Assembly (NCBI GenBank): GCA_963843275.1
Contig: CAWJJM010000012.1
Coordinates: 221,756-285,755, forward strand
From: an uncultured Acidobacteriota bacterium
Lineage (GTDB): Bacteria; Acidobacteriota; Thermoanaerobaculia; Multivoradales; JBCCEF01
Reading direction: 5' to 3'
Length of the DNA: 64,000 nucleotides
The first letter of the stretch is position 1. Every line of letters starts with the position of its first letter. The notes beneath the pieces are model-generated. The model had not been told where the DNA came from and ran no database searches. It worked only from the letters and a program-made list of their open reading frames with translations. This document shows positions 1-64,000 of this stretch, in pieces. Made by a program: the position numbers and the translations under genes.

Positions 1-802
1 CGGAGCGCAGGTCCGCCACCAGCCGCTCGGCGCTCGGGACGCGCCGCTCGCGGTCCTTGGCCAGGCAGGACGCGACGACGTCGACGAGGTCGACGGGGAC
101 CTGGGGCCGGAGGTCGGTGAGCGCCGGCGGCGCGGCGGTGAGGATGGCCTCCAGGGTGCCGCTCTCACCGCTGCCGGAGAACGCCGGTCGGCCCGACAGG
201 CACTCGTAGACCACCGCGCCCAGCGACCACAGGTCGGTGCGCGCGTCGACCTCGTCGCCGCGCACCTGCTCGGGGGACATGTAGCGCAGGGTCCCGGCGA
301 CCTTGCCCCCCGGGGTGATGCGGTCGGAACCGGCCCACAGCGCCACCCCGAAGTCGACCAGCTTGGCGCCCGCGTCGCCGGCGAGCAGGATGTTGGCGGG
401 CTTGACGTCGCGGTGGACGATGCCGTGCCGGTGCGCCTCGGCCAGCGCCTCGCTGACCTGCAGCGCCAGCAGCACCGCCTCGTCCACCCCCAGCACGCCG
501 CGGGCGATGCGGGCGGCGAGCGACTCCCCGGGGTAGTAGGCCATCGCGATGAACAGCTCGCCGTCGTCGGTCTCGTCGACCTCGTAGACGGGGCAGATGT
601 GGGGGTGGTCGAGCTGCGCGGCGGCCTTCGCCTCGAGCAGGAAGCGGCGCTTGCGCTCGGGGTCCTCGGTGAGTCCGGGGGCGAGGAACTTCAGCGCCAC
701 GGTGCGGTCGAGCCGCAGGTCCTGGGCCTTGAAGACCGCACCCATCCCCCCAGCTCCGATGCGCTCCAGGATCCGATAGTGCGAGATGGTGCGTCCCAGC
801 AT
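1..802 (-). CDS. Ser/Thr protein kinase, N-terminal kinase domain (gene continues beyond window start)
   Basis: Minus-strand translation gives MLGRTISHYRILERIGAGGMGAVFKA...HRDVKPANILL...KLVDFG...GTLRYMSPE; Gly-loop, VAIK-like Lys, HRD and DFG motifs all present; ATG at 800-802 (rc); no stop before position 1. Confidence 0.85.
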   Translation of the reverse strand, partial: MLGRTISHYRILERIGAGGMGAVFKAQDLRLDRTVALKFLAPGLTEDPERKRRFLLEAKAAAQLDHPHICPVYEVDETDDGELFIAMAYYPGESLAARIARGVLGVDEAVLLALQVSEALAEAHRHGIVHRDVKPANILLAGDAGAKLVDFGVALWAGSDRITPGGKVAGTLRYMSPEQVRGDEVDARTDLWSLGAVVYECLSGRPAFSGSGESGTLEAILTAAPPALTDLRPQVPVDLVDVVASCLAKDRERRVPSAERLVADLRS

Positions 803-967
803 GGCGGCGCTGTCTCCCCGAGTGACCCCTCCATCCTACAGGTCCGAGCCCCCCCGATGGATGGGGCGGCCGGCGGCGGGTTTCGTCACCGTGCCGGCGG
901 CGGCGCGCCGGGCCTTTACTGCCGCACTGCGGCATGCCAGAATCGGAGGCCGACCCTCCCCCGCGAT

Positions 968-2085
968 CCGATGGCGCCGACCTCCCTCCCTCCCGTCGAG
1001 CCGATCCCCTTCTTCCTGCCGGGGCCCGCCTACGTCCCCGAGGACGCGCGGCAGGCGATGACCCGGCCGGTGGCCGGCCACCGCTCGCCGAGCTTCCGCG
1101 CCGTCTACGAGCGGGTGGCGACGCACCTGCCGCCGGTCTTCCGTACGCGGGGGGAGTGCTTCCTCGCCACGGCGAGCTCGACCTTCGTGATGGAGGCGGC
1201 GATCGTCTCGACGGTCGAGCGCGACGTGCTCAACCTGGTCAACGGCGCCTTTTCCGAGCGCTGGAACGAGATCTGCCGCACCCTGGGCCGCGCCGCCGAC
1301 CGCTTGGAGGTCCCCTGGGGCGCGCCGTCGACCCGGACCTCGTCCGCGCGGCCCTGCGGCGCAAGCGCTACGAGGCCGTGACCGTGGTCCACAACGAGAC
1401 CTCGACCGGCGTGCTCAGCCCGCTCGCGGAGGTGGCGCGGGCGGTCCGCGAGGAGAGCGACGCGCTGCTGCTCGTCGACGCCGTCTCGGCCCTGGGCGGT
1501 GCCGCGGTCGAGACCGACGCCTGGGGCCTCGACCTGGTGCTGGCGGGCAGCCAGAAGGCCCTCGCGGCGCCGCCCGGGCTGGCGGTCTTCACCTTCTCCG
1601 AGCGCGTCGCCGGCCGCGCCGCCGAGCGTCCCTGCCGCGGCTGGTACACCGACCTGTTGCGCTACCGGGCCCGGCACCGGGAGGGGGGGCCGATCAGCAC
1701 CCCGGCGGTGCCGGTGGTGTACGCCCTCGACCACCAGCTCGCGCGGGTCGCCGAGGAGGGGATCGAGGCCCGCTGGGCGCGCCACCTGCGCTGCCGCGAC
1801 GCCACCGTGCGCTGGGCCGGGGCGGCGGGTTCGGGAGCTGCCGGTCGGCGCCGCCGACCGCTCGCCCACCGTCACCTGCCTGGCACCGCCGGCCGGCGGC
1901 TCGCCGCCGCCGACGTGGTCCGCCGCCTCGCCGGCCGCGGCCTGACGGTGGCCGGAGGCTACGGCAGATGGAAGACGACCACCTTCCGCATCGGCCACAT
2001 GGGCGAGGTGCGGGAGGAGCGACCTCGAGGCGGCTGTTCGCCGCCTGCGACGAAATCCTGGAGGAGCCATGGTACCGCATCCTGA
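968..2085 (+). CDS. Class-V (SerC/AGXT-like) aminotransferase, interrupted by frameshifts (~1320 and near 3' end)
   Basis: N-terminus MAPTSLPPVEPIPFFLPGPAYVPEDARQAM... in frame 2, continues in frame 1 as ...YEAVTVVHNETSTGVLSPL...LLVDAVSALGG...DLVLAGSQKAL...TFRIGHMGEV; class-V aminotransferase signature; sits directly upstream of serA. Confidence 0.7.
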
Positions 2086-3646
2086 TCGCCGATCCGATCG
2101 ACGCCGTCGGCCTCGAGATCCTCGAGTGCGTCCGGTGCCGAGGTCCACGTGCTCACCGACGAGGAACGGCCGCGGCTGGCCGAGCTGGTCGGCGGCTTCG
2201 ACGCGCTGGTGGTGCGCGCGGCCACCAAGGTCACCGCGACGATGCTGGCCGAGCCGGGGGCGCTGCGGGTGATCGGCCGGGCCGGCATCGGCGTCGACAA
2301 CGTCGACGTCGCGGCGGCCACCGAGCACGGCATCCTGGTGGTCAACGCCCCGACCGCCAACGTGGTCTCGGCGACCGAGCACACCTTCGCCCTGCTCCTG
2401 GCGCTGGCCCGCCGGGTGCCGGCGGCCGACGCGTCGATGGAGGCGGGCGGGTGGGACCGCAAGAGCTTCGTCGGCACCGAGCTGCACGGCAAGACCCTCG
2501 GGGTCGTCGGCTTCGGCCGCATCGGGCAGCGCGTGGCGGCGCGCGCCCGCGCCTTCGAGATGCACGTGGCGGCCTCCGACCCGTTCCTCGACCCGGCGGT
2601 CGCCCGGCGCGCTCGACGTCGAGCTGCTGCCGCTCGACGAGCTGCTCGCCGCGCGCCGACGTGGTGACGCTGCACACCCCGCTCACCGAGGAGACCCGCA
2701 ACCTGCTCGACGCCCGAGCGGCTGAAGAAGATGAAGCCGGGCGCGCTGCTGGTCAACTGCGGCCGCGGCGGCGTGGTCGACGAGGCGGCGTTGCTGGCGG
2801 CGCTCGAGGCCGGTGAGCTCGGCCGGCGCGGCGCTCGACGTCTACGCCGAGGAGCCGCCGAAGGACTACGCCCTGATGCGCCACCCGCGGGTGGTCGCCA
2901 CGCCGCACATCGGCGCCCAGACCCGCGAGGCCCAGGAGCGCATCGCCACCGAGACGGCGCGCATGGTGCTGGCGGCGCTCGAGGGCTCGCTGGCGGTGAC
3001 CGCGGTCAACCTGCCGTTCGCCTCCACCGGCACCCGCGGCGAGCCGTACCTGGCGCTCGGCGAGCAGGTGGGGCGGCTGGCGGGCTCGCTGCTCGACGGC
3101 GGCCTGCGCAGCGTCGAGGTCGACCTGTGGGGGATCGACGAGGGGCTGCGCCGGCCGCTGTCGGTGGCGGTCCTCAAGGGGGTGCTGACCCCCTTCCTCG
3201 GCGACGCGGTCAACTACGTCAACGCCGAGCGCCTGGCCGAGGCGCGGGGCGTCGAGATGGTGTCCTCGACCCACAGCCGCTCGGCCGACTACCCCCACCT
3301 GGTGGCGGTCCGGGTGACGGCGGAGGAGCGCGTCGAGGTCGCCGGGGCGCTGTTCGGCGAGCGCGACCCGCGGATCGTCCGCTTCGGCGACTTCCGGCTC
3401 GAGTTCCGCCCGCTCGGCTGCCTGCTGGTCCTGCGCAACCGCGACGTCCCCGGGGTGGTGGGGCGGCTGGGGACCCTGCTCGGAGAGGCCGGCGTCAACA
3501 TCGCCGACATCCACCTGTCGCGCCGCGACCAGGAGGCCGAGGCCCTCGCCGTCCTGCGCCTCGACCAACGGCCGCCGGCGGCGACCCTCGAGCGCCTGCG
3601 CGAGCTCCCCGAAGTGCGCTCGGTGCGGGTGCTCGAGCTCGGCTGA
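2069..3646 (+). CDS. serA: D-3-phosphoglycerate dehydrogenase with C-terminal ACT domain; at least 4 frameshifts as assembled
   Basis: (M)YRILIADPIDAVGLEIL...VEVHVLTDEERPRL...GRAGIGVDNVDV...NAPTANVVSATEH...LHGKTLGVVGFGRIGQ... in frames 0/1/1/2; indels at atgg (2069), ~2140, gccc (2703), ~2810; ACT domain ...GVVGRLGTLLGEAGVNIADIHL; stop at 3646. Confidence 0.8.
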
Positions 3647-3694
3647 GCGGCGGGCGCGACCGCCCGGGCGCCGGCCGCCCCGTTGCTATGATGC

Positions 3695-3715
3695 CGCCTC
3701 CCGCGGTCCCGGCCG
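3695..3715. terminator. GC hairpin (cccgcgg-tcccgg-ccgcggg) downstream of serA; possible intrinsic terminator without U-tract
   Basis: 7-bp perfect inverted repeat with 6-nt loop read directly from sequence; followed by AGGAG RBS and ATG of next gene at 3761. Confidence 0.3.
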
Positions 3716-3760
3716 CGGGCCGTTCCGCCCCAGGATCCCGACCGCATCCAGAGGAGTCGG

Positions 3761-4594
3761 ATGACCGAGAGTGTCTTCACGAGCAAGGTGGGGGTGTTCG
3801 TCGATTCGGCGAACATCTCGATGAACGGCGGCCGCGGCATGCGCTTCGACGTGCTGCGCGACTTCGCCGGCCGCGACGGCGGCGAGATCGTGCGGCTCAA
3901 CGTGTACGTGGCCTACGACAGCCGCCGCGCCGACGAGGACCCCGAGTACAAGCGGGGGCAGTTCCAGTTCCACTCCATCCTGCGCGACTTCGGCTACAAG
4001 GTGGTCCAGAAGCCGGTGCGCCACTTCCGCGACGAGAGCGGCGAGACGGTCTCGAAGGCCAACGTCGACCTCGAGATGGCGGTCGATCTGCTGCTGCAGT
4101 CCGAGAAGCTCGACCGCATCGTTCTGGCGACCGGCGACGGCGACTTCCTGCAGGTGGTGCGGGCGCTGCAGAACCACGGCTGCCGGGTGGAGGTGGTGGC
4201 CTTCGACAACGTCTCCGTCGACCTGCGGGCGGAGGCCGACATGTTCGTCTCCGGCTACCTCATCCCCAATCTGCTGGCGGTCGCCGACAACGACGCCACC
4301 TGGGGCGAGGTCGGCTCGCGGGTGCGGGGCTTCTGCTACTACCACTCCGGCAAGGGCTACGGCTTCCTGCGCTTCATCAAGCACCTCGGCCCGGGCCTGT
4401 GGATCGTCGACACCCGGCGCGACGACTCGCCGTACGAGAGCGTCTTCTTCCACGACTCGAAGCTGCCCGACAACGTCAGCTACCAGTCGCTGCCGAGCCG
4501 CAACCTGATCTTCGAGTTCACCCTCGCCGCCCCCGAGCCGGGCGGCAAGAGCAGCTTCCAGGCCGAGGACATCCGGGTGATCGCCCGCTTGTGA
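3761..4594 (+). CDS. NYN (LabA-like) nuclease-domain protein fused to a C-terminal cold-shock (CSD) domain
   Basis: N-terminus VGVFVDSANISMNGG...RLNVYVAYD...IVLATGDGDFLQVVRALQNHGCRVEVVAF is NYN/LabA-like; C-terminus RGFCYYHSGKGYGFLRF...ESVFFHDSKL...FEFTL...AEDIRVI is a CspA-like OB fold; intact 277-aa ORF with AGGAG RBS. Confidence 0.75.
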   Translation: MTESVFTSKVGVFVDSANISMNGGRGMRFDVLRDFAGRDGGEIVRLNVYVAYDSRRADEDPEYKRGQFQFHSILRDFGYKVVQKPVRHFRDESGETVSKANVDLEMAVDLLLQSEKLDRIVLATGDGDFLQVVRALQNHGCRVEVVAFDNVSVDLRAEADMFVSGYLIPNLLAVADNDATWGEVGSRVRGFCYYHSGKGYGFLRFIKHLGPGLWIVDTRRDDSPYESVFFHDSKLPDNVSYQSLPSRNLIFEFTLAAPEPGGKSSFQAEDIRVIARL

Positions 4595-4601
4595 GGCGAC
4601 G

Positions 4602-5408
4602 GTGAACGGCGGCGACGAGGGGCCCTGGGCCGCCTTCGCCGGCGAGGAGGCGCGCGACGCCCGGCGCCTGCGCCGGGCCGCCGTCGCCGCCGTCGGGCTC
4701 CACCTCGTGCTGCTCGCCCTGCCGCGTCCGGTCGCCCACCCGCGGCCGGGGGCGCCCCCCGCCGGAGCCGCCGCCTTCGCCCTGCACAGCTTCCGGCTGG
4801 CGCCCCCGGCGCCCCCTCCCGAGCCGGCGCTGCCGGCGCCCGAGCCACCGCCCGCCGCTCCGCCGGCCGCCGCCGCCGGCGCCCCGCCCGCCGCCGCGCC
4901 CCGCGCGGCGAGCGTCGAGATCCTGTTCGCCGAGGGCGAGGACTCGCGCCTGGTGCCGCCGCGGCCGCTGGCGACGCCCGCGCCGCGGCGCCCCGCCCGG
5001 GCGCCGGCCGGGCGCCCCGACGCCGTCCGGCTGCTGCTGCGGCTCGACGCCGCCGGCAGCGTCCTCGACGTGCGGGTGGAGGCGGGGGAGGAGCCGTTCG
5101 CGTCCGCCGCGGTGGCCGCCGCCCGCGGTTGGCTGTTCCTCCCCGCCACCCTCGATGGCGCGCCCCTGCCGGTGGTCTTCGAGGTGGTGGTCCGCTTCCC
5201 GCCGGAGGAGGGGGCCGGCCCGCCGCCGGCGCCGCCGGTGGACGGGGGTGGCGGCGCTCAGCCGCCGTCCGCCCCGGCGGACGGCCGGGCCCGGTCCGCC
5301 CCCACCGCGGCGGCGAGGTCGGGGAGCCCGTCGCGGTCGAGCCGGCGCAGCAACCCGCGGTGGATGTCGCGCGGCAGGAAGGGGCCGGCGAAGACGAGGG
5401 CGGTGTAG
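4602..5408 (+). CDS. TonB C-terminal-domain protein with Pro/Ala-rich linker; 3' end uncertain (overlaps pyrD, probably shorter)
   Basis: TM-like LHLVLLALP, then PAPPPEPALPAPEPPPAAPPAAAAGAPPAAAP, then TonB_C-like ...VRLLLRLDAAGSVLDVRVEAGEEPFASAAVAAARGWLFLPATLDGAPLPVVFEVVVRF; tail after VVVRF is low-complexity read-through. Confidence 0.55.
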   Translation: MNGGDEGPWAAFAGEEARDARRLRRAAVAAVGLHLVLLALPRPVAHPRPGAPPAGAAAFALHSFRLAPPAPPPEPALPAPEPPPAAPPAAAAGAPPAAAPRAASVEILFAEGEDSRLVPPRPLATPAPRRPARAPAGRPDAVRLLLRLDAAGSVLDVRVEAGEEPFASAAVAAARGWLFLPATLDGAPLPVVFEVVVRFPPEEGAGPPPAPPVDGGGGAQPPSAPADGRARSAPTAAARSGSPSRSSRRSNPRWMSRGRKGPAKTRAV

Positions 5409-6352
5409 AGCTGCACCAGGTGGGCGCCGGCGCGGATCCGCCGGTAGGCCTCGTCCGCCGAGCCGATGCCGCCGGCGCTCACCAGCAGGCAGCGCCCGCC
5501 GAGCTCGCCGGCGAGCGCCGCCAGCATGCGGCGGCTCTTCTCCCGGAGAACGGCGCCGGACAGCCCGCCCGCACCCCGCGCCCGCGGCAGCAGCGACAGG
5601 TCGGTGGTGGTGTTGGTGGCGACGATGCCGGCGGCGCCGGCGTCGACGGCGGCGGCGGCGAGCGCCACCGCCCGCGGCAGCTCCAGGTCGGGCGACAGCT
5701 TCACCAGCACCGGCCGGTCGGTGGCGGCGCGGGCCGCCGCGAGGACGGCGCCGAGGAAGGCCTCGTTCTGCAGGTCGCGCAGTCCCGGGGTGTTGGGGGA
5801 GGAGACGTTGATCACCAGGTAGTCGGCGAGCCGCCCCAGGCGCTCGGCCAGGCGGCGGTAGTCGTCGAGCGCCGCGGCGTCCGGCGTCGCCTTGTTCTTC
5901 CCCAGGTTGATGCCCAGCGGGAAGCGCTGCCGCAGGCCGGCCGGCAGCCGCTCCAGGCGGCCCGCCAGCGCCTCCATGCCGCGGTTGTTGAAACCCAGCC
6001 GGTTGAGCACGCTCTCCGCCTCCGGGAAGCGGAACAGGCGCGGGCGCGGGTTGCCGGGCTGGGCGAGCGGGGTGACCGTGCCGAGCTCGGCGAAGGCGAA
6101 GCCCAGGGCCGGCAGCGCCGCCACCATCTCGGCGTCCTTGTCGAAGCCGGCGGCGAGTCCCAGCGGACCGGGGAAGGTGCGCCCCAGCAGCCGCTGGGCC
6201 AGCCGCGGGTCGGAGGGCGCGTTGCGCGCCGCCAGGCCGCGCGCCAGCGGCCGCGTCGCGCCGAGGGCGCGCAGGGCGAGCTTGCCGGCGCGGTGGGCGT
6301 GCTCGGCGTCGATGCGGAAGAGCAGGGGGCGGAGCAGGCGGTAGACGGACAC
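5258..6352 (-). CDS. pyrD: Dihydroorotate dehydrogenase (quinone), class 2
   Basis: 364-aa intact ORF; MSVYRLLRPLLFRIDAEHAHR...FPGPLGLAAGFDKD...GFNNRG...VINVSSPNTPGLRDLQ...LVKLSPDL...ATNTT...GLSG... is the canonical PyrD signature. Confidence 0.9.
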   Translation of the reverse strand: MSVYRLLRPLLFRIDAEHAHRAGKLALRALGATRPLARGLAARNAPSDPRLAQRLLGRTFPGPLGLAAGFDKDAEMVAALPALGFAFAELGTVTPLAQPGNPRPRLFRFPEAESVLNRLGFNNRGMEALAGRLERLPAGLRQRFPLGINLGKNKATPDAAALDDYRRLAERLGRLADYLVINVSSPNTPGLRDLQNEAFLGAVLAAARAATDRPVLVKLSPDLELPRAVALAAAAVDAGAAGIVATNTTTDLSLLPRARGAGGLSGAVLREKSRRMLAALAGELGGRCLLVSAGGIGSADEAYRRIRAGAHLVQLYTALVFAGPFLPRDIHRGLLRRLDRDGLPDLAAAVGADRARPSAGADGG

Positions 6353-6371
6353 GGGAGGTGCGGGGCCGGTC

Positions 6372-7403
6372 TCAGACGGTCCGGCGCCGGCCGGCGCCGA
6401 GCGGCACGCGGCCGGCGAGCAGCTCGGCGGCGGGGCGGGTGATGTCGAAGCGGGCCAGCACGATGCGCAGCACGGCGGTGATCGGCGCCGCCAGGAACAT
6501 CCCGGGCACGCCCCACAGGATCCCCCAGACGCCGAGCGCGAGCAGGATGGTCACCGGGTGGAGGTCGAGCCCCTCGCCCATGAACACCGGCTCGATGACG
6601 TTGCCCACCACCAGGTGCACCAGACCCGGCAGCACCACCACGGCGACGATCTTCCACAGCGAGTCGAACTGCGCCACCGCCAGCGGCACCGGCAGCAGGG
6701 TGGCGACGACGGCCCCGATGTTGGGGATGAAGTTGAGCAGGAAGGTCAGCACTCCGAACACCACCGCCAGCTCCAGCCCCAGGGCGGCGAGGATCAGCCC
6801 GACGACGATCCCCGCCACCGCCGAGACCAGGAACTTGGTCACCACGTAGCGGCGGACGGCGTGGTCGATCTCCCCGAAGATGCCGCGGCGCGCCCGCTCC
6901 GGGTTGCGCCCGGCGAGCAGGAAGAGGACGAAGATCACCACCAGCACCAGGGTCGAGCTCAGGCCGAGGGCGGCGCCCGCCGCGACGCCGGCGATCTCCA
7001 TCACCGGGAGCCGGCGGATGGCCTCCAGCATCGGCGCCCGCCCCGCCTCGAAGCCGAGGAAGCCGTAGACGTCGCGGGCGAGCTCGCGCAGGCTCTCGCG
7101 GTACTGGTCGGCGGCGTCGAGGATCTGGCTCACCGCGCCGGCGATCAGCCAGCCGATCGCCGAGGTCAGCGCCACCACCGCCAGGAAGCCCACCGCCACC
7201 GCCAGCCAACGCGGGAAGCGCAGGCGCTGCTCGAGGACGTCGAGCAACGGCGCCACCAGGTAGCTGATGAAGATCGCCAGCACGAACGGCATGGTCAGGG
7301 CGCGCGTGTAGACCAGCGCCACGCCCGTCGCCACCGCCGCGATCACCAGCAGCGATCCGGTGACCAGCCACACCTGCTCCTCGCGCAGCCGCTCGAGCGT
7401 CAT
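6372..7403 (-). CDS. AI-2E family transporter (PerM/YhhT-like, UPF0118)
   Basis: Start MTLERLREEQVWLVTG...; about 8 TM helices; conserved ...LTFLLNFIPNIGAVVATLLPVPLAVAQF...LDLHPVTILLALGVWGILWGVPGMFLAAPITAVL; the longer ORF to 8024 is an antisense extension. Confidence 0.8.
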   Translation of the reverse strand: MTLERLREEQVWLVTGSLLVIAAVATGVALVYTRALTMPFVLAIFISYLVAPLLDVLEQRLRFPRWLAVAVGFLAVVALTSAIGWLIAGAVSQILDAADQYRESLRELARDVYGFLGFEAGRAPMLEAIRRLPVMEIAGVAAGAALGLSSTLVLVVIFVLFLLAGRNPERARRGIFGEIDHAVRRYVVTKFLVSAVAGIVVGLILAALGLELAVVFGVLTFLLNFIPNIGAVVATLLPVPLAVAQFDSLWKIVAVVVLPGLVHLVVGNVIEPVFMGEGLDLHPVTILLALGVWGILWGVPGMFLAAPITAVLRIVLARFDITRPAAELLAGRVPLGAGRRRTV

Positions 7404-7491
7404 CGCCGCGGAGCTTACCGCGGGCCCGACCCTCCGCCGCGGGTCTGCCGCGGGTAAGCTCGGCCCCACACCGACCTGCAAGGAGACCTCC

Positions 7492-8232
7492 ATGGCGAGC
7501 CCCCGTGTCCCCCGCCCGGTCCGACGACGCGGCACCCTCCGGCGCCGGGCGTCGCAGGCCCTGGTCGCGCTGCTCCTCTCCCCGGCCCTGCCGGCGCTGG
7601 CGGCGCCGGCGCCCGGCGTCCGCACGATGGTCCTGGTGCGCCACGGCGAGTACGACCACGCCGACCCGCGCCCCGAGGACGTCGGCAAGGGGCTGCTGCC
7701 GATCGGGGTGGCGCAGGCGCGGCTGCTCGGCGCCCGCCTGCGCGCCCTCGGCGTCGTCTTCGACCGCTTCGACGCGAGCCCGCTCACCCGCGCCCGGCAG
7801 ACCGCCGCGGTGCTGCGCGACGAGCTGCCGGGAACGACCGTGCGCATCGTCCCCGAGCTGGCGGAGTGCACGCCGCCGACGCGCCGTACCGAGGTGACCC
7901 GCGACGAGGATCCCGAGGAGATGGAGGCGTGCAGACGACGGCTCGACCGGCTCTTCGCCGAGCGCTTCGTCCCCTCCCCGGCGGGGGACCGCCACGAGCT
8001 GCTGGTCGCCCACGGCAACGTCATCCGCTACCTGGTCACCCGTGCGCTCGGGGTGGACACCCGCGCCTGGCTCGAGATGTCGGTGCACAACGCCAGCCTG
8101 ACGGTGATCGACGTCGAGCCGGACGGACGATTCAAGGTCCTCGCGGTCGGCGACAGCGGCCATCTGCCGCCGTCGTTGACCACCGGCGCGACCGGCGACC
8201 CGCCGCGCAGCCTGGCCCTGCCCGGCGGATGA
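7492..8232 (+). CDS. Histidine phosphatase family protein (SixA/PGAM-like) with Tat-type signal peptide
   Basis: MASPRVPRPVRRRGTLRRRASQALVALLLSPALPALAAP then MVLVRHGEY (RHG catalytic motif)...LTRARQTAAVL...LLVAHGNVIRYL. Confidence 0.75.
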   Translation: MASPRVPRPVRRRGTLRRRASQALVALLLSPALPALAAPAPGVRTMVLVRHGEYDHADPRPEDVGKGLLPIGVAQARLLGARLRALGVVFDRFDASPLTRARQTAAVLRDELPGTTVRIVPELAECTPPTRRTEVTRDEDPEEMEACRRRLDRLFAERFVPSPAGDRHELLVAHGNVIRYLVTRALGVDTRAWLEMSVHNASLTVIDVEPDGRFKVLAVGDSGHLPPSLTTGATGDPPRSLALPGG

Positions 8233-8266
8233 AGGGACGGGGCGGCGGCGCGCGAGCGCCGTCCGC

Positions 8267-11200
8267 TCAGCCTTCGCCGGCCAACCGGCCGAGCTCGTCG
8301 AGCTCGACGCGGCGCAGGTCCTGCTCGACGGCGGTGGCGTCCTCCGCCGCGGGGTGGGGGCAGACCTTCCAGAAGCGCTTGAGCAGGAAGCCCCAGCGAT
8401 CGAGCACCCAGCTGGCGCGCAGCGAGCCGGTGCGCACCAGGTGGCGCTCGACGAGGCGGCGCAGCAGCATGGCGTCGACGTCGGACGCCACCCGGTCGAC
8501 GCGCACCATCGCCGGGTTGACGCGGTCGGGGAAACCGCCCTCGAGGTCGAGGACGAAGGCGAGGCCGCCGCTCATCCCGGCGCCGAAGTTGCGCCCGGTC
8601 GAGCCCAGGACCACCAGCACGCCGCCGGTCATGTACTCGCAGGCGTGGTCGCCGCAGCCCTCCACCACGGCGCGGGCGCCCGAGTTGCGCACCCCCAGGC
8701 GCTCGCCGGTGCGGCCGGCGGCGTAGAGGCTGCCGCCGGTGGCGCCGTAGAGCACGGTGTTGCCGAGGATCACGTTCTCGTGGCTGGCGAAGCGGGCCTC
8801 GGCCGGCGGCTTGACGATGATCTGCCCGCCGGACATGCCCTTGCCGACGTAGTCCTGCGCCTCGCCCTCGAGGATGAGCTTCATGCCGCGGGTGCAGAAG
8901 GCGCCGAAGCTCTGCCCGGCGGCGCCGCGCAGCTCGAGCTGGAGCAGCCCCTCCGGCAGCCCCGCCTCGCTCCGCGTCTCGGCGATGGCGCCGGCCAGCC
9001 GGGCCCCCACCGAGCGCTCCCGGTTGGTGATCGCGTAGACCTTGCGGAAGGGCCGCGGTCCGCGCACCGACGGCTCGCAGTCGTCGGCCAGGAGCTGGCC
9101 CAGCGGCGGTCCCTCCTCGGGGCGGTCGTTGCGCCGCTGCAGGCGGCGGCGCGGCCGGCGCCGCGCCGGGTCGGGGTCCCACAGCAGTGGCGCCAGCGAC
9201 GGCGGCGCCGCCAGCTGCGCCAGGGCGGCGGGGTCGGGGGCGAGCAGGTCCACGCGCCCGACCACGTCCTCGAAGCGGCTGAAGCCGAGCTCGGCGAGGT
9301 GGTGGCGGACCTCCTCGGCGACGAACAGCATGAAGGCGATCACGTGGTCGGGCTCCCCGGGGAAGCGGGCGCGCAGCTCCGGCTTCTGGCTGGCGATCCC
9401 CACCGGGCAGGTGTTGAGGTGGCACTGCCGGGCCAGGATGCACCCCGCCGCCACCAGGGCCGCGGTGCCGAACCCGACCTCGTCGGCGCCGAGCAGCGCC
9501 GCCACCACCACGTCGCGCCCCGTCTTCAGCCCCCCGTCGACCCGCAGGGTGACCCGGCCGCGCAGGTCGCGTCCCACCAGCACCTGCTGCGCCTCGGCGA
9601 GCCCGAGCTCCCACGGCAGCCCGGCGTGCTTGAGCGACGACAGCGGCGAGGCGCCCGTGCCACCGTCGTGGCCGGCGATCATCACCACGTCGGCGAACCC
9701 CTTGGCGACCCCGGCGGCCACCACCCCGACCCCTGCCTGGGCCACCAGCTTCACCCCCACCCGCGCCGCCGGGTTGACGCTCTTGAGGTCGTAGACGAGC
9801 TGCGCCAGGTCCTCGATCGAGTAGATGTCGTGGTGCGGCGGCGGCGAGATCAGCGAGACGCCGGGCACCGCGTGGCGGATGGCGGCGATCTCGCGGCTCA
9901 CCTTGTGCCCGGGGATCTGGCCGCCCTCGCCGGGCTTGGCGCCCTGCGCCATCTTGATCTCCAGCTCGCGCGCCGCGACCAGGTACTCGGCGGTGACCCC
10001 GAAGCGGGCCGAGGCGACCTGCTTGACGGCGCTGTTGCCCCAGTCGCCGGCCTGCGGCCGCCAGGGGGCGAACCACTCGCGCGGGCCCTCCTCGCCGTAG
10101 GGCGCGAAGCGCTCCCGCGCCTCGCCGCCCTCGCCGGAGTTGCTGCGCGCGCCGAGGCGGTTCATCGCCACGGCCAGGGTCTCGTGGGCCTCGCGCGACA
10201 GGGCGCCGTGGCTCATCGCCTGGGTGCAGAAGCGGCGCGCGATCGCCTCCGCCGGCTCGACCTCTTCGAGCGGCGATCGGCTGGGCGTCGCGGTGCCAGC
10301 GCAGCAGGTCGCGCAGGTTGGCCAGCGGCCGGTCGTCGATGGCGCGCCGGTAGGCTTCCCAGTCGGCGGGCAGGCGGCTGCGCACCGCCCGGTGCAGGGC
10401 CTTGACGGGGGCGGGGCCGAAGGCGTGGAACTCGCCCTGGCGCCGGAAACGGTAGAAGCCGCGGTCGGGGAGGCCCTCGGCGGCGTCCCCGGCGGCGGCG
10501 GCGCGGGCGGCGGCGGCACGGTCGGCGAGCTGCCGGCCGAGGTCGGCGAGGCCCACCGCGCCGAGCCGGTGCTCGGTGCCGTGGAAGTAGCGCTCGACGA
10601 GCTCTGGGGCGAGGCCGAGGGCCTCGAACATCTGCGCCCCCTGGTAGCTGGTCACCGGACCGACGCCCATCCGCGCCATGATCTTGAGCAGGCCGCTCTC
10701 GACCGCCTCGGCGTAGCGGGCCAGCGCCTCGCCCACCGGCTCGGTCCCCGGCGGCGGCGAGCGCGGCGACGGTCCGGTAGGCCAGCCAGGGGTGGACCAG
10801 GGTGGCGCCGAAGCCGATCAGGCAGGCGAAGTCGTGGTCCTCGCACGGCTCGCCGCTGTCGACCACCAGCGACACGCCCATGCGGTGCCCGGTGACGATG
10901 AGGTGCTGGTGCACCGCCGAGGTGGCCAGCAGCATCGGGATCGGCGGGTGGTCGGCGTCGGCGGCGCGGTCGCTCAGCACCAGCAGGGTGGCGCCGTCGC
11001 GGGCCGCCGCCTCGGCGGCCGCGGTCAGCCGGTCGACGGCGCCGGCGAGGTCCGCCGGGTCGGGCGCCAGGGCCGGCAGCTCGGCGCAGCGGAAGGCGGC
11101 GTCGGGGAGCTCGCGCAGCCAGGCGAGCTGGCTGCCGGTGTAGCAGCGGCGAGGCGAAGTGGACCAGGTGGGCGCAGCTCCTCGCTCTCGTCGAGCAGCG

Positions 11201-12857
11201 AGCCCCAGCGGCCGACCATGACACGCAGCGACATCACCGCCCGCTCGCGCAGCGAGTCGATCGGCGGGTTGGTGACCTGGGCGAAGCGCTGCGCGAAGAA
11301 GCGGTAGAGGCCCTGGGGGTGGGGCGACAGCATGGCGAGCGGCGTGTCGTCGCCCATCGAGCCCACCGGGTCTTCCCCTCCAGCGCCATCGGCGCCAGCA
11401 TGCGGTCGACGCTCTCGCGATGGTGGCCGAAGAGCGAGCTGCGCCGCCAGCAGCTCGGGCGCCGCCGGCCGGGGGGCGAAGGACTCGGCGTCGAAGCGCG
11501 CCGGCGGCGGCTCGACGAGCTGCCGCGCCGAGCCAGTCGCGGTAGGGGCGCCGCGCCGCCAACCGCCGCTTGATCGCGTCGCTGGCGCAGGATCTCGCCG
11601 CTCGCGGTGTCGACGCAGAGGATCTCCCCCGGCCCCAGCCGGCCCTTGCTCCAGCACCCGCTCGGGCGGCACGCGCACCAGGCCGGCCTCCGAGGCCAGC
11701 GATCACCCGGCCGTCCTCGACGATCCAGTAGCGCAGCGGGCGCAGGCCGTTGCGGTCGAGCGCGGCGGCGGCGAGCCGGCCGTCGGAGAAGACCAGCGCG
11801 GCCGGGCCGTCCCAGGGCTCGAGCAGGTCGAGTGGTAGTCGTAGAAGGCGGTCACCTCCGGCGCCATGTCGCGCGCCCCCTCGAACGCCTCGGGCACCAG
11901 CATCAGGGCGGCGTGGAGCGGGTCGCGGCCCGAGCGCACCAGCAGCTCGAAGAGGTTGTCGAGCATCCCCGAGTCGCTGGAGGCGTCGTCGAGCACCGGC
12001 AGGAGCTCGGCGAGCTCCTCGCCCCACACCTGCGAGGTGAGGTCGCGCTCGCGGGCCCGCATCCAGTGGCGGTTGCCGAGCAGGGTGTTGATCTCGCCGT
12101 TGTGGGCGAGCAGGCGGAAGGGCTGCGCCAGCTCCCAGGCGGGGGCGGTGTTGGTGCTGTAGCGCTGGTGGAAGACGGCGATCGCGGTCTCGTAGCGGGG
12201 ATCGGCCAGGTCGGCGTAGAAGCGGTCGAGCTGCGCCGCGATCATCATCCCCTTGTAGACCACGGTGCGGTGCGACAGCGAGGCGACGTGGAGGCGCACG
12301 CCCTCCACCCCCCGCAGCGCCGCCTCCATGCGGCGGCGGGCGAGGAACAGGCGACGCTCGAAGTGCTCGTCGCTCCACGCCGGGTCGCGCGCCAGCAGCA
12401 GGTGGAGCACCTCGGGGCGGCCCGCCGCCGCCACCTCGCCGAGCGCCTCGACGTCGACCGGCACCGGGCGCCATCCGAACACCCGCAGGCCGGTGCGCTC
12501 GGCCTGGCCGACCAGCGCCTCGAGGGCCGCCTCGCGCGCCCCGGCGTCCTCGCTCCACAGGAAGAGGGCGCCGAGCGCTAGGTCGCCGTCGGGCGAGGGC
12601 GTCGACGCCGCGAGCGGCCAGCTCGTCGCGCAGCAGCGGCGTAGGGGATCTGGGTGAGGCACGCCGGCGCCGTCGCCGCTCAGCCGGTCGGCGCTGACCG
12701 CGCCGCGGTGGCTGAGGTGGGAGAGCGCGCGCAGCGCCAGGCGCAGCGTCTCCGCACTGCGCCGGCCGCGGGCGTCGGCGACGAAGCCGATGCCGCAGCC
12801 GTCCCGCTCGTGGGCGGGTCGGTGGAGGCCCGGCGGCCTCCTGCTGGAGCTCTCCAT
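8267..12857 (-). CDS. gltB: Glutamate synthase large subunit (NADPH-GOGAT alpha); at least 3 frameshifts as assembled
   Basis: N-terminal amidotransferase ...[15 protein letters not shown]...; central ...[39 protein letters not shown]...; FMN/Fe-S ...[15 protein letters not shown]...[18 protein letters not shown]...[13 protein letters not shown]; GXGXG domain ...[11 protein letters not shown]...; pieces in ORFs 11703-12857, 10213-12939 and 8267-10519 (different frames). Confidence 0.85.
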
Positions 12858-12975
12858 CGGGGTCCGACCGCCACCGCGGCGGGGTCGGGAAGGACGTCGC
12901 GGGGCGTGCGACGGATCCTACCATGCCGCAGCGCGGCACGAGCGGAGCGGTCGCCGCCCGCCGCGGCGCGCGGGG

Positions 12976-13386
12976 TCACTCCGCGGGGGGGCGGGACAGC
13001 GACCGGACGAAGGTCGCGACGTCCTCGATCTCGGCGGGGGAGAGGCGGTCCGCGAAGGCCGTCATCACCGGCGACAGGCCGACCGCGGCGCCGCCGTCGC
13101 GCACCGTGAGGAGGATCTGGCGGTCGCTCCGCTGGTCCATCCGCTCGCGGTCGGTGAGGTCGCGCGGCGGGGTCCGCAGGTGGGGCGCCAGCATGCCGTC
13201 GCCGTGGCCGCCGGCGCCGTGGCAGACGGCGCAGTGCTTGGCGAACAGCTTGGCGCCGTGCGCGGCGTCGCCGTGCAGGACCAGGTCGGCGGGCGGGTCC
13301 TCGGCGGCGGCGGCGGGCGGCGGCCCGACCGTGGCGGCGAGCAGGGCGAGGGCGGCGAAGGCGCCGGCTGCGGCGGAACGTGGCAT
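12976..13386 (-). CDS. Class I c-type cytochrome (monohaem) with signal peptide
   Basis: MPRSAAAGAFAALALLAATVG signal; single CAVCHG haem-binding motif (CXXCH); 136 aa. Confidence 0.8.
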   Translation of the reverse strand: MPRSAAAGAFAALALLAATVGPPPAAAAEDPPADLVLHGDAAHGAKLFAKHCAVCHGAGGHGDGMLAPHLRTPPRDLTDRERMDQRSDRQILLTVRDGGAAVGLSPVMTAFADRLSPAEIEDVATFVRSLSRPPAE

Positions 13387-13517
13387 CCGACCATTGTAGT
13401 GCGCTCGTGCGACCCTCCGGGTATTGCGCGGCGTCCGGACCTGCTGTATAACCCGCCGATCCGAGCAGCCGTCGCGAGCCGGGAAGGCGGGGTGCTGCCG
13501 TTGACCTTCTGAGGGAG

Positions 13518-16500
13518 GTGCGGTCGGTGGTTCGATCCTGGCGAGCGGCCCCGTGCGGCCTGTACGTGGCTCTCTTCGCGGTCGTCGTCTGCGGCGCCGC
13601 GTCGCCCGCCCACGCCGTCCAGAACCAGGTCCGCATCCTCGTCGACGCGGACGCCGAGCCGGCGACCGGCTGCACCGTGCCGACGCCGGAAGGCCCGTTC
13701 GACGGGGTCGAGTGGATCCTCACCACCACGATCGAGACCGTCGCGGTGCCGTCGCCGTCGGCCACCGTCACCGAGGTGACGAAGCAGGCCTGCGTCGACG
13801 CTTCCAGCGACACCTTCGGCCCGCCGGTGGTCGTCGACCCGGGCGACTGGCCGGTCGGGGTCGACCTCGGGCTCGACGCCTTCGACGTCGTCGAGACCTA
13901 CCTGCCGCTCTCCGACCTGCCCGCGAACGGGCTGCGGATCCGCGTCGCCGTGGTGAGCGACGACGGACAGGTTTCGCGGGCGCTGCTCGAGACCTCGCCG
14001 CGGAGCGGCCAGGACATCTTCGTCGCCATCCGCTCGATCCTGGAGATTCCTGCGCTGGGCGGTCCCGGGCTGGTGGCGTTGGCGGCGTTGCTGGCGCTGG
14101 CCGCCGCGGCGCGGTTGCGCCGCCGACCGCGGGCGGCGCTGCTGGTGGTCGCGGCGCTGCTCGGCGCCACCGGGGTGGCGTGGGCGGCCTGCGTCCTCGA
14201 CGGCGATCCGGGCGACTGGGCGCCGGGTCAGGAGATCGCCGACAACCCGCCGGCGAGCTGCCCGGGCGGCGGCGCCGAGATCCGCGCCGTCTTCGCCCAG
14301 ACGGACCCGGGGCACGTGTGCTTCCGGGTGGACACCTGCCTGCGCTTCAACACCCCGCCGGTGGCCGACCCACAGAGCGTCTCGACGCCGGAGGACACCC
14401 CCCTCGGGATCACGCTCACCGGCTCGGACGCCGACAGCGACCCGCTGACCTTCTCGATCGTCCCGGCGACCGGCCCGTCCCACGGCGGCCTCACCGGCAC
14501 GCCGCCCGACGTCACCTACACCCCGGCGGCGAACTACCACGGTCCGGACGGGTTCGACTTCCGGGTGGACGACGGCCACGGCGGCACCGGCACGGCGACC
14601 GTGTCGATCACGGTGACGCCGGTCAACGACCCGCCGGTGGCCGACGCGGACGGCTACACGGTGGACGAGGGAGCGACGCTCAACGTCACGGCCCCGGGCG
14701 TGCTCGGCGGCGACGACGACGTCGACGGCGACCCGTTGACCGCCGTGCTGGTCGCCGGCCCGTCCCACGCCGCGTCGTTCACCCTCCACGCCGACGGTTC
14801 GTTCGACTACACCCACGACGGCTCGGAGACGACGAGCGACACGTTCACCTACGAGGCGAACGACGGCGCGCTGGACTCGAACGTGGCGACGGTGACGATC
14901 ACGGTGAACGCGGTCAACGACGCCCCGGTGGCGGTCGACGACACCTACGCGGTGGACGAAGGCGGGGTGCTGAACGTCTCGGCGCCCGGGCGTGCTCGCC
15001 AACGACACCGACGCCGAGGGCGCCAGCCTGACCGCGGCCCTGGTCAGCGGCCCGGCGCACGCGTCGTCGTTCACGCTCAACGCCGACGGCTCGTTCAGCT
15101 ACACGCACGACGGCTCGGAGACACGTCGCGACACCTTCACCTACAAGGCGAACGACGGCGCCCTCGACTCGAACGTCGCCACCGTGTCGATCACGATCAA
15201 CCCGATCAACGACCCGCCGGTGGCGGACGACGACGCCTACACCGTCGACGAGGGCGGGACGGTGAGCGACGTGGCGCCGGGGCGTGCTGGCCGGCGACAC
15301 CGACGCCGAGGGCCAGCCGCTGCAGGCCCTGCTGTTCACCGGTCCGTCGCACGCGGCGGCCTTCACCCTCAACACCGACGGCTCGTTCAGCTACACCCAC
15401 GACGGCAGCGAGACGCCGCTCAGCGACTCGTTCAGCTACCGGGCGAACGACGGTGCGCTCGATTCGAACGTGGCGACGGTGACGATCACCGTCACGCCGG
15501 TCGACGACCCGCCGGTGCTCGACCTCGACGCCGACGACTCCGGCGGTACCGGCGGAGCCGACTACGCCGTCACCTTCACCGAGGGCGACGCGCGGACGCT
15601 GCTCGAGGACGCCGCCGACGCCACGATCTCCGACGCCGACTCGGCGACGCTCGCCACGCTGACGGTGACGCTGACCAACCTGCTCGACGCCGGTTCCGAG
15701 GTGCTCGACGTCGACCTCACCGGGGCCGACGCGGCCTTCTCGAAGGACTACGACACGACGACCGACCCCGCGAAGGGCGTGCTGACGGTCACGGCGTCGC
15801 CGGCGCGGCCGCTGGCCGAGTGGGTGGCCCTGCTGCGCAAGGTGACCTACGTCGACTCCGACCAGGATCCCGACGCCACGGCGCGGGTGGTCACCTTCGT
15901 GGCGAACGACGGCTCGGAGGACGGCAACACGGCGACGTCGACGGTGACGGTGGTGCCGGTCGACGACGCCCCGGTGGCCGACGCCGACGCCTACACGGTG
16001 GACGAGGGGGGCACCCTGAACGTCTCGGCGCCGGGCGTGCTCGACGGCGACACCGACGCCGAGGGCGGCAGCCTGACCGCGGCTCTGGTGAGCGGCCCGT
16101 CGCACGCCTAGTCGTTCACGCTCAACGCCGACGGCTCGTTCAGCTACACCCACGACGGCTCGGAGACGACTTCGGACTCGTTCACCTACAAGGCGAACGA
16201 CGGCTCGCTGGACTCGAACACGGCGACGGTGTCGATCACGGTGAACGCGGTCAACGACGCCCCGGTGGCGGTCGACGACACCTACGCGGTGGACGAGGGT
16301 GGGGTGCTGAACGTCTCGGCGCCCGGGCTGCTCGGCAACGACACCGACGCGGAGGGCGGCAGCCTGACCGCGGCTCTGGTGAGCGGCCCGTCGCACGCGT
16401 CGTCGTTCACGCTCAACGCCGACGGCTCGTTCAGCTACACCCACGACGGCTCGGAGACGACCGCGGACGCGTTCACCTACAAGGCCAACGACGGCTCGCT

Positions 16501-19500
16501 CGACTCGAACACGGCGACGGTCTCGATCACCGTCAACCCGGTCGACGACCCGCCGGTCGCGGTGGCCGACACGGCACAGATCTTCGAGGACCCGGGCTCG
16601 CCGACGGCGCTCGACGTGCTGGCCAACGACAGCGACGTCGACGGCGGGCCGAAGCAGGTCGTCTCCGCCACCGATCCGGCGAACGGCACGGTGGCGCTGA
16701 CCCCGGCCGGCCCCGGCCCCTACAGCGGGCTGACCTACCTGCCGGACGCCAACTACTGCAACAGCCCGGCCGGTCCGTCGGCGACCCCGGACACCTTCAG
16801 CTACACCCTGAACGGCGGTTCGTCGGCGCTGGTCAGCGTCACCGTGATCTGCGTCAACGACCCGCCGGTCGCCGGCACCGACGCCTTCGACTTCGTCGGC
16901 AACACCGAGCTGCGCGTCGATCTCGCCGCGGCGGCGACGCCTGCCGCCCTGGAGACGACCGGTTCGGGCAGCGGCGTCCTCGACAACGACAGCGACCCGG
17001 TGGAGGGCGACCCGCTGTCGATCGTCGGCCTCCACGTCGGTGCCTGCATCGACAACAGCGCGCCCTTCGACTGCACCGACGCCGCGGTGGGCCGGGTGCA
17101 GCTCGGCAGCGACGGCAGCTTCAGCTTCCTGCCGGCCGCGGGCGACGGCGACGCCAGCGAGAGCTTCCAGTACACGCTCTCCGACGGCACCGACACGACG
17201 ACGGGAACGGTGAACCTGACCCGTGTGGCCCGCGTCTGGTACGTCAAGAACGACGCCGCGGGCGGCGGCACCGGCACCTCGGCCTCGCCGTTCGACACCA
17301 TCACCGCGGCGAACCTGTCAGATGACGACGGCGACGGCGACCTCACCGACGACCTCGACTCGGCCGGCGACTGGATCTTCGTCTACTACGGCGACGGCAC
17401 CTCGAACGGTCAGTCCACCGGCCTCGTGCTCGAGGGCGGCCAGCACCTGATCGGCGAGCACGTCGGCCTGTCGCTGCCGGTGAACCTCAACGGCAACGGC
17501 TCGCCGACCGTTCTGGTGGCGGCCGCCCCGGGCAACCGGCCGCGGCTCGACGACACGGTGGCCGACGGCTTCGACGGGGTCGAGGCGCACGACGTCGTGC
17601 CGGCCGAGGTCGCCGGCATGAACCTGGCCGGCAACATCAACGGGCTCGACTGGACGACCACCGCCGCCTTCGCCGGCGCCGGCACCTTCGCCGTCCACGA
17701 CAACGTGGTGCGCTCGGCCGGCGTCGAGGGCGTCGACGTCAACCTGGCGGGGAGCGGCAACACCGTCCTCTCGTTCCACGACAACGCCCTGACCGCGACC
17801 GGCACCGCCCTCGACGTCCAGGAGACCGGCAGCGGGGCCCTGACGATCAGCGCCTTCGACGACAACACGGTCGGCGGCAACACCGGCGGCTCGGGCCTGG
17901 TCGTCAACGGCGCCACGTTCGACGCGGTCCCCGGCGGCGGCATCGACACGGTCCTCGGCGGCACGACGGCGATCGGCGCCTCCGGCAACGGCGTCGGCCA
18001 GGCCGGCCTGATGCTCTCCAACGTCCAGGGCGACCTGCACTTCGCCAACCTGTCGGTCTACGCCGACTCGGGCGCGGGCCTCGGCGTCACCGGGACCGGC
18101 GCCGGCATGACCTTCCGGGTCAACTCCGGCGGCGGCGCGACCGGCGTCGTCCAGGCGATCAACGGGCCGGCGGTGTCGGCGAGCGCCGTGGCGTTCGACC
18201 TGCGGCTGTCCGACATGGACAGCACCAACAGCACGAGCCAGGGCGTGTCGCTGACCAACGTCACCGGCACCTTCTCGGCCGAGTCCGGCAGCGCGATCAC
18301 CAACGCCACCGGGACCGACTTCCTGATCAGCGGCGGCACCGCCAACGTCACCTACAAGGGCGCGATCACCGACGACGTCGGCCAGCTCGTCGCGGTCTCC
18401 GGCGCCACCGCCGGTACCAAGAGCTTCGAGGGGGCCATCACCGACGGCGACGACGGCGACGGCAGCGGCGTGTCGTTGTCCAGCAACACGGGCGCGACGG
18501 TGCGCTTCTCGGGCGGCCTGGTGCTGTCGACGGGTGCCAACCCGGCCTTCGCGGCGACCGGCGGCGGCACGGTGGAGATCTGCGACGAGACCCCCTGCAA
18601 CCCCGCCGCGACGGGCCTCGCCGTCAACAAGATCACCACCACGACCGGGACGGCGCTGAACGTGGCGAACACCAACATCGGCGCCAACAACCTCGAGCTG
18701 CGCAGCGTCTCGGCGGGCACGGCGGGGAGTGGGCCCACCAACGGCATCGTGCTCAACACCACCGGGTCGGGGGGCGGCCTGAAGGTCAAGGGCAACGGCT
18801 CGGCGGGCTCGGGCGGCACGATCCAGAAGACGACCAGCGACGCGATCGCGCTGACCAGCACGCAGCACGTCGCCCTGTCGTCGATGAACGTGCAGAACAG
18901 CGCCGAGAGCGGCATCCTCGGCTCCTCGGTCACGGATCTCGACCTCACCGGCTGTAGCTTCACCAACAACGGAGACGACTCGGCGGACGTCGGCGTCAAG
19001 GTCACGAACCTCGCCGGCTCGGCGACGTTCAGCGGCACCTCGATCACCGGCTCGGCGCTGGCCAACGTGTTCATCGACAACACCGCGGCGGCCTTGAGCT
19101 CGTTCACCATCTCGGGCGGCAGCTACGGCAGCCTGGGAACGGCGTTCGGCGGCAACTCGATCCTGCTCAACATCCGCGGCACGTCGACTCTGACCACCGG
19201 CAGTGTCAGCGGCATCACGGTGGCGAACAACAAGCCGGCCCGCGGCATCACCGTGCAGGCGCAGGACACGGCCACCATCTCCGACTTCACGGTGCAGACC
19301 AGCACCTTCACCAACAACGGCCTGCAGGCGAGCTTTGAGCAGTCGGGGTCGGCCAACCTGTCCTTCAAGCTGCTCAACAACCCGACGATGACGATGACGT
19401 TGCCGGCGGCGGGCACCAGCCATGCGGTCAACGTGTCGAGCTCGTCGACCTCGACGGGGGGCACCATCCAGGGCCGCATCCAGGGCAATACCATCGGCAA

Positions 19501-20011
19501 CGCCGCGGTGGCGAGCTCCGGCTCGCCGATCGGCAACGGCATCCGTGTCCTGGTCCAGGGCCGCACCACCGCCACGCTGCTCATCGACGGCAACACCATC
19601 CGCCAGGTGCCGCAGGCGCGCGGCATCGACGTCCAGTTCCTCGGGCCGCTCTCCTCGGGGCAGCCGCTGTCGCAGAGCGACGTCACGGTCACCGGCAACG
19701 ACGTCAACCCGCAGGATTCGACGGGCTTCCCGACCGCCGCCATCTACCTGGCGGCGGACAGCCAGGGCGGCTCACCGGTTCGCATGCGCTCCGACGTGCG
19801 CAGCAACACCGTGCCGGCCGGCGCCGCCTTCGACGCGCTACCGACGTACCTGATCGTCGACGAGGTCGCGGCGGCGGCGGAGGCGCAGCTCGTCGACACC
19901 GCGCCGGCGAGCGCGAGCTGCACCGCGCAACTGACCAGCACCAACACCGGCAGCGCCTCGGCGGCGGCCGGCTGCGCCCTGATCGCGGGCCCGATCAACA
20001 CGCCCCCCTAG
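13518..20011 (+). CDS. Giant (~2160 aa) secreted repeat protein/adhesin: at least 9 tandem ~95-aa cadherin/Ig-like (VCBS, tandem-95 type) repeats plus ~900-aa Gly/Thr/Ser/Asn-rich beta-helix-like C-terminal region; 2 frameshifts and 1 in-frame TAG as assembled
   Basis: Repeats of form VNDAPVAVDDTYAVDEGGVLNVSAPG..DTDAEGGSLTAALVSGPSHASSFTLNADGSFSYTHDGSETT.DTFTYKANDGSLDSNTATVSITV; frame 0 to ~14990, frame 1 to ~15285, frame 2 to 20011; TAG at 16109-16111; first ~200 aa may be a separate fused ORF (see findings). Confidence 0.75.
14340..16860 (+). repeat. Intragenic tandem repeat array (~285-bp period, several copies about 90% identical at DNA level) inside giant adhesin gene
   Basis: e.g. 14893-15185 and 16232-16525 are near-identical (gtgaacgcggtcaacgacgccccggtggcggtcgacgacacctacgcggtggacga...). 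Confidence 0.8.
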
Positions 20012-20059
20012 GAGCGCGGGGGGGGGCGCCCGGAACCGTCCGGGCGGGGAGGCGGGTGG

Positions 20060-20563
20060 ATGGCGGAACCTTTCCTCAGTGAGATCCGACTGATGGGCTT
20101 CGGCTTCCCACCGAAGGGCTGGGCGCTGTGCGACGGGCAGCTTCTCCCGATCAACCAGAACCAGGCGTTGTTCTCGCTGCTGGGGACGACCTTCGGCGGC
20201 GACGGGCGGGTCAACTTCGCGCTCCCCGACCTGCGCGCCCGGGTCCCGATCCACGTCGGCGGTGGGCACACCCTGGGCGAGCGCGGTGGCGAGCAGGGGC
20301 ACACCCTGAGCCTCGCGGAGATGCCCACCCACACCCACGTGCTCCAGGCGACGTCGAGCGACGGCACCCAGGTGATCGCCGCGGGAGCCCTGCTGGCGCG
20401 CGCGGCGCCTGCCAACCCCTATTCGGCCCCGACGAACCTGGCGGCGATGCAGGCCGCCTCGGTCGCCAACAACGGCGGCAGCCAGGCGCACCTCAACCTG
20501 CAGCCGCTCCTGACCCTCAGCTTCTGCATCGCCCTGCAGGGCATTTTCCCGAGCCCGACCTGA
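20060..20563 (+). CDS. Phage tail-collar domain protein (MdpB/COG4675-like), paralogue 1 of 3
   Basis: MAEPFLSEIRLMGFGFPPKGWALCDGQLLPINQNQALFSLLGTTFGGDGRVNFALPDLRARVP...HTHVL = Collar (PF07484-like) signature; C-terminus ...LNLQPLLTLSFCIALQGIFPSPT; GGAGG RBS. Confidence 0.85.
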   Translation: MAEPFLSEIRLMGFGFPPKGWALCDGQLLPINQNQALFSLLGTTFGGDGRVNFALPDLRARVPIHVGGGHTLGERGGEQGHTLSLAEMPTHTHVLQATSSDGTQVIAAGALLARAAPANPYSAPTNLAAMQAASVANNGGSQAHLNLQPLLTLSFCIALQGIFPSPT

Positions 20564-20572
20564 GGAACGACG

Positions 20573-21073
20573 ATGGCCCAACCCTACGTCGGGGAGATTC
20601 GCATCTTCGGCGGTAACTTCGCGCCCGCGGGGTGGATGTTCTGCGAAGGGCAGCTGTTGCCGATCTCGGAGAACGAGACGTTGTTCCAGCTCATCGGAAC
20701 GACCTACGGCGGAGACGGACAGGACACCTTCGGGCTCCCGGATCTGCGGGGCCGATTGCCGGTCCACCAGGGCAACGGCTTCGTTCTCGCGCAGGCCGAC
20801 GGCGCGGAGGAGGTCACCCTGACCGTGAGCCAGATCCCGTCCCACGCACACCCCCTGCTCGCGGCCAACGCCGTCGGGAACGATCCCAACCCCCAGGGCA
20901 ATCTGCTCGCCGAGAGCTCCGCGGTGTCGATGTACCAGAGCGGTGCGGCGAACGCCGCGATGGCGACGTCGATCGCCGCGGTGGGCGGCAGCCAGCCGCA
21001 CACCAACTTCCAGCCCTATCTCTGCCTGAACTTCATCATCTCTTTGTTCGGCATCTTCCCCAGCCCGACCTAG
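20573..21073 (+). CDS. Phage tail-collar domain protein, paralogue 2 of 3
   Basis: MAQPYVGEIRIFGGNFAPAGWMFCEGQLLPISENETLFQLIGTTYGGDG...LPDLRGRLP...PSHAHPL; C-terminus ...NFQPYLCLNFIISLFGIFPSPT; 9-bp spacer from paralogue 1. Confidence 0.85.
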   Translation: MAQPYVGEIRIFGGNFAPAGWMFCEGQLLPISENETLFQLIGTTYGGDGQDTFGLPDLRGRLPVHQGNGFVLAQADGAEEVTLTVSQIPSHAHPLLAANAVGNDPNPQGNLLAESSAVSMYQSGAANAAMATSIAAVGGSQPHTNFQPYLCLNFIISLFGIFPSPT

Positions 21074-21080
21074 GAGCGAC

Positions 21081-21608
21081 ATGGCCGACCCCTTCGTCGC
21101 CGAGATCCGCATCTTCCCCTTCAACTTCGCACCCAAGGGCTGGGCCTTCTGCGACGGCCAGCTCCTGCCGCTGTCGCAGAACACCGCGCTGTTCTCGCTG
21201 CTCGGGACCACGTACGGTGGCAACGGCAAGTCGAACTTCGCGCTGCCGGATCTTCAGGGCCGGGCGCCGATGCACCCTGGCCAGGGCCCGGGTCTCTCGC
21301 TGCACGACCTCGGCGAGACCGGCGGGTCGGAGACGGTGACCCTTCTCGAGTCCGAGACGCCCGCTCACGGGCACACGCTGCAGTCCAACGGCGCGCCCGC
21401 GAACCGGACCACTCCGGTGGGCAACTCCATCGCCCGGGTCTCCGGTGCGACGCCCTACTCCGACGGCGCCGCGAACCCGCCGAGGGTGCCGATGTCCGAC
21501 CAGGCCCTCGCCCCCGCGGGCGGCGACCAGCCGCACAACAACATGATGCCCTTCCTGACCCTCAACTTCTGTATCGCCCTGCAGGGCGTCTTTCCGCCGC
21601 GCACCTGA
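21081..21608 (+). CDS. Phage tail-collar domain protein, paralogue 3 of 3
   Basis: MADPFVAEIRIFPFNFAPKGWAFCDGQLLPLSQNTALFSLLGTTYGGNGKSNFALPDLQGRAP...PAHGHTL; C-terminus ...NMMPFLTLNFCIALQGVFPPRT; 7-bp spacer from paralogue 2. Confidence 0.85.
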   Translation: MADPFVAEIRIFPFNFAPKGWAFCDGQLLPLSQNTALFSLLGTTYGGNGKSNFALPDLQGRAPMHPGQGPGLSLHDLGETGGSETVTLLESETPAHGHTLQSNGAPANRTTPVGNSIARVSGATPYSDGAANPPRVPMSDQALAPAGGDQPHNNMMPFLTLNFCIALQGVFPPRT

Positions 21609-21618
21609 GGAGCGCCCG

Positions 21619-22478
21619 ATGAGCCGACGCTGGTCGTTCCGGGAGGCGGAGGAAGGGTGGTCGCGGCGCCGTTTCCTCCGGGTCGGCGCGGCGGCCGCCG
21701 CCGCGGGATGGTGGGCCCGCTTCGACCTCGGGCAGCCGCCGCCGGCGGCCGCCGAGCCGCCGGTCTCGGTGGGCTACGTGGTCGGCAGCGAGGAGCTTCC
21801 CGACGTCGCCCGGCCGCCGTGGTGGGCGGCGTTCCGCGCCGCCTCGGAGGCCCGCGCCGCGCGGCGGCCGGTGGCGGAGTCTTCCGGCGCCGCGCCGGTC
21901 GACGTGGTACCGGCGGCCTACCTGCCGGGGGACCCGCGGTTGGCCACCGTGCCGGTGCGGATCGCCGTGCTGGGACTGTACCCGGGCCTCGGCGACCTGC
22001 CCGGGGTGACCTACGACCTGCTGCTCACCGCCCACTTCCTCACCGGGGACCCGGCGGCCCCCGACCTGCCGTTCCACTGTTGGGGCTGGCGCGACGATCC
22101 GGCGCCGACCTCGGGGTCCCCGCTGCGCTTCACGGTGCCGGTGGAGCGCGAGACCGGGTTGCGCCTCACCCTCGACGCCCACCAGCTGGTCGCCCCGCGT
22201 TCCCCGGACCGGGCCCGGCTGTCCGGGCGGGGCGGCGCGGCGGGCGGCGGAGGGGCCGCCGTGCGCGGCGCCGCCCCGACCGCCGAGCGCTTCGTCTCCC
22301 GCCGCGACGTCCGCCTGTCGCTGGGCCTCGAGTCCGGGGCGCCGAGGCTGCAGCGCGGCGTCTACCTGCTGGCGCTCGAGCCGGGCACCTGGGACTCCCC
22401 GCGCCAGCTCCCCCCGGCGCGCTGCCCTGGGAGACCGCGTCGTCGGTGGTGCTGGCGGTGGAGGCGGCGGAGGGCTGA
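21619..22478 (+). CDS. Tat-signal secreted hypothetical protein (frameshift at C-run ~22420)
   Basis: [33 protein letters not shown] = twin-arginine signal; 10 bp after collar paralogue 3; frame 1 to ~22420 then frame 0 ...ALPWETASSVVLAVEAAEG* (stop 22478); longer ORF to 23265 is read-through/antisense. Confidence 0.55.
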
Positions 22479-22510
22479 GCCGCCGGCCCGGGGGAGCGTC
22501 GCGCCGTCCC

Positions 22511-22640
22511 CTACCAGCCGCCTCCTCCGCCGCCGCCGGACGACCCGCCGCCCCCGCCGCCGCCGCCGCCGGACGAGCCGCCGGAGGAGCTCGAGGCGGC
22601 GGAGACGCCCGCCGCCATGCCGCCGATCGCCGCGGTCCAC
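22511..22640 (-). repeat. GC-rich simple-sequence tract (ccgccgccg / ggacga... repeats) encoding the Gly/Ser tail of the DUF2207 protein
   Basis: ccagccgcctcctccgccgccgccggacgacccgccgcccccgccgccgccgccgccggacgagccgccggaggagc... read directly. Confidence 0.7.
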
Positions 22641-24505
22641 GATCCCGAGGCTCCGCCGCCGCCGAACGCCCCGCCGCCGCCGGTCCAGCCGCTGCTCCCG
22701 GAGGTCAGCGCCCCGCCGCCGGTCGTGGCCTCGGCCAGGCCGCCGCCGGCCGCCGCGACGCCCCAGCGGCGCGACCAGCGCGCCACCCTGCCGCCGAGGC
22801 CGAAGGCGAGCAGATAGGGAAGCCAGGCGTCGTCGAGCGCGGGGCGCTCGCGCCCGAGCTCGGCGCGCAGCCAACGGCGCGCCAGGTGGAGGCGACCGCG
22901 CAGGCGCAGCATCTCCGCCGTCTCGCGGCTCGCGGCGTGGTGCAGGAAGCTCGACAGGACGACCAGCGGCGCGAGCAGGCAGGCCGCGATCCCGAACGGT
23001 CCGAGGTGCGGATAGCCGTCCCCCGGCCACCAGTGGTCGTGCCCGGCGACGGCGACCGCGGCGGCGGCCAGCGCCGCCCAGGGCAGGAGGAAGCCGAGCG
23101 CCGCCGGCCCGAGGTGGCGCATCCGGTGACGCCAGCGGGCCGCGCTCCCGGCGCCGAGCAGGAGGCTCAGCAGGAATCCGGCGACGAGGAGCAGGGCGAG
23201 GACGATCGCCTGGCCGGCGCCCCGCGTGGCCCCCTCGCCGACCAGGCAGGCCAGACAGGCCGTGAAGAGGAGCAACGTCCGCCGCGCCCGTGGCTTCGCG
23301 GTCTCGGCGGCGAGCCCGCGGCGGCCCCCGAGGCGCTTCTCGATGCCCTTGCGGACGATGTCGACCGGGGAGAAGCCGCGGGAGCGGTAGTGGCGGCGGA
23401 CGGCGGCGGTGTCGGTCACCCGCCGGTCACCGAAGAAGAGCTTGTCGATCAGGGTGCGCTCGTAGCCGGTGAGCTCGCCCCGCGGCACCTCGAGCTCGAG
23501 CTCGAGCTCGGGGGAGCCGAACCACCAGCGCGGCGGCTTGACGGTGCTCGCCAGCTTGCCCTCGGCGACCAGCCGGGCGAGCAGCGCCGCCACCTCGGCG
23601 GAGCCGACCTCGCGGTCCCACAGGGCCCCGAGCTGCTCGGCCGGCAGCGCCAGCACGGTGCTCTCGATCCAGGCGCGGTCGGGGTGGGAGGGCAGCTCGG
23701 GGTCGCGGCGGAAGCGGCCGAGCGCCGCCTCGCGGCGGACGAAATCGGCGGCCAGCAGCGCGGCGGCGGCTGCGGCGGCGGCGAGCAGCGCGAAGAGCAC
23801 GCTGCGGCGGACGGCGCGCAGGGTGGCGCCGGGAACGCCGTCGCCGACGTGGTCGAGGTCGACGGTCACCACCTCGGTGGCGCCGGGGGGCAGCGGGCCG
23901 CCCTCGCGGTGCAGGTGGCCCGCGCCGTCGAACAGTGGATTGCGCGGCGGCGGTCGCCAGGCGGGATCGAGGTCGAGGTCGAGGACGAAGCGCTCGATGG
24001 CGCCGTCGCGGTCGGGGAAGGCGAAGTCGTGGTCGAGGCGGTAGAGACCCGGCCGCCCCGCGTGCTGGGTGAGCACCCCGGTGAGCCGGTAGGCCAGCAG
24101 GTAGGTGATCTCGGTCCCGTCGAAGGGCGGGTCGTCGGGCGCCCGGCTGCGCCAGCGCAGGGTGGTCGAATCGCTCCAGTCGTAGTGGTCGACGCTGTCG
24201 AGATCGCCCGCCACCAGCGGCAGCTCGGCGCCCGTCGCCGCGTCGAGGCGCGCCACCCGGTCGAGCGCGAGATGCTGGCCCATGGCGACGCGGAAGCGGC
24301 GCTCGCCGCCGTTCCAGTCGCCGGTGAACACGATCGCCTGGCGCTCCTCCACGTGCAGAGCGCCGTCGGCGTCGAGGCGGGCGTGCACCGCGAGCTCGCG
24401 CCAGTGGAGCTCCCGCTCCTGGGCGGCGGACGGCGGGGCGAGGGCGAGCGCCGCGAGCGCCAGGAGCCCGGCACCGCCGAGGAACCGGTTCGGCTTCGTT
24501 GCCAT
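22511..24505 (-). CDS. DUF2207-family membrane protein with N-terminal signal peptide and Gly/Ser-rich C-terminal tail ending in Trp
   Basis: Start MATKPNRFLGGAGLLALAALALAPPSAAQ; extracellular domain; several TM helices (LLLFTACLACLVGEG..., IVLALLLVAGFLLSLLLGAG...); tail ...GGGGASGSWTAAIGG...SSGGGGGGGGGSSGGGGGGGW typical of DUF2207. Confidence 0.7.
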   Translation of the reverse strand: MATKPNRFLGGAGLLALAALALAPPSAAQERELHWRELAVHARLDADGALHVEERQAIVFTGDWNGGERRFRVAMGQHLALDRVARLDAATGAELPLVAGDLDSVDHYDWSDSTTLRWRSRAPDDPPFDGTEITYLLAYRLTGVLTQHAGRPGLYRLDHDFAFPDRDGAIERFVLDLDLDPAWRPPPRNPLFDGAGHLHREGGPLPPGATEVVTVDLDHVGDGVPGATLRAVRRSVLFALLAAAAAAAALLAADFVRREAALGRFRRDPELPSHPDRAWIESTVLALPAEQLGALWDREVGSAEVAALLARLVAEGKLASTVKPPRWWFGSPELELELEVPRGELTGYERTLIDKLFFGDRRVTDTAAVRRHYRSRGFSPVDIVRKGIEKRLGGRRGLAAETAKPRARRTLLLFTACLACLVGEGATRGAGQAIVLALLLVAGFLLSLLLGAGSAARWRHRMRHLGPAALGFLLPWAALAAAAVAVAGHDHWWPGDGYPHLGPFGIAACLLAPLVVLSSFLHHAASRETAEMLRLRGRLHLARRWLRAELGRERPALDDAWLPYLLAFGLGGRVARWSRRWGVAAAGGGLAEATTGGGALTSGSSGWTGGGGAFGGGGASGSWTAAIGGMAAGVSAASSSSGGSSGGGGGGGGGSSGGGGGGGW

Positions 24506-24605
24506 CGATCTCCTTCCGCGTCGGGGAGGGGAGACTCTACACCCTGCGGCCGTCTGCGATCGGACGGCGCGCCGGGGGGCGCCGACCGCGTCGGCGGGGA
24601 GCTCC

Positions 24606-24899
24606 CTAGGTGAAGACCGCCTCGTAGGTCGTGCCGTCGTCGTCGCGGGCGACCGGGACCAGGAAGAGGTCCAGGACCCCCATCTCGGTGTTCTCCAGGC
24701 GGTAGATCCGCTGCGGGAGCAGCGGCTCGCGCGGGCCGTGGAAGTGGAGCGAGAACTGCTCGCGCGCCGCGCGGCCCTGCAGCCCGGTGCTGCGGACGTC
24801 CGCCAGCTCGAGGTCGATCTCACCCGACGCCGCGCCGGCGAGGCGGAAGGCCTCGCCCCGCCGCGGCAGGAACGAGTCCTTGGTCAGCTTGTCCAGCAT
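24606..24899 (-). CDS. Hypothetical protein (97 aa)
   Basis: MLDKLTKDSFLPRRGEAFRLAGAASGEIDLELADVRSTGLQGRAAREQFSLHFHGPREPLLPQRIYRLENTEMGVLDLFLVPVARDDDGTTYEAVFT; GC3-rich codon usage; no recognisable domain. Confidence 0.4.
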   Translation of the reverse strand: MLDKLTKDSFLPRRGEAFRLAGAASGEIDLELADVRSTGLQGRAAREQFSLHFHGPREPLLPQRIYRLENTEMGVLDLFLVPVARDDDGTTYEAVFT

Positions 24900-24947
24900 C
24901 GGTCCCCCCGGTAGAGTCCCCGGAGTATATAGAGCAGGGAGGTAGGG

Positions 24948-25530
24948 ATGTCGAAACGTCGAGCAGCCCCCGGCCGCCACCGGACCGGTCACCGCGTCCC
25001 CGGCCGGCCTGCGCCTGCGCCCCGCGGTGGACGACGACCTGCCGTTCCTGGCGGAGCTCTACGCCTCCACCCGGCGGGCCGAGGTCGACCCCCTGCCCTG
25101 GACCGCGGAGGAGAAGGAGGGCTTCCTGCGCTGGCAGTTCGAGAGCCAGCACCGCCACTACCTGGAGTACTACCCGGGGTGCGAGCGGCTGGTGGTCGAG
25201 CGGCCCATCGGGGGGGCGACGAGCGCCGCGACGGCGCCGGTCGGCCGCCTCTACGTCGACCGCTGGCCGGACCAGATCCGGCTGGTCGACATCGCGCTGC
25301 TGCCCGAGCACCGCGGCCGGGGGCTCGGCTCCGCCCTGCTGGAGACGATCCTCGCCGAGGGCCGGCGGCGGTCGCTGCCGGTCACCATCCACGTGGAGGC
25401 GAACAACCCCGCGCTGCGCCTCTACCGCCGCCTCGGCTTCCGCCACGTCGACGACAACGGCGTCTATCAGCTCCTCGAGTGGCGGCCGGAGGGGGCGCCG
25501 CCGGCGGCGGCGGCCGCCGCGTCCCCCTGA
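24948..25530 (+). CDS. GNAT family N-acetyltransferase (frameshift at A-run ~24955)
   Basis: ATG 24948 then shift: M S (K/N) V E Q P P A A T G P V T A S P A G L R L R P A V D D D L P F L A E L Y... ; acetyl-CoA-binding motif ...LLPEHRGRGLGSALLETIL... Confidence 0.75.
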
Positions 25531-26888
25531 GGTGCCGGTCCGGCGGGGAGCAGGCGACCGCAGGGGGCGATGGCGAGGGCGGGGGAGGAGACGGCGCCCC
25601 AGGGCGCGCCGCCGGCCGCGAAGACGACCGGGGCCTCACCCACCGCGACGAGGTGGCTGAAGACCTCCCGCAGGTCGGCCTCCCACAGCAGGTCGCCCAC
25701 CGGCGCGCCCGGGCCGTCGGCGGCGAGCCGCCGGACGTTGCGGGCGATCCCGCGGAAGCGCCCCGGCACCAGGTCGTGGGGGTGCAGGCCACGGAGCTCG
25801 CCGATCCACAGCCCGCCCGCCACCGCCTCGGCGAGAGCCTCGTCGGAGGCGCCGCCGGGGGCGACGAACAGGTGGGCGGCCCGCGTCTCGTCGCCCCCGA
25901 CGTCGTGCGGTGTCGCCGCCAGGCCGAGCGACGCGGCCAGCGCCGCGTCCACCGCGGGGGTCAGCAGGCGGCCCGCCCGCACCATCTCGACCCGCCGCTT
26001 CGCATGGCCCGAGAGGTCGAAGGGCAGCGGCAGGCCGGCGGCGTCGCCGCCGTCGTCGACGAGCCCGAAGAGCGGCGAGAAGACGTCGCGCCCCACGGCG
26101 CCGGCGAGGTACGAGGAGCCGTCGGCGAAGGGGCGGGCGGCGAGCGCCGTGCGGTTGAGCAGCGCCACGAGCGCCGCCGCCGCCTCCGGCGACAGCAGCA
26201 GGGCGGCCGTCGCCGGCGGGGCGGCCGCCGGGCTGCCGTCCGCGGCGCGGGCCCGGGCGCGCTCGAGGACACGGGGGGCCGCGAGCGCCGCCAGGCTGCG
26301 CGCCGAGGCGGCGGCCCACCCGGCGCCGGGCCCGTCGCCGTGGCGGGCGGCGAGGGTGAGGGCGGTGGCCTCGGTCGACGCCACCAGTCCCTGGCTGTTG
26401 GCCACCACCAGGCGCAGCGCGCTCCAGTCGAGGCCGAGGCGCTCGCCGGCGCCCTCGCCGGCGGCGAGAAGCTCCCTCGCGCTCCCGGGAGTGAGCTCGG
26501 CGACGGCGGCGTCGTGCAGCGGCACCTCGGGCGCGCGCGCCGCCTCCTCCGGCCCCGGCAGGTCGAGCGACGCTCCCGGGGCGGCGAGGCGCGACTGGCC
26601 GAGGGCGAGGCGCACGGCGCTGGCGAGGGCGGCGGGATCGCCGGCCTCGCCGCGGTGGAACCCGAGGCGGCCGGCCGCCTCGACCCGCACCTGCACCAGG
26701 CGTCGCCAGCGCGGCGGCGGGTCGTCGGGCTCCGCGGTGGCGGCGCGCCCCCGGAGAACCTCCAGCCACACCGCCTCGGTGGCGTCGGCGACCGATCCCG
26801 CCACGGCGTCGCGCAGGCGGGAGACCACCTCGGTCAACGGCGGGGCCGTGGCGGGGGGGGCGAGGGACTGGGCTCGGACCGGAGGCAT
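25467..26888 (-). CDS. TldD/PmbA-like (peptidase U62 family) protein, divergent
   Basis: 473-aa ORF starting MPPVRAQSLAPP; C-terminal region GGLWIGELRGLHPHDLVPGRFRGIARNVRRLAADG...VGDLLWEADLREVF...GGAPWGAV resembles TldD/PmbA core (GL..EL.G.H....G.F.G.A.N); size fits the family. Confidence 0.5.
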   Translation of the reverse strand: MPPVRAQSLAPPATAPPLTEVVSRLRDAVAGSVADATEAVWLEVLRGRAATAEPDDPPPRWRRLVQVRVEAAGRLGFHRGEAGDPAALASAVRLALGQSRLAAPGASLDLPGPEEAARAPEVPLHDAAVAELTPGSARELLAAGEGAGERLGLDWSALRLVVANSQGLVASTEATALTLAARHGDGPGAGWAAASARSLAALAAPRVLERARARAADGSPAAAPPATAALLLSPEAAAALVALLNRTALAARPFADGSSYLAGAVGRDVFSPLFGLVDDGGDAAGLPLPFDLSGHAKRRVEMVRAGRLLTPAVDAALAASLGLAATPHDVGGDETRAAHLFVAPGGASDEALAEAVAGGLWIGELRGLHPHDLVPGRFRGIARNVRRLAADGPGAPVGDLLWEADLREVFSHLVAVGEAPVVFAAGGAPWGAVSSPALAIAPCGRLLPAGPAPQGDAAAAAAGGAPSGRHSRS

Positions 26889-26990
26889 GCCGGGGGAGGG
26901 CGGGCAGCCGCAGTCTACCGTGGCTTGTCCTTTGCAGCCTCCGGCTGCGAGAATGGGCGCTCTTCGAACGCCTGGACTCGAGAGAGCGCG

Positions 26991-28694
26991 ATGCTTTTGC
27001 GGAGCCTGCGAACCCTTGTGATGCTGGCCGCGATGCTGGGGGTCTCCGGAGCGACCTTTGCGGAGGACGCCGCCGACCTCCTGCTGACGCACGGCGTCTT
27101 CTACCCCGTGGTGCCGCCGGGGTCGGTGCAGGGCAGCCTGGCGGTCCGGGGCGGGCGCATCGTCTACCTCGGACCCGACGCGGGAGCCGCGGCCTACCGC
27201 GGCCCGGCGACCGAGGTGATCGACCTGCGCGGGCGCGCCGTCACGCCGGGGCTGATCGACGCCCACTCCCACCTGACCGGCCTCGGCCAGGCGCTCGCCC
27301 AGGTCGACCTGGTGGGGACCGGCAGCTATGCCGAGGTGGTGTCGCGGGTCGCCGCCGCGGCGGCCGACGCCCCCGCCGGCGCCTGGGTCCGCGGCCGCGG
27401 CTGGGACCAGAACGACTGGGCCGACGAGGCCTTCCCGACCCACGGGGCGTTGAGCCGGGCGGTGCGCGACCACCCGGTGTGGCTCACCCGCATCGACGGG
27501 CACGCGGCGCTGCTCAACGCGGCCGCCATGGAAGCGCTGGGGATCGGGCCGGACACCCCCGACCCGCCCGGCGGCCGCCTGCTGCGCGACGCGGCCGGGC
27601 GGCCCACCGGCGTGCTGGTCGACAACGCGATGGACGTCGCCGTCGGCCGCATTCCCGAGCCCACCCTGGCCGAGCGCGAGAAGGCCCTGCGCCGCGCCGC
27701 CGAGCACTGCCTGGCGCGCGGCCTGACGACGGTGACCGACATGGGGGTGGGCGCCGACGACCTGGCCGCCTACCAGGCGCTGCGCGCGGCGGGGGAGCTG
27801 CCGCTGCGGGCGGCGGTGTTCCTCGCCGACGACGCCGACCTGCTGGCGGATTGGCTGCCGCGCGGGCCGCGCCTCGATCCCGAGGGCCGGCTCACCATCC
27901 GCGGCGTCAAGCTGTACGCCGACGGCGCCCTGGGCAGCCGCGGCGCGGCCCTCCTCGAGCCCTACGACGACGACCCGGGCAACCTCGGGCTGCTCGTGTC
28001 GAGCGGCGACCACCTGCGCGACGTCGCCACGCGGTCGCTGGCGGCGGGCTTCCAGGTCGGCATCCACGCCATCGGCGACCGCGGCAACCTGGTGGCGCTC
28101 GACGCCCTCGAGGCGGCGCTGGCGACCCTGCCGGAGGGCGCCGCGGACCCGCGGGTGCGGATCGAGCACGCCCAGGTCATGCGGCCGCAGGACATCGTGC
28201 GCATGGCGCGGCTCGGGGTGATCGCCTCGATGCAGCCCACCCACGCCACCTCGGACATGCCGTGGGCCGCCGACCGGGTGGGGGCGCTGCGGCTCGCCGG
28301 CGCCTACGCCTGGCGGAAGGTCCTCGACGCCGGCGGGCGGCTGGCGCTGGGCAGCGACTTCCCGGTCGAGCGGGTCGATCCGCTGCTCGGCATCTACGCC
28401 GCGGTGACCCGCCAGGACCTCGACGGACGGCCGCCGGGCGGCTGGCTTCCCGACCAGCGGCTGAGTCGCGCCGAGGCGCTGCGCGGCTTCACCCTCGACG
28501 CCGCCTGGTCGCTGTTCCTCGACCCGCTGGTGGGCTCGCTCGAGCCGGGCAAGCGCGCCGACCTGGTGGTGTTCGACCGCGATCCGATGCAGGTGCCGGC
28601 GATCGAGATCCCGCGGGTGGCGGTGGACCTGACCGTGGTCGACGGCCGCGTCGCCTACCGGCGGGCGCAGCCGGCGGCGGAGGGGGCGCGATGA
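26991..28694 (+). CDS. Secreted amidohydrolase (Amidohydro_3 / YtcJ-like metal-dependent hydrolase)
   Basis: MLLRSLRTLVMLAAMLGVSGATFA signal; ...VTPGLIDAHSHL...WLTRIDGHAALLN...VGIHAIGDRGN...LALGSDFPVE...; 568 aa intact. Confidence 0.85.
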   Translation: MLLRSLRTLVMLAAMLGVSGATFAEDAADLLLTHGVFYPVVPPGSVQGSLAVRGGRIVYLGPDAGAAAYRGPATEVIDLRGRAVTPGLIDAHSHLTGLGQALAQVDLVGTGSYAEVVSRVAAAAADAPAGAWVRGRGWDQNDWADEAFPTHGALSRAVRDHPVWLTRIDGHAALLNAAAMEALGIGPDTPDPPGGRLLRDAAGRPTGVLVDNAMDVAVGRIPEPTLAEREKALRRAAEHCLARGLTTVTDMGVGADDLAAYQALRAAGELPLRAAVFLADDADLLADWLPRGPRLDPEGRLTIRGVKLYADGALGSRGAALLEPYDDDPGNLGLLVSSGDHLRDVATRSLAAGFQVGIHAIGDRGNLVALDALEAALATLPEGAADPRVRIEHAQVMRPQDIVRMARLGVIASMQPTHATSDMPWAADRVGALRLAGAYAWRKVLDAGGRLALGSDFPVERVDPLLGIYAAVTRQDLDGRPPGGWLPDQRLSRAEALRGFTLDAAWSLFLDPLVGSLEPGKRADLVVFDRDPMQVPAIEIPRVAVDLTVVDGRVAYRRAQPAAEGAR

Positions 28695-29416
28695 GGCGGG
28701 TCCGCCGGGCGGCGGCCGCCCTGCTCGCCGCGTCGCTCGCCGGCGCCGGCGCCGCGCCGCTGGCGGCCGCCCCGGCCGACCCGTACCGGGAGCAGCGCCA
28801 GGAGATGGTCGAGCAACAGGTCCGGGGGCGGGGGATCGACGACCCGGCCGTCCTGGCGGCGATGGCCGAGGTGCCACGGCACCTCTTCGTCGCCGAGGCC
28901 GACGTCGCCACCGCCTACGCCGACCGCGCCGTCGCCATCGGCTACGGCCAGACCGTCTCGCAGCCCTACGTGGTGGCGCTGATGACCTCGCTGCTCGGCC
29001 TCGACCACGACGACCGGGTGCTGGAGATCGGCACCGGTTCGGGCTACCACACGGCGGTGCTGTCGCGGGTCGCCGGCCGCGTCTACTCGATGGAGATCAT
29101 CGAGCCGATGGCCCGCCAGGCGCAGCGGCGGCTCGCCTCGCTGGGCTACGACAACGTCGAGATCCGGGTCGGCGACGGCTACAAGGGCTGGCCCGAGGAG
29201 GCGCCGTTCGACGCCATCATCCTCACCGCCGCGCCGCCGCGGATCCCCCAGCCGCTGATCGACCAGCTCAAGGTGGGCGGGCGCATGGTGGTGCCGGTCG
29301 GCGGCTACATCCAGGATCTGCAGGTGATCGACAAGACGGCGGACGGACTGCAGAAGCGCACCGTCATCCCGGTGCGGCTGCAGCCGATGACCGGGCAGGT
29401 GCGGGAGGGCGGATGA
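28691..29416 (+). CDS. pcm: Protein-L-isoaspartate O-methyltransferase with N-terminal signal peptide (copy 1)
   Basis: MRRVRRAAAALLAASLAGAGAAPLAAAPA then ...AMAEVPRHLFV...AIGYGQTVSQPYVVALMT...VLEIGTGSGYHTAVLS...GDGYKGWPEEAPFDAIILTAA; ATG overlaps upstream stop (ATGA). Confidence 0.9.
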   Translation: MRRVRRAAAALLAASLAGAGAAPLAAAPADPYREQRQEMVEQQVRGRGIDDPAVLAAMAEVPRHLFVAEADVATAYADRAVAIGYGQTVSQPYVVALMTSLLGLDHDDRVLEIGTGSGYHTAVLSRVAGRVYSMEIIEPMARQAQRRLASLGYDNVEIRVGDGYKGWPEEAPFDAIILTAAPPRIPQPLIDQLKVGGRMVVPVGGYIQDLQVIDKTADGLQKRTVIPVRLQPMTGQVREGG

Positions 29417-30213
29417 GGCTGCCGGCCGCCGGAGCGCTGGCGGTCGTCGCGCTGGCCGTTCCGCTGGCCGCCTGCCCCGGCCGCTCGCCGGCCGCGCCGC
29501 CGGGCCCCGGCGCCGGCTTCGCCGACCAGCGTCAGGCCATGGTCGACGTGCTGCGCTCGGCCGCGATCCGCGACCCGCGGGTGCTGGAGGCGATGGCCGA
29601 GGTCCCCCGCCACCGCTTCGTGCCGCCGCCGTGGCAGGGCGCCGCGTACCGCGACGAGCCGCTGCCCATCGGCCACGGCCAGACGATCTCCCAGCCCTAC
29701 GTGGTCGCCCTGATGTCGTCGCTGGCCGACCTCCACGGCGGCGACAAGGTGCTGGAGATCGGCACCGGCTCGGGCTACCACGCCGCGGTGCTGTCGCGCC
29801 TCGCCGGCCGCGTCTACTCGATCGAGATCGTGCCAGCGCTCGCCGACCGGGCGCGCCGCACCCTCGCCGAGCTGGGCTACCGCAACGTCGAGGTGCGCCG
29901 CGGCGACGGCTACAGGGGGTGGCCGGAGGCGGCGCCGTTCGACGCCATCGTGCTGACCGCGGCGCCGCGACACATCCCGCCGCCGCTGCTCGCCCAGCTC
30001 GCCGTGGGCGGACGGCTGGTCGCCCCCGTGGGCGGCCGCGAGCAGGAGCTCACGCTGATCACCCGCACCCCGGCGGGCTACCGGCGCGAGTCGATCACCC
30101 CCGTGCGCTTCGTCCCCATGACGGGGGAGGCGGACCGGGAGCCCGGGTCGGAGCCCGGCCCCGGCTCCGACCCCGGCCGAGCCGCCGATCCTGGCGGCCG
30201 TGCACCCGGTTGA
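29413..30213 (+). CDS. pcm: Protein-L-isoaspartate O-methyltransferase with lipoprotein-like signal peptide (copy 2)
   Basis: MRLPAAGALAVVALAVPLAAC...; ...AMAEVPRHRFVP...PIGHGQTISQPYVVALMS...VLEIGTGSGYHAAVLS...GDGYRGWPEAAPFDAIVLTAA; start overlaps pcm-1 stop (ATGA). Confidence 0.9.
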   Translation: MRLPAAGALAVVALAVPLAACPGRSPAAPPGPGAGFADQRQAMVDVLRSAAIRDPRVLEAMAEVPRHRFVPPPWQGAAYRDEPLPIGHGQTISQPYVVALMSSLADLHGGDKVLEIGTGSGYHAAVLSRLAGRVYSIEIVPALADRARRTLAELGYRNVEVRRGDGYRGWPEAAPFDAIVLTAAPRHIPPPLLAQLAVGGRLVAPVGGREQELTLITRTPAGYRRESITPVRFVPMTGEADREPGSEPGPGSDPGRAADPGGRAPG

Positions 30214-30248
30214 GCGGCCGGCCGCGCGCCCGACCGCGAGGAGCCGCG

Positions 30249-31985
30249 ATGAGCCACGAGGCGCTGTGCCCCGCCGTCCCCCTGATCGCCGGCCTGTTGC
30301 TCGTCGCCGGCCTGCCGCCCGCCGCCGCGCAGGAGCCGCCGCCGCTCTTCGTCGAGCGCGTCGACGTCAACGTCGTCAACGTCGAGGTCTTCGTCACCGA
30401 CGCGCGGGGGCGCCAGGTCGCCGGCCTCGGCCGCGAGGACTTCGAGGTGCTCCAGGACGGCGAGCCGGTCGAGGTCACGAACTTCTTCTCCATCTCGCGG
30501 CAGGACCGGGTGGCGGAGGCGCTGAGCGCCTCGCCGGCGGAGCTCGCCGCCGGCGCGGCCCGCGGCGGCGCCGTCGACCTGCCCCCCGAGCAGCAGCTCA
30601 ACCTGCTGGTCTACGTCGACCACTTCAACCTCCATCCGTCGACGCGTAGCCGGGTGCTCGACGACCTGCGCGGCTTCCTCGAGGACCGCATGTTCGAGGG
30701 GGACCGGGTGATGGTGATGGGCTACGACGGTCAGCTCGACCTGGTGCAGCCGTTCACGCGCGATCCCGTCGCCGTCGACGCGGCGCTGGCCGGCATGAAG
30801 AAGGTCAAGACGGGCCGGCAGCAGTTCGACGCCCGGCGCAACCGCGTCATGGCGGGCATCCGCATCGCGTTCCGCGACGGCGAGCCGGTGGTGGCGAACG
30901 AGCTGGTGCGCGGCTACATCCAGGAGCAGCAGCTCGAGCTGCGGCGCTCGGCGAAAGCCCTGTCGACCGTGGTGCGCTCGCTGGCCGGGCTGCCCGGCCG
31001 CAAGGCGCTGGTGTACGTCAGCGAGGGTCTGCCGCAGCGGCCCGGCGAGGACCTCTACCAGTACATGGCGGAGATCTTCTCGCAGACGGAGATCCCCGGC
31101 GGGTCCGGCTTCTCCGCCGACAACGTCGACACCTCGATCGAGGCGCTCAAGGCCGACGAGTCGGCGGTGTTCGACGACATCACCCGGCACGCCAACGCCC
31201 ACCAGGTGACGCTGTATCCCGTCGACGCCCGCGGCGCCGCCGGCGACTCCACCCTCGGCGCCGACAACCCGGGCCTGATGATCGCCAACCGCACCGGGCT
31301 CGACGCCCTGCGCACGGTGATGCAGCAGGAGCCGCTGATCGAGATGGCGGTGGCGACGGGCGGCCGGGCGGTCCTCGGCACCAGCAACTTCGCCGACGCG
31401 ATGCGGACCGACGCGGGCGACTTCGACAACTTCTATTCCCTCGGCTACGCCTCGCCGGCGGCGGGCGACGGGCGGTACCATGTCATCGAGGTGCGGGTGA
31501 AGCGGCCGGGGCTCCGGGTGCGTCACCGCCAGGGCTACGTCGACAAGCCGCAGGCGGAGATCGTCGCCGACCGCACCCTGTCGTCGCTGGTCTACGGGCT
31601 GGAGTCCAACCCCCTGGGGGTGTCGATCGACTTCGGGACGCCCGAGCGCAGCGGCCGGCGCGCCGTCGTGGTCCCGGTGATGGTGCGGATCCCCTTCCGC
31701 GACGTGACGCTGCTCCCCAACGGTGCGCTGGAGGAGGGGCGGCTGCACATCTTCCTGGCGGTGCAGGACGACCGGGGCGGCGTCTCCGACCTCCACCGCC
31801 AGGACTACCCGCTGAGCATCCCCCACGAGCAGCTCGGCGCGGCCCGCGGCAAGGAGATCGGCTACCTGGTGCGCCTGCAGGTGACGCCGGGGACGCCGAC
31901 GGTGGCGGTCGGTGTCTGGGACGAGCTCTCCGGCACCGAGTCGTTCGTCCACAAGCAGCTGCGGGTCGCCCGGCCGCGCTCCTGA
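30249..31985 (+). CDS. VWFA-related domain protein (TIGR03436 'Acidobacterial VWA' family), signal peptide
   Basis: ...LFVERVDVNVVNVEVFVTDARGRQVAGLGREDFEVLQDGEPVEVTNF...LLVYVDHFNL...RKALVYVSEGLP...YPVDARG...YSLGY...DGRYHVIEVRVKRPGLRVRHRQGY: family-defining motifs. Confidence 0.8.
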   Translation: MSHEALCPAVPLIAGLLLVAGLPPAAAQEPPPLFVERVDVNVVNVEVFVTDARGRQVAGLGREDFEVLQDGEPVEVTNFFSISRQDRVAEALSASPAELAAGAARGGAVDLPPEQQLNLLVYVDHFNLHPSTRSRVLDDLRGFLEDRMFEGDRVMVMGYDGQLDLVQPFTRDPVAVDAALAGMKKVKTGRQQFDARRNRVMAGIRIAFRDGEPVVANELVRGYIQEQQLELRRSAKALSTVVRSLAGLPGRKALVYVSEGLPQRPGEDLYQYMAEIFSQTEIPGGSGFSADNVDTSIEALKADESAVFDDITRHANAHQVTLYPVDARGAAGDSTLGADNPGLMIANRTGLDALRTVMQQEPLIEMAVATGGRAVLGTSNFADAMRTDAGDFDNFYSLGYASPAAGDGRYHVIEVRVKRPGLRVRHRQGYVDKPQAEIVADRTLSSLVYGLESNPLGVSIDFGTPERSGRRAVVVPVMVRIPFRDVTLLPNGALEEGRLHIFLAVQDDRGGVSDLHRQDYPLSIPHEQLGAARGKEIGYLVRLQVTPGTPTVAVGVWDELSGTESFVHKQLRVARPRS

Positions 31986-32003
31986 GCGCCGGCCGGCGCG
32001 CTC

Positions 32004-33686
32004 TCAGCCGCCGATCCGCACCGGCCGGCGCAGGAAGGAGCTGTCGCCGCCGACCTCGTCGGTGACGCCGACGGCGACCTGGTGCGTCCCCGCCTCCATG
32101 CGCAGCTCGGCGGCGTAGGTGAAGACCTGGCCGCGGGCCGTCTCGAGATCGGCGTCGGGAACGGCGAGAGGGAAGGGCTCCTGGACCGGCGTCGAGGTCT
32201 CGCCGTCGCCGTCCATCACCGCCACCGAGACGCGCAGCCGTCCCCGGTGGCCGTCGGCGGTGGGCACCAGGGTGACGCGGCCGATCGGGATGAGCACCTC
32301 GAGGGGCAGGCGCCAGGTGCCCTTGCCGTCGGACTCCGGGGTGCCGAAGCGCACCTCGACGCCGAGCGGGTTGACGCCGACGCCGTAGAAGAGCGCCGCC
32401 AGGGTGCCGTCGCCGACCTCGCTCTCCAGCGTCTTGTCGCGGTAGCCCAGCCGGTGCCGGACGGTCACCCCGCGCCGCTTCACGCGCACGGAGATGTCGT
32501 GGTAGCGGCCGTCCCCCTGGTGCGCCGGCGTATAGCCCAGCGAGTAGTAGGACGTCAGGTCGGCCTCCATGGCGGCGAGCGCCCCGTCGACGTTGGCGGT
32601 GTTCAGCGAGGCGCGGCCGCCGGTGCCCTCGGCCAGTGCCAGCAGCGGCTCCTGGCGGTTGGCGTCGTGGATGAAGTCGAGGTCGACGGTGGAGCCCGCC
32701 GAGCCGCCGTGCTCGGCGGAGATCGAGTCGCGGGGACCGCCGCCGGCGGCGTCGATCGGGTAGAAGGTGACCCGGTTGGCGTTGGCCTTCGCCACCAGCT
32801 CGTGCAGCTCCGAGCGCAGCAGGTAGCGGTGCGAGGTGAGCATCCCGGTGGTGCTGCGCCCGAAGCGGTCGTCGACGCGGTTGAAGAGGTCCTCGCCGGC
32901 AGCCATCGGCAGCCCCTCGCTGACGTAGACCAGCGCCTTGCGGCCGACCAGCCCGCCGAGCGACGAGATCAGCTCACCCAGCGCGTTGACGCTGTGGCGG
33001 GCGTCGTCGTAGAGACCACGGGCGTAGAAGTCCGCCGCCGAGGCGGCCTCGGAGGCCCCGTTGGCCTTGTCGATCCGGTCGACCACCCGCCGGCGCTCGG
33101 TGGCCGACTCCTCGCCCAGCGCGTGCACCCGCTCGAGGCGGTCGAGCGCGTCCTGCGCCAGGGCCGGGTCGGCGGTGAACGTCTGCTCGATCGACAGCGA
33201 GTGGTCGAAGCTGACCACCATCACGCGGTCGCCGGGCCGCAGCTCCGTCGCCAGGAAGCGCTTGACGCCGCGCAGGGCCTGGTTGCGGCGGAACGGCGAG
33301 AGGAACAGGTTGTCGACGTAGACCACCAGGTGGAGGCGCTCGGCGGCCGCGGCCTCGACCTCGGCGGCGGCGGTCGGGGGTCGAGGCGCGGGGCGGGCGG
33401 GCGCGGTCGGGCGCACCGCCGGGGTGGCCGCTCCGACCTCGGCGAAGTTGGTCAGCGGCACCGGCCTGCCGTCCTCGGAGACCTCGAAGTCGTCGGCGGT
33501 GAGGCCGTGGACCGGGCGGCCGTCGCGCCCGGTCACCACGACGTCGACGTTGACCACGTGGACGGCCAGCGACTCGAAGAACATCTCGTCGGAAGCCGGC
33601 GGGGCCTCGGGGGCCTGCCCGGCGGCCACCCAGGCCAGCGACGCCAGGCAGGGCACGAGCAGCTGACGGCGGATCGCGGCTCTCAT
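32004..33686 (-). CDS. VWFA-related domain protein (TIGR03436 family), paralogue, signal peptide
   Basis: MRAAIRRQLLVPCLASLAWVAAGQAP...ESLAVHVVNVDVVVTGRDGRPVHGLTADDFEVSEDGRPVPLTNF...HLVVYVDNLFL...RKALVYVSEGLP...YPIDAAGG...YSLGY...DGRYHDISVRVKRRGVTVRHRLGY. Confidence 0.8.
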   Translation of the reverse strand: MRAAIRRQLLVPCLASLAWVAAGQAPEAPPASDEMFFESLAVHVVNVDVVVTGRDGRPVHGLTADDFEVSEDGRPVPLTNFAEVGAATPAVRPTAPARPAPRPPTAAAEVEAAAAERLHLVVYVDNLFLSPFRRNQALRGVKRFLATELRPGDRVMVVSFDHSLSIEQTFTADPALAQDALDRLERVHALGEESATERRRVVDRIDKANGASEAASAADFYARGLYDDARHSVNALGELISSLGGLVGRKALVYVSEGLPMAAGEDLFNRVDDRFGRSTTGMLTSHRYLLRSELHELVAKANANRVTFYPIDAAGGGPRDSISAEHGGSAGSTVDLDFIHDANRQEPLLALAEGTGGRASLNTANVDGALAAMEADLTSYYSLGYTPAHQGDGRYHDISVRVKRRGVTVRHRLGYRDKTLESEVGDGTLAALFYGVGVNPLGVEVRFGTPESDGKGTWRLPLEVLIPIGRVTLVPTADGHRGRLRVSVAVMDGDGETSTPVQEPFPLAVPDADLETARGQVFTYAAELRMEAGTHQVAVGVTDEVGGDSSFLRRPVRIGG

Positions 33687-33829
33687 GCTCGGTTCCTCGC
33701 GGGAAGGTCGGAGGACGGCCCCCGGGCGGCGCAGTGTAGCACCCGCGCGGCCGCCGGCAGCCACCGCCGCTGACGTAGACTCGGCCGACGACCGCGGGGC
33801 GCGGCGCGCCGCGCCCGGTGGAGGTCCCG

Positions 33830-35197
33830 ATGCGTTCCCATCCCCTGTTCCGCTCCCTCGCCGCCGCGCTCTCGGCGCTCCTGCTGGCCGCCTGCGCCAC
33901 CACCGACCTGCCCCCGATCCCGGCGGCCGGTCCCGGCTTCCGGCCGCTGCCCGACGAGGTCGAGCTGTGGCAGGAGGCGCGCGCGGAGGAGGCCCGGCTC
34001 CTGGCCGAGGCGCCCGTCTACGACGATGCGGCGTTGACCGCCTACCTGGAGGACGTGGCGGCGCGGCTGACGCCGCCGGCGATGGCCTCCAACCCGCTGC
34101 TGTCGCACCGCGTCACGGTGCTGGCCGACCCGACGTTGAACGCGTTTTCGTATCCCCATGGAAGCCTGTACGTGCACACCGGCCTGTTGGCCCGCCTCGC
34201 CAACGAGGACCAGCTCGCCACCGTCCTCGGCCACGAGATCAGCCACGTCGAGTACCGGCACATGGTGCGCCACCGGCGCGCCGCCGCCAATCGCGCGGTC
34301 GGCGTCGGGATCGCCGCCTTCGCGGCCCTGGTGGTGCTGACCGCCGCGGAGATCGACGCCGCCGACGAGGGCAAGTGGGTGCGCGCCGAGAACCTCCATT
34401 TCTTCGCTGAGCTGGTGGTGGACCTGGGTCTGCAGATCGCCTTCGTCGCGGCGGTCAACGGCTACGGTCGCAAGCTCGAGCTGGAGGCGGACCGGGGAGG
34501 GTTCCGCAAGCTCGCCGCGGCCGGCTACCGGCCGGCCGAGGCGTCCGAGATGTACGAGACGCTGCTCGCCTCCACCGCCGGCGAGGCCGGACGTCTCGAG
34601 ACCTTCTTCTTCGGCTCGCACCCACGGCTGACCGAGCGCATCGACAGCGCCCGCCGCTGGGCCGAGAGCGGTGTTGCGGAGGAGGACGCCGCGGCGGACG
34701 AGGGGCCGGCGCCGGCGGGAGACGCGGAGCGCTTCGCCCGCGTCCTCCAGCCGGTGTTGCGCGACGACGCGCGGATGAACCTCGAGCGGGGGCGGCTCGA
34801 CCTCGCCGCGGCGGACCTCGAGCGGGCGCTCGGCTGGGACGCGGACGACGCCGAGGGCCGCACCCTGCTCGGCGAGCTCCGCCTGCTGCAGGCGGCGGCG
34901 ACGCCCGCCGCGGAGGCGGAGGCGCTGCGCGACGACGCGCGCCGCGCCTTCCACGAGGCGATCCGCCTGGATCCCGACCTGGCGGAGCCGCACCGCGAGC
35001 TGGGGCTGTTGCTGGCGGACGACGGCGACGCCGCCGGGGCCTGCCGCGAGCTCGGCCACTACCTGGAGCTGGCGCCCGACGCCGACGACGCCGCGGAGAT
35101 CGACGACCGGCGGTACGAGCTCGAGGAGGCCGGGGCCTGCGCCCTTCCCGCCGCGCCCCCTCCCGAGGCCGCCGGCGCCGTCTACATCCGCGAGTAG
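33830..35197 (+). CDS. M48-family Zn metallopeptidase lipoprotein with TPR-like C-terminal region
   Basis: MRSHPLFRSLAAALSALLLAAC (lipobox); HEXXH in ...LATVLGHEISHVEYRHM...; C-terminal Ala/Asp/Glu-rich helical repeats. Confidence 0.75.
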   Translation: MRSHPLFRSLAAALSALLLAACATTDLPPIPAAGPGFRPLPDEVELWQEARAEEARLLAEAPVYDDAALTAYLEDVAARLTPPAMASNPLLSHRVTVLADPTLNAFSYPHGSLYVHTGLLARLANEDQLATVLGHEISHVEYRHMVRHRRAAANRAVGVGIAAFAALVVLTAAEIDAADEGKWVRAENLHFFAELVVDLGLQIAFVAAVNGYGRKLELEADRGGFRKLAAAGYRPAEASEMYETLLASTAGEAGRLETFFFGSHPRLTERIDSARRWAESGVAEEDAAADEGPAPAGDAERFARVLQPVLRDDARMNLERGRLDLAAADLERALGWDADDAEGRTLLGELRLLQAAATPAAEAEALRDDARRAFHEAIRLDPDLAEPHRELGLLLADDGDAAGACRELGHYLELAPDADDAAEIDDRRYELEEAGACALPAAPPPEAAGAVYIRE

Positions 35198-36852
35198 TTG
35201 GGGCCGCCGCCGCCCTCGGGCGGGACCCAGTCGATCACCTGGTAGGGGTCCATCACGTCGCAGGTCTTGCAGTGGACGCAGTTGGAGAAGTTGATCTGCA
35301 GCCGTTGCCCGGAGGGGGCCGCCGCGTCGTCGACCATCTCGTAGACCCCGGCCGGGCAGAAGCGCTGGCAGGGGTTGGCGTACTCGCGGCGGCAGCGGTC
35401 GACGCACACGTCGGGATCGGTCACCACCAGGTGGGCCGGCTGGTCCTCCGCGTGCGAGGTGGCGGAGTTGTAGACGTCGGCCAGCTTGTCGAAGGTGAGC
35501 TCGCCGTCGGCGGCGACCGGCGCGGGAGCGGCCGCGGGGTGCCGGTCCAGGCGCGTCATCCGCTCGTGCCCGAACGAGTTGACCAGGCGGTCGCGGAGCC
35601 CGAAGCCGCGGCCCCCCGTCACCATCCCCAGGCCGCTCTGCAGCATTCCGGCGAGGGTGCCGTGCTCGAACGCCTGGTGGAAGTTGCGCACCGCCCACAG
35701 CTCCGTGCGCACCGGGCTGGCCTCCAGCTTGCCCTCCATGCGGGCCAGCCGCTCGGCGGTGACGCCGCCGTCGCGCAGCGCCTCGAAGATCGTGTCCGCG
35801 GCCAGCATCCCCGAGCGGATCGCCAGGTGGACTCCCTTGAGCCGCTGGCTGTTGAGGTAGCCGCCGGAGTCGCCGACGAGCAGGAACCCGTCGCCCCAGC
35901 CGCGCGGCATCGACCACCAGCCCCCCTCGGGGAGGACCTTGGCGCCGTAGAAGGCCATCCGGCCGCCGGCGAGGAGCTCGCGCAGGCGCGGATGGGTCTT
36001 GAAGCGCTGGAACTCCTGGTGCGGGTCGAGCCAGGGGTTGCGGTAGTCGAGGCCGACCACCAGGCCGACCGCGGCCTGGTCGCCCTGCATCCCGTAGACG
36101 AATCCGCCGCCGAAGGTCGACATCCCCAGCGGCCAGCCGAGGGTATGGATCACCTGGCCGGGCCGGATCCGCCCCGGGGGCAGCTCCCAGATCTCCTTGA
36201 CGCCGAGCGAGTAGACCTGCGGGTTGCGGCCGCGCGACAGGCCGAGGCGGCGGTCGAGCTGCTTCGCCAGCGAGCCCCGCGGCCCCTCGCCGAACACCGT
36301 CACCGCGGTACGGATGTCGATCCCCGGCTCGTAGTTGGGCTGTCGCGACCCGTCGTGGGAGATGCCGCGGTCGCCGGTGCGCACCCCGGCCACGCGGTCG
36401 CCGTCGTAGAGCACCTCGGTGCCGGCGAAGCCGGTGAACACGTCGACGCCGGCGGCCTCGGCCTTGCCGGCCATCCACTTGACCAGCTTGCCGAGCGAGG
36501 CGACGTAGTTGCCGTGGTTGTCGAGCGGGGGCGGGACGGGGAGGGGGAGCGCGCGGCCGGCGGTGAGCCACCACATCGCTTCGCCGGAGACGGGGGCTTC
36601 GAACGGGGCGCTCCGCCAGTCGTCGGGGAAGAGCTCGGCGAGCGACCCGGGATCGACCACCGCTCCGGAGAGGGAGTGCGCGCCCACCTCGGCGCCTTTC
36701 TCGAGGACGGCGATCGACACCTCGAGCGGCGTGGCGGCGTCGCGGTTGTGGGCCTCGAGACGGTGCGCCAGGTGGGTGGCGCCGGCCAGGCTGGCCGGTC
36801 CGGCGCCCACGAACAGGACGTCGAGCTCGAGGGTCTCGCGCTCTTCCGGCAT
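35182..36852 (-). CDS. Electron-transfer flavoprotein:ubiquinone oxidoreductase (ETF-QO)
   Basis: MPEERETLELDVLFVGAGPASLAGA (FAD GxGxxG)...; C-terminal 4Fe-4S ...CVDRCRREYANPCQRFCPAGVYEM...NFSNCVHCKTCDVMDPYQVIDWVPPEGGGGPNYSRM typical of ETF-QO; 556 aa intact. Confidence 0.9.
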   Translation of the reverse strand: MPEERETLELDVLFVGAGPASLAGATHLAHRLEAHNRDAATPLEVSIAVLEKGAEVGAHSLSGAVVDPGSLAELFPDDWRSAPFEAPVSGEAMWWLTAGRALPLPVPPPLDNHGNYVASLGKLVKWMAGKAEAAGVDVFTGFAGTEVLYDGDRVAGVRTGDRGISHDGSRQPNYEPGIDIRTAVTVFGEGPRGSLAKQLDRRLGLSRGRNPQVYSLGVKEIWELPPGRIRPGQVIHTLGWPLGMSTFGGGFVYGMQGDQAAVGLVVGLDYRNPWLDPHQEFQRFKTHPRLRELLAGGRMAFYGAKVLPEGGWWSMPRGWGDGFLLVGDSGGYLNSQRLKGVHLAIRSGMLAADTIFEALRDGGVTAERLARMEGKLEASPVRTELWAVRNFHQAFEHGTLAGMLQSGLGMVTGGRGFGLRDRLVNSFGHERMTRLDRHPAAAPAPVAADGELTFDKLADVYNSATSHAEDQPAHLVVTDPDVCVDRCRREYANPCQRFCPAGVYEMVDDAAAPSGQRLQINFSNCVHCKTCDVMDPYQVIDWVPPEGGGGPNYSRM

Positions 36853-36981
36853 CGCGCTGGCTCCCTTCGGCAGTTGGTCGGACGAGAGCGGGACGGACCG
36901 CGGGGGACCGGGACGGTCCCGGCGGATGCTAGCACGCGGCCGGCCGGTCGCCGCCCGGCGAGACGACCCCGCGGCGCCCTG

Positions 36982-37010
36982 TTGCCAGCCCCCGGAGGGG
37001 GGCGTAGAAT
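36982..37010 (+). promoter_or_regulatory. Near-consensus sigma70-type promoter TTGCCA-N17-TAGAAT upstream of CAP-domain gene / pstCA
   Basis: TTGCCA (36982-36987), 17-nt spacer gcccccggaggggggcg, TAGAAT (37005-37010); inside an unusual AT-richer island (tagaatgttgatagtcgaatatgtcact) in a ~73% GC context. Confidence 0.4.
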
Positions 37011-37073
37011 GTTGATAGTCGAATATGTCACTGCGATGCGCGGGCGCTCTCCGGCCCGCCTGCGAGGACCCCG

Positions 37074-37580
37074 ATGCGCAAGCTCTCCCCCGGCGCCGTG
37101 CGGACCCCTGGAGCGACGTTGCTGCTCCTCGCGCTGCTCGGTGCATGCGGCGGCTCGAGCCCGACCGAGCCGCTGGTCTCCCCGTCGCCGGCCTCCGTGG
37201 AGGCGGCCTCCTACGGGTTGCTCAACTCGGCGCGGCACGACGCCGGCGTGGACGACCTCGTCCTCGATCCCCAGATCACCGAGGTGGCCCGCGACTACAG
37301 CCGCAAGATGCGGGACGAGGGGTTCTTCGACCACATCGACCCGGCGGGCAACATGGTCGACACCCGTCTGCGGGTGGCGGGGGTGCGGTTCACGGTGGTG
37401 GGGGAGAACCTGGCCAACGTCAGCCACTCCTCCGATCCGGCCCGGGTGGCGCACCAGCTCCTGATGGGCAACGCGGTGCACCGCAGCAACATCCTCGACC
37501 CGCGCTTCAGCGAGGTCGGGGTGGGCGTGGCGCAGAGCGGCGACGTCTACTGGATCACCCAGATCTTCGTGCGGCCCTGA
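37074..37580 (+). CDS. CAP/SCP/PR-1 (YkwD-like) domain lipoprotein
   Basis: MRKLSPGAVRTPGATLLLLALLGAC (lipobox) ...LLNSARHDAGVDDLVLDPQITEVARDYSRKM...GHFDH...GENLA...HQLLMGNAVHRSNILDPRFSEVGVGV...YWITQIF: CAP-domain motifs. Confidence 0.75.
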   Translation: MRKLSPGAVRTPGATLLLLALLGACGGSSPTEPLVSPSPASVEAASYGLLNSARHDAGVDDLVLDPQITEVARDYSRKMRDEGFFDHIDPAGNMVDTRLRVAGVRFTVVGENLANVSHSSDPARVAHQLLMGNAVHRSNILDPRFSEVGVGVAQSGDVYWITQIFVRP

Positions 37581-37596
37581 GCCCCGGGCCGGGCGC

Positions 37597-37615
37597 CGTC
37601 ACCGCGCTGTCACCT
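37597..37615 (+). promoter_or_regulatory. Putative PHO box: two 11-nt-spaced direct repeats (cGTCACC / tGTCACC) 20-40 bp upstream of pstC
   Basis: ccGTCACCgcgcTGTCACCtcg; GTCAC pentamers start at 37598 and 37609 (11-bp periodicity); resembles PhoB/PhoP direct-repeat units (GTTCACC-type). Confidence 0.4.
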
Positions 37616-37635
37616 CGCGGCGCTAGCATCGCCGC

Positions 37636-38850
37636 ATGAGGTTCCTCGCGCTGTCCGCGGCCCTGTTGCTGCTGGCCGCGGGCGGCTACGCCGTGGGCCG
37701 GAGCAAGGCCGCCCGCCTGGCGACCGGCGGCCGCCGGCTGCACTCCCTGCCGAGCTACCACGGCGCCTACGTCGCCCTGTGGTGCGGCCTGCCGGCGCTG
37801 GCCGTGCTCGCCCTCTGGGTGGCGTTCGGGCCCGCCGTCCGCACCCAGGGATTCGCCGCCCTGGCGCTGACCCTCCTGTTGGCGGCGCTGGGCGGAGCGG
37901 CGTGGGCCTGGCGCCGCGTCGCCGCCGGCTTCCCCGCCATCCACCGGGTCGAGACGGCGGTGCGGCGGGTCCTGCTGGCCGGCTCGCTGGTCGCCATCCT
38001 CACGACGCTGGGCATCGTCCTGTCGCTGCTCTTCGAGGCGCTGCGCTTCTTCCGCCGTGTCCCGGTGACGCAGTTCCTCTTCGGCCTGCACTGGAGCCCG
38101 CAGACGGCGCTGCGGGCGGGACAGGTGGGGTCGTCGGGCACCTTCGGCGCGGTGCCGCTGTTCGCCGGCACGCTGCTGATCAGCGCCATCGCCATGGCGG
38201 TGGCGGTGCCGGTGGGCCTGCTGGCGGCGGTCTACATGTCCGAGTACGCCGCCCCCCGCATGCGCGATCTGCTCAAGCCGGTCCTCGAGGTCCTCGCCGG
38301 CATCCCGACCGTCGTCTACGGGTTCTTCGCCGCGCTGACCGTGGCGCCGGCGCTGCGCTCCTGGGGCGGGGCACTGGGGCTCGACGTCGCCTCGGAGAGC
38401 GCGTTGGCCGCGGGCGCCGTGATGGGGCTGATGATCATCCCCTTCGTCTCCTCGCTGTCCGACGACGCCCTGCGCGCCGTGCCGCGCGGCCTGCGCGAGG
38501 CGTCGGTCGGCCTCGGGGCGACGTCGTCGGAGACCATCCGCCGGGTGGTGCTGCCCGCCGCGCTGCCGGGGATCGTCGGGGGCGTGCTGCTGGCGGTGTC
38601 GCGCGCCATCGGCGAGACGATGATCGTGGTGATGGCGGCCGGGCTCACCGCCAAGCTGACCGCCAACCCGCTGGCGGCGGTGACCACGGTGACGGTGCAG
38701 ATCGTCACCCTGCTGGTCGGTGACCAGGAGTTCGACAGCGCCAAGACGCTCTCCGCCTTCGCCCTGGGCCTGGTGCTGTTCCTCATCACCCTGGTCTTCA
38801 ACGTGGTGGCGCTCCACGTCGTCCGGCGCTACCGGGAGCAGTACGAGTGA
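37636..38850 (+). CDS. pstC: Phosphate ABC transporter permease PstC (long form)
   Basis: 404 aa; ...GTFGAVPLFAGTLLISAIAMAVAVPVGLLAAVYMSEYA...; EAA-like loop ...ALRAVPRGLREASVGLGATSSETIRRVVLPAALPGIVGGVLLAVSRAIGETM. Confidence 0.9.
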   Translation: MRFLALSAALLLLAAGGYAVGRSKAARLATGGRRLHSLPSYHGAYVALWCGLPALAVLALWVAFGPAVRTQGFAALALTLLLAALGGAAWAWRRVAAGFPAIHRVETAVRRVLLAGSLVAILTTLGIVLSLLFEALRFFRRVPVTQFLFGLHWSPQTALRAGQVGSSGTFGAVPLFAGTLLISAIAMAVAVPVGLLAAVYMSEYAAPRMRDLLKPVLEVLAGIPTVVYGFFAALTVAPALRSWGGALGLDVASESALAAGAVMGLMIIPFVSSLSDDALRAVPRGLREASVGLGATSSETIRRVVLPAALPGIVGGVLLAVSRAIGETMIVVMAAGLTAKLTANPLAAVTTVTVQIVTLLVGDQEFDSAKTLSAFALGLVLFLITLVFNVVALHVVRRYREQYE

Positions 38851-40115
38851 GCCACCACCCGGCCCTCTCCGAGCTGGCGGTGCGGCGGCGGCTCACCCGG
38901 CGCTACGCGCGCGAGCGGCGCTTCCGCTGGGCGTGCCGCGCCGCGGTGGCCTTCGCGGTGCTCGCCCTGCTCGCTCTGTTCGGGGACATCGTCGCCCGCG
39001 GCTGGAGCGCCTTCCTGGCGACCCGCGTCCACCTCGAGGTGCGGTTCGACCCCGCCGTGCTGGCACCCGGGGGGGAGGCCGACGCGGCGGCGCTGGCGCG
39101 CGCCGACTACGCCGCCCTGTGGCACCGGGCGCTGCTCGCCCGCTTCCCGGAGGCGGCGCAGGATCGCGTCGCCCGGCGGCAGCTCTTCTCGCTGATCTCC
39201 GACGGCGCCAGCTACCGGCTGCAGCGGATGGTCACGGGCGATCCGTCGCTGATCGGCTCCTCGCGGCGGCTGTGGCTGCTCGCCGACGACGAGGCGGACC
39301 TGTGGCGCAAGGGCCGGCTGCCGCCGGGGGCCCTGTCCGCGGCGCAGCTCGGCTGGCTCGACGCCCTGCGCCGCGACGGCGACGTGCGGCTGTCGTTCCA
39401 CACCCGGTTCTTCACCCAGGGCGACTCCCGCGAGCCCGAGCTCGCCGGCATCCTCGGGGCTGCCGTCGGCTCGCTCTACACCCTGCTGATCACGCTGGCG
39501 CTGTGCTTCCCGCTCGGCGTCGCCACCGCCGTCTACCTCGAGGAGTTCGCGCCGCAGAACCGCTGGACCGACCTGATCGAGGTCAACATCAACAACCTGG
39601 CGGCGGTGCCGTCGATCGTCTTCGGCCTGCTCGGGCTGGCGGTGTTCCTCAACTTCTTCGGCCTGCCGCGGTCGGCGCCGCTGGTCGGCGGCCTGGTGCT
39701 GTCGCTGATGACCCTGCCGACCATCATCATCGCGGCCCGGGTGGCGCTGGGGACCGTACCGCCGTCGATCCGCGAGGCGGCGGTCGGACTGGGTGCCACG
39801 CCACTGCAGGTGATCCAGCACCACGTCCTGCCGCTGGCGCTGCCCGGCATCCTCACCGGCACCATCCTGGGGATGGCCCGCGCGCTCGGCGAGACCGCGC
39901 CGCTGCTGATGATCGGAATGGTCGCCTTCATCGTCGACGTGCCCCACACGCCGCTCGACGCGGCCACCGCCCTGCCGGTGCAGGTCTACCTGTGGGCCGA
40001 CAGCCCCGAGCGCGCCTTCGTGGAGAAGACCTCGGGGGCCATCCTCGTCCTGCTCGCCTTCCTGATCCTGATGAACGGCCTCGCCGTGTGGTTGCGGCGG
40101 CGCTCCGAACGCTAG
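38847..40115 (+). CDS. pstA: Phosphate ABC transporter permease PstA (long form with extended periplasmic loop)
   Basis: 422 aa; ...LGAAVGSLYTLLITLALCFPLGVATAVYLEEFAPQNRWTDLIEVNINNLAAVPSIVFGLLGL...IREAAVGLGATPLQVIQHHVLPLALPGILTGTILGMARALGETAPLL; start overlaps pstC stop (ATGA). Confidence 0.9.
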   Translation: MSHHPALSELAVRRRLTRRYARERRFRWACRAAVAFAVLALLALFGDIVARGWSAFLATRVHLEVRFDPAVLAPGGEADAAALARADYAALWHRALLARFPEAAQDRVARRQLFSLISDGASYRLQRMVTGDPSLIGSSRRLWLLADDEADLWRKGRLPPGALSAAQLGWLDALRRDGDVRLSFHTRFFTQGDSREPELAGILGAAVGSLYTLLITLALCFPLGVATAVYLEEFAPQNRWTDLIEVNINNLAAVPSIVFGLLGLAVFLNFFGLPRSAPLVGGLVLSLMTLPTIIIAARVALGTVPPSIREAAVGLGATPLQVIQHHVLPLALPGILTGTILGMARALGETAPLLMIGMVAFIVDVPHTPLDAATALPVQVYLWADSPERAFVEKTSGAILVLLAFLILMNGLAVWLRRRSER

Positions 40116-41572
40116 CCCGCGGGACGTCCCTCGCCCGCCGCCGCAGGGGGATCGTCCGGTCCGCCGTCCCGCGGCCGCCCGCCGGGCCGCGACAGGGACG
40201 GGGGCGGCGGCTGGTGCGCCAGGAGGTCGTCGCGGTCGACCACCCGGCCGTGGTGGATCACCCGGCGGATGCGCCGCGTGTTGGCGATGTCCTCCAGGGG
40301 CGAGGCGGCGAGCACCAGCAGCGACCCGTCGTCGCCGGGATCGAGGCCCCACCCCTGGCCGAGGAAGTCGCCAGCGGCGGTGGTGGCCGCCGCCAGGGCT
40401 GCCCAGGGGTCGAGGCCCTCGTCCACCAGCAGCTCCAGCTCGCGGTGCAGCGAGAAGCCCTGGAAGGTCCAGGGGTTGCCGGCGTCGGTGCCGGCGAGCA
40501 CCGGGACGCCGGCGGCGACCAGGCGGGCCAGCGATTCCCGGTGGATCCGGCGCGCCTGCTCGAAGCCGGCGACGGTCCGCTCGGTCTTCTCCGGGTGGGC
40601 GGCCAGCGCCCGGTAGGCGTCCAGGAGGTCGGCGCCGGCCACGGCGGTGAGCAGCGGCGCGTCCAGCAGCCCGGGGCGGGTGACGAGGTCGGTGTCGCCG
40701 GTGGTCAGGGTGGGCAGGAGGGTGGTGCCGTGCTCCACCAGGGCGGCGACGACCTCGGGAGGCGCCGGCCGGTCGGCCGGCAGGTGGGTCACCGCGGTGG
40801 CGCCGGCCTCGGCCGCGTCGCGGACGTCCTCCCAGCTCCGGATGTGCACCACCGTACGGAGCCCGAGGTGCCGGGCGGTGGCGATCGCGGCGGCCAGCGT
40901 CGGCCGGTCGATCGAGGGGCGCGGCTTGCGCCACGTCTTCGCCTCTTCCTCCGGCGTGAGGTGCTCGTAGACCAACTTGACGACGTCCGGGTGCCGTCCG
41001 GCGAGCGCGGTGACCTCCCGGCGGGCGTCCTGCGGCGTGTCGATGATCCGGGTGGGGATCGGGTACTCGGTGCAGTGGCCGTCGGTCGCGGTCAGGCACG
41101 GGCCGGCGGCGTAGATGTCGGCCGCCTCCCCGCCTTCGCCGGCGCGCTGTGCGTCGCGCAGCTCGAAGATGTAGTCCTCCAGGTTGAAGAGGTCGAGGAA
41201 GCCGACCACCCCGGCGTAGAGCATGCGCACGGCGGCGGCGCCGGTTCCCAACACCTCGGTCTCGCCGCGCGGACCGACGTTGACCATCGAGTGGACGTGG
41301 AGGTCGCGGAGGCCCGGCAGGACCCACGCGCCGTCGAGGTCGAGGACGGTCCCCGCGAAGCCCTCGGGTGGTGCCGCCGGCCGCCCGGCGATGCGGCCGT
41401 CGAGGATCAGCAGGTTGCCGGTGGCGACGGTGCGGCTGCGCGGGTCGACCAGGTGGCCGCCGCGCAGGAAGAGGTCCTGCGCGCTGGCGCGGCCGGCGCC
41501 GGCGGCGAGGGCGAGGGCGAGGGCGGCACCGGCGGCGCGGCGCAGCGACGGGACGGGTGGGCAGGCGGGCAT
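40112..41572 (-). CDS. Secreted amidohydrolase-family protein (metal-dependent hydrolase)
   Basis: MPACPPVPSLRRAAGAALALALAAGAGRASA signal; ...GLRDLHVHS...TVVHIRSWEDV...VTHLPAD...LAGTDAGNPWTFQGFSLHRELELL... Confidence 0.75.
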   Translation of the reverse strand: MPACPPVPSLRRAAGAALALALAAGAGRASAQDLFLRGGHLVDPRSRTVATGNLLILDGRIAGRPAAPPEGFAGTVLDLDGAWVLPGLRDLHVHSMVNVGPRGETEVLGTGAAAVRMLYAGVVGFLDLFNLEDYIFELRDAQRAGEGGEAADIYAAGPCLTATDGHCTEYPIPTRIIDTPQDARREVTALAGRHPDVVKLVYEHLTPEEEAKTWRKPRPSIDRPTLAAAIATARHLGLRTVVHIRSWEDVRDAAEAGATAVTHLPADRPAPPEVVAALVEHGTTLLPTLTTGDTDLVTRPGLLDAPLLTAVAGADLLDAYRALAAHPEKTERTVAGFEQARRIHRESLARLVAAGVPVLAGTDAGNPWTFQGFSLHRELELLVDEGLDPWAALAAATTAAGDFLGQGWGLDPGDDGSLLVLAASPLEDIANTRRIRRVIHHGRVVDRDDLLAHQPPPPSLSRPGGRPRDGGPDDPPAAAGEGRPAG

Positions 41573-41860
41573 GGGACCTCCTCGGTGGACGGTGCGCCGG
41601 AGACGCCGGCGGCCGGCGCCGGCGGCCTTCGCGGGCTTCGATCCGGCGGCGGCGCGAACGGTTCCCGGGAGCCGGCGCGGAGGAGGCGGCGGCGCCGCGG
41701 CGGGTGGGGCGGGCAAAAAAAGGGGGCGGGGCCATCTCGGGGACCCCGCGCCATGAGGAGGACCGTACCGAGGGAGCCGGTGAGCGTCCCTCGTCCTGGG
41801 GTACGTCGGGGGCGCGCGAAGGTTGCAGCCCGCCCGGCGTGGCGGGCGCCGCGGACGGGG

Positions 41861-42643
41861 TCAGAGCGGCGCGGCGGCGTCCAGGCGGCGGCCCACGACG
41901 AGCTGGAACGACTCGGTCCGCGGCGTCAGCGGGCCGGCCTCGGCGGCGCCCCGGCCCAGCTCGGCGAAGGTCTCCTGCGCCCGCCGGGAGAGGCGCTCGA
42001 ACTCGCCGCTCATCTCGTAACGGACCGCGTCCGCCTCGCGGCGCCAGGTGGTGACCGAGAGGATGTCGCTCGGCTGGCGGGCGGCGCGGGCGAGGAAGCC
42101 GCCGCACCAGCCCGGGCGCCCTTCGAGGGCCGGCAGGATCGAGGCGCGGTAGATGTCGAGGAACTCCTCGTCGCGGTCGGGGCGCAGCCGGATCGCGGCG
42201 AAGCGGACGAACAGCCCCGCCGCCGCCGTGCCCAACGCCGCGGCCGCGTCGCCCGCGGCGAGGGTGTAGCCGTCGGGGGGGATCTCCCGCAGATCCGGGT
42301 CGAGGGTCTCGCTCGGATCGGACGGCTCGTGCACCCGCCATTCGGTCCCGGGGGAGAGGATCGGCTCGAGCTCGCGGAGGAGGCGCTGGTAGACCCCCCG
42401 GTCCTCGTAGGCGGCCGCCGTCCGCGGGTCGTCCCAGAGGGTCAGGGAGGCGTGGCTCTCTGCCGACCAGGGTGCCAGCAGCGCCACCAGGCGGCAACCG
42501 TCGGTGCCGGCGAGCGAGGGGATGACGCGGTCGCGGTAGATCTCGAACAGGGTCTGTTCGCTGCCCTCGCGGATGCGGAAGCGCACCAGCCGCAGGAAGC
42601 CGTGGGGGCGGGGAACGGAGGTCTCGGGCGGGTCCGGTTCCAT
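41861..42643 (-). CDS. Putative tandem ABM/Dabb-like (ferredoxin-fold monooxygenase-like) domain protein
   Basis: Two similar halves: GFLRLVRFRIREGSEQTLFEIYRDRVIPSLAGTDGCRLVALL...LTLWDDPRTAAAYE and LFVRFAAIRLRPDRDEEFLDIYRASILPALEGRPGWCGGFL...VTTWRREADAVRYE; alternative start at 42721. Confidence 0.45.
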   Translation of the reverse strand: MEPDPPETSVPRPHGFLRLVRFRIREGSEQTLFEIYRDRVIPSLAGTDGCRLVALLAPWSAESHASLTLWDDPRTAAAYEDRGVYQRLLRELEPILSPGTEWRVHEPSDPSETLDPDLREIPPDGYTLAAGDAAAALGTAAAGLFVRFAAIRLRPDRDEEFLDIYRASILPALEGRPGWCGGFLARAARQPSDILSVTTWRREADAVRYEMSGEFERLSRRAQETFAELGRGAAEAGPLTPRTESFQLVVGRRLDAAAPL

Positions 42644-42745
42644 CGGCGCAGCGCGACGCACGGGCGTCGCCGTCGGTCGATCACGAGGTCGCAACGGGGA
42701 TCGCGGCGCCGAGTCTAGCACCCGCGCCGGCGGCGCCGGCGTGGC

Positions 42746-43678
42746 TCACCGCGTGCCGGAGCGCAGCTTGCCGGGGGGCGGCGCGGCCTCCGGGTGGAGC
42801 CGTCCCGGGACGGCGTCCACCGCCTGGAAGCCCCCGCGATGGCTGCCGCCGGGCGCGTGGCGCGGCGGCGGGCCGCCCCTGCCGGCGTCGGGCCCGCCGC
42901 CGCCGTCGGCCGGGCCCGGGGCGGGCGCCGGGGGCGGCACCGTCACCGTCCACCAGCCCGGCAGGGCGGTGACGAAACCCCCGGTGACGAAGGGACCGGC
43001 CGCGGTCGGCGCGGTCTCGGCGCGGGCCCGTGCGGCCTCGGCCTCGGCGCGCACCGCGGCCGCCAGGTCGGCGAGCGCCGCGTCCCGCGCGGCGCGGCGC
43101 CGGGTTTCGGCCTCGGCCCGGGCCAGCTCGGCGAGCTGGCGGACCTGTTCGTGCGGCAGCCAGCTCCCGTTCCAGCGCTCGAGCCCGCGCCGCTCGGCGA
43201 GCTCCTCGGGCAGCATCCAGGGCCCGGCGGCGCCGTCGCGGAGGTAGCCGAGCTGCGCCATCAGGGGCGCCAGCCCCGGGGCGTCCGGGTCGAGGACGGC
43301 GGCGGTGCGCGCCGCCTCGCGGAGGCCGCTGTCGAGACCCCGTCCCCGGGCCCACCGCGCCAGCTCCACCCAACCCTCGGCGCCGGCGGCCGGGTCGGCG
43401 CTCAGGGCCTCCTTGCGCGCCAGGTAGGCGGCCAGGGCCGAGTCCTTGCGCTCGATCCGGGCCACCCGGCTGCGCGGCAGGCGGATCGCGCCGCTGGACA
43501 GGCGGATGGTCACCCGGTCGCCCTCGACCCGGGCGAGGACGCCGGTGAAGACGTTGCCGTTGGTGAGGAAGACGTCGTCGGCCGCGGCCGGTGCCGCGGC
43601 GGCGAGCACGGCCGCGAGCACGGCGCCGGCGAGGGCGGCGGGCGCCTTCGGCGGGACGCTGGCGCGGCGGCGGCCCAC
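42746..43678 (-). CDS. Hypothetical secreted protein (GTG start; C-terminal ~70 aa low-complexity, possibly read-through)
   Basis: (M)GRRRASVPPKAPAALAGAVLAAVLAAAAPAAADDVFLTNGNVFTGVLARVEGDRVTIRLSSGAIRLPRSRVARIERKD...; no recognisable domain. Confidence 0.4.
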   Translation of the reverse strand: MGRRRASVPPKAPAALAGAVLAAVLAAAAPAAADDVFLTNGNVFTGVLARVEGDRVTIRLSSGAIRLPRSRVARIERKDSALAAYLARKEALSADPAAGAEGWVELARWARGRGLDSGLREAARTAAVLDPDAPGLAPLMAQLGYLRDGAAGPWMLPEELAERRGLERWNGSWLPHEQVRQLAELARAEAETRRRAARDAALADLAAAVRAEAEAARARAETAPTAAGPFVTGGFVTALPGWWTVTVPPPAPAPGPADGGGGPDAGRGGPPPRHAPGGSHRGGFQAVDAVPGRLHPEAAPPPGKLRSGTR

Positions 43679-43684
43679 GGTCCC

Positions 43685-45451
43685 CTAGGCGGACGCCTCG
43701 ACGACGGCGCGGTCGCGCAGCAGGTCGGCGGCCGGCGACAGCGGCGCGAAGGTGAGGATCTTGTTGATCCGCTCCACGGCTTTGACGTGGTCGCCGATCG
43801 CCTGGTAGAGGACCACCTCCGCGTAGAGCTTGTCGGCGAGGGAGTTGATGCGGTCGCCGACCGCCGACGCGTGAACGCCCTCGGGGTAGCGCTCCAGGTA
43901 CTCGGCACCGTTGTCGATGTCCTGGAAGCTCGACACCTTGGCCTGGAGGCGCTGGGCGGCGAGCGTCGCCAGCTCGGCATCGCGGCCCTGGTCGGCGAGC
44001 TCCTCGAGCGCGGCGAGGTGATCGAGCTGCGGCGCCAGCACCTTCAGGCCACGGTCGGCGCGCTCCGCCTCCGGCGAGCCGGGCGCCCGTTCCACCGCCC
44101 GCAGGTACTCGCGGACCGCCCGCGTCTGGTCGCCCAGCCGGCTGTAGGCGTCGCCGAGCTTCAGCGCCACGCGCGGCACCTCCGGCGCGTCGGGCCAGTT
44201 CGAGAGGTAGCGCTCGAGGAACGACGTCTCGACCACGTCGCCCGACAGCACCTCGCGGGCCTTCGGGTAGAGGTTGGCGAGCTGCGCGTCGAGCGCCTTC
44301 TTCTCCTCGCCGAGCAGGTCGAGGAAGGGCGTGTCGGGGGTGAGCTCGGCGACCTGGTCGATCTGGCGCTGGTAGGCCCGCACCAGCTCGCCGTAGTCGC
44401 GCTCCAGCACCGGGCGCCCGAGCTCGGCGTCGCGCTGCCGGTGGAGCTTCTCGATGCGCAGACCCTCCGCCGCCCGGCCCCGCGGCCAGGCGGCCAGCGC
44501 CTCGTCCTTGACGAAGCGCACGGTGGCGGCGGAGACCTTGCCCACGGCGTCGTCGTAGCGGTCCTCGGCGGTCACCTGGACGCCGCCCGCCCAGGCGAGC
44601 AGCGCCGCCTGGGTCCGTTGGCGAAAGGCGTCCGGGTCCGCCGGGGTGGCGTCGGGCTTGAGCAGCTTGGCGCGCGCCTCCCCGGCGCGCACCCGCTCCT
44701 CGAAGTAGGGGTGGGTGCGCCAGTACCCGTACTTCTTCGACTGCGGGATGCGCGCCTCCATGCGGGCGAACAGGCGGTTGGCGCCCTCCGGATCGAAGCC
44801 TGCGGAGGCGGCCCAGCGCTGCCCCTCGGCGTCCGCCTCGTCCTCGTACTCGCGGCTGAAGCTGCGCAGCAGCAGCTCGGACACGATCAGGCTGGTCGCC
44901 GCCGCCCCCTCGATGCGCTCGGCACCCTGGTTGCGGTAGTTGGGGTCGTAGATGGCTCCGGGGTCGCTGGTGCGATCGGGGCCGGAGTTGTCGGCCCCGA
45001 TGATCACCCCCACCAGCAGCGCCTGGCTGAGCACGTTGAGCAGGGTGTTGCGGCGCTGCATCTTGAGGTGGTGGTTGAGCACCACGTGCGCCACCTCGTG
45101 GCCGAGCAGCGCGGCCAGCATGTCGTCGTCGAGGCCGATGTCGAGCATGCCGCGGGTGACGAAGACCTGCCCGCCGGGCAGCGCGAAGGCGTTCGGCTCC
45201 GCCATGTCGACCAGGTGGAAGGTCAGCGGGAAGGCGGTGTAACCGGCCTCACGGGCGACCCGGTAGCCGATGTCGGCGACGCGCCGGGCCGCGGCGGGGT
45301 CGTCCACCGGACCGTACTGCTCGAGGGCGCGGCGGGCGACCTCCAGGCTCTTCTCGTAGAGCTCGGGATTGTCGACCTTCTGCGCCGCGGCCGGCCACGC
45401 CGCCAGGGCGATCAGGAGGGCGAGGCAGGAGACCAGCGGGCGTCGGATCAT
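43685..45451 (-). CDS. M48-family Zn metallopeptidase with signal peptide and C-terminal TPR-like helical-repeat domain
   Basis: MIRRPLVSCLALLIALAAWPAAAQ signal; ...LLGHEVAHVVLNHH... (HEXXH); 588 aa intact. Confidence 0.8.
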   Translation of the reverse strand: MIRRPLVSCLALLIALAAWPAAAQKVDNPELYEKSLEVARRALEQYGPVDDPAAARRVADIGYRVAREAGYTAFPLTFHLVDMAEPNAFALPGGQVFVTRGMLDIGLDDDMLAALLGHEVAHVVLNHHLKMQRRNTLLNVLSQALLVGVIIGADNSGPDRTSDPGAIYDPNYRNQGAERIEGAAATSLIVSELLLRSFSREYEDEADAEGQRWAASAGFDPEGANRLFARMEARIPQSKKYGYWRTHPYFEERVRAGEARAKLLKPDATPADPDAFRQRTQAALLAWAGGVQVTAEDRYDDAVGKVSAATVRFVKDEALAAWPRGRAAEGLRIEKLHRQRDAELGRPVLERDYGELVRAYQRQIDQVAELTPDTPFLDLLGEEKKALDAQLANLYPKAREVLSGDVVETSFLERYLSNWPDAPEVPRVALKLGDAYSRLGDQTRAVREYLRAVERAPGSPEAERADRGLKVLAPQLDHLAALEELADQGRDAELATLAAQRLQAKVSSFQDIDNGAEYLERYPEGVHASAVGDRINSLADKLYAEVVLYQAIGDHVKAVERINKILTFAPLSPAADLLRDRAVVEASA

Positions 45452-45524
45452 CGGGGGTCCTTTGGTCGGGTCTCTTCCTCCAACCCGCGCCGCCGGTGGA
45501 AAACTCCGCGCCGGCTCCCGGACC

Positions 45525-46298
45525 TCACCGGACGCGCGCCCCTTCCTCGACGGCGGTGTCGTCCGCGCCGCCGGCCTCCTCCGCCGGGCGGGGGAGCACG
45601 GCCGCCGGCCCGACCGGCAGCACGGCCGTCGGCGCCCCGGCCGGGCGCGCCGGGCCGGTCTGCGGCAGCGGCCGCAGGATGCCGCCCGAGATGACCATGC
45701 GGATGCCCTCCTCGACGGTGATCGGCAGGTCGATCGCCTCCTTGCGCGGCACCAGCAGCAGGTAGCCGCTGGTGGGGTTGGGCGTGGTCGGCAGGAAGAC
45801 GAGCAGCAGGTCGTCGAGCCGCGGGTCGACCGCTCCCCAGCGAGCGCCCGAGGTGACGAAGGCGAGGGCGAAGATGTTGGCCTTGGGGTACTCCACCAGG
45901 ACGACGCGCTTGAACGCCTCGGTCTTGTCGTGGGAGACCGCCTCGAGGATGCCCTTGGTGGCGGTGTAGATCGACTTGGCCACCGGCACCCGCCGGATGA
46001 CCCCCTCCATCCACTGCAGCATCCGCCGCCCGGCCACCCGGTTGGACAACCAGCCGAGGAGGAGGATCACCAGGAAGGTCAGCAACAGGCCGAGCCCCGG
46101 GATGTGCACCGGCTGGTAGAAGGCCTGCGCCAGGATGCGGTCGACCAGCGGCGCGAAGATGCCGTCCATCACCTGGAACAGCTGCACCAGGACGAAGACG
46201 GTCAGCGCCACCGGGGCGAGGATGATCAGCCCGGTGAGGATCAGGCGGCGGAACCGAGCCCGCCAGTGCAGCGGGTGACCTTCGGGGCCTGCGGCCAT
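45525..46298 (-). CDS. DUF502-family membrane protein
   Basis: Two N-terminal TM helices; ...RRVPVAKSIYTATKGILEAV...VVLVEYPKANIFALAFVT...LVFLPTTPNPTSGYLLLVPRKEAIDLPITVEEGIRMVISGGI = DUF502 signature. Confidence 0.75.
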   Translation of the reverse strand: MAAGPEGHPLHWRARFRRLILTGLIILAPVALTVFVLVQLFQVMDGIFAPLVDRILAQAFYQPVHIPGLGLLLTFLVILLLGWLSNRVAGRRMLQWMEGVIRRVPVAKSIYTATKGILEAVSHDKTEAFKRVVLVEYPKANIFALAFVTSGARWGAVDPRLDDLLLVFLPTTPNPTSGYLLLVPRKEAIDLPITVEEGIRMVISGGILRPLPQTGPARPAGAPTAVLPVGPAAVLPRPAEEAGGADDTAVEEGARVR

Positions 46299-46402
46299 GC
46301 GTTCAGACTATCAGCCGGTGGTGCGGCCCGGCGTGCTACGTTTCCGCGCCGGGGCCCCGAGCGACGGGCCGCCCTCCGCCGCCCGGCCGGCCGCGCCCGC
46401 CA

Positions 46403-47379
46403 TGTCCTTCCGCCCCCTCCCCGTAGAGCTCCGGCGCCACGCACGGCGCCATCCCGAGCGCCCCCTGCTCTTCTGGCCCGAGGGCCTGGACTGGCGTTGG
46501 GCCCCGGTCGCCGCCGTGGCCGCCGAGGTGGAGCGGCTGGCGGCCGCTCTCGCCGCCACCGGCTGGACCACCGGGGCCGACGTCGCCTACCCCGACGCGG
46601 CGCGGCCGGGACGGATCTGCCTCGACCTGGCGCTGCAGGCGTCCGGCTTCACGGCGGCGCCGCGGCCGGAGGCCGGCGACCCGGCGGCGGGGACGGTGAC
46701 GCTGCGGGTGGGGGACGACGCCGGGGGCCGGGGTCCGGCCACCGCCGGGCGGATCGAGCTGGACGTCGACGGGCCGTGGGCGCGGCGCCGGCGCGGCGCC
46801 GGCCCGACCGCCGCGCCGGCGGCCGCAGCGCCGCCGCGACCGCCGGCCGTCGAGGCCGGCGGGGTGCGCGGCGCCGACGGGCGGCGCTGGACGTCGGCGG
46901 AGGTGGCGGCGGCCGCCGAGCGGCTCGAGCGGGGCATCGCGAGCGGAGGTCCCCGCCGGCCCGGGCGCGAGATCCTGGTCACCGCCGGCCCTCTCGCCGA
47001 CCCTGCGGTGCGGCAGGCGGTGTCCTGGGCCCTGGCGGTCGGCGCCGCCCTGGTGCTCGAGCCGGCACCCGCGCAGCTCGCGGCCACCGCCGCCTGGGCG
47101 CGCCCGACGGTGTTCCTGGGGACCTCCGCCGAGCTCGCCGCGCTCGACGGGGCGGCGGCCGCGGCGGCGGGTCGCTGGCCGACCCTCCGCGCCGCGCTGC
47201 GCCGCGCCCTCGGCCGGCCGCTGCCGCTCCCCTTCGGGCGCCTCCACACGCTGCTGGTCGACCCCCGGCGCGTCGAGCCCGCGGTGCTGGCGCCGTGGCG
47301 GGCGCGCGGGGTGGCCGTGGTGCCGGTGGGGGAGGGGAGCGGGGCCGGGCAGGCCGACGGGTCGCCACGCCCGCGGTGA
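46403..47379 (+). CDS. Hypothetical protein (Ala/Arg/Gly-rich; weak resemblance to acyl-CoA-ligase N-terminal region)
   Basis: [55 protein letters not shown]...; GC3-biased codon usage; no confident domain. Confidence 0.35.
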
Positions 47380-47406
47380 CGCCGCCGCCGTCCCCCGCTG
47401 CCGCTC

Positions 47407-49312
47407 TCAGCCGGAGGGCTCGTCCGCCGCCGGGGCCGGCAGGGACGACAGCAGGGCGTGGAGCTGCTCGATGCCGGCGGGCTTGACCAGGTGGTGGTCG
47501 AACCCGGCCTCGCGGGTCCGCTGGCGGTCCGCGTCCTGTCCCCAGCCGGTGAGCGCCACCAGCGTCAGCCGCCCGCCGCCGGGCTGCCGGCGCAGGCGCC
47601 GGGCGGTCGCGTAGCCGTCCGGCGCGGGCATGCCGAGGTCGAGCAGGACCACCTCGGGCGCCAGGTCGCGCGCCGCGCGGAGGGCCTGCTCGCCGTCGTA
47701 GACGGCCACGACCCGGTGGCCGCAGCCCGCCAGCAGGGTGCGCAGCGAGTCGGCGGCGTCGCGGTTGTCGTCCACCACCAGGATGCGGCGCGGCACCACT
47801 TCCGGGACGGAGGGTCCCGGGCCGTCCGGCTCGCCCTCCGAGCGCGCCGCCGCCGTCGGCAGGCGGAGGATGAAGCGGCTGCCGCGGCCGGGTCCCTCGC
47901 TCTCGGCGCGCACCGTTCCTCCGTGGAGGGCGACCAGCGAGCGGACGACCGTCAGACCCAGCCCCAGGCCGCCGTGGACGCCGCCGCCGGGCGGCCGCTC
48001 CTGCACGAAGACGTCGAAGATCTCCCGTTGCAGGGCGGGTGGGATGCCGCGCCCGGTGTCGGAGACGGTGACCGTGACCGCCCCGTCTCCGGTCTCGGCG
48101 GTGATGCCGATGTGCCCCGGCTGCTCGGTGAACTTGGCGGCGTTGTTGAGCAGGTTGGCGAGCACCTGGGAGAGCCGGGAGGGATCGGCGTGCAGCCACA
48201 CCGGTTCCGCGGGCAGGTGCACCTCCAGTCGGTGCCCGCCGCGCTCGATCTCCGCGCTGGCTCGCCTCGACCGCGTTGCGCACCACCTCGGCCAGCTCCA
48301 CGTCCCGGCGACGCAGCTCGATCTTGCCGCGGGTGAAGCGGGAGACGTCGAGCAGGTCGTCGACCAGGCGGACCAGCAGCTCGGTCTGGCGGTCGAGGGT
48401 GCCGAGGACCCGCTCGGCGAGCGCGGCGTCGGAGCCCGCCTGCCGCAGCAGCTCGACGCCGGTGCGGATCGGCGCCAGCGGGTTGCGCAGCTCGTGGGCC
48501 AGGGTGGCCAGGAACTCGTCCTTGCGCTCGTCCGCGCGCCGCAGCGCGTCCTCCATCTCCATGCGCTCGGTGATGTCGGTGTTGGTGCCGAACCAGCGCA
48601 GCACCTCGCCGCGTTCGTTGCGGATCGGGATGGCGCGGGAGAGGAACCAGCGGTAGGTCCCGTCGGCGCCGCGCAGGGGAAAGGTGTCCTCCCACTCCTC
48701 GCCGCGCGCGACCGAGCGCCGGAAGTGCTCGGTGACCCGCTCGACGTGGTCGGGGTGGTGGACCTTGCGCCAGCCCCAGCCGCGCATCTCCTCGAGGGTG
48801 GTGCCGGTGTAGTCGAACCACCGCTTGTTGTACCAGAAGATCCAGCCGTCGCCGTCAGCCATCCAGGCGAACTGGGCGATGTTGTCGGCGAGGGTGCGGA
48901 AGCGTTCCTCGCTCTCGCGGAGCGCCTCCTCGGCCTCCCGGCGGGCGGTGATGTCGCGCGCCACCTTCGACGCCCCGACGATGCGGCCCGCCTCGTCGCG
49001 CACGGGCGAGATGGTCAGCGAGACGATGAGCCGGCGGCCGTCCCGTGCCACCCGCTCGGTCTCGAAGTGCTCGATCCGCTCGCCCCGCACCAGCCGGGCG
49101 AGGATCTCGTCCTCCTCGGGATGACGCTCCGGGGGGATGATCAGGCGGATGTGCTGGCCGATCGCCTCCTCGGCGCTGTACCCGAACATGCGCTCCGCGC
49201 CGCGGTTCCAGGAGCGGATGATCCCCTTGGTGGTCTTGCCCACGATGGCGTCGTGCGAGGACTCGACCAGGGCGGCGAGGAACGCCTGATGGGCGGGGTC
49301 GAGCGGCGGCAT
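47407..49312 (-). CDS. Hybrid sensor histidine kinase (PAS-PAS-HisKA-HATPase_c-REC), one frameshift ~48240 as assembled
   Basis: PAS: ...[32 protein letters not shown]...; second PAS ...[29 protein letters not shown]; His[18 protein letters not shown]; other frame (47407-48222) HATPase ...[16 protein letters not shown]...[10 protein letters not shown]...GGLGLGL... and REC ...[15 protein letters not shown]...VLLDLGMP...LVALTGWGQ. Confidence 0.85.
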
Positions 49313-49401
49313 CGAGCAAGCATATCGCCCCCGGCGGGGGCTGCGGCCGGTGGTGTATGGTCGCCCCAGGAGTTCCGACCCACCCCCAGGAGAGCCCAGC
49401 G

Positions 49402-50862
49402 ATGACCGAGCCGTCCGCGTCCCCCGCCGCCGAGCGCAGCCTCCCGCCGGCGCCGCTGCCGTCCGCCAACACCGCCAGTGCCGTCGAGGAGGTGACCGAG
49501 CGCGCCGACACCGTGTGGACCCATCCGCCGGGCACCGCCCCGGCGCTGCCGCCGATGGAACGCCAGGAGCTGACCGGGCCGCACGGCCGTGTCGCCCTGG
49601 TGGCGGGTTGCCGCACCCCCTTCACCAAGGCCGGGACCCACTACCGCTCGATGGACGTGGTCGACCTGGCGGGCGCCGCCGCCTCGGCGCTGCTCGCCCG
49701 CACCGGGATCGACCCCCACGAGGTCGACCTGTCGGTGTTCGGGGTGGTGGTGCCGGCGCTGCAGGCCCCCAACCTGGGCCGCGAGGTGGTCTTCCGGGTG
49801 TCGCTGCCGGAGACCACCGTCGGGACCACGGTCAACCTGGCCTGCGCCTCCTCGAACCGGGCCATCACCTTCGGGGCGGAGGCCATCCTCAAGGGCGAGG
49901 CGAGCGTGGTGCTGGCCGGCGGGGCGGAGTCGCTGTCGAACGTGCCGATCCGCTTCTCCGACGAGGCGGCGCACATCTTCGTGGCGCTGTCGAAGGCCCG
50001 CACGATCCCCGAGCGCGCCAAGCTGCTGGCGCGCCTGCGGCCGCAGGACCTGGCGCCGGTGGCCCCGGCCATCGCCGAGTACACCACCGGGATGACGATG
50101 GGGCAGTCGGCCGAGAAGATGGCCAAGGAGAACGACATCTCGCGGCGGGCCCAGGACGAGGTGGCGCTGTGGTCGCACCACCGGGCCGCCGCGGCGCAGC
50201 GCGAGGGCCGTTTCGCCGACCAGATCGTGGCCACCTACCCGCCGCCGCGCTACGACGACGCGGTGACCGCCGACACCGGCGTCCGCGCCGACACGACCCT
50301 CGACGCGATGGCCGAGCTCAAGCCGGTCTTCGACAAGCGCTACGGCACGCTGACCGCGGCCAACTCGAGCCCGCTGACCGACGGCGGGTCGGCGATGCTG
50401 CTGATGAGCGAGGAGAAGGCGAAGGCGCTCGGCCTCACGCCGCTCGGCTTCGTGCGCTCCTTCGCCTTCACCGGGGTCGACCCGGCGAACCAGCTCCTCC
50501 AGGGCCCCGCCTACGCGGCGCCGGTGGCGCTGGCGCGGGCCGGGGTCGAGCTCGACGACATCGACCTGATCGAGATGCACGAGGCGTTCGCGGCCCAGGT
50601 GCTGTCGAACCTCAAGGCCTTCGCGTCGGAGAAGTTCGCGCGCCAGGAGCTGGGCCGCGACCGGCCGCTGGGCGCCGTCGATTTCGACCGCATCAACGTC
50701 AACGGGGGCTCGATCTCGATCGGCCACCCGTTCGGCGCCACCGGCGCGCGGGTGACGATGCAGCTCCTCCACGAGCTGGGGCGTCGCGGCGGGCAGCTCG
50801 GGCTGATCACCGTCTGCGCCGCCGGCGGCACCGGCTTCGCGATGGTGGTCGAGCGGGAGTAG
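49402..50862 (+). CDS. Acetyl-CoA C-acyltransferase (thiolase)
   Basis: ...[15 protein letters not shown]... ...[18 protein letters not shown]... C-terminal ...[28 protein letters not shown]...[20 protein letters not shown]; 487 aa intact. Confidence 0.9.
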
Positions 50863-50874
50863 GCCGACGGCGGC

Positions 50875-52052
50875 GCCGCTCTCCGACGTCCTGGTCGTCG
50901 ACCTGACCCGTCTCCTCCCGGGGCCGCTCACCGCCAAGCTGCTCGCCGACCTCGGGCGCCCGGGTGGTCAAGGTCGAGGAGCCGCGGATGGGCGACCCGG
51001 TGCGGCTGGCGCCGCCCCTGGTGCGCGGCCGCAGCGCGCTCGCGGCGCTGCTGCTGGCGGGGGTCGAGAGCGTCGCCCTCGACCTCAAGCGCGAGACGGC
51101 GCGGGGCGTGCTCGACGCCCTGCTGGCGCGCGCCGACGTCCTGCTCGAGAGCTTCCGCCCCGGCACCCTCGCCCGGCTGGGCTGGCCCCCGGAGGAGCTC
51201 GCCGCGCGCTTCCCGCGCCTGGTGGTCTGCTCGCTCTCCGGGTACGGTGCCGACGGGCCGCAGGCGGCGCGCGCCGGCCACGACCTCACCTACCAGGCGC
51301 TGGCCGGGACGCTGGCCCCGACCGCGCGCATGCCGGCGGTGCCGCTGGCCGACCACGCCGGCGCCTGGGCGGCGGCGCTGGCGGTGGTCGCGGCCCTGCG
51401 CCGGCGCGACGCCACCGGGCGGGGCGCCCGGATCGACGCGGCGCTCTACGACGCCGCCCTGCACAGCAACCTGGTCGACTGGGCCGAGGAGGCGGCGGCG
51501 CCCCGGCCGGTCGGGCGGCGGCTGCCGCTGTCCGGGGCGCTGCCCTGCTACAACCTGTACCGCACCGCCGACGGCGGCACCCTCGCCGTGGCCTGCCTGG
51601 AGCCGCGGTTCTGGCGCGCCTTCTGCGCCGCGACCGGCCGCGACGACCTGGTCGGCCGGCACCTCGACACCCGGCCCGCGGTCAAGCGGCAGGTCCAGGA
51701 GCTGGTCGCTTCGCGGACGCGCGACGAGTGGGCCGAGCTGGCGGCGCGCCACGACCTGCCGATCGAGCCGGTGCTGGCGGCGGCGGAGGCCGCCGCGCAT
51801 CCCCAGGCGCGGCACCGCCGGCTGGTCACCACCGGCCCCGACGGCCTGCCGCGTCTCGCCTACCCGGCGCTGATCGACGGCGAGCGGCCGGAGGCGCGGG
51901 AGCGGCTGCCGCGGCTGGGCGCCGACACCGGGGCCCTGCTCGCCGAGCTCGGGATCGAAGCGGGCCGGCGGCGGCCGTCCGGGGTGGGTCGCCGGGCGGG
52001 GCTGCGGCGGGCGGTGGCGCGCTGGGTCCTGCGCCGCAAGGGACCGCGGTAG
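50875..52052 (+). CDS. CoA-transferase family III (CaiB/BaiF-like) protein; frameshift near 50955, exact start unresolved
   Basis: ...LSDVLVVDLTRLLPGPLTAKLLADLG(A)-shift-VVKVEEP..GDPVR... ...FRPGTLARLGW...LVVCSLSGYG..GP...AGHDLTYQA...DAALYDAAL... Confidence 0.65.
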
Positions 52053-52086
52053 GCGGAGCGCCGGGGCGGCCCGACGGGAGGGAAGG

Positions 52087-54999
52087 ATGGCGACGAGCAG
52101 CGGCCGAGCGAGGTCCCGCAAGGCGCCGGCGCTGGCCCGCGAGCTGCGGGCGGCGGTGCGTGGCGAGGTGCGCTTCGACCGCGGCACCCGGGCGATGTAC
52201 TCGACCGACGCCTCCAACTACCGGCAGGTGCCGATCGGCGTCGTCCTGCCGCGCGACGCCGCCGACGTCGAGGCGGCGCTGGCGGTGGCGCGGCGCCACG
52301 ACGCGCCGGTGCTGGCGCGCGGCGGCGGCACCTCGCTGGCGGGGCAGTGCTGCAACGTCGCCGTGGTCCTCGACCTGTCGCGCCACCTGCGGCGCATCCT
52401 CGAGGTCGACCCGGTGCGGCGGGTGGCGCGGGTCGAGCCCGGCGTCGTCCTCGACGACCTGCGCGACGCCGCCGAGCGGCACGGCCTGACCTTCGGGCCC
52501 GACCCGGCCACCCACGACCGCTGCACCCTCGGCGGGATGATCGGCAACAACTCCTGCGGCGTGCACTCGCTGCTGGCGGGCAAGACCGACGCCAACGTCG
52601 AGTCGCTCGAGGTCGTCACCTGGGACGGCCTGCGGATGGAGGTGGGGGCGACGTCACCGGAGGAGCGGCGGCGCCTGGTCGCGGCAGGCGGCCGCCGGGG
52701 GGAGATCTACCGGCGGCTGGGCGAGCTGGCCGAGCGCCACGGCGACGAGATCCGCCGCCGCTTCCCGCGCATCCCGCGCAACGTCTCCGGCTACAACCTC
52801 GGGCAGCTCCTGCCGGAGAACGGCTTCCACGTCGCCCGCGCCCTGGTGGGGACGGAGGGGACCTGTGCGCTGGTGCTCGCCGCCACCGTGCGCCTGGTGC
52901 CGTCGCCCCGCAACCGGGTCCTGGTGGTGGCGGGCTTCGCCGACGTCTTCGCCGCCGCCGACGCGGTCCCCGAGATCCTCGCCACGGGGCCGATCGGGCT
53001 GGAGGGGATCGACGACCACCTGGTGCGCGCACTGCGCGCCAAGCGCCTCCACCTCGGGGCGGTGGACCTGCTGCCGCCCGGGCGCGGCTGGCTCCTCGTC
53101 GAGATGGCGGGCGACTCGGCCGACGAGGCGGCGGCGCGGACCGATGCGCTGGTCGCCCGCCTCGGGCGGCTGGCGGGCGGCGCGCCGGCGGTGCGGCGCT
53201 TCGACGACCCGCGGCTGGCGCGGACGGTGTGGAAGACGCGCGAGGCGGCGCTCGGCGCCACCGCCATGGCGCCGGGCCGGCCGCCCGCGTGGGAGGGCTG
53301 GGAGGACGCCGCCGTGCCGCCGGAGCGGCTGGGGAGCTACCTGCGGCGTTTGATGGCCCTGCTCGACGAGTACGGCTACCACACCAACCTCTACGGGCAC
53401 TTCGGCGAGGGGTGCGTCCACACCCGCATCGACTTCGACCTCGAGAGCGCCGCCGGCATCGGGCGCTTTCGCGAGTTCGTCGAGCGCGCCGCCCACCTGG
53501 TGGTCGAGCACGGGGGCTCGCTCTCCGGCGAGCACGGCGACGGGCAGGCGCGTGCCGAGCTGCTGCCGATCCTCTTCGGTGAGCGGCTGACCGGTGCCTT
53601 CCGCGAGTTCAAGGCGATCTGGGACCCGGCGGGGCGGATGAACCCGGGCAAGGTGGTCGATCCCCACCGGCTCGACGAGGACCTGCGGCTGGGTGCGGAC
53701 TACCGGCCCTGGCGGCCGCGCACCGTCTTCGCCTACCCGGAGGACGACGGCGACCTGTCGCGCGCCGCGCTGCGCTGCGTGGGCGTCGGCGCCTGCCGGC
53801 GGGAGAGCGGCGGCACCATGTGCCCGAGCTACCGGGCGACCGGCGAGGAGCTGCACTCCACCCGCGGCCGCGCCCGGCTGCTCTTCGAGATGCTCCGCGG
53901 CGACGTGGTCCGCGACGGTTGGCGCAGCCGGGAGGTGCGCGCCGCGCTGGACCTCTGCCTGGCGTGCAAGGCGTGCCGCGCGGAGTGCCCGGCCCTGGTC
54001 GACATGGCCACCTACAAGGCGGAGTTCCTCCACCACCACTACCGCCGCCGGCTGCGCCCCGCCGCCGCCTACGCCCTCGGCCTGTCGCCCTACTGGCTGC
54101 GGCTCGCCTCGCGGGCGCCGCGCCTGGCCAACGCCCTGCTCGCCGCCCCCGCCCTCGGCGCCGCCGCCCGCGCCGCGGCCGGCATCGCCCCCGGGCGGGC
54201 CCTGCCGCGCCTGGCGCGCCGGCGCTTCCGCCGGCTGTGGCGGCCGGGGGCCGAGGCAGGCGGCGAGCGGGTGCTGCTCTGGCCGGACACCTTCAACGAC
54301 CGCTTCCGCCCGGCGACCGCGCTGGCCGCGGGTCGGGTGCTGGAGCGCAGCGGCTACCGGGTGGAGCTGCCGCCGGACGGGTTGTGCTGCGGCCGCCCCT
54401 TCTACGACTTCGGCTTCCTCGGCGCCGCGCGCCGCCACCTGCGCCGCATCCTCGCCGCCCTGGCCGACGAGATCGCCGCCGGCACCCTCGTGGTCGGCGT
54501 CGAGCCGAGCTGCGTGGCGGTGTTCCGCGACGAGCTGCCGAACCTGTTCCCCGACGACCCGGCGGCACGGGCACTGTCGCGCCAGGTGCTGACCCTGGCC
54601 GAGGCGCTCGCGCGGCCCGGCCACGCGCCGCCGCTGGCACCGTTGGAGGTCGACGCGGTGCTGCAGGGGCACTGCCACCACCAGGCGGTGATGGGGATGG
54701 GGCCCGACCGCGCCCTGCTCGACCGGGCCGGGGTGCGCGTGGTCGCCGACGACCACGGCTGCTGCGGCATGGCCGGCGCCTTCGGCTTCCAGCGCCGGCA
54801 CGCCGAGGTGTCCCGGGCGATCGGCGAGCGGGCGCTGCTGCCGCGGGTGCGGGCGACGGGGCCGGAGGCCCTGGTCATCGCCGACGGCTTCAGTTGCCGC
54901 GAGCAGATCGAGCAGGGCACCGGGCGGCGCCCCCTCCACCTCGCCGAGGTCCTCCTGCGCGCCTGCGGCGGTGCGCCGGCGGACGCCGGCGACCCCTGA
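52087..54999 (+). CDS. FAD-binding oxidase fused to (Fe-S)-binding CCG-domain protein (GlcD-GlcF-type fusion, YdiJ-like 2-hydroxyacid dehydrogenase)
   Basis: 970 aa intact; FAD_binding_4 ...PIGVVLPRDAADVEAALAVARRHDAPVLARGGGTSLAGQ...; C-terminal ...CLACKACRAECP...CCGRPFYDFG...CHHQAVMGMG...DHGCCGMAGAFG... Confidence 0.85.
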   Translation: MATSSGRARSRKAPALARELRAAVRGEVRFDRGTRAMYSTDASNYRQVPIGVVLPRDAADVEAALAVARRHDAPVLARGGGTSLAGQCCNVAVVLDLSRHLRRILEVDPVRRVARVEPGVVLDDLRDAAERHGLTFGPDPATHDRCTLGGMIGNNSCGVHSLLAGKTDANVESLEVVTWDGLRMEVGATSPEERRRLVAAGGRRGEIYRRLGELAERHGDEIRRRFPRIPRNVSGYNLGQLLPENGFHVARALVGTEGTCALVLAATVRLVPSPRNRVLVVAGFADVFAAADAVPEILATGPIGLEGIDDHLVRALRAKRLHLGAVDLLPPGRGWLLVEMAGDSADEAAARTDALVARLGRLAGGAPAVRRFDDPRLARTVWKTREAALGATAMAPGRPPAWEGWEDAAVPPERLGSYLRRLMALLDEYGYHTNLYGHFGEGCVHTRIDFDLESAAGIGRFREFVERAAHLVVEHGGSLSGEHGDGQARAELLPILFGERLTGAFREFKAIWDPAGRMNPGKVVDPHRLDEDLRLGADYRPWRPRTVFAYPEDDGDLSRAALRCVGVGACRRESGGTMCPSYRATGEELHSTRGRARLLFEMLRGDVVRDGWRSREVRAALDLCLACKACRAECPALVDMATYKAEFLHHHYRRRLRPAAAYALGLSPYWLRLASRAPRLANALLAAPALGAAARAAAGIAPGRALPRLARRRFRRLWRPGAEAGGERVLLWPDTFNDRFRPATALAAGRVLERSGYRVELPPDGLCCGRPFYDFGFLGAARRHLRRILAALADEIAAGTLVVGVEPSCVAVFRDELPNLFPDDPAARALSRQVLTLAEALARPGHAPPLAPLEVDAVLQGHCHHQAVMGMGPDRALLDRAGVRVVADDHGCCGMAGAFGFQRRHAEVSRAIGERALLPRVRATGPEALVIADGFSCREQIEQGTGRRPLHLAEVLLRACGGAPADAGDP

Positions 55000-55055
55000 T
55001 CGCGCCGCGCCGCGCGGCGGCTGCATTCGTTCGCTCCCGGGCTGCGTAGTAGGGG

Positions 55056-55643
55056 GTGATGACGGCGATCGGTGCGGCGGTCCTGGCGAACGACGCGGCC
55101 TCCCCGGCCCCCGGTGCGGCCGACGAGGAGCGGCTGTTGGCCCGCGCGACGGCGGGCGACGAGGCCGCCCTGGCCGCGCTGGTGCGGCGCCACCAGGGGC
55201 GGGTGTTCAGCATCGCCTTCCACGTCCTCGGCGATCCGGCCCAGGCCGAAGAGGTGGCGCAGGACGTCTTCCTCCGGCTGTTCCGCCGCCTGGGGCGGAT
55301 CGACGGTCCCGAGCACTTGGTGCGCTGGCTGCGCCAGGTCGCGTCGCGACGGGCGATCGACGCGCTGCGCCGCAACCGGCTGCGGGCCGCGGTGCCGCTC
55401 GACGCGGTGCCCGAGCTCGCCACCACGCCGGCCGATCCCTACCTCGCCCACCGGCTGCGCCGCCTCGTCGCGGCGCTCCCCGGGCACCAGCGGCTCGCCC
55501 TGGCGCTGCGCTACGGCGAGGGGCTGACACCGCAGGAGATGGCGGCGGTGCTCGGGCTGCCGGTCAACACCGTCAAGAGCCGTCTGCAACGCGCTCTGGC
55601 CCGGCTGCGCCGCGGGCTGGAGCCGGGGGAGGAGGAGCGATGA
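55056..55643 (+). CDS. RNA polymerase sigma-70 factor, ECF subfamily
   Basis: region 2 ...AEEVAQDVFLRLFRRL...LVRWLRQVASRRAIDALRR...; region 4 ...LPGHQRLALALRYGEGLTPQEMAAVLGLPVNTVKSRLQRALARLR. Confidence 0.85.
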   Translation: MMTAIGAAVLANDAASPAPGAADEERLLARATAGDEAALAALVRRHQGRVFSIAFHVLGDPAQAEEVAQDVFLRLFRRLGRIDGPEHLVRWLRQVASRRAIDALRRNRLRAAVPLDAVPELATTPADPYLAHRLRRLVAALPGHQRLALALRYGEGLTPQEMAAVLGLPVNTVKSRLQRALARLRRGLEPGEEER

Positions 55644-56011
55644 ACGACCTCGACCGGCTGCTGCGCGAGACCCTCGCGCCCCGCGAGCCCGCGGCGGGCT
55701 TCGCCGCGCGGGTGATGGCGGCGGAGCGCTTGCGGCGGCGCCGGCGCGGTGTCCGGCGGATGGCCTTGGCGGCCGGGCTGGCGGCCCTGCTGCTCGCCGG
55801 CGGCCCGGTGGCGCGGCGCGTCGCCGACGCCCGCCAGCACGCCGCCGCCCGGGAGGCCCGGCACCAGGTGCTCGTCGCCCTCGCCATCACCGGCCGCAAG
55901 GTCGAGATCGCCCGCCGTGCCATCCACCAGACCCTGGACCACCAGACCCCGGACGACGCCGGGGCCGGTCGACGACCGGCGCCCCGGCGCGACGAGAGGA
56001 GCGAACGATGA
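55640..56011 (+). CDS. Putative anti-sigma factor (single TM)
   Basis: ATG overlaps sigma stop (ATGA); MNDLDRLLRETLAPREP...; TM ALAAGLAALLLAGG; position and size typical of ECF anti-sigma. Confidence 0.5.
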   Translation: MNDLDRLLRETLAPREPAAGFAARVMAAERLRRRRRGVRRMALAAGLAALLLAGGPVARRVADARQHAAAREARHQVLVALAITGRKVEIARRAIHQTLDHQTPDDAGAGRRPAPRRDERSER

Positions 56012-56568
56012 GAAGCCGTCCCTGGATCGCGCTGCTACTGCTGACCGCGCTCGCGGCGCCCGCCGCGGGGGCCCGTGCCGCCGCCGCGGCCGGGCTGCAC
56101 CTGCCGGAGCTCGAGGCGCTCGCCGCCAAGGCCGACGAGGTCGTCGAGGTGGACCTCGACGCCGACATGCTGGCGCTCGCCGGCGGGCTGATGGCCGACG
56201 ACGACGATCCCGACCTCGAGCGCCTGGTCCACGGCCTGCGCGCCATCACCGTGCGCAGCTTCACCTTCGCGGCGCCCGGCGCCTACGACCCGGCGCTGGT
56301 CGGCCGGCTGCGCCAGCGGCTCGTGGGGCCGGGCTGGAAGCGCGTCGTCAACGTCCGCACCCGCGACGCCGAGAACGTCGAGATCTACGTGCTGCCCGCG
56401 CCGCCCCGGCTGGCCGGCCTGGTGATCCTCGCCGCCGAGCCCACCGAGCTGACCGTGGTCCACCTCGAGGGCGACGTCGACCTCGCCGACCTCGACCACC
56501 TGCAGGGGCGGATGGGGGTTCCCGACCTGGGGGTGGAGCGGACGCCGGAGCCGGAGGGCGCGCCGTGA
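56008..56568 (+). CDS. Small secreted protein, DUF4252-like (ECF-associated), copy 1
   Basis: MRSRPWIALLLLTALAAPAAGA signal; 186 aa; start overlaps upstream stop; ...LAAKADEVVEVDLDADMLALAGGLMADDDDPD...VRSFTF...VEIYVLPAPPRLAGLVILAAEPTELTVVHLEGDV. Confidence 0.5.
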   Translation: MRSRPWIALLLLTALAAPAAGARAAAAAGLHLPELEALAAKADEVVEVDLDADMLALAGGLMADDDDPDLERLVHGLRAITVRSFTFAAPGAYDPALVGRLRQRLVGPGWKRVVNVRTRDAENVEIYVLPAPPRLAGLVILAAEPTELTVVHLEGDVDLADLDHLQGRMGVPDLGVERTPEPEGAP

Positions 56569-57026
56569 GCCGGCGGCGCGTCGCCGCGGTGGCCGGCCTC
56601 GCCCTGGCCGGATCCCTGCTGGCCGGGGGGGCGCAGGCCGACGGCTTCCGGGCGCTGGCGCACCGGCTGGGCCGTCTGCCGCAGGTGCACCGGGTCCACG
56701 TCCCGTTCCTCTCCCTGGCGGCCCGCCTCGGCGGCGCCGGCGCCGACGGGGTGGCCGAGGTCCGCATGGCTCTCTACGAGGTGGAGGAGGGGGCGCGGCC
56801 GCCGCTCGCGGCGCTGGCGGCGGAGCTCCTGGGCCCGGGGTGGAAGCCCTGCCTGCGGGTGCGGTCCCGCGGCGAGGAGACGGTGATGCTGGCCCGCCGC
56901 GAGGGCGACCGGGTGCGGCTGGTCCTGGTGAGCCGGGACGAGGAGGACCTCGTGCTCCTCGCGGCCACCGTCCGGCCGCGGGTCTTCGTCGCCTCGCTCG
57001 AGGAGCGGCGGCTGGCCGACGGTTGA
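56565..57026 (+). CDS. Small secreted protein, DUF4252-like paralogue, copy 2 (GTG start)
   Basis: (M)SRRRVAAVAGLALAGSLLAGGAQA signal; ...RVHVPFLSLAARLGGAGADGVAEVRMALYEVEE...VMLARREGDRVRLVLVSRDEEDLVLLAATV; 4-nt overlap with upstream gene. Confidence 0.45.
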   Translation: MSRRRVAAVAGLALAGSLLAGGAQADGFRALAHRLGRLPQVHRVHVPFLSLAARLGGAGADGVAEVRMALYEVEEGARPPLAALAAELLGPGWKPCLRVRSRGEETVMLARREGDRVRLVLVSRDEEDLVLLAATVRPRVFVASLEERRLADG

Positions 57027-57034
57027 GCCGGACA

Positions 57035-57065
57035 CCCCCGCCCGCGGTTGGCGGTCGGGCGGGGG
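57035..57065 (+). terminator. Strong GC hairpin: 10-bp perfect stem (cccccgcccg / cgggcggggg) with 11-nt loop
   Basis: Read directly: cccccgcccg-cggttggcggt-cgggcggggg, 9 nt after the stop of DUF4252-like copy 2 and ~20 nt before the M14 peptidase ATG. Confidence 0.45.
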
Positions 57066-57083
57066 AAGCCGTATCCTAGGCGG

Positions 57084-58996
57084 ATGGCCGTACCGCGCCC
57101 CCTCCGTCCGCTCCGCTCTGCCCTCCCCGCCCTCGCTCTCCTGGTCTCCGCCGCCGCTCCCGCCCTCGCCGAGGAGCCGGTGCCGGGGGCGTGGCGCACC
57201 GTGGCGGAGCGCAGCGACTTCCGGGCCACCGGCTCCTACGACGACACGATGGCGCTGCTGCGCCGGCTGGCGGAGCGCTCGTCGGCGATCGAGCTGACCC
57301 GCTTCGGCACCTCGGCCGAGGGCCGCGAGCTGCCGCTCGTCGTGGTCTCCACGGCGGGGGCGTTCACGCCCGCGGCGGCGGCCCGCCTGGCGGCGGAGCG
57401 CGGCACGCCGATCGTGCTGGTGCAGAACGGCATCCACGGCGGCGAGATCGACGGCAAGGACGCCTGCCTGATGCTGCTGCGCGACATCGCCCTGGGGCGC
57501 CGCGCGGAGCTCGCCGCGGCGGCGACGCTGCTGGTGGTGCCGATCTACAACGTGGACGGTGCCGAGAAGGTGTCGCGGTTCAACCGGCCCAACCAGAACG
57601 GGCCGGTCGAGGGGATGGGCTTCCGCACCAGCAGCGACGGCCTCGACCTCAACCGCGACCACCTCAAGGTGGTGAGCCCGGAGGCGCGGGCGATGGTGCG
57701 GCTGTTCGACCTCTGGCGGCCCCACCTGCACGTCGACGACCACGTCACCGACGGCTCGGACCACGGCTGGGTGCTCACCTGGTCGGTCGCCGAGGCGCCC
57801 CAGCTCGCGGCGCCGCTCGACGCCTGGATCGGCCGGCACCTGCCGGCGGCTCTCGCGGCCACCGCCGCCGCCGGGCATCCCAACGGGCCGTACGTCGACC
57901 TGCTCGACCGCGCCGACCCCACCGCGGGGTTCTCGTCGATGGTCGCCCAGCCGCGCTACGCCACCGGGTACTACCCGCTGCGCAACCGGCCGTCGGTGCT
58001 GGTGGAGATGCACGCCACCGCGCCGTACCGCGACCGGGTGCTGGCCAACCGCGACTTCCTCGCCGCGCTGCTCGCCGAGGTGGGCCGCGACGGGCGGGCC
58101 CTGGTCGCGGCGGTGGCCGCCGCCGAGGCGGAGACGGTCGCCCTCGGGCGGGCCGGCGCGCCGCCGTCGACGCTGGCGCTGGACTGGGAGGCGTCGCCGG
58201 CGGGGGACCGCCGGGTGGTCCCGTTCGACGACTGGTCCCTCGAGGACTCGGTGGCGATGGGAGTCCCGATCCTCACCTACCGGCGGGGAGTGCCCCACCC
58301 GGTGGAGGTGCCCTGGCTCCACGCGCCGGTGCCGACGGCTCGCGGTGGCGCGCCCGCGCGGCTACCTGGTGCTGCCGGGCTGGCCGGCGATCGAGCGGCG
58401 CCTGGCCGTCCACGGGTTGCGGGTCGAGCGGCTGACCGCCCCGGCCGAGGTGCGGGCCGAGCGCTTCGAGCTGGGGGAGGCGAGCCTTGGCGGACGGCGT
58501 CTACCAGGGGCTCACCCGGGTGACGGCGCCGGTCGACCGCGTCGCGGCGACCGTGCGGGTGCCCGCCGGGACGCTCTGGGTGCCGGCCGACCAACCGGAC
58601 TTCGCCGTCGCCGCCGCGCTGCTCGAGCCGGACGCCCCGGACTCGCTCTTCGCCTGGGGCCTGCTGTCGACCCTGCTGGAGACCCGCGAGTACATCGAGC
58701 CGCGGGTCCTCGAGCCGCTGGTGCGCGAGATGCTGGCCGCCGAGCCGGAAACCGCCGCGGCGTGGAAGGCGGCGCTCGAGGACCCCGACTTCGCCGCCGA
58801 CCCGCGGGCGCGCTGGGCCTGGTGGTACCGCAGGACCCCGTACTTCGCGGCCCAGGAGCCGGCCTACCCGGTGCTGCGCGCGGTGGTCCGCCCGGTGTTG
58901 GAGACCGTGCCCTGGCCCGCGTTGCCGCCGGGTGCCGGACCTCCGCCCGCGCCCGCGCCCGCGCCGCCGCCGGCCGCGGGAGGGCGCCGTGGCTAG
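57084..58996 (+). CDS. M14-family Zn carboxypeptidase with signal peptide; 2 frameshifts (~58330, ~58490) as assembled
   Basis: MAVPRPLRPLRSALPALALLVSAAAPALA signal; ...VQNGIHGGEIDG... ...PIYNVDGAEK...LNRDH... (M14 Zn-binding/catalytic motifs); C-terminal continuation in ORFs 58345-59121 and 58487-58996. Confidence 0.7.
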
Positions 58997-60734
58997 CACC
59001 CATCGGCCCCTGTTCCCGCCCACCTACCGGCTGGTGGGCTACTGCGTCGTCGTCGGCGCCTGCGGGGCGGCGGCGGCGCTGTCGTTCGACTTCCTGGTCG
59101 AGATCGCCCAGCGCTTCCTGATCCACGGCATCGGCGGCTTCAACCCGCCGCCGGCCGGCGTCCTCGACCCGCCGGTGGTGGTGCCGCCCTGGACCTCGCG
59201 CTGGTGGTTCCCGGTGTCGACCACCCTCGGCGGCCTCTTGTCGGGCTGGCTCGTCTTCCGCTTCGCACCCGAGGCCGAGGGCCACGGCACCGACGCCGCG
59301 ATCGCCGCCTACCACGAGGGCGGCAAGCCGATGCCGGCCCGCATCCCGGTGGTCAAGGCGATCGCCTCGGCGATCACCATCGGCTCGGGCGGGGTGGCCG
59401 GGCGCGAGGGGCCGACGGCGCAGATCTCGGTGGGGCTGGGCTCGCTGCTCGCCAAGGGCCTGGGACTGCGCGGCCAGGAGCGCCGCATCCTGCTGCTGGC
59501 GGCGATGTCGGCGGGCCTCGCCGCCGTCTTCCGGGCGCCGCTCGGGATGGCCATCTTCGGCGTCGAGATCCTCTACGGCGGCATGGTGTTCGAGGCCGAG
59601 GCGCTCATCTACACCATCATCGCCGCGGTCACCGCCTACGCCCTGCACGGCTTCTACGCCGGCTGGGAGCCGATCTTCGTCATCCCGCAGGGCCTGTCCT
59701 TCCACCGGCCGGCGGCACTGCTCGGCTACGCGCTGCTCGGCATCCTGGCCGGCCTGCTGGGGACCGTGCTGCCGCCGCTCTTCTACCGCACCCGCGAGCT
59801 CTTTCTGCGCATCCCGACCATCCCCCACATCAAGCCCGCGATCGGCGGCCTGGGGGTGGGCCTGATCGGCATGGTGGCGCCGAGCGTCCTCGGCGCCGGC
59901 TACGGCTGGGTGGAGAAGGCGCTCGCCGGCAGCCTGCCGCTGGCCACCATGCTGCTGATCCTGCTGCTCAAGGGGCCGGCGATGTCGTTGACCATCGGCT
60001 CCGGCGGCTCGGGCGGCGTCTTCGGCCCCACGGTGGTGGTGGGCGCCATGCTCGGGGGCGGCACAGGCCTCGCCCTCCAGCATTTCCTGCCCGGCCTCGA
60101 GGTCAACGTCGCCGCCTTCGTGCTGGTCGGGATGGCGGCGGTCTTCGCCGGCGCCGCGCGCACCCCGATCTCCACCCTGATCATGACCGCGGAGATGACC
60201 GGCGGCTACGGCCTCATCGTGCCGGCGATGCTCGCCAACGTGATCTCCTTCATGATCCAGCGCTCGCTGACCGCCGGCTTCACCTATCCGACCCTGTACC
60301 GCTCGCAGGTCGAGTCGCGCGAGGACTCGCCGGTGCACCGCGGGGTGTTCGTGCGCCGGGCGTTGGAGATGATCGAGGGGGGTGGCGTCGAGCGCGGCCA
60401 GCTCACCCTGCCGCGATTGGTGTCGCTGCTGCGCTACGGCGAGTCGATCCCGGTGGCCGAGGGCGGCGGCATGCTGGTCGCCTTCGAGATCGCCGCGGAC
60501 AGCCCCCTCGACGAGCACACCGTGGCGGAAGGGGTCGGGAGCATCCCCGAGGCCACCGCGGTGGCGGTGCTGCGCGAGGGCAAGATGGTGGTGCCGCGCG
60601 GCCCCACCCGCTTCCGCGCCGGCGACCAGCTCATCGCCGTGGCCACCGAGGAGGGCCGCCGGGCGCTGGCCGCCGCCGCCGGGGCCGACCGCGCTCCCGC
60701 CTCGCCGCCGGCGGGCGAGGGCGACAGCGACTAG
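58989..60734 (+). CDS. ClC-family voltage-gated chloride channel/antiporter with C-terminal TrkA-C (RCK_C) domain
   Basis: GTG start; ...GSGGVAGREGPTAQIS... (GSGIP-like), ...GVEILYGG..., ...GGVFGPTVVVGAMLG... (GxFxP), ...AARTPISTLIMTAEMTGGY...; C-terminal ...GKMVVPRGPTRFRAGDQLIAVATEEG. Confidence 0.85.
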   Translation: MASTHRPLFPPTYRLVGYCVVVGACGAAAALSFDFLVEIAQRFLIHGIGGFNPPPAGVLDPPVVVPPWTSRWWFPVSTTLGGLLSGWLVFRFAPEAEGHGTDAAIAAYHEGGKPMPARIPVVKAIASAITIGSGGVAGREGPTAQISVGLGSLLAKGLGLRGQERRILLLAAMSAGLAAVFRAPLGMAIFGVEILYGGMVFEAEALIYTIIAAVTAYALHGFYAGWEPIFVIPQGLSFHRPAALLGYALLGILAGLLGTVLPPLFYRTRELFLRIPTIPHIKPAIGGLGVGLIGMVAPSVLGAGYGWVEKALAGSLPLATMLLILLLKGPAMSLTIGSGGSGGVFGPTVVVGAMLGGGTGLALQHFLPGLEVNVAAFVLVGMAAVFAGAARTPISTLIMTAEMTGGYGLIVPAMLANVISFMIQRSLTAGFTYPTLYRSQVESREDSPVHRGVFVRRALEMIEGGGVERGQLTLPRLVSLLRYGESIPVAEGGGMLVAFEIAADSPLDEHTVAEGVGSIPEATAVAVLREGKMVVPRGPTRFRAGDQLIAVATEEGRRALAAAAGADRAPASPPAGEGDSD

Positions 60735-60757
60735 CGGTCACCGTCGGCGGCGGACGC

Positions 60758-61069
60758 TCAGGTCTTGCACTTGCAGCTCGCCCTGTCGATCCGCGGGCAC
60801 CTGCAGCAGGCAGTTCCCGCCGCGCACGTCAGCGAGCACGAGTCGAGGATGCTGCAGGTGATGCTGCAGGAGCTGGCGCCGGGGCCTCCGGCGGTGCAGC
60901 TCCCTCCGTCGTCTCTCGGATCTCCCCGGTCGCGGTCGAGATCTTGCGCGGCGATCGTGGCGAGGGTCGCCGCGGGGACCGTCCCGTCATCGAGCGGGAG
61001 CTCGCCGCGCTCCCAGGCCAGTCCGAAGCCCCGGACGACCTGCGAATCACCAAACCGAGGGTCCGTCAA
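60758..61069 (-). CDS. Hypothetical small protein (103 aa) with Cys-rich C-terminal tail (11 Cys in last 45 aa)
   Basis: ...DDGGSCTAGGPGASSCSITCSILDSCSLTCAAGTACCRCPRIDRASCKCKT*; same strand as kup, 53 nt downstream of it; GC3-rich codons; competing + strand ORF 60765-61106 is S/R/P-rich and less protein-like. Confidence 0.35.
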   Translation of the reverse strand: MTDPRFGDSQVVRGFGLAWERGELPLDDGTVPAATLATIAAQDLDRDRGDPRDDGGSCTAGGPGASSCSITCSILDSCSLTCAAGTACCRCPRIDRASCKCKT

Positions 61070-61121
61070 GGGTTGCGGCGTGGGTACGCCGCGGAGTCGA
61101 GGGTGACGGCGGAAGGAGCCG

Positions 61122-63013
61122 TCAGATCTCGACCTGCATCCCGAGCTCGACCACCTGCTGCGGCGGGATGCGGAAGAAGCCGGTCGCCGGGGTGGCGTTA
61201 CGCGACATCAGGGCGAAGAGGCGCTCGCGCCACAGCGCCATGCCGGGCACCCGCTTCGTCGGGAGCAGGGTGACACCCCCCAGGTAGTAGGTGATGTCGT
61301 CGGGATGGAGGTCGACGCCCGCGCCGTGGGCGGCGCGCAGGGCGCCGGGGATGTCGGGCGTCTGCTGGAAGCCGTAGTGGATGACGATCCGGACGAAGCC
61401 CTCGCGGTACTCCTTGATCTCCAGGCGGTCGCGCACCGGCACCCGCGGCACCTCCTCGGTGACCACGGAGACCAGCACCACGCGCTCGTGGAGCACCCGG
61501 TTGTGGCGCAGGTGGTGGATGAGGATCGGCGGCGTGCCGCGGCGGTGGCCGGTGAGGAAGGCGGCGGTGCCGGGCACGCGGACCGGCGGGTCCCGGGAGA
61601 TCCCCAGCAGCAGCTCGTCGAGCGGCTCCAGCCCCTCGTCGACGTGCAACGCGAGCAGCTCGCGGCCGCGGCGCCAGGTCGACATCAAGACGTAGACCCC
61701 GGCCGCGACGAGCAGCGGGAACCAGCCGCCGTCGGGGATCTTCAGCAGGTTGGCGCCGAAGAAGACGCCGTCGACGGCGAGCAGGAAGACGGTGAGCGGG
61801 ATCAGCCAGCGGCGCCGCCAGCCCCAGCGCTCGCGCGCCACCAGGTAGGCGAGCAGCGTGGTGATGACCATGGTGGTGGTGATGGCGACGCCGTAGGCGC
61901 CCGCCAGGTTCGACGACGACCCGAAGCCCAGCACCAGCAGGATCGTCGCCACCATCAGCGCCCAGTTGACGAGCGGGATGTAGATCTGCCCGATCGCCTC
62001 CGACGAGGTCTGGACGATCTTCAGCCGCGGGATCTGGCCGAGCTGGACCGCCTGGCGGGTGAGCGAGAAGGCGCCGGAGATCACCGCCTGCGAGGCGATC
62101 ACCGTGGCGACGGTGGCGAGGATCGAGCAGCGGCCAGCGCAGCGCGTCGGGCGCCAGGCGGTAGAAGGGCTGGCGGACCGCCGCCGGCTCGGCGAGGAGC
62201 AGCGCTCCCTGGCCGAAGTAGTTCAGCAGCAGGGCGGGCAGGACCAGCGAGAACCAGGCCAGGCGGATGGGCCGTTTGCCGAAGTGGCCCATGTCGGCGT
62301 AGAGGGCCTCGCCGCCCGTGACGACGAGGAAGACGCGCCCCCAGCGCCAGCATCCCGGCCCAACGGTGGACGAGGAAGAAGCGCAGCGCCCAGGTCGGGT
62401 CGACGGCCCGCACCACGTCGGGCTCGAGCAGGATGCCGCGCACGCCGAGCGCGGCGAGGGTGCCGAACCAGACCAGCATCACCGGCCCGAAGTAGCGCCC
62501 GATGCCGGCGGTGCCGTGGCGCTGGAAGAGGAACAGCCCGAGCAGGATGGCGACCGACAGGGCGATCACCCAGGGGCCCAGCGACGGCGCCGCCACCTCC
62601 AGACCCTCGACCGCCGACAGCACCGAGATGGCGGGGGTGATGGCGCCGTCGCCGTAGAGCAGGGCGGCGCCGAAGATGCCCATCACCGCGATCAGACGGC
62701 GGCGGCGGCGCATCCGCCCGCGCCACGGGCCGAGCAGGGCGAGCAGCGCCAGGATCCCCCCCTCGCCCTCGTTGTCGGCGCGCAGCACGTAGCCCAGGTA
62801 CTTGATCGAGATGACGATGACCAGCGACCACAGGATCAGCGACAGGATGCCGAGGATGTTGACCGGGTCGGCGGGGAGGAAGCGGCCCTCGCCGCGGAGC
62901 GACTCGCGGAAGGCGTACAGCGGGCTGGTGCCGATGTCGCCGTAGACGATGCCGAGGGCGGTGAGCGAGGAGAGGGCGAGGCGGCCGCCGTGCTCCGTGT
63001 CCGGAGAGCTCAT
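61122..63013 (-). CDS. kup: KUP/HAK/KT-family K+ uptake transporter; 2-3 frameshifts (62100-62340) as assembled
   Basis: N-terminus [38 protein letters not shown]...; middle ...[31 protein letters not shown]...; C-terminus ...[28 protein letters not shown]...[40 protein letters not shown]...; pieces in ORFs 62099-63013, 61198-62292 and 61122-62102. Confidence 0.85.
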
Positions 63014-63843
63014 CGGGGCGCGGTGCTTTCACGATCGACGCCAGCGGCCTCGTCGGAGGGCTCGTCGTGAGCTCCGGAGGGGGGCTCGTCGGCCCCGGCT
63101 TCCTCCCGCGCGGCGACGCTCCGCTGCCGGTCGACGGCCTGCCGGTGGGCCTCCTCTCCGCTGGGGCCCGCGCGGCGGCGGTCGAGCTCGGCCAGTCCGT
63201 CGCTGCTGCCGTAGAGCACCAGCCGGTCGCCGGCGAGGAGCCGGGTCCGCCCTCGGGGCGTCCCCAGGTAGCGCTGGTCGCGCTCGACGCCGAGAACCAG
63301 GATGCCCTCGCGGCTGAGCTCGAGCTCGTCCAGCTTCTGGCCGGCGAGCCAGTCCCCCTCCTCGATCGCCATCTCGACCACGCGGTAGCCGCGGGCCAGG
63401 TGGAGGAGCCCGGCGTAGTCGGCGACGTCGAGCTGCGTCCAGCGGCGCAGCGCCGCCTCGATCAGCCGCGACAGGTGGCGGTCGATCCACCGGCTGGTCG
63501 CCACTCCCCACAGCAGCACCAGCCCGAGCCCCAGCACCACCGCGCGCTCGACGGTCTGTCCGACGCCGGGGGAGCCGACGAACGAGAGGATCAGCGAGGA
63601 GATCACGGTCACGATCCCGGCGTTTCCGAGCAGCATCAGGAGCATGATGATGCGCCGCCGGACCGGATGGCGGACGACGTGCTCGGCCTCGGCGGTGGTG
63701 AAGCCGGAGCCGCTGAACGCCGAGCGCGCCTGGAACCTAGCCGACTCGCGCGACAGCCCTGTGTTGACCAGGGCCACGGTGGCGATGCGGGTGATCAGCA
63801 GAGACACCGCGAGGACGACGAGCAGCGCGAACAGGGCGGTCAT
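63010..63843 (-). CDS. Membrane protein with C-terminal TrkA-C (RCK_C) domain
   Basis: 3 predicted TM helices (MTALFALLVVLAVSLLITRIATVAL..., IIMLLMLLGNAGIVTVISSLILSF..., AVVLGLGLVLLWGVA) then ...RVVEMAIEEGDWLAGQKLDELELSREGILVLGVERDQRYLGTPRGRTRLLAGDRLVLYGSSDGLAEL; stop overlaps kup start. Confidence 0.6.
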   Translation of the reverse strand: MTALFALLVVLAVSLLITRIATVALVNTGLSRESARFQARSAFSGSGFTTAEAEHVVRHPVRRRIIMLLMLLGNAGIVTVISSLILSFVGSPGVGQTVERAVVLGLGLVLLWGVATSRWIDRHLSRLIEAALRRWTQLDVADYAGLLHLARGYRVVEMAIEEGDWLAGQKLDELELSREGILVLGVERDQRYLGTPRGRTRLLAGDRLVLYGSSDGLAELDRRRAGPSGEEAHRQAVDRQRSVAAREEAGADEPPSGAHDEPSDEAAGVDRESTAPR

Positions 63844-64000
63844 CGCGGCCGATCGTATGCGACGCCGCCCCCCGGCTCGGCCAGGGCGAGGTGATGGGAG
63901 GAGGCCGCGGCGGCCGCCCGTGTCTCGTACTCCTCGCCCTCGACCCGCTCGCGCAGCCGGTCGGTGACCGGCAGCACCATCGGCATCGCGGGCAGGGTGA
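63840..64000 (-). CDS. 3' end of an upstream gene of unknown function (partial; probable frameshift at C6 run 63866-63871)
   Basis: Stop TGA (rc 63840-63842) overlaps ATG of next gene (ATGA coupling); most protein-like frame reads ...MPMVLPVTDRLRERVEGEEYETRAAAAASSHHLALAEPGG then must shift to reach that stop. Confidence 0.3.
   Translation of the reverse strand, partial: TLPAMPMVLPVTDRLRERVEGEEYETRAAAAASSHHLALAEPGGGVAYDRPR

Follow-up and report, generated by a model that had tools for sequence, protein, structure and literature searches.

A giant adhesin gene in a 64-kb stretch of DNA from an uncultured Acidobacteriota bacterium (the window, 64,000 nucleotides) raises the question of how a sorting tail of a kind that is defined at the C-terminus of proteins can lie near the N-terminus of one. 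The preliminary description of the locus had seen such a tail, followed directly by a second signal-peptide-like segment, and had interpreted the region as two genes that were fused by the loss of a stop codon; an unusual internal sorting or anchor module had been named as the alternative. The results described below argue for one precursor with an internal module, and the processing of this precursor is discussed together with the competing explanations.

Organization of the N-terminal module

The features of the locus are summarized in Table 1. Residues are counted from GTG 13518, from which an ORF of 654 aa extends to a stop at 15482. The true start is likely the GTG at 13527, and the public gene call P0002 (651 aa) also begins at this position, which is residue 4 of the 654-aa ORF.

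Table 1. Features of the adhesin locus in the window. A slash marks the predicted cleavage position.
Feature	Positions	Strand	Remarks
Shine-Dalgarno-like GGGAGG	13512..13517	+	9 nt upstream of GTG 13527; direct sequence reading
N-terminal Sec signal peptide, ending AHA/VQ	13527..13616	+	ORF residues 4-33
N-domain, all-beta	13617..14033	+	residues 34-172; near-invariant Cys pair C52 and C92
IPTL-type motif IPALGGPG	14046..14069	+	residues 177-184; family consensus IPTL(S/G)EWG
Transmembrane helix 1, predicted outside to inside	14070..14117	+	residues 185-200; AlphaFold2 helix at model residues 179-197
Basic cluster RLRRRPR, predicted short cytoplasmic turn	14112..14132	+	residues 199-205; contains in-frame TTG
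Transmembrane helix 2 / internal signal-peptide-like segment ending AWA	14133..14186	+	residues 206-223 (about 205-223)
Post-hairpin segment, LDGxxxDW ... FRxD	14187..14360	+	residues 224-281; predicted to complete the N-domain beta-sandwich
Adhesin passenger	14361..20011	+	cadherin-like / Big_9 / tandem-95 repeats, then repeat-rich C-terminal region
Frameshift 1	14982..14990	+	GCGCCCGGG, one extra C (~14987) versus intact repeat GCGCCGGGC at 16028
Frameshift 2	15274..15282	+	GCGCCGGGG, one extra G (~15279)
In-frame TAG	16109..16111	+	paralogous repeats carry TCG (Ser) there
Three tandem Phage-Tail-Collar-domain paralogues	20060..21608	+	20060-20563, 20573-21073, 21081-21608; PF07484 E 3e-28

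The protein starts with a signal peptide of its own, as had been proposed (residues 1-33 are MRSVVRSWRAAPCGLYVALFAVVVCGAASPAHA). AlphaFold2 placed its helix at model residues 10-23, and the -1 column of the cleavage site is alanine in 74% of 148 aligned cluster representatives of the family. The N-domain that follows was modelled with a pLDDT of 92-98, and the residues D43, D45, G51, C52 (100%), G63, C92 (99%), W111 and E126 are conserved in the family alignment. No relatives of this domain were found in Pfam, NCBIfam or the PDB, and a profile search against PDB sequences returned only cadherin/RTX repeat noise.

The N-domain leads into a hairpin of two hydrophobic helices (residues 172-204 are RSILEIPALGGPGLVALAALLALAAAARLRRRP). 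The short motif, the hydrophobic helix and the Arg cluster of the preliminary description were confirmed at residues 177-203, where the motif is followed by the helix LVALAALLALAAAA and by RLRRR. The motif of the window is degenerate, i.e., it lacks the T, the E and the W; orthologues carry IPTLGEWG at this position. Among the 148 representatives the motif is well conserved (I/V177 98%, P178 99%, T 63%, L180 82%), and so is the basic turn (R201 77%, R202 76%). The second signal-peptide-like segment was likewise found directly behind this tail, as a stretch of 19 residues followed by /AC (residues 205-225). It has the sequence features of a Sec signal peptide, namely the basic n-region RRRPR, an h-region of 15 residues and AWA/A, so that cleavage by signal peptidase I is predicted after position 14186. 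AlphaFold2 modelled this second helix at residues 201-215, and its end is conserved in the same set (A/V at -3 83%, W at -2 67%, A at -1 93%, A at +1 70%). Thus, the three-part architecture of a sorting signal is present in the window and conserved across the family, yet far from the C-terminus, with some 1950 in-frame residues behind it in the window as well as in all orthologues. Further IPTL-type tails were found neither in the six frames of the window nor in any frame of the orthologous loci. Together with the conservation and the HMM score given below, this indicates that the motif has not arisen by chance.

The segment behind the hairpin is also highly conserved (D228 93%, G229 98%, W234 98%, R270 95%, D272 95% of the 148 representatives). 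Its pLDDT was 94-96 in the full AlphaFold2 model and stayed at 86 when it was modelled alone, so that this comparison does not bear on its dependence on the N-domain. The full model (pLDDT 87, pTM 0.81) shows the two-helix hairpin between beta segments. Nine of the top 40 MI-APC covariation pairs link the N-domain with the post-hairpin segment, including 145-258, 147-256, 167-241 and 154-243/254, and the first two of these form an antiparallel ladder on predicted strands. The hairpin is connected with the N-domain by a single pair of the top 40, and with the post-hairpin segment by none. The covariation, based on about 123 effective sequences, and one AlphaFold2 model, the coordinates of which were not inspected, suggest that the hairpin interrupts a single beta-sandwich, which is built from the N-domain and about 55 post-hairpin residues. 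A circularly permuted domain, with the post-hairpin segment placed before the N-domain, yielded no Pfam hits for seven family members, and the idea of a CBM9/glucodextranase-like domain was dropped.

The passenger belongs to the cadherin-like / tandem-95 adhesins (NF012211, PF17803, PF17963, PF17892), with 116.4 bits for tand_rpt_95 (NF012211, cut-off 90), an E-value of 1e-38 for Big_9 and one of 1.5e-38 for Cadherin_4. Its repeat-rich C-terminal region had no Pfam or NCBIfam match beyond the cadherin-like repeats. The adhesin has no C-terminal membrane helix (it ends with ...GCALIAGPINTPP), and such a helix is also missing in 54 of 55 long family members; in one relative the same N-terminal module is fused to an OmpA/Pal domain. 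Phage-Tail-Collar genes follow the adhesin also in four orthologous loci (L002, L004, L005 and L006).

Relationship to IPTL-type sorting signals and proposed processing

The tail was compared with profile HMMs of known sorting signals. The isolated 41-aa segment of the window scored 21.0 bits (E 3e-4) with TIGR04174 (IPTL_CTERM), just above the cut-off of 20.5 bits, and the score was lower in longer contexts (16.9 bits within 204 aa, 6.9 bits within 654 aa). With the Pfam model PF18203 17.3 bits were obtained (cut-off 20.8). Seven individually scanned relatives reached 26-37 bits with TIGR04174, always with an internal motif, and 25 of 50 scanned members matched IPTL_CTERM at E<=0.01. The preliminary description had also suggested GlyGly-CTERM and PEP-CTERM signals; these suggestions were not borne out, because neither model matched the window at E<=10. 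MYXO-CTERM (10.7 bits, cut-off 20) and GC_trans_RRR (10.2 bits) scored low on the window.

A second model, NF033207 ("midcut-by-XrtH"), was matched by 38 of the 50 scanned members. The best score was 54.1 bits for the relative P0031 (cut-off 45), and other relatives scored 19-44 bits. The window remained under the cut-off with 23-26 bits (23.2-26.0), covering one third of the profile: positions 36-90 align to residues 176-224 and thus to both helices, with positions 64-90 at helix 2. In any relative the coverage extended at most over positions 14-108 of 175. Helix 1 falls within the matches of both IPTL_CTERM and midcut_by_XrtH, and the alternative of an unusual internal module gained support, as the tail resembles IPTL-CTERM by HMM and matches the centre of NF033207. 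A name search with the best-scoring relative as query gave eight matches, all without a name, and a full-text literature search found no published description of NF033207.

The reading that we favour, with a probability of about 0.6, is that the gene encodes one precursor, the N-terminal approximately 280 residues of which are a conserved biogenesis module with an internal exosortase-H-type signal and a re-entrant, cleavable signal. The sequences themselves show that the ORF is continuous, that the module and its motifs are conserved and how they relate to the HMMs, whereas the membrane topology, both cleavages and the identity of the enzyme are inferred as follows. The Sec signal peptide would export the beta domain of about 140 aa and thereby bring the IPTL-type motif, as an exosortase recognition site, to the outer face of the membrane. 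Helix 1 would stop the transfer, and the Arg cluster would remain in the cytoplasm. Helix 2 would then cross the membrane again, now from the inside outwards and in the manner of an internal signal peptide, and restart the export of the adhesin of about 1900 aa, ending at the conserved AxA site for signal peptidase I. With a stop-transfer helix and a re-initiating helix, the hairpin would have a double role, as a sorting tail to the part before it and as a signal peptide to the part behind it. An exosortase of the H class (XrtH), which we take from the TIGRFAMs/NCBIfam descriptions to be the cognate enzyme of IPTL-CTERM, would act at the IPTL motif, by cleavage or by transfer, and signal peptidase would cut after AWA. 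Processing of this kind corresponds to the "midcut" in the NCBIfam name of NF033207.

The strongest competing explanation is that the hairpin is never cut and serves as a permanent two-helix anchor in the inner membrane, placed in a loop of an extracytoplasmic domain, and that its likeness to IPTL-CTERM stems from shared ancestry or from convergent constraints on helix capping. It is in line with the search for an enzyme, the outcome of which counts against the favoured reading: the scanned ORFs, over most of the 64-kb window (multi-TM ORFs, then most others), and the flanks of the orthologous loci L004-L007, to a distance of at most 10 kb either side, yielded no exosortase gene. In L004, L005 and L006 the NCBIfam scan covered multi-TM ORFs and adhesin-flanking genes, and in L007 precomputed Pfam assignments were used. 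A neighbouring XrtH, as the family name of NF033207 would lead one to expect, was likewise not found among the scanned neighbours in the window, L004, L005, L006 and L007. The degenerate motif of the window, which scores at or below the cut-off, and the lack of another anchor in the adhesins also fit an uncut hairpin. However, a permanent anchor would need neither the conservation of I/V-P-T-L at 98/99/63/82% nor an A-x-A at the end of helix 2 with -3/-1 at 83/93%, and it does not account for relatives that score 6-16 bits over the curated IPTL_CTERM cut-off. In addition, we argue that in a diderm an inner-membrane tether would keep an adhesin of about 2000 aa from reaching the cell surface. 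The permanent anchor is a possible explanation, albeit an unlikely one.

Continuity of the reading frame

In contrast to the uninterrupted ORF of 2160 aa assumed in the preliminary description, the window contains the 654-aa ORF, and the frame is disturbed by two 1-bp insertions and one TAG. The GC3 frame plot also showed +1 shifts at about 14990 and 15280. Removal of the extra C and the extra G and reading of the TAG as a sense codon yielded 2160 aa, which are collinear with the intact orthologue L002. The two insertions each lengthen a homopolymer (CC to CCC, GGG to GGGG). The genes gltB, serA and kup in the window are likewise divided among reading frames, and, therefore, the breaks of the adhesin frame look like errors of the assembly, which is the most likely explanation for the downstream frameshifts and the TAG.

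A true pseudogene in the source genome, in which the module would be a relic here and functional in relatives, is improbable. Three disruptions do lie within 1.1 kb, one of them is a substitution of TCG to TAG and no homopolymer indel, and the IPTL motif of this copy is degenerate. Against decay speak that both indels are homopolymer-length changes typical of long-read consensus errors, that the window lies within a contig of 2.04 Mb, which suggests a long-read MAG, that the essential genes gltB, serA and kup show breaks of the same kind, and that GC3 is 0.95-1.0 throughout the gene, without a sign of decay.

None of these breaks lies in the module, and at seven orthologous loci, taken from assemblies independent of each other (Illumina k141 and long-read MAG contigs), the frame runs through the hairpin without a break. 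The orthologues from Illumina assemblies share 42-54% identity and have the same continuous frame without an indel. Where the contigs were long enough, the orthologous ORFs were uninterrupted and comprised 1905-2326 aa. In the closest orthologue the 62 hairpin codons comprise 22 identical codons, 19 synonymous and 21 non-synonymous differences, and no indel. A phmmer search with residues 1-279 retrieved 511 clusters at 50% identity, 345 of them at E<=1e-10. Among the 150 clusters listed, the match nearly always spanned query residues from about 17 to 278 and lay at the N-terminus of the target, in proteins of up to 3163 aa. A crude regular expression detected the hairpin in 116 of these 150 representatives, and in the alignment no fewer than 145 of the 148 sequences have a residue in each hairpin column; the exceptions are the columns of the variable loop residues 205-206 and of motif position 179. 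The source names of the family members seen were "hypothetical protein" or blank only. Judged by sequence comparison, the N-terminal module with its internal sorting tail is not an assembly error, since hundreds of relatives have retained it.

A separate translation of the adhesin from an internal start, with helix 2 as its signal peptide, was also considered. The preliminary description had pointed to a possible TTG start at about 14117, and an in-frame TTG (L200) is indeed present at 14115-14117, directly before the Arg cluster; this codon, or a nearby GTG, would be followed by what resembles a complete signal peptide, with basic n-region, hydrophobic h-region and AWA/A. As a start the TTG did not hold: the equivalent codon is CTG, CTC or CTT in six of the seven orthologous loci, and a Shine-Dalgarno-like sequence is absent within 20 nt upstream in all eight loci. 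The covariation ties the N-domain to the post-hairpin segment, which indicates that both parts function together. Internal initiation is thus very improbable.

Least probable of all, and refuted by the orthologues, is the original proposal that an IPTL-CTERM-tailed protein of about 200 aa and a giant adhesin were joined in the assembly by loss of a stop or by an indel: indel errors do occur in this assembly (in the adhesin repeats, gltB, serA and kup) and TTG 14115 would begin a textbook signal peptide in frame, but the comparison of orthologous loci, suggested at the outset as a check for a two-gene arrangement, revealed one continuous frame without an indel in seven of seven independent cases, the alignments of nearly all 150 listed representatives extend over the junction, no stop occurs in either alternative frame over the 120 codons inspected from the beginning of the hairpin, and the TTG is neither conserved nor preceded by a Shine-Dalgarno-like site.

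Comparison with known systems and implications

The IPTL-CTERM signal (TIGR04174 / PF18203) shares with the hairpin the motif I-P-T-L-x-x-W-G, the hydrophobic helix and the Arg cluster. It differs in that it is defined at the extreme C-terminus, whereas here it occupies residues 177-203 of about 2160 and runs directly into a second helix. The full-text literature search gave one relevant mention of IPTL-CTERM, as a C-terminal domain, and in the S-layer protein of Methylomirabilis it is the C-terminal domain at residues 285-312 (PMC8671808). Experimental evidence for the cleavage of any IPTL-type signal was not found in the literature search. In NF033207, as in the adhesin, an IPTL-like signal lies inside the protein and a further hydrophobic helix comes after it, but the model contains neither the N-domain of about 140 aa nor the giant passenger, and the window gene does not adjoin an XrtH gene.

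In archaeosortase and rhombosortase systems a dedicated membrane enzyme removes or exchanges a basic-tailed C-terminal helix at a short motif, and exosortase, archaeosortase and rhombosortase signals are all defined as C-terminal. To our knowledge, the mechanism of these signals in bacteria is largely untested. The substrates of PEP-CTERM/exosortase, PGF-CTERM/archaeosortase A and GlyGly-CTERM/rhombosortase resemble the adhesin as Sec-exported proteins with a signature motif, a helix and a basic tail, yet their signals are terminal, whereas the hairpin is internal. Two further systems are similar in logic, without any relationship in sequence or fold. Viral polyproteins, e.g., of flaviviruses, alternate stop-transfer and re-initiating helices, and cuts by signal peptidase liberate several products from one ORF; the proposed hairpin likewise combines a stop-transfer with a re-initiating signal. 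Giant adhesins of the LapA type are retained at the cell by their N-terminus via type I secretion and the LapG protease. The adhesin described here resembles them as a giant repeat protein that would be kept at the cell by its N-terminus and not by its C-terminus, but it would use Sec and an exosortase-type motif instead.

If the hairpin lies inside one beta-sandwich of the N-domain and about 55 further residues, the products could stay associated after cleavage. More tentatively, and on the whole doubtfully, it can be envisaged that cuts at IPTL, by an exosortase of the XrtH class, and at AWA/A, by signal peptidase, would convert the sandwich into a two-chain domain, that the exosortase would pass the N-terminal fragment to an acceptor in the envelope, and that the adhesin would hang non-covalently on this fragment by its first 55 or so residues. 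Such a "split-domain" mode of N-terminal anchoring for Sec-exported giant adhesins would not have been described before, with Acidobacteriota and Gammaproteobacteria MAGs as the host range among the loci identified, and it would mean that exosortases are able to act on internal sites.

Taken together, this large family (345 or more clusters at 50% identity with E<=1e-10), as yet uncharacterised, combines an IPTL-type signal about 175 residues into the protein with a re-entrant helix that is predicted to be cleavable and a passenger of about 2000 aa. Splitting such genes or calling them chimeras is tempting to annotation pipelines and human readers alike, and the comparative evidence speaks against it. 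If the signal is processed, exosortases accept internal sites, and one ORF would give rise to two exported products via a single dual-purpose hairpin. The family would then also be a natural substrate for testing the action of XrtH, with the release of a 15-kDa fragment as an easy read-out.

Reading frame of the adhesin gene

The residues of the adhesin protein are numbered from the GTG at 13518, but the GTG at 13527 is the more likely start, which lies 9 nt after GGGAGG and matches the start of the public gene call (P0002). The sequence quoted in the preliminary description, i.e., a motif-helix-arginine segment followed by a second signal-like stretch, was found exactly at the place given. 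However, the ORF of 2160 aa claimed there was not intact, and the frame ended after 654 aa. The G+C content of the window is about 75%, and a GC3 frame plot revealed two +1 moves of the coding frame, one near 14990 and the other near 15280. Both frameshifts are one-base homopolymer expansions within the repeated motif APG-VL, and the shifted repeats read GCGCCCGGG and GCGCCGGGG, whereas the intact repeat at 16028 reads GCGCCGGGC. In addition, an in-frame TAG is present at 16109-16111, where sister repeats have TCG. After deletion of the two bases and read-through of the TAG, a protein of 2160 aa was obtained, which is collinear with an intact orthologue.

Three housekeeping genes of the window were also found in broken frames. 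The gene gltB is split into at least three pieces and serA into two; for kup, a single ORF covers no more than profile positions 291-622. Indel errors of one base thus seem to be frequent in this assembly. Because these genes are also split, and because the contig has a length of 2.04 Mb, the breaks in the adhesin gene are probably due to consensus errors of the assembly rather than to pseudogenisation.

Features of the adhesin gene and of other genes in the window
Feature	Position	Strand	Remarks
Adhesin ORF	from GTG 13518	+	654 aa, stop at 15482
Signal peptide	residues 1-33		ends AHA|VQ
N-domain	residues 34-172		no Pfam or NCBIfam match
IPALGGPG motif	residues 177-184
Helix 1	residues 185-200		LVALAALLALAAAARL
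Basic cluster	residues 199-205		RLRRRPR
Helix 2 segment	residues 206-223
Post-hairpin part	from residue 224		ACVLDGDPGDW..., then cadherin-like / Big_9 / tandem-95 repeats
C-terminus of the adhesin	19964-20008	+	GCALIAGPINTPP
Three tandem Phage-Tail-Collar (PF07484) paralogues	20060-21608	+	about 170 aa each; directly 3' of the adhesin gene
serA	2086-3643	+	broken frame
gltB (glutamate synthase)	8270-12939	-	broken frame
kup	61125-63090	-	broken frame
DUF2207-like membrane protein	22514-24883	-	ends in about 60 residues, almost all Gly/Ser (...GGGGGGGGSSGGGGGGGW)
M48-family metallopeptidases	33779-35194; 43688-46066	+; -	two genes, one with TPR repeats
ORFs without Pfam match	29391-31985; 32007-34112; 42749-43684	+; -; -	864, 702 and 312 aa

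Orthologous loci and the frame through the hairpin

The favored view of the preliminary description was that a sorting-tail protein of about 200 aa had been fused to a separate adhesin gene by loss of a stop codon. Orthologous loci speak against it. A word-indexed search with residues 1-279 yielded a single relative (P0001, 54% identical, on an Illumina (k141) metagenome contig), which carries ...VLEIPTLGEWGLLLLALVLASAAVVRLRRRPAVAVLVGLLLLGVTGTAWAACVLDGDPSDW... within one frame. The alignment of the hairpin, i.e., the motif, both helices and the basic cluster between them, was free of gaps; its 62 codons comprised 22 identical ones, 19 synonymous and 21 non-synonymous differences and no indel. 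A scan of GTDB species genomes revealed five further loci with the same arrangement, from two Thermoanaerobaculia MAGs, one Acidobacteriota MAG and two MAGs labelled Gammaproteobacteria. The ORFs were uninterrupted (1905-2326 aa) at the four loci with the whole gene on the contig, and a seventh locus (L007) agreed with this. The two-gene reading was thus rejected. An internal translation start at the hairpin was likewise discarded, because none of the eight loci (the window and seven orthologous loci) has a Shine-Dalgarno-like sequence ahead of the basic cluster, and the leucine codon at the proposed start is TTG only in the window and in L006 (CTG in P0001).

A small cytochrome c gene lies upstream of the adhesin gene on the opposite strand. 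The three tandem Phage-Tail-Collar genes immediately 3' of the adhesin gene are conserved at the orthologous loci L004 (15908-17473), L005 (15655-17229), L006 (15928-17492) and L002 (7894-8022); the arrangement is absent from L007.

A conserved N-terminal module with an internal motif

An exhaustive phmmer search with residues 1-279 against 1.84 billion cluster representatives yielded 511 matches with E<=1e-3, of which 345 had E<=1e-10. In the 150 best matches, the alignment nearly always covered query residues of about 17-278 and was located right at the N-terminal end of the target protein (length up to 3163 aa). A crude regular expression detected the motif-helix-basic-helix pattern in 116 of these 150, at positions of about 132-214 and, in a single outlier, at 379.

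When 148 representatives were aligned with MAFFT, at least 145 sequences had a residue in each column of the hairpin, except at motif position 179 and in the variable loop (residues 205-206). The IPTL motif (I/V177 98%, P178 99%, T179 63%, L180 82%, W183 45%, G184 53%), the basic cluster (R201 77%, R202 76%) and the end of helix 2 (A/V at -3 83%, W at -2 67%, A at -1 93%, A at +1 70%) were conserved, as was the segment after the hairpin (D228 93%, G229 98%, D233 83%, W234 98%, R270 95%, D272 95%). In the N-domain, C52 (100%) and C92 (99%) likely form a disulfide, consistent with an exported domain.

Sorting-signal models were matched to different extents. The suggested IPTL-CTERM model (TIGR04174) was matched by the isolated 41-aa segment (21.0 bits, cut-off 20.5, E 3e-4), but in the context of the whole protein the score stayed below the cut-off. 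Pfam PF18203 gave 17.3 bits versus 20.8, and MYXO-CTERM only 10.7 bits. The PEP-CTERM and GlyGly-CTERM models, also proposed, did not match the window protein at E<=10. NCBIfam NF033207, "midcut-by-XrtH protein", reached 23-26 bits on the whole ORF (cut-off 45), aligning residues 176-224, i.e., the motif and both helices, with profile positions 36-90. As the score is below the cut-off and only a third of the profile is covered, the window protein was not filed under this family, and it also lacks the C-terminal position that defines IPTL-CTERM. It is predicted to work like both. Compared with the family consensus, the motif of the window (IPALGGPG) is degenerate. Among 50 members scanned against NCBIfam, midcut_by_XrtH was matched in 38 (best in P0031, 54.1 bits, above the cut-off, profile positions 29-103) and IPTL_CTERM in 25; seven individually scanned members reached 26-37 bits with the latter (cut-off 20.5), despite the internal position of the motif.

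The module is a portable leader that is independent of adhesin repeats, because in one relative of 408 aa (P0034, encoded on a contig of 514 kb) the N-domain, the IPTL hairpin and the LDGxxxDW segment precede an OmpA/Pal peptidoglycan-binding domain, and adhesin repeats are absent. Of 55 representatives with a length of 1500 aa or more, a single one has a hydrophobic C-terminal tail, and the N-terminal hairpin is the sole predicted membrane element in these proteins. Many full-length members (P0004-P0147) end in ...G(G/A)xC(P/A)x(P)P, e.g., GGAACPTP or GTCPQP, possibly as a conserved cap or as a signal for export.

Predicted structure and proposed mechanism

AlphaFold2 modeling of residues 4-301 with a 50-sequence alignment (pLDDT 87.4, pTM 0.81) yielded a beta domain, helices at model residues 179-197 and 201-215, and three further strands (236-239, 252-260, 263-270; pLDDT 94-96). 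A profile search of PDB sequences detected no structural relative of the module. The packing was tested by covariation (MI with APC) in the 148 sequences, a modest sample of about 123 effective ones. Nine of the top 40 pairs join the N-domain to the post-hairpin segment. Pairs 145-258 (rank 3) and 147-256 form an antiparallel ladder on predicted strands, and 167-241, 154-243, 154-254, 122-256 and 123-252 are further examples. By contrast, the hairpin shares only one pair with the N-domain and none with the C-terminal segment. Within the limits of this modest sample, the pairs suggest one beta-sandwich that is interrupted by the hairpin; a control fold of the isolated post-hairpin segment was uninformative on dependence. 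C225 (14190-14192) and C268 (14319-14321), each present in about 14-20% of the members, also covary (rank 4), which suggests a subfamily-specific disulfide right after the predicted signal-peptidase site.

The topology proposed here is based on the positive-inside rule and on the signal-like character of both helices. The N-domain would be exported first, and helix 1 would halt the transfer such that the IPTL motif lies on the outer side of the membrane. The arginine turn would remain cytoplasmic, and helix 2 would resume export of the passenger and expose AWA|A for cleavage by signal peptidase I. The hairpin could also be a plain membrane anchor, but an anchor would need neither short motif, yet both are strongly conserved, which argues that both are recognized by enzymes. 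For the IPTL motif this would be an XrtH-class exosortase, as judged from the similarity to IPTL-CTERM and from both the profile of NF033207 and its name. An exosortase gene was detected neither in the scanned ORFs, which covered most of the window, nor within up to 10 kb on either side of four orthologues. Exosortase substrates are typically dispersed around the genome, and a missing neighboring exosortase is not unusual.

The literature searched contained one mention of IPTL-CTERM, at the C-terminus of a Methylomirabilis S-layer protein (PMC8671808), and no paper describing a mid-protein XrtH signal. The idea of such a signal is already present in the name of NF033207. The N-domain of about 140 aa, the apparent split sandwich, the giant-adhesin and OmpA passengers and the size of the family appear to be new.

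Follow-up and report, generated by a model that had tools for sequence, protein, structure and literature searches.

Three adjacent genes of an uncultured Acidobacteriota bacterium, here called A, B and C, encode paralogous Collar-domain proteins that we read, with a probability of roughly 0.55, as a domesticated heterotrimeric tail-fibre tip that acts outside the cytoplasm together with a giant adhesin. According to this reading, a single chain each of A, B and C would intertwine into a pseudo-threefold 'knitted' trimer of ~53 kDa, held by a metal ion on the three HxH motifs, and this trimer would be a ligand-recognition head outside the cytoplasm, the partner of the Sec-exported giant cadherin/beta-helix adhesin encoded upstream. 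As the adhesin stalk is one polypeptide and not a trimer, three different chains would be required, and other bacteria would have met the same problem by putting three collar modules in one chain, sometimes within the adhesin itself. The unfused A, B and C would fold and assemble in the cytoplasm; more speculatively, the folded trimer could cross the membrane piggy-backing on the adjacent Tat-signal protein, and a GNAT acetyltransferase and a signal-less DUF6916 protein could help the trimer to mature or assemble. Bacterial genomes and soil metaproteomes are rich in Collar-domain (COG4675) proteins, to which, to our knowledge, no mechanism has been assigned outside phages. The analysis covered the whole 64-kb stretch of DNA that carries the genes (the window) and 88 triplet loci.

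The three open reading frames are intact and lie on the plus strand: A at 20060-20563 (167 aa), B at 20573-21073 (166 aa) and C at 21081-21608 (175 aa). A Pfam scan placed each of them in the Collar family PF07484, far above the cut-off of 24 bits (A: 94 bits, E = 5e-27; B: 98 bits, E = 3e-28; C: 98 bits, E = 4e-28), and thus bore out an earlier note on this DNA that had recognised three Collar proteins. The same note had put their mutual identity at 40-55% and we measured 48% (A/B), 54% (A/C) and 52% (B/C); the N-terminal signature and the C-terminal motif that it quoted are present in A, B and C, and the spacing that it gave is correct, with gaps of 9 bp (A-B) and 7 bp (B-C) and a Tat-signal gene that begins 10 bp past C. 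The polypeptides have no signal peptide and no shaft but begin right at the collar (MAxPF..EIR), C is distinguished by a GPGLS insertion, and the GC3 of the genes (0.90-0.92) equals that of the host genome. The two elements that had been named upstream of A both exist on the plus strand: the inverted repeat cgcccgga-accg-tccgggcg (8-bp stem; 20027-20046), which lies between the adhesin stop and gene A, and a GGAGG ribosome-binding site (20048-20052), which is read directly from the sequence 7 nt upstream of the gene A ATG. The hairpin, however, folds no more stably than shuffled sequences (z = +1.04; matched by 170 of 200 shuffles) and lacks a T tract, and it is probably not a functional terminator; terminator and promoter scans detected nothing.

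The similarity to phage tail proteins extends over the full length of the chains. The PHROG tail-protein profile phrog_9116 matches residues 7-167 (E = 1e-22 to 2e-28), in a tblastn search of phage records the alignments span 89-96% of the query (36-38% identity), and a profile search against the PDB recovers the long tail fibre 8kec (5e-6) and T4 gp12 (1.8e-3) in a match that includes the HxH region. The HxH motif is invariant in the three proteins (HTH in A, HAH in B, HGH in C), both histidines are among the best-conserved columns in ~80 orthologues of each, and the three motifs together would bind a metal ion. T4 gp12 and gp37 (PDB 1OCY, 2XGF) and 8KEC have in common with A-B-C the Collar and, after it, the HxH metal-binding motif, a head insert at the distal end and a C-terminal strand running back to the collar, as well as the combination of a conserved base with a variable tip. 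The phage tips, however, are homotrimers that end a long shaft of the same polypeptide and are encoded in tail modules, whereas we find three paralogous chains of ~170 aa, shaftless and chromosomally encoded. Collar C alone has more than 8000 homologues, the best of which (78-88% identical) come from Acidobacteriota and Alphaproteobacteria; its orthologues are annotated at JGI as 'microcystin-dependent protein', and none of A, B, C, the Tat protein and DUF6916 has a model in NCBIfam. The relatives of the window genes point to Thermoanaerobaculia as their lineage.

The triplet was found in 80 genomes of at least seven phyla and its order is A-B-C in every untruncated locus; cultured carriers include Mesorhizobium and Chiayiivirga flava DSM 24163. 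Each position is orthologous throughout, with 72-75% identity within a position (means: A 74.5% over 80+ loci, B 72.4%, C 75.1%) versus 47-53% between positions, and the genes remain closely packed (median gaps of 11 and 12 bp in 79 triplets). The collar genes come in clusters of 3, 6 or 9. The triplet is part of a larger cassette, which comprises a large protein with the beta-helix-like region of the adhesin, A-B-C, a GNAT, a DUF6916 protein and in many cases a Tat-signal protein of one family or another; the large surface protein, the GNAT and DUF6916 were the only widely recurring neighbours in the 88 loci, and the Tat-signal proteins recur less widely. The cassette appears to be undescribed, and a literature search returned no paper that joins 'tail collar' with 'twin-arginine'.

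With a domain that is typical of phage tail fibres, matches to PHROG tail families and relatives in 322 phage records, A-B-C could in principle be remnants of the tail-fibre genes of a prophage or tailocin that has degraded, devoid of a host function. This explanation is effectively refuted by the genomic context and by the sequences themselves. No phage structural gene was identified by Pfam among the ~35 ORFs of the window, where the triplet is surrounded by chromosomal housekeeping genes, and in the 88 loci, none of which was seen to be embedded in a prophage or tailocin, the families conserved up to 6 kb from the triplet include no sheath, tube, baseplate, tape-measure, capsid or terminase; the earlier statement that the region is not a prophage is thereby upheld. 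A triplet was recovered from a single IMG/VR 'viral' contig, where it stands on the far side of the integrase, apparently in the host flank. Moreover, the phage relatives are at most 38% identical to the window proteins, as against 65-88% for the bacterial orthologues, the genes have the GC3 of the host and the collar base is under intense purifying selection.

A second question is whether the three chains assemble together or apart. All solved relatives, including T4 gp12, gp37 and 8kec, are homotrimeric, which is the rule for phage collar proteins, every paralogue retains its own HxH motif and a complete collar, and the three tips are dissimilar; these features would fit three small lectin-like fibres of different specificities, each a homotrimer of its own. 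We nevertheless consider such an arrangement improbable, since independent homotrimers need no inheritance as an ordered set, while the order and the one-each stoichiometry are strictly kept across phyla and the clusters grow in multiples of three. Natural fusions support the same conclusion. A search of 1.84 billion (1.84e9) proteins yielded 40,261 matches (clusters at 50% identity), and among the best 150 of these 40,261 the chain contains exactly three collar modules in 101 cases, two in 42, six in three and eleven in one; the two-module chains imply a 2+1 arrangement. A precedent for joint assembly is provided by the virophage DSLV2, in which three consecutive, co-oriented PF07484 genes encode proteins of ~19 kDa each that co-purify as a 1:1:1 heterotrimer (PMC12724248). 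The trimer forms a ~16-nm fibre that binds cells and that was docked computationally to LPS (J Virol 2025, PMC12724248), and it is the only experimentally supported heterotrimeric collar assembly that we found. The window and the 80+ other loci likewise contain three consecutive, co-oriented PF07484 genes of ~170-180 codons; the virophage genes, however, adjoin capsid genes and their trimer was proposed to sit on the capsid, whereas the bacterial genes are accompanied by an adhesin, a Tat-signal protein, a GNAT and DUF6916. Positional orthology and the fusions, together with this precedent, lend strong if indirect support to the heterotrimer that the earlier note had suggested, and a 1:1:1 assembly of A, B and C seems to us the probable state.

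The large protein of the cassette is represented in the window by a giant cadherin/Ig-repeat adhesin (13518-20011, plus strand) with a Sec-type signal peptide (MRSVV...SPAHA) and Pfam domains Cadherin_4, Big_9 and Cadherin_5, which is 77% identical to a 1544-aa adhesin of another triplet locus (L001). The part that is kept next to collar triplets in other phyla is its C-terminal region of ~930 aa (17216-20011, plus strand; adhC). It was found beside the triplet in 64 of 87 loci (tblastn with residues 580-1260), so that the suspected synteny of adhesin and collar genes is indeed kept. AdhC has no match in Pfam, NCBIfam, PDB sequences, PHROGs or PADLOC, but it is rich in repeats whose pattern suggests a beta-helix-like fold, and a relative in a second locus (L002) has a faint Pfam Beta_helix match. 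The adhesin reading frame of the window is broken (the frame changes near 14960-14992 and 15270-15284, and an in-frame stop occupies 16109-16111); together with the frameshift in the Tat gene that is described below, this may reflect decay of the cassette in this genome or an error-prone assembly.

Across the loci, identity reaches 87.8% in the collar parts but only 35.5% in the distal tip. Selection, and not recent transfer, accounts for the conserved base, because in the same comparison the GNAT is only 47% and adhC 38% identical. The divergence of the tip does not co-vary with that of adhC (Spearman 0.06; 0.18 or less for the tip versus adhC or GNAT) and there is therefore no support for a contact between tip and adhesin or for their co-evolution.

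The same lack of co-variation is compatible with an ABC assembly that never leaves the cytoplasm, where it could serve, along with GNAT and DUF6916, for instance as a sensor, as a scaffold or in an enzyme-like capacity, and whose adjacency to surface genes would be a matter of co-regulation and not of physical partnership. The absence of signal peptides from A, B, C, GNAT and DUF6916, the roughly half of the loci in which no Tat-signal neighbour was seen and the many fusions that likewise have no signal (24 of the three-module and 37 of the 42 two-module chains among the best 150 of 40,261 have no signal peptide at all) are also in its favour. We attach little probability to it in view of the other fusions. 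Sec-like signal peptides occur on 48 of the 101 three-module chains (again among the best 150 of 40,261), canonical Tat signals were recognised on one three-module and one two-module chain (P0359 and P0288, respectively), and some triplets are built into giant extracellular adhesins: P0317 unites six collars with ten Cadherin_4 domains and Big_9, the same domain families as in the window adhesin, and in P0329 three collars are fused to FG-GAP and PATR repeats. In Ruegeria pomeroyi, furthermore, a PF07484 protein was detected in the exoproteome (PMC4949626), and the combination of a conserved base with a hypervariable tip is what marks an exposed binding surface. The fusions indicate the stoichiometry (three modules form one unit), the location (via the Sec and Tat signals) and that collars and giant adhesins are physically linked, from which we infer a surface location of the unfused trimer and its docking to the adhesin.

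How a signal-less trimer might be exported is suggested by the gene that follows C. It encodes a Tat-signal protein (21619-22478, plus strand; 286 aa after a 1-nt repair) and had been described as a Tat-exported protein in the earlier note, a view that is corroborated by the twin-arginine motif SRRRFL, which is invariant in the window protein and 11 aligned homologues (RRRF in all 12). The N-terminus, which includes AAAEP, combines the S/T-R-R-x-F-L-K motif of Tat substrates with a hydrophobic region and an Ala-rich cleavage region, and export is predicted. The stretch up to 22478 is, however, not a single ORF: it measures 860 nt, GC3 changes frame near 22380-22410, and the C6 run at 22410-22415 is one base short, which puts the gene out of frame in this assembly. 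When one C is added to this run the C-terminus aligns with the homologues (LPxGALPxEL..SLVVAVEA), and without it no such alignment is obtained. The family has remote proteobacterial relatives (hhalign probability 94.7%, E = 6e-8), and its AF2 model, built on a 12-sequence alignment, has a pLDDT of 44, too low for a fold search. A possible identity as a disguised DUF6916 protein was dismissed, because the profile-profile comparison was negative (probability 1.5%).

The synteny with the Tat protein that had been supposed holds in a general sense and not for the particular family. Some Tat-signal protein stands next to the triplet in 42 of 88 loci, often 8-50 bp from A or C, whereas the family of the window is lineage-restricted and follows gene C in 15 loci; the other triplet-side Tat ORFs belong to several families, including a Tat signal combined with DUF6916. 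ORFs with a Tat motif are enriched near the triplet (45/1366 within 3.5 kb versus 13/1494 farther off; odds ratio 3.9, p = 3.6e-6). In E. coli, signal-less subunits of hydrogenase-2 (HybOC) and DMSO reductase (DmsAB) are exported as Tat 'hitchhikers', and the cassette resembles these systems, by analogy only, in that signal-less, oligomeric, cofactor-binding subunits are encoded beside a subunit with a twin-arginine signal. The partner in the cassette, unlike that of HybOC and DmsAB, differs in family by lineage. It was not found in about half of the 88 loci, the Mesorhizobium locus having a 2OG-Fe(II) oxygenase in its stead, and hitchhiking is therefore not a universal export route. For the loci that do have the partner, export of the trimer by hitchhiking is a speculation prompted by gene adjacency (the 10-bp spacing and the enrichment) and by the Tat-signal-collar fusions P0359 and P0288.

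The most far-reaching version of our reading would have an 'in trans' tip in many phyla, which is assembled in the cytoplasm with the help of GNAT and DUF6916, carried out by Tat and mounted on a monomeric adhesin, to provide a swappable asymmetric head for the discrimination of kin, prey, host or substrate; taken as a whole we regard this chain of steps as rather unlikely. The domesticated heterotrimeric tip as such, if true, would explain how a trimeric viral recognition fold fits monomeric bacterial adhesin stalks, would give DUF6916 a first functional context, could define a new class of Tat-exported multi-chain cargo, and would constitute a widespread diversifying surface-recognition module of possible importance for the way in which soil and water bacteria adhere, aggregate and interact with other bacteria or with hosts. 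In any case, a 'phage tail protein' annotation is turned into a defined and testable system with an ordered triplet, a fixed set of partners and informative fusions.

Other bacterial uses of the Collar domain resemble the cassette only in part. The COG4675 'microcystin-dependent protein', RhiB and MrpB of Microcystis are, like A-B-C, non-phage PF07484 proteins of bacteria to which no function has been assigned. RhiB is the Collar protein of rhiABC (PMC13133039), yet that locus combines a single Collar gene with the unrelated RhiA and RhiC and with rhiI/rhiR quorum sensing, and has no ordered triplet, GNAT or DUF6916; conversely, no LuxI or LuxR Pfam match was found among the triplet neighbours in the window (RhiA and RhiC have no Pfam models). 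In a conjugative-pilus shufflon a PilV-Collar fusion was proposed to represent repurposing of the collar for surface recognition (NAR 2023, PMC9881135). It shares with the cassette a non-phage use in bacteria and a built-in variability, but consists of a single collar on a pilin that is varied by programmed inversion, and neither a triplet nor the cassette is present.

The remaining core members of the cassette lie outside the region that was delimited in the earlier note, at 24609-25530. The DUF6916 protein (24609-24899, minus strand; 97 aa, PF21880 E = 1.7e-28, 99 bits versus a cut-off of 27) has no signal peptide and is present in 67 of 87 loci; in the window a gene for a DUF2207 membrane protein stands between the triplet and DUF6916. 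Its AF2 model is a small six-stranded beta-barrel (pLDDT 83). It was considered as a PilZ c-di-GMP receptor and rejected, the RxxxR and D/NxSxxG motifs not being found, and the literature search returned no paper on DUF6916. The GNAT (25027-25530, plus strand; Acetyltransf_1 E = 2e-13), also without a signal peptide, is present in 75 of 87 loci at 1-3 kb from the triplet. The roles of both proteins, and likewise the nature of the ligand, can only be a matter of speculation.

GNATs act as immunity or resistance enzymes in other systems, and the trimer might accordingly be the receptor-binding part of a secreted antagonistic system (a lectin-like bacteriocin or toxin-targeting device), with the GNAT for self-protection and an arms race with target cells that drives the tips. 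Relative to the other parts of the cassette the hypervariable tips are shuffled, collar paralogues of Solibacter have been reported to be under positive selection (PMC3174227), and the docking of the virophage trimer to LPS (PMC12724248) would agree with such a role. It is improbable all the same: no toxin domain was found in the three collar proteins, the Tat protein or the scanned regions of the adhesin, no gene-pair architecture of killing and immunity was recognised, the database matches of the GNAT are generic and PADLOC gives no match, on which ground a defence-system reading was rejected as well. As regards the GNAT gene itself, the homology begins at 25006, upstream of the ORF, and an ATG at 24948 with a GGGAGG site is the likely true start, although it lies one base out of frame.

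Three co-oriented genes of the forward strand, here called A (20060-20563, 167 aa), B (20573-21073, 166 aa) and C (21081-21608, 175 aa), were found intact by ORF listing and direct reading. An HMM scan matched all three products to the Pfam Collar domain (PF07484, E ~1e-27) and so bore out the earlier note, which had taken them for tail-collar proteins; its mutual identity of 40-55% (48-54% measured) and its spacing, with 9 bp between A and B, 7 bp between B and C and 10 bp from C to a Tat-signal gene, were likewise recovered. The three proteins share an invariant HxH motif and their N-termini, MA(E/Q/D)P(F/Y)..EIR, carry no signal peptide. Of the hairpin and GGAGG site that were said to precede the array, the latter lies 7 nt 5' of A and an inverted repeat is present (20027-20046, without a T tract), but its stability does not exceed that of shuffled sequence (z = +1.04; the DNA is 75% GC).

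Compared with solved structures, the family profile matched a long tail fibre (8KEC, E = 5e-6, HxH region included) and T4 gp12 (1.8e-3); a full-length match was found to PHROG tail-protein families, and the relatives present in sequenced phages do not exceed 38% identity and are labelled as minor tail proteins. IMG/VR yielded three full-length matches; in the one inspected, a triplet and a GNAT acetyltransferase gene lie beyond an integrase, in what looks like host flank. That the genes are a phage remnant is effectively excluded: no phage gene was found in the 64-kb window, and an all-against-all clustering of the ORFs within 6 kb of related triplets gave no conserved phage gene, which agrees with the absence of phage structural genes and the non-prophage setting that had been claimed. 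Elsewhere, the genes of the window serve ordinary chromosomal functions (serA, pyrD, gltB, pstCA, a thiolase, an ECF sigma factor, a CLC channel, Kup and others). In the literature, virophage DSLV2 likewise has three consecutive Collar proteins, and there they were shown to form a 1:1:1 heterotrimeric cell-binding fibre (PMC12724248). Collar proteins have further been described as RhiB, the lone member within rhiABC (PMC13133039), in the Ruegeria exoproteome (PMC4949626), as Solibacter paralogues under positive selection (PMC3174227), in soil metaproteomes (COG4675) and as a PilV-Collar fusion in a shufflon (PMC9881135).

C has more than 8000 database relatives; the best 120, at 78-88% identity, belong to Thermoanaerobaculia, Pyrinomonadaceae and even Allomesorhizobium, and the source of the window is placed in Thermoanaerobaculia by its relatives. 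With one genome scanned per GTDB species, 80 triplet loci were obtained, spread over Acidobacteriota, Actinomycetota, Chloroflexota, Verrucomicrobiota, Bacteroidota, Gemmatimonadota and alpha-, beta- and gamma-Proteobacteria. The A-B-C order was kept in every locus that is not cut by a contig end, with median gaps of 11 and 12 bp (79 triplets), and the closest window counterpart of each gene was the one at the same position (mean identity A-A 74.5%, B-B 72.4% and C-C 75.1%, against 47-53% between positions). More than one triplet (two or three) is present at some loci, and on IMG/VR contigs the genes number six and nine; the count is always a multiple of three. The fixed order, the position-wise identity and the multiples of three imply that the triplication is older than the spread of the unit and that the paralogues were inherited as a set; judged from these comparisons, the triplet appears to be an ancient, ordered unit. 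Three tandem triplets occur in a Gemmatimonadales locus (L033), nine consecutive collar genes on one IMG/VR contig (L090) and six, in the order B-A-C, on another (L089); the B-A-C order was also seen in eight single-chain fusions.

Conservation is unevenly distributed along the proteins. Per orthologue set, the top-residue frequency is 0.88-0.96 in the collar parts (residues 1 to ~98, including HxH, and from ~140 up to the C-terminus) and 0.62-0.65 in the insert that follows HxH (~99-140). Over 51 loci the pairwise identity was 87.8% for the collar parts and 35.5% for the tips, and in the same loci the GNAT acetyltransferase was 47% and the adhesin domain 38% identical. The collar base thus greatly exceeds its neighbours in conservation, which speaks for selection and against recent transfer; GC3 (0.90-0.92) is also at the level of the host genome. 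Tip divergence was hardly correlated with that of other cassette parts (all Spearman ≤ 0.18), and the tips are shuffled independently of the rest. A receptor-binding protein would be expected to show just such a conserved base and hypervariable tip; a bacteriocin-like targeting module is one of the main rival readings.

An exhaustive HMMER search with C in 1.84 billion representative proteins gave 40,261 matches at E ≤ 1e-3 (4,328 at E ≤ 1e-30). Among the 150 top-scoring of the 40,261, 101 proteins contained three collar modules in one chain (median 547 aa), 42 two (median ~345 aa), three six (median 1538 aa), two a single one (median 329 aa), and one each four (795 aa) and eleven (4832 aa); as the ranking favours multi-module proteins, these counts show that fusions are common and not what share of the family they make up. 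A Sec-like signal peptide was detected by a simple heuristic in 48 of the 101 three-module proteins, and canonical Tat signals in one three-module (P0359) and one two-module protein (P0288). In P0317 (3740 aa), six collars stand together with ten Cadherin_4 domains and Big_9, families that it shares with the adhesin of the window, and in P0329 (4079 aa) three collars are joined to FG-GAP and PATR repeats. The fusions independently indicate that three modules constitute one unit, that this unit acts outside the cytoplasm and that it can belong to a giant monomeric adhesin. They bear on two further main rivals: i) that A, B and C form three separate homotrimers, and ii) that they have a cytoplasmic role, as proteins that themselves lack signal peptides might. 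Some fusions are circularly permuted, such that the C-terminal collar strand comes first, as would fit a closed pseudo-trimer whose strands are exchanged; in many single-chain three-module proteins (P0266, P0269, P0280, P0313 and others) a signal peptide is followed by the C-terminal strand motif (GGGQPH.N.QPSL.LNYII) and then by the first module.

The best-supported reading, which like all functional statements made here draws on sequence, synteny and fusions, is that A, B and C represent a domesticated heterotrimeric tail-fibre tip. One chain of each would join in a trimer that would serve as an extracytoplasmic recognition head, working with the neighbouring giant adhesin. That the chains are three and different, or the modules three and fused, would be a natural consequence if a trimeric viral fold has to be fitted to a bacterial stalk or partner that is monomeric.

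The gene set that recurs near the relatives comprises a large surface protein, A-B-C, the GNAT acetyltransferase and DUF6916 (~97 aa). Of 87 loci searched with tblastn, many of which are truncated, 75 have GNAT, 67 DUF6916, 64 the C-terminal beta-helix-like region of the adhesin (adhC; 17216-20011, + strand, in the window) and 12 the window's own Tat protein family (15 with an iterated HMM). Of the proposed association of adhesin, triplet and Tat protein, the adhesin is kept and this particular Tat family is lineage-restricted; the clustering of ORFs within 6 kb gave no other widely conserved family, and no secretion machinery. In the window, DUF6916 (24609-24899, - strand) and GNAT (~25006-25530, + strand) are displaced from the triplet by a gene (22511-24505, - strand) whose product, a DUF2207 membrane protein, has a long Gly/Ser tail and which is absent at that position from all other loci and therefore appears to be a lineage-specific insertion. 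GNAT has generic matches only, including RimI-type and N-terminal acetyltransferases, and we found no mention of DUF6916 in the literature; from their neighbourhood, a role in maturation or assembly is probable for GNAT and the cytoplasmic DUF6916. The inheritance of the cassette is mosaic, with the adhesin and triplet block apparently exchanged apart from the Tat/GNAT/DUF6916 block. Compared to the window, locus L078 is 89% identical in GNAT, 85% in the Tat protein and 84% in DUF6916, and only 69-79% in A, B and C and 39% in adhC, whereas L001 is 83-88% identical in A, B and C and 87% in adhC, and 56% in the Tat protein and 66% in GNAT, which lies 10 kb away. L001 (11412-15825) and L002 (4195-8145), both close relatives, have a second, convergent cassette with an adhC-related protein of 774-898 aa and a more divergent triplet (49-64% identity); a cytochrome c gene separates the two cassettes.

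The Tat-signal gene of the window (21619-22478, + strand) starts 10 bp 3' of C. It was claimed to encode a Tat-exported protein, and the canonical twin-arginine signal is there; the 860 nt are not a single ORF, as the GC3 signal changes frame near 22380-22410. Only after one C is added to the C6 run at 22410-22415, where an assembly indel is probable, does the C-terminus align with 11 homologues (~280 aa). The protein is predicted to be mostly beta strand, and its structure model (pLDDT 44) was too poor for use. In other lineages, genes adjoining C or preceding A encode twin-arginine signals on proteins too diverged for BLAST. Using a motif-plus-hydrophobicity rule, we found Tat-like ORFs in 42 of 88 loci, frequently 8-50 bp from the triplet, and they were enriched within 3.5 kb of it (45/1366 vs 13/1494 farther away; odds ratio 3.9, p = 3.6e-6). 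They include: the window-type family of Acidobacteriota, with remote proteobacterial relatives (hhalign 94.7%, E = 6e-8), fusions of a Tat signal and a DUF6916 domain (16-19 loci; hhalign 99.8%), a Chloroflexota-type family and a few more. Given these fusions beside plain DUF6916, many cassettes have two DUF6916 paralogues, one cytoplasmic and one Tat-targeted. The lack of signals on A, B and C next to Tat-signal proteins suggests that a pre-assembled, metal-bound trimer might be exported by Tat hitchhiking, as do the Tat-collar fusions and those single-chain fusions that carry Sec signals. This route is speculative and cannot be universal: Mesorhizobium loci (L064, for one) have no Tat neighbour and a 2OG-Fe(II) oxygenase in its place. 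The locus of Chiayiivirga flava DSM 24163 (L050), another cultured carrier, does have a Tat neighbour. We found no literature that joins 'tail collar' and 'twin-arginine'. The oxygenase (PF13640, prolyl-hydroxylase-like) replaces a Tat-signal protein between C and GNAT in L083, L047 and L043 (Mesorhizobium, Pyrinomonadaceae) and hints at post-translational modification of the collar proteins.

The giant adhesin (start 13518, + strand) has a Sec-type signal peptide and Cadherin_4, Big_9 and Cadherin_5 repeats. At least two frame changes interrupt it, near 14960-14992 and 15270-15284, and an in-frame stop (16109-16111) falls inside a conserved repeat (GPSHA*SFTLNADGSF); the gene may be a pseudogene here, or its repeats may be mis-assembled. 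Like the adhesin and the Tat gene, housekeeping genes are split (2086-3646 and 8267-12917): serA into two ORFs, and glutamate synthase (gltB) with GATase_2, Glu_synthase and GXGXG on separate ORFs and frames. This points to assembly-wide homopolymer indels of a long-read assembly and not to decay, although the stop in the adhesin could be real. The 5' end of GNAT is probably interrupted as well: its first in-frame start (GTG 25027) lies downstream of the start of homology at 25006, a well-placed ATG (24948), which has a GGGAGG site, is off frame by one base, and with a C5 run nearby (~24967-24971) the mismatch is probably another indel. The 5' part of the adhesin ORF (13518-14300) resembles two merged genes, the first for a small sorted protein and the second for the adhesin: its initial ~200 aa comprise a signal peptide and a small domain, after which come an IPTL-CTERM-like sorting signal (EIPALGGPGLVALAALLALAAAARLRRR) and a second signal-peptide-like stretch. 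Further downstream (27479-30213) two protein-L-isoaspartate O-methyltransferase (PCMT) genes adjoin, the first with an N-terminal extension of ~430 aa without a Pfam match.

Follow-up and report, generated by a model that had tools for sequence, protein, structure and literature searches.

A conserved operon of Thermoanaerobaculia-type Acidobacteriota encoding an amidohydrolase and two isoaspartyl methyltransferases, all three predicted to be exported

Introduction

Protein-L-isoaspartate O-methyltransferase, called Pcm or PIMT, is in textbook descriptions a cytoplasmic enzyme, with its gene found in the arrangement surE-pcm-nlpD in Escherichia coli. Clearance of beta-aspartyl peptides in E. 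coli is carried out by the isoaspartyl dipeptidase IadA from the amidohydrolase superfamily and the isoaspartyl aminopeptidase IaaA from the Asparaginase_2 superfamily. Outside the cytoplasm, oxidized methionine is repaired by the periplasmic methionine-sulfoxide system MsrPQ, in which MsrP receives its electrons via the membrane partner MsrQ. Methyltransferases with the same fold also occur as RiPP-associated PIMTs (TIGR04188, graspetide type; TIGR04364, FxLD type) that are encoded beside peptide-processing genes, and RiPP modification is cytoplasmic. Specialized placement of a second Pcm paralogue has a precedent in the Paracoccus denitrificans PIMT bound to complex I on its cytoplasmic hydrophilic arm, for which substrate binding is reported to be obstructed in the complex (PMC11522691).

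The locus described here lies in a 64,000-nucleotide stretch of DNA from an uncultured Acidobacteriota bacterium (the window). Its two Pcm proteins share the full-length catalytic domain and motifs of housekeeping Pcm (PF01135; NF001453, TIGR00080; structures 3lbf and 4l7v) but differ in carrying a 29-35-residue N-terminal Sec or lipoprotein signal, in being tandem paralogues in an operon with an exported amidohydrolase, and in a predicted location other than the cytoplasm where characterized Pcm resides. The P. denitrificans enzyme is among their solved relatives (8qby_t, E 4e-27), and compared with it the window proteins keep all motifs and have export signals. The comparison with E. coli is that the same two superfamilies as IadA and IaaA stand beside Pcm, with Asparaginase_2 present in related loci only; both the window-type amidohydrolase and the related-locus Asparaginase_2 carry signal peptides, unlike the described E. 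coli pair. MsrPQ is a functional analogue only, being another dedicated repair of spontaneous damage outside the cytoplasm by unrelated proteins, and the window operon has no evident device that would deliver S-adenosylmethionine (SAM).

Operon organization and conservation

The genes of the operon, their junctions, and the immediate neighbors are as follows.

25467 to 26888, minus strand: divergent PmbA/TldD-family gene, start codon uncertain (PF19289, 79.5 bits)
26991 to 28694, plus strand: YtcJ-like (Amidohydro_3, COG1574-type) metal-dependent amidohydrolase, predicted exported, 567 aa (PF07969)
28691 to 28694, plus strand: ATGA overlap of the pcm1 start codon and the amidohydrolase stop codon
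28691 to 29416, plus strand: pcm1, protein-L-isoaspartate O-methyltransferase with Sec-type signal, 241 aa (NF001453)
29413 to 29416, plus strand: ATGA overlap of the pcm2 start codon and the pcm1 stop codon
29413 to 30213, plus strand: pcm2, protein-L-isoaspartate O-methyltransferase with lipoprotein signal, 266 aa (NF001453)
30249 to 31985, plus strand: TIGR03436 VWA-domain protein with signal peptide (187.8 bits)

Read directly from the sequence, the amidohydrolase ATG is at 26991, the first junction gcgcgATGAggcgg contains the pcm1 ATG (28691) and the amidohydrolase TGA (28692-28694), the second junction ggcggATGAggctg contains the pcm2 ATG (29413) and the pcm1 TGA (29414-29416), and the terminal TGA of pcm2 occupies 30211-30213. 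The coordinates and ATGA overlaps (28691/28694 and 29413/29416) given by an earlier sequence-only reading of the window were exact, and the overlaps turned out to be conserved in relatives. A 4-nt [AG]TGA overlap joins the amidohydrolase to the first Pcm in 30 of 33 related loci (window counted), and the two Pcm genes share an overlap of 1-20 nt in 21 of the 25 two-copy loci. A GGAGG is located 7 nt upstream of the pcm1 ATG, the codon-position GC plot switches frame exactly at the amidohydrolase/pcm1/pcm2 boundaries, and a scan of the operon region found no terminator-like sites between the genes. Genes called identically, with products of 567, 241, and 266 aa, are present in the public protein collection on one 2,036,331-bp contig. 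Since the stop/start overlaps are conserved, the natural reading is that amidohydrolase-pcm1-pcm2 forms a single, translationally coupled operon.

One or two Pcm genes came next in all amidohydrolase orthologues of at least 63% identity with downstream DNA present (32/32), compared to none of the 57 more distant relatives (45-53% identity). Flanking genes varied between the related loci and the amidohydrolase-Pcm core was invariant. This synteny suggests that the amidohydrolase and Pcm are functionally linked; as it was observed inside one bacterial class, common descent rather than function could be partly responsible.

The VWA gene begins 35 nt downstream of pcm2 with no terminator-like site found between the two, and it may be co-transcribed with pcm2. 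A VWA gene comes after pcm2 in the window and in L088 and L090, the window's two closest relatives, but in no other locus; elsewhere different genes occupy this place (LamG-like, RDD/SpoIIM-like, and others). By this comparison the VWA gene does not belong to the conserved module, and the earlier suggestion that the operon serves the neighboring VWA proteins or the adhesin was not supported. A PmbA/TldD homologue in the same position and orientation was identified in 15 related loci, with one of which the window copy shares 44% identity. In 13 of 35 loci, amounting to about half of those with enough upstream DNA, the second gene upstream is an Asparaginase_2 gene, absent from the window and predicted to be exported. 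It matched PF01112 with 385 bits and had beta-aspartyl-peptidase as its best NCBIfam match, at 322 bits under a cut-off of 567, and it could instead be a glycosylasparaginase-type enzyme. The isoaspartate theme is independently supported by the presence of this exported, beta-aspartyl-peptidase-like gene in many related loci. No conserved transporter was found beside the operon genes in the related loci compared, the annotated neighbors showed homologues of neither SurE nor NlpD, and no SAM riboswitch was found.

Identity of the encoded enzymes

Both Pcm copies passed the NCBIfam Pcm equivalog NF001453 (pcm1, 234.6 bits; pcm2, 249.8 bits; cut-off 188) and matched TIGR00080 (217 bits; cut-off 159) and Pfam PCMT PF01135 (214.3 and 206.1 bits, respectively). 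The solved Pcm structures 4l7v and 3lbf matched pcm1 with E 1e-50, the alignment starting from query residue 37. The AdoMet motif VLEIGTGSGY, pointed out earlier as retained in both copies, is at residue 110 in pcm1 and 113 in pcm2 and is accompanied by the other AdoMet and isoaspartyl motifs, including the substrate-binding motif (GQTVSQP in pcm1, a conservative Ile to Val change, and GQTISQP in pcm2), an acidic residue after strand 2, GDG, and PFD. The motifs are at residues 86, 110, 131, 161, 172, and 196 of pcm1 and 89, 113, 134, 164, 175, and 199 of pcm2, and QTISQP, LEIGTGSGY, GDG, and PFD were at least 90% conserved among the 106 nearest short cluster representatives. Both copies are canonical in every catalytic motif.

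The two copies are 60% identical over 211 residues and therefore are not an assembly duplication, the alternative raised by the sequence-only reading. In the phylogenetic tree, position-1 and position-2 copies formed separate groups, and window pcm2 clustered with its position-2 counterparts from L088, L090, and L001; by this topology, pcm1 and pcm2 are old paralogues. In the pcm2 product, Cys21 is followed by a tether rich in Pro and Gly, and the C-terminal tail is rich in Pro, Gly, and Asp. Natural proteins in which two Pcm domains are fused behind a lipobox also occur (P0121).

The amidohydrolase aligned to PF07969 (Amidohydro_3) over profile positions 1-472 of 472 with 373.6 bits, and no NCBIfam equivalog was reached in the profile search. 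Its best solved relatives are 3icj and 3igh (E 1e-57, query residues 32-534), both titled "uncharacterized metal-dependent hydrolase", with which it shares a near full-length alignment and six putative metal ligands (H92, H94, K307, H359, H393, and D456; HxH, Lys, His, His, Asp, aligned with 3icj). Relative to these structures, its orthologue group is set apart by an exported N-terminus, a PS[YFL]A/ED.ADL motif (slash, cleavage site), and the obligatory Pcm linkage. A specific relationship to IadA was rejected, as the similarity is generic and restricted to about 50 N-terminal residues around the HxH region (E 2.7e-4 for 8dqn and 0.1 for 5xgx). No characterized close relative of the amidohydrolase was found, and a role for it in an isoaspartyl pathway is proposed through guilt by association.

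Export signals and start codons

Signal peptides were called by our own heuristic, combining the best 10-residue Kyte-Doolittle mean (H) with a cleavage site, and the calls were backed by comparative evidence. For Sec-type signals a positively charged n-region and small residues at -3 and -1 were looked for as well.

26991 to 27062, plus strand: amidohydrolase Sec-type signal peptide, residues 1-24, MLLRSLRTLVMLAAMLGVSGATFA/ED (heuristic, H=2.68)
28691 to 28777, plus strand: pcm1 signal peptide, residues 1-29, MRRVRRAAAALLAASLAGAGAAPLAAAPA/DPY, predicted cleavage site (heuristic, GC3 1.00)
29413 to 29475, plus strand: pcm2 lipoprotein signal peptide, lipobox L18-A19-A20-C21, Cys codon 29473-29475 (heuristic)

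The amidohydrolase signal (H=2.68) ends in the cleavage site TFA/ED, and in 33/33 orthologues the N-terminus is signal-like and terminates in the conserved PS[YFL]A/ED.ADL[IV]L. The pcm1 signal (H=2.14) has four Arg in the n-region, a 23-residue uncharged run, and an APA/D site, and the pcm2 signal (H=2.78) has the lipobox LAAC with Cys21, which fits the pattern [LVI][ASTVI][GAS]C expected where the h-region ends. Cytoplasmic controls (GNAT, PmbA-like, DUF6916, and E. coli Pcm) scored 0.8-1.6, as did both window Pcm copies when begun at an internal Met. These results agree with the sequence-only reading, in which the amidohydrolase was YtcJ-like and exported and the two Pcm proteins started with a Sec-type and a LAAC signal.

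The N-terminal extensions have the composition of coding DNA, with GC3 of 1.00 for pcm1 codons 2-38 and 0.93 for pcm2 codons 2-42 compared to 0.97-0.98 for the domains. A hydrophobic core (best 10-residue mean of at least 2.14) was found in all 28 position-1 orthologues measured, and identity among position-1 orthologues was 0.37 in the extension compared to 0.67 in the domain; hydrophobic character is retained, sequence is not. In position-2 orthologues, a lipobox Cys occurs at the equivalent place in about half (IAAC, VIAC, AVAC, LAAC, AFAC, and VAAC) and Sec-type sites in the remainder. In low-GC genomes (30-57% GC), the extension encodes lipoprotein signals (FFLSC, FLSVSC, MTFAC, IAISC, ATTGC, and LILISC), which supports real extensions because spurious open frames are unlikely at this GC content. 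Finally, a spacer would not fit in 30 of 33 loci, where the extension opens directly at the stop codon of the gene before it. From these signals we infer export of all three products, with pcm1 predicted to be soluble and periplasmic and pcm2 a membrane-tethered lipoprotein.

Among the 150 nearest clusters at 50% identity, 93 have signal-bearing Pcm; they come from many phyla, including lineages of Acidobacteriota, Verrucomicrobiota/Udaeobacter, Ignavibacteria, Calditrichota, Latescibacteria, KSB1, and Zixibacteriota. A lipobox was present in 32 of the 93, and also in single-copy Pcm of low-GC phyla. The window operon, first treated as a local oddity, is one case of a very widespread class for which no description was found in the searchable literature.

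A proposed extracytoplasmic isoaspartyl pathway

The locus is a compact operon conserved in Thermoanaerobaculia-type Acidobacteriota, and its recurrence in related bacteria suggests that aged, isoaspartate-damaged proteins or peptides may be handled outside the cytoplasm. We consider it slightly better than an even chance (about 0.55) that its three enzymes, predicted to be exported, make up a module that repairs or clears isoaspartyl residues there. Working in the periplasm or envelope, the two Pcm proteins would recognize L-isoaspartyl residues, and perhaps D-aspartyl ones, formed spontaneously from Asn and Asp either in envelope proteins with long lifetimes or in peptides in transit. The free alpha-carboxyl would be methylated using SAM, and the methyl ester would convert to a succinimide that reopens partly to normal aspartate. 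The amidohydrolase would supply a hydrolytic step of the same pathway, its most plausible substrates being beta-aspartyl peptides beyond repair, which IadA handles in E. coli, or else the intermediate, whether succinimide or ester. Envelope methylation, the substrate of the hydrolase, the origin of the targets (own or foreign), and the origin of SAM outside the cytoplasm are points that we infer, and we know of no SAM source in that location. The envelope isoaspartyl module of the sequence-only reading is partly supported, by export signals, overlaps, canonical motifs, and Asparaginase_2 neighbors; its VWA or adhesin link is unsupported.

The same enzymes could serve nutrition, if exported Pcm and hydrolases processed aged foreign peptides and proteins (necromass), in which isoaspartyl and D-aspartyl residues block ordinary peptidases, for degradation and uptake. 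A hydrolase-rich neighborhood (the amidohydrolase, the PmbA/TldD-family protein, and the exported Asparaginase_2 in relatives) and the frequency of signal-bearing Pcm in the soil and sediment lineages named above, which are commonly characterized as degraders of polymers and proteins, are consistent with such salvage. However, one SAM per damaged residue is an energetically poor route to amino acids, methylation by itself cleaves nothing, the conserved core lacks a peptide transporter, and the SAM supply problem applies equally, and we regard salvage as possible but unlikely.

Programmed modification, in which exported Pcm would convert specific Asp residues of a secreted protein or peptide into aspartimide or isoaspartate (e.g., so that a surface protein gains a binding motif) as modeled on the PIMT homologues found in clusters for lanthipeptides, lasso peptides, and graspetides, is improbable. 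The window Pcm proteins do match RiPP-type PIMT families partially, but their scores (TIGR04364, 127-146 bits; TIGR04188, 117-123 bits) are far under the cut-offs (320 and 380, respectively) while the housekeeping equivalog is passed, and they were rejected as RiPP-associated PIMTs, from which their predicted export also distinguishes them. The PmbA/TldD-family gene is a conserved neighbor as this explanation would expect, yet no RiPP maturase or precursor is nearby, none of the conserved neighbors was seen to encode an ATP-grasp protein, a lanthionine synthetase, a lasso cyclase, or a small precursor-like product, and downstream secreted proteins differ between loci. Pcm paralogues with non-repair roles do exist, such as the Paracoccus complex-I-bound PIMT (PMC11522691), as do tandem-domain Pcm fusions with a degenerate first domain.

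The SAM paradox itself would disappear if the proteins were exported without working methylation, as isoaspartyl-binding or chaperone-like modules, or performed a single turnover with SAM carried by Tat export. The strong conservation of SAM-binding residues across the exported subfamily is unexpected for a non-catalytic binder. RR pairs and an Ala/Gly-rich, weakly hydrophobic h-region in window pcm1 recall a Tat signal, but this was rejected in view of the missing twin arginines (motif S/T-R-R-x-F-L-K) in many orthologues (VKPFARAV..., VKLLTRTLL..., and VKRLVRVLL...) and the low-GC lipoprotein forms. Either version is more improbable still.

Least probable of all is translation from internal Met codons (M39 in pcm1 and M43 in pcm2) to give cytoplasmic Pcm behind untranslated spacers: an in-frame ATG does open the catalytic domain in both copies, a few database entries begin there (P0037 and P0048, 204 aa), and at 75% GC long open frames often arise spuriously, but against this stand the extension GC3, start overlaps, hydrophobic cores, and low-GC lipoboxes described above, the upstream starts used by public gene calls, the lack of usable Shine-Dalgarno spacing before the internal Met, the loss of residues aligned with the first ~7 of solved Pcm, and the equal conservation of this Met in relatives with short hydrophilic N-termini, which makes it structural.

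Returning to extracytoplasmic repair or clearance, its widest form is doubtful: that many diderm bacteria possess catalytic exported Pcm, an as yet undescribed SAM supply, and, in the amidohydrolase, a new pathway enzyme. If true, Pcm catalysis in the periplasm or at the surface would need a novel export or supply of SAM, and the Thermoanaerobaculia amidohydrolase would act, e.g., on a succinimide (cyclic imide) or as a beta-aspartyl hydrolase, giving repair a direction or clearing unrepairable residues.

Operon structure and predicted N-terminal export signals

Throughout the window the GC content is 70-80% and most long open frames are spurious, so a codon-position GC plot was used for frame calling. 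Plus-strand coding frames were found at approximately 26950-28690, then in a second frame to approximately 29410 and in a third to approximately 30200, comprising an amidohydrolase gene (26991-28694) and two Pcm genes, pcm1 (28691-29416) and pcm2 (29413-30213). The gene junctions of the sequence-only reading, with their ATGA overlaps, were borne out, as the start and stop positions match in the sequence:

26991, + strand: start codon (ATG) of the amidohydrolase
28691-28694, + strand: ATGA overlap of the pcm1 start and the amidohydrolase stop
29413-29416, + strand: ATGA overlap of the pcm2 start and the pcm1 stop
30211-30213, + strand: stop codon (TGA) of pcm2

All three products (567, 241, and 266 aa) also appear in the public protein collection, recorded from one contig. 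GGAGG-like sequences lie 4-8 nt 5' of the pcm1 and pcm2 start codons, within the preceding genes, and no terminator-like sites were found within or between the three operon genes. The 100-nt leader between a divergent PmbA-like gene and the amidohydrolase start carries a terminator-like hairpin with a T-rich tail (26906-26925, + strand); no riboswitch or other RNA was found in this leader, which no Rfam family matches, and a sigma-70 promoter scan gave no match, as expected at 75% GC.

The case for export signals comprises five lines of evidence: a heuristic, coding signal, the domain boundary, orthologues, and low-GC genomes. By our own heuristic the best 10-residue hydrophobicity was 2.68 for the amidohydrolase, 2.14 for pcm1, and 2.78 for pcm2, compared to 0.8-1.6 for cytoplasmic controls including E. 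coli Pcm and both copies begun at the internal Met at the start of the catalytic domain (M39 of pcm1 and M43 of pcm2). Plausible cleavage sites (marked by a slash) were identified in the amidohydrolase (TFA/ED) and pcm1 (APA/D), and a lipobox (LAAC, Cys21) was predicted heuristically in pcm2. The GC3 was 1.00 across pcm1 codons 2-38 and 0.93 across pcm2 codons 2-42. Residue 8 of the solved Pcm aligns with query residue 37, such that the mature domain would start near residue 30, right after the predicted cleavage site.

In 30 of 33 related loci (window counted), the start of the first Pcm gene and the stop of the amidohydrolase share the same 4-nt overlap, and in 21 of the 25 loci with two copies the second Pcm gene begins before the first has ended. 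All orthologues measured, namely 28 position-1 and 21 position-2 copies (the first and second Pcm genes after the amidohydrolase), had a hydrophobic core scoring 2.0 or more, whereas identity between orthologues was 0.37-0.38 in the extension versus 0.67 in the Pcm domain; retained hydrophobicity in a drifting sequence is the pattern that would be expected of signal peptides. Low-GC genomes are informative because chance open frames are unlikely there, and in these the in-frame sequence ahead of the single Pcm gene encodes textbook lipoprotein signals (for example MIFFLSC, MTFLSVSC, FIAMTFAC, VIAISC, IATTGC, and LLILISC), as in Ignavibacteria, Cytophagia, Brocadia, Udaeobacter, and Calditrichota, among others.

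The internal Met as a true or alternative start was rejected on the GC3 of the extensions, the start/stop overlaps, and the domain alignment. This Met (RxxMV) is also conserved in relatives with short hydrophilic N-termini and is thus a structural residue that gives no evidence for an internal start. The signal-bearing N-termini that had been proposed for the amidohydrolase and both Pcm proteins, with LAAC in pcm2, were upheld by the heuristic and comparative evidence, and mis-called starts at a downstream Met, which would have undone that proposal, are contradicted by extensions that are coding and that keep a hydrophobic core in orthologues.

Two canonical isoaspartyl methyltransferases

Both pcm1 and pcm2 code for canonical protein-L-isoaspartate O-methyltransferases, scoring 234.6 and 249.8 bits against NF001453, the NCBIfam Pcm equivalog (cut-off 188), and matching the solved Pcm structures 4l7v and 3lbf at E 1e-50. 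The motifs GQT[VI]SQP, VLEIGTGSGY, VYS[MI]EI, GDGY.GW, PFDAI, and GGR.V.PVG were all found in the two proteins, including the AdoMet-binding VLEIGTGSGY that the first inspection of the sequence had noted in both, and RiPP-associated PIMT families scored far under their cut-offs for both copies.

The two copies are 60% identical across 211 residues. In a neighbour-joining tree the position-1 copies formed one clade with the position-2 copies outside it, and the window copies grouped with the corresponding copies of the related loci L088, L090, and L001; the duplication is therefore old. An assembly duplication was ruled out by the 60% identity, the separate old paralogue groups, and recurrence in more than 20 independent loci. 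Residues 241-266 of pcm2 (window 30133-30210) form a Pro/Gly/Asp-rich C-terminal tail, EADREPGSEPGPGSDPGRAADPGGRAPG, outside the Pcm domain, with a GC3 of 0.77, below the rest of the gene; tblastn matches of pcm2 in related loci stop near query residue 236-256.

The linked amidohydrolase

The first gene encodes an Amidohydro_3 (YtcJ-like) protein matching PF07969 at 373.6 bits across the full profile and reaching no NCBIfam equivalog. Its only close solved relatives are 3icj and 3igh (E 1e-57), both "uncharacterized metal-dependent hydrolases," with which the motifs DAHSH, GVK, IHAIGD, IEH, and GSD align, giving the putative ligands H92, H94, K307, H359, H393, and D456. With Lys as a putative ligand, the metal centre is suggested to be binuclear, like those of IadA, hydantoinases, and imidases, and not of the deaminase type; hydrolysis of a succinimide or of a beta-aspartyl peptide would fit such a centre. 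The protein resembles isoaspartyl dipeptidase, hydantoinases, ureases, and MTA/SAH deaminase only at the generic superfamily level, and assignment as an IadA-type isoaspartyl dipeptidase was rejected on this ground. A signal-like N-terminus ending in conserved PS[YFL]A/ED.ADL[IV]L was present in 33 of 33 orthologues.

Conservation of the operon and its flanks

A pcm1 scan of species-representative genomes yielded 80 loci, with the amidohydrolase immediately upstream in 11 labelled Thermoanaerobaculia, Holophagales, or Acidobacteriota, and a reciprocal search of metagenome contigs, with the amidohydrolase as query, also gave 80 loci. Across both scans, Pcm was the next gene in 32 of 32 amidohydrolase orthologues with at least 63% identity and enough downstream DNA (two copies in approximately 24 loci and one in seven), compared to none of 57 relatives at 45-53% identity with Pcm in their flanks.

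A divergent PmbA/TldD-family gene lies upstream of the operon in 15 loci and the window, with a SpoIIE-GAF phosphatase farther upstream in related loci. An Asparaginase_2 gene was identified two genes upstream of the amidohydrolase in 13 of 35 loci, which is roughly half of the loci whose upstream sequence reaches far enough:

L007:1132-2157, L004:1746-2744, L008:1755-2744, L081:1554-2525, and others (related loci): Asparaginase_2 / beta-aspartyl-peptidase-like genes

This neighbour matches PF01112 at 385 bits and has beta-aspartyl-peptidase as its best NCBIfam match (322 bits, under the 567 cut-off); it could also be a glycosylasparaginase-type enzyme. Where the N-terminus is complete, a signal peptide is present in most copies. 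The window lacks this gene, the upstream flank of the operon having been replaced in this lineage. Where relatives have the SpoIIE-GAF phosphatase and Asparaginase_2, the window has genes for a DUF2207 membrane protein with a long C-terminal Gly/Ser tail (22511-24505, - strand), a DUF6916 protein (24606-24899, - strand), and a GNAT acetyltransferase (25027-25530, + strand).

Genes downstream of the operon vary, being LamG-like, RDD plus SpoIIM-like, or TIGR03436 VWA. The RDD-family and SpoIIM-like membrane proteins follow pcm2 in six to eight related loci (L081:7234-7944, L101:8546-9541, and equivalents) and are the only membrane proteins recurrently adjoining the operon. Only three loci, the window and its two nearest relatives, have TIGR03436 VWA genes downstream. 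Other genes in the window include:

20060-20563, 20564-21073, and 21081-21608, + strand: three tandem genes, each of approximately 170 aa with a Phage Tail Collar domain (94-98 bits)
30249-31985 (+ strand) and 32004-33686 (- strand): convergent pair of TIGR03436 (acidobacterial VWA) paralogues with 38% identity, each bearing a signal peptide
33818-35197, + strand: peptidase M48 plus TPR protein with a lipoprotein signal and the same LAAC lipobox as pcm2

The Phage Tail Collar genes directly follow large cadherin-like/Big_9 adhesin genes (13518-15482 and 16229-20011), the stop codons of the TIGR03436 paralogues are 18 nt apart, and the M48-TPR protein is another envelope protease-like gene near the operon.

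Distribution of signal-bearing Pcm

Signal-like extensions were identified in 113 of the 120 90%-identity clusters closest to pcm1. An exhaustive pcm2 search of 1.84 billion cluster representatives retrieved 27,390 relatives (3,279 at E 1e-30 or better), of which the best 150 included 93 with a signal-like extension (32 with a lipobox), 16 without an extension, and 41 with different extensions, some of them borderline signals. Catalytic and SAM-binding motifs were at least 90% conserved in the nearest-relative set of pcm2, and signal-bearing Pcm was present in at least a dozen phyla; the complete genome of Candidatus Brocadia pituitae (AP021856.1) is among its carriers. Profiling of exported homologues and their neighbours, suggested from the sequence at the outset, revealed widespread homologues alongside the 32/32 linkage. 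No universal partner gene was found in other phyla, as neighbour clustering in 80 genome loci gave lineage-specific synteny only (ThrRS, glycosyltransferase, ABC ATPase, and others).

Ten long Pcm representatives scanned among the 41 were mostly fusions with cytoplasmic enzymes; partners included AdoMet synthetase, lipid A acyltransferase, RtcA, nitroreductase, cytidylate kinase, HAD, and DJ-1. Rosetta-stone fusions of this kind were uninformative for the exported form, to which the tandem Pcm-Pcm lipoprotein fusions alone are relevant. Natural two-domain fusions are P0121 (482 aa, lipoprotein signal LTGC) and P0002 (399 aa). In both, the substrate motif of the first domain is degenerate (GQSMFRP or GQIIPRP in place of GQTISQP) and the second domain is canonical, a hint that the members of tandem pairs work jointly and that one of them may lose catalysis. 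In the related protein P0262 (502 aa), an S33/S28-type alpha/beta-hydrolase peptidase domain is fused to a C-terminal Pcm domain, which may be another tie between Pcm and the hydrolysis of peptides. No account of a bacterial Pcm that is exported or periplasmic turned up in full-text literature searches; a specialised paralogue has its closest precedent in the cytoplasmic complex-I-bound PIMT of Paracoccus (PMC11522691).

A predicted isoaspartyl module in the cell envelope

On comparative sequence evidence, an amidohydrolase-Pcm-Pcm operon with predicted export of all its products was confirmed and generalised. The strict amidohydrolase-Pcm linkage, the export signals on all partners, and the recurrent exported Asparaginase_2 neighbour favour an extracytoplasmic isoaspartyl repair or clearance module, to which we assign a probability slightly above one half (roughly 55%). 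A soluble and a lipid-anchored Pcm would methylate isoAsp residues in the envelope and the metal hydrolase, probably co-translated with them, would act in the same pathway; in E. coli, beta-aspartyl peptides are cleared by enzymes of two superfamilies, Asparaginase_2 and the amidohydrolases. The main variant is salvage, in which the substrates would be foreign aged peptides and not the cell's own long-lived envelope proteins. The exported isoaspartyl module of the sequence-only reading is partly supported; the targets it suggested, the neighbouring VWA proteins or the adhesin, found no support in synteny.

The chief difficulty of an envelope module is the methyl donor, as no extracytoplasmic source of SAM is known to us. 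No transporter gene was conserved near exported Pcm genes among the neighbours in related loci, and Tat export was rejected as a general answer since the twin-arginine motif is not conserved among orthologues.

Isoaspartate formation is among the commonest spontaneous protein lesions and, to our knowledge, the only known repair enzyme has been described as cytoplasmic. Envelope and surface proteins are out of its reach and escape turnover by the ATP-dependent proteases of the cytoplasm. The amidohydrolase, strictly linked to Pcm, is a defined candidate for a new step in isoaspartate chemistry. The main interest lies in the breadth of signal-bearing Pcm and the SAM paradox that it exposes. If the proteins have no activity outside the cell, it would need explaining why their SAM-binding residues are so strongly conserved; if they are active, damage control of the envelope proteome, or the use of aged peptides, would include isoaspartate chemistry, and the source of a methyl donor outside the cytoplasm would become a sharp question.
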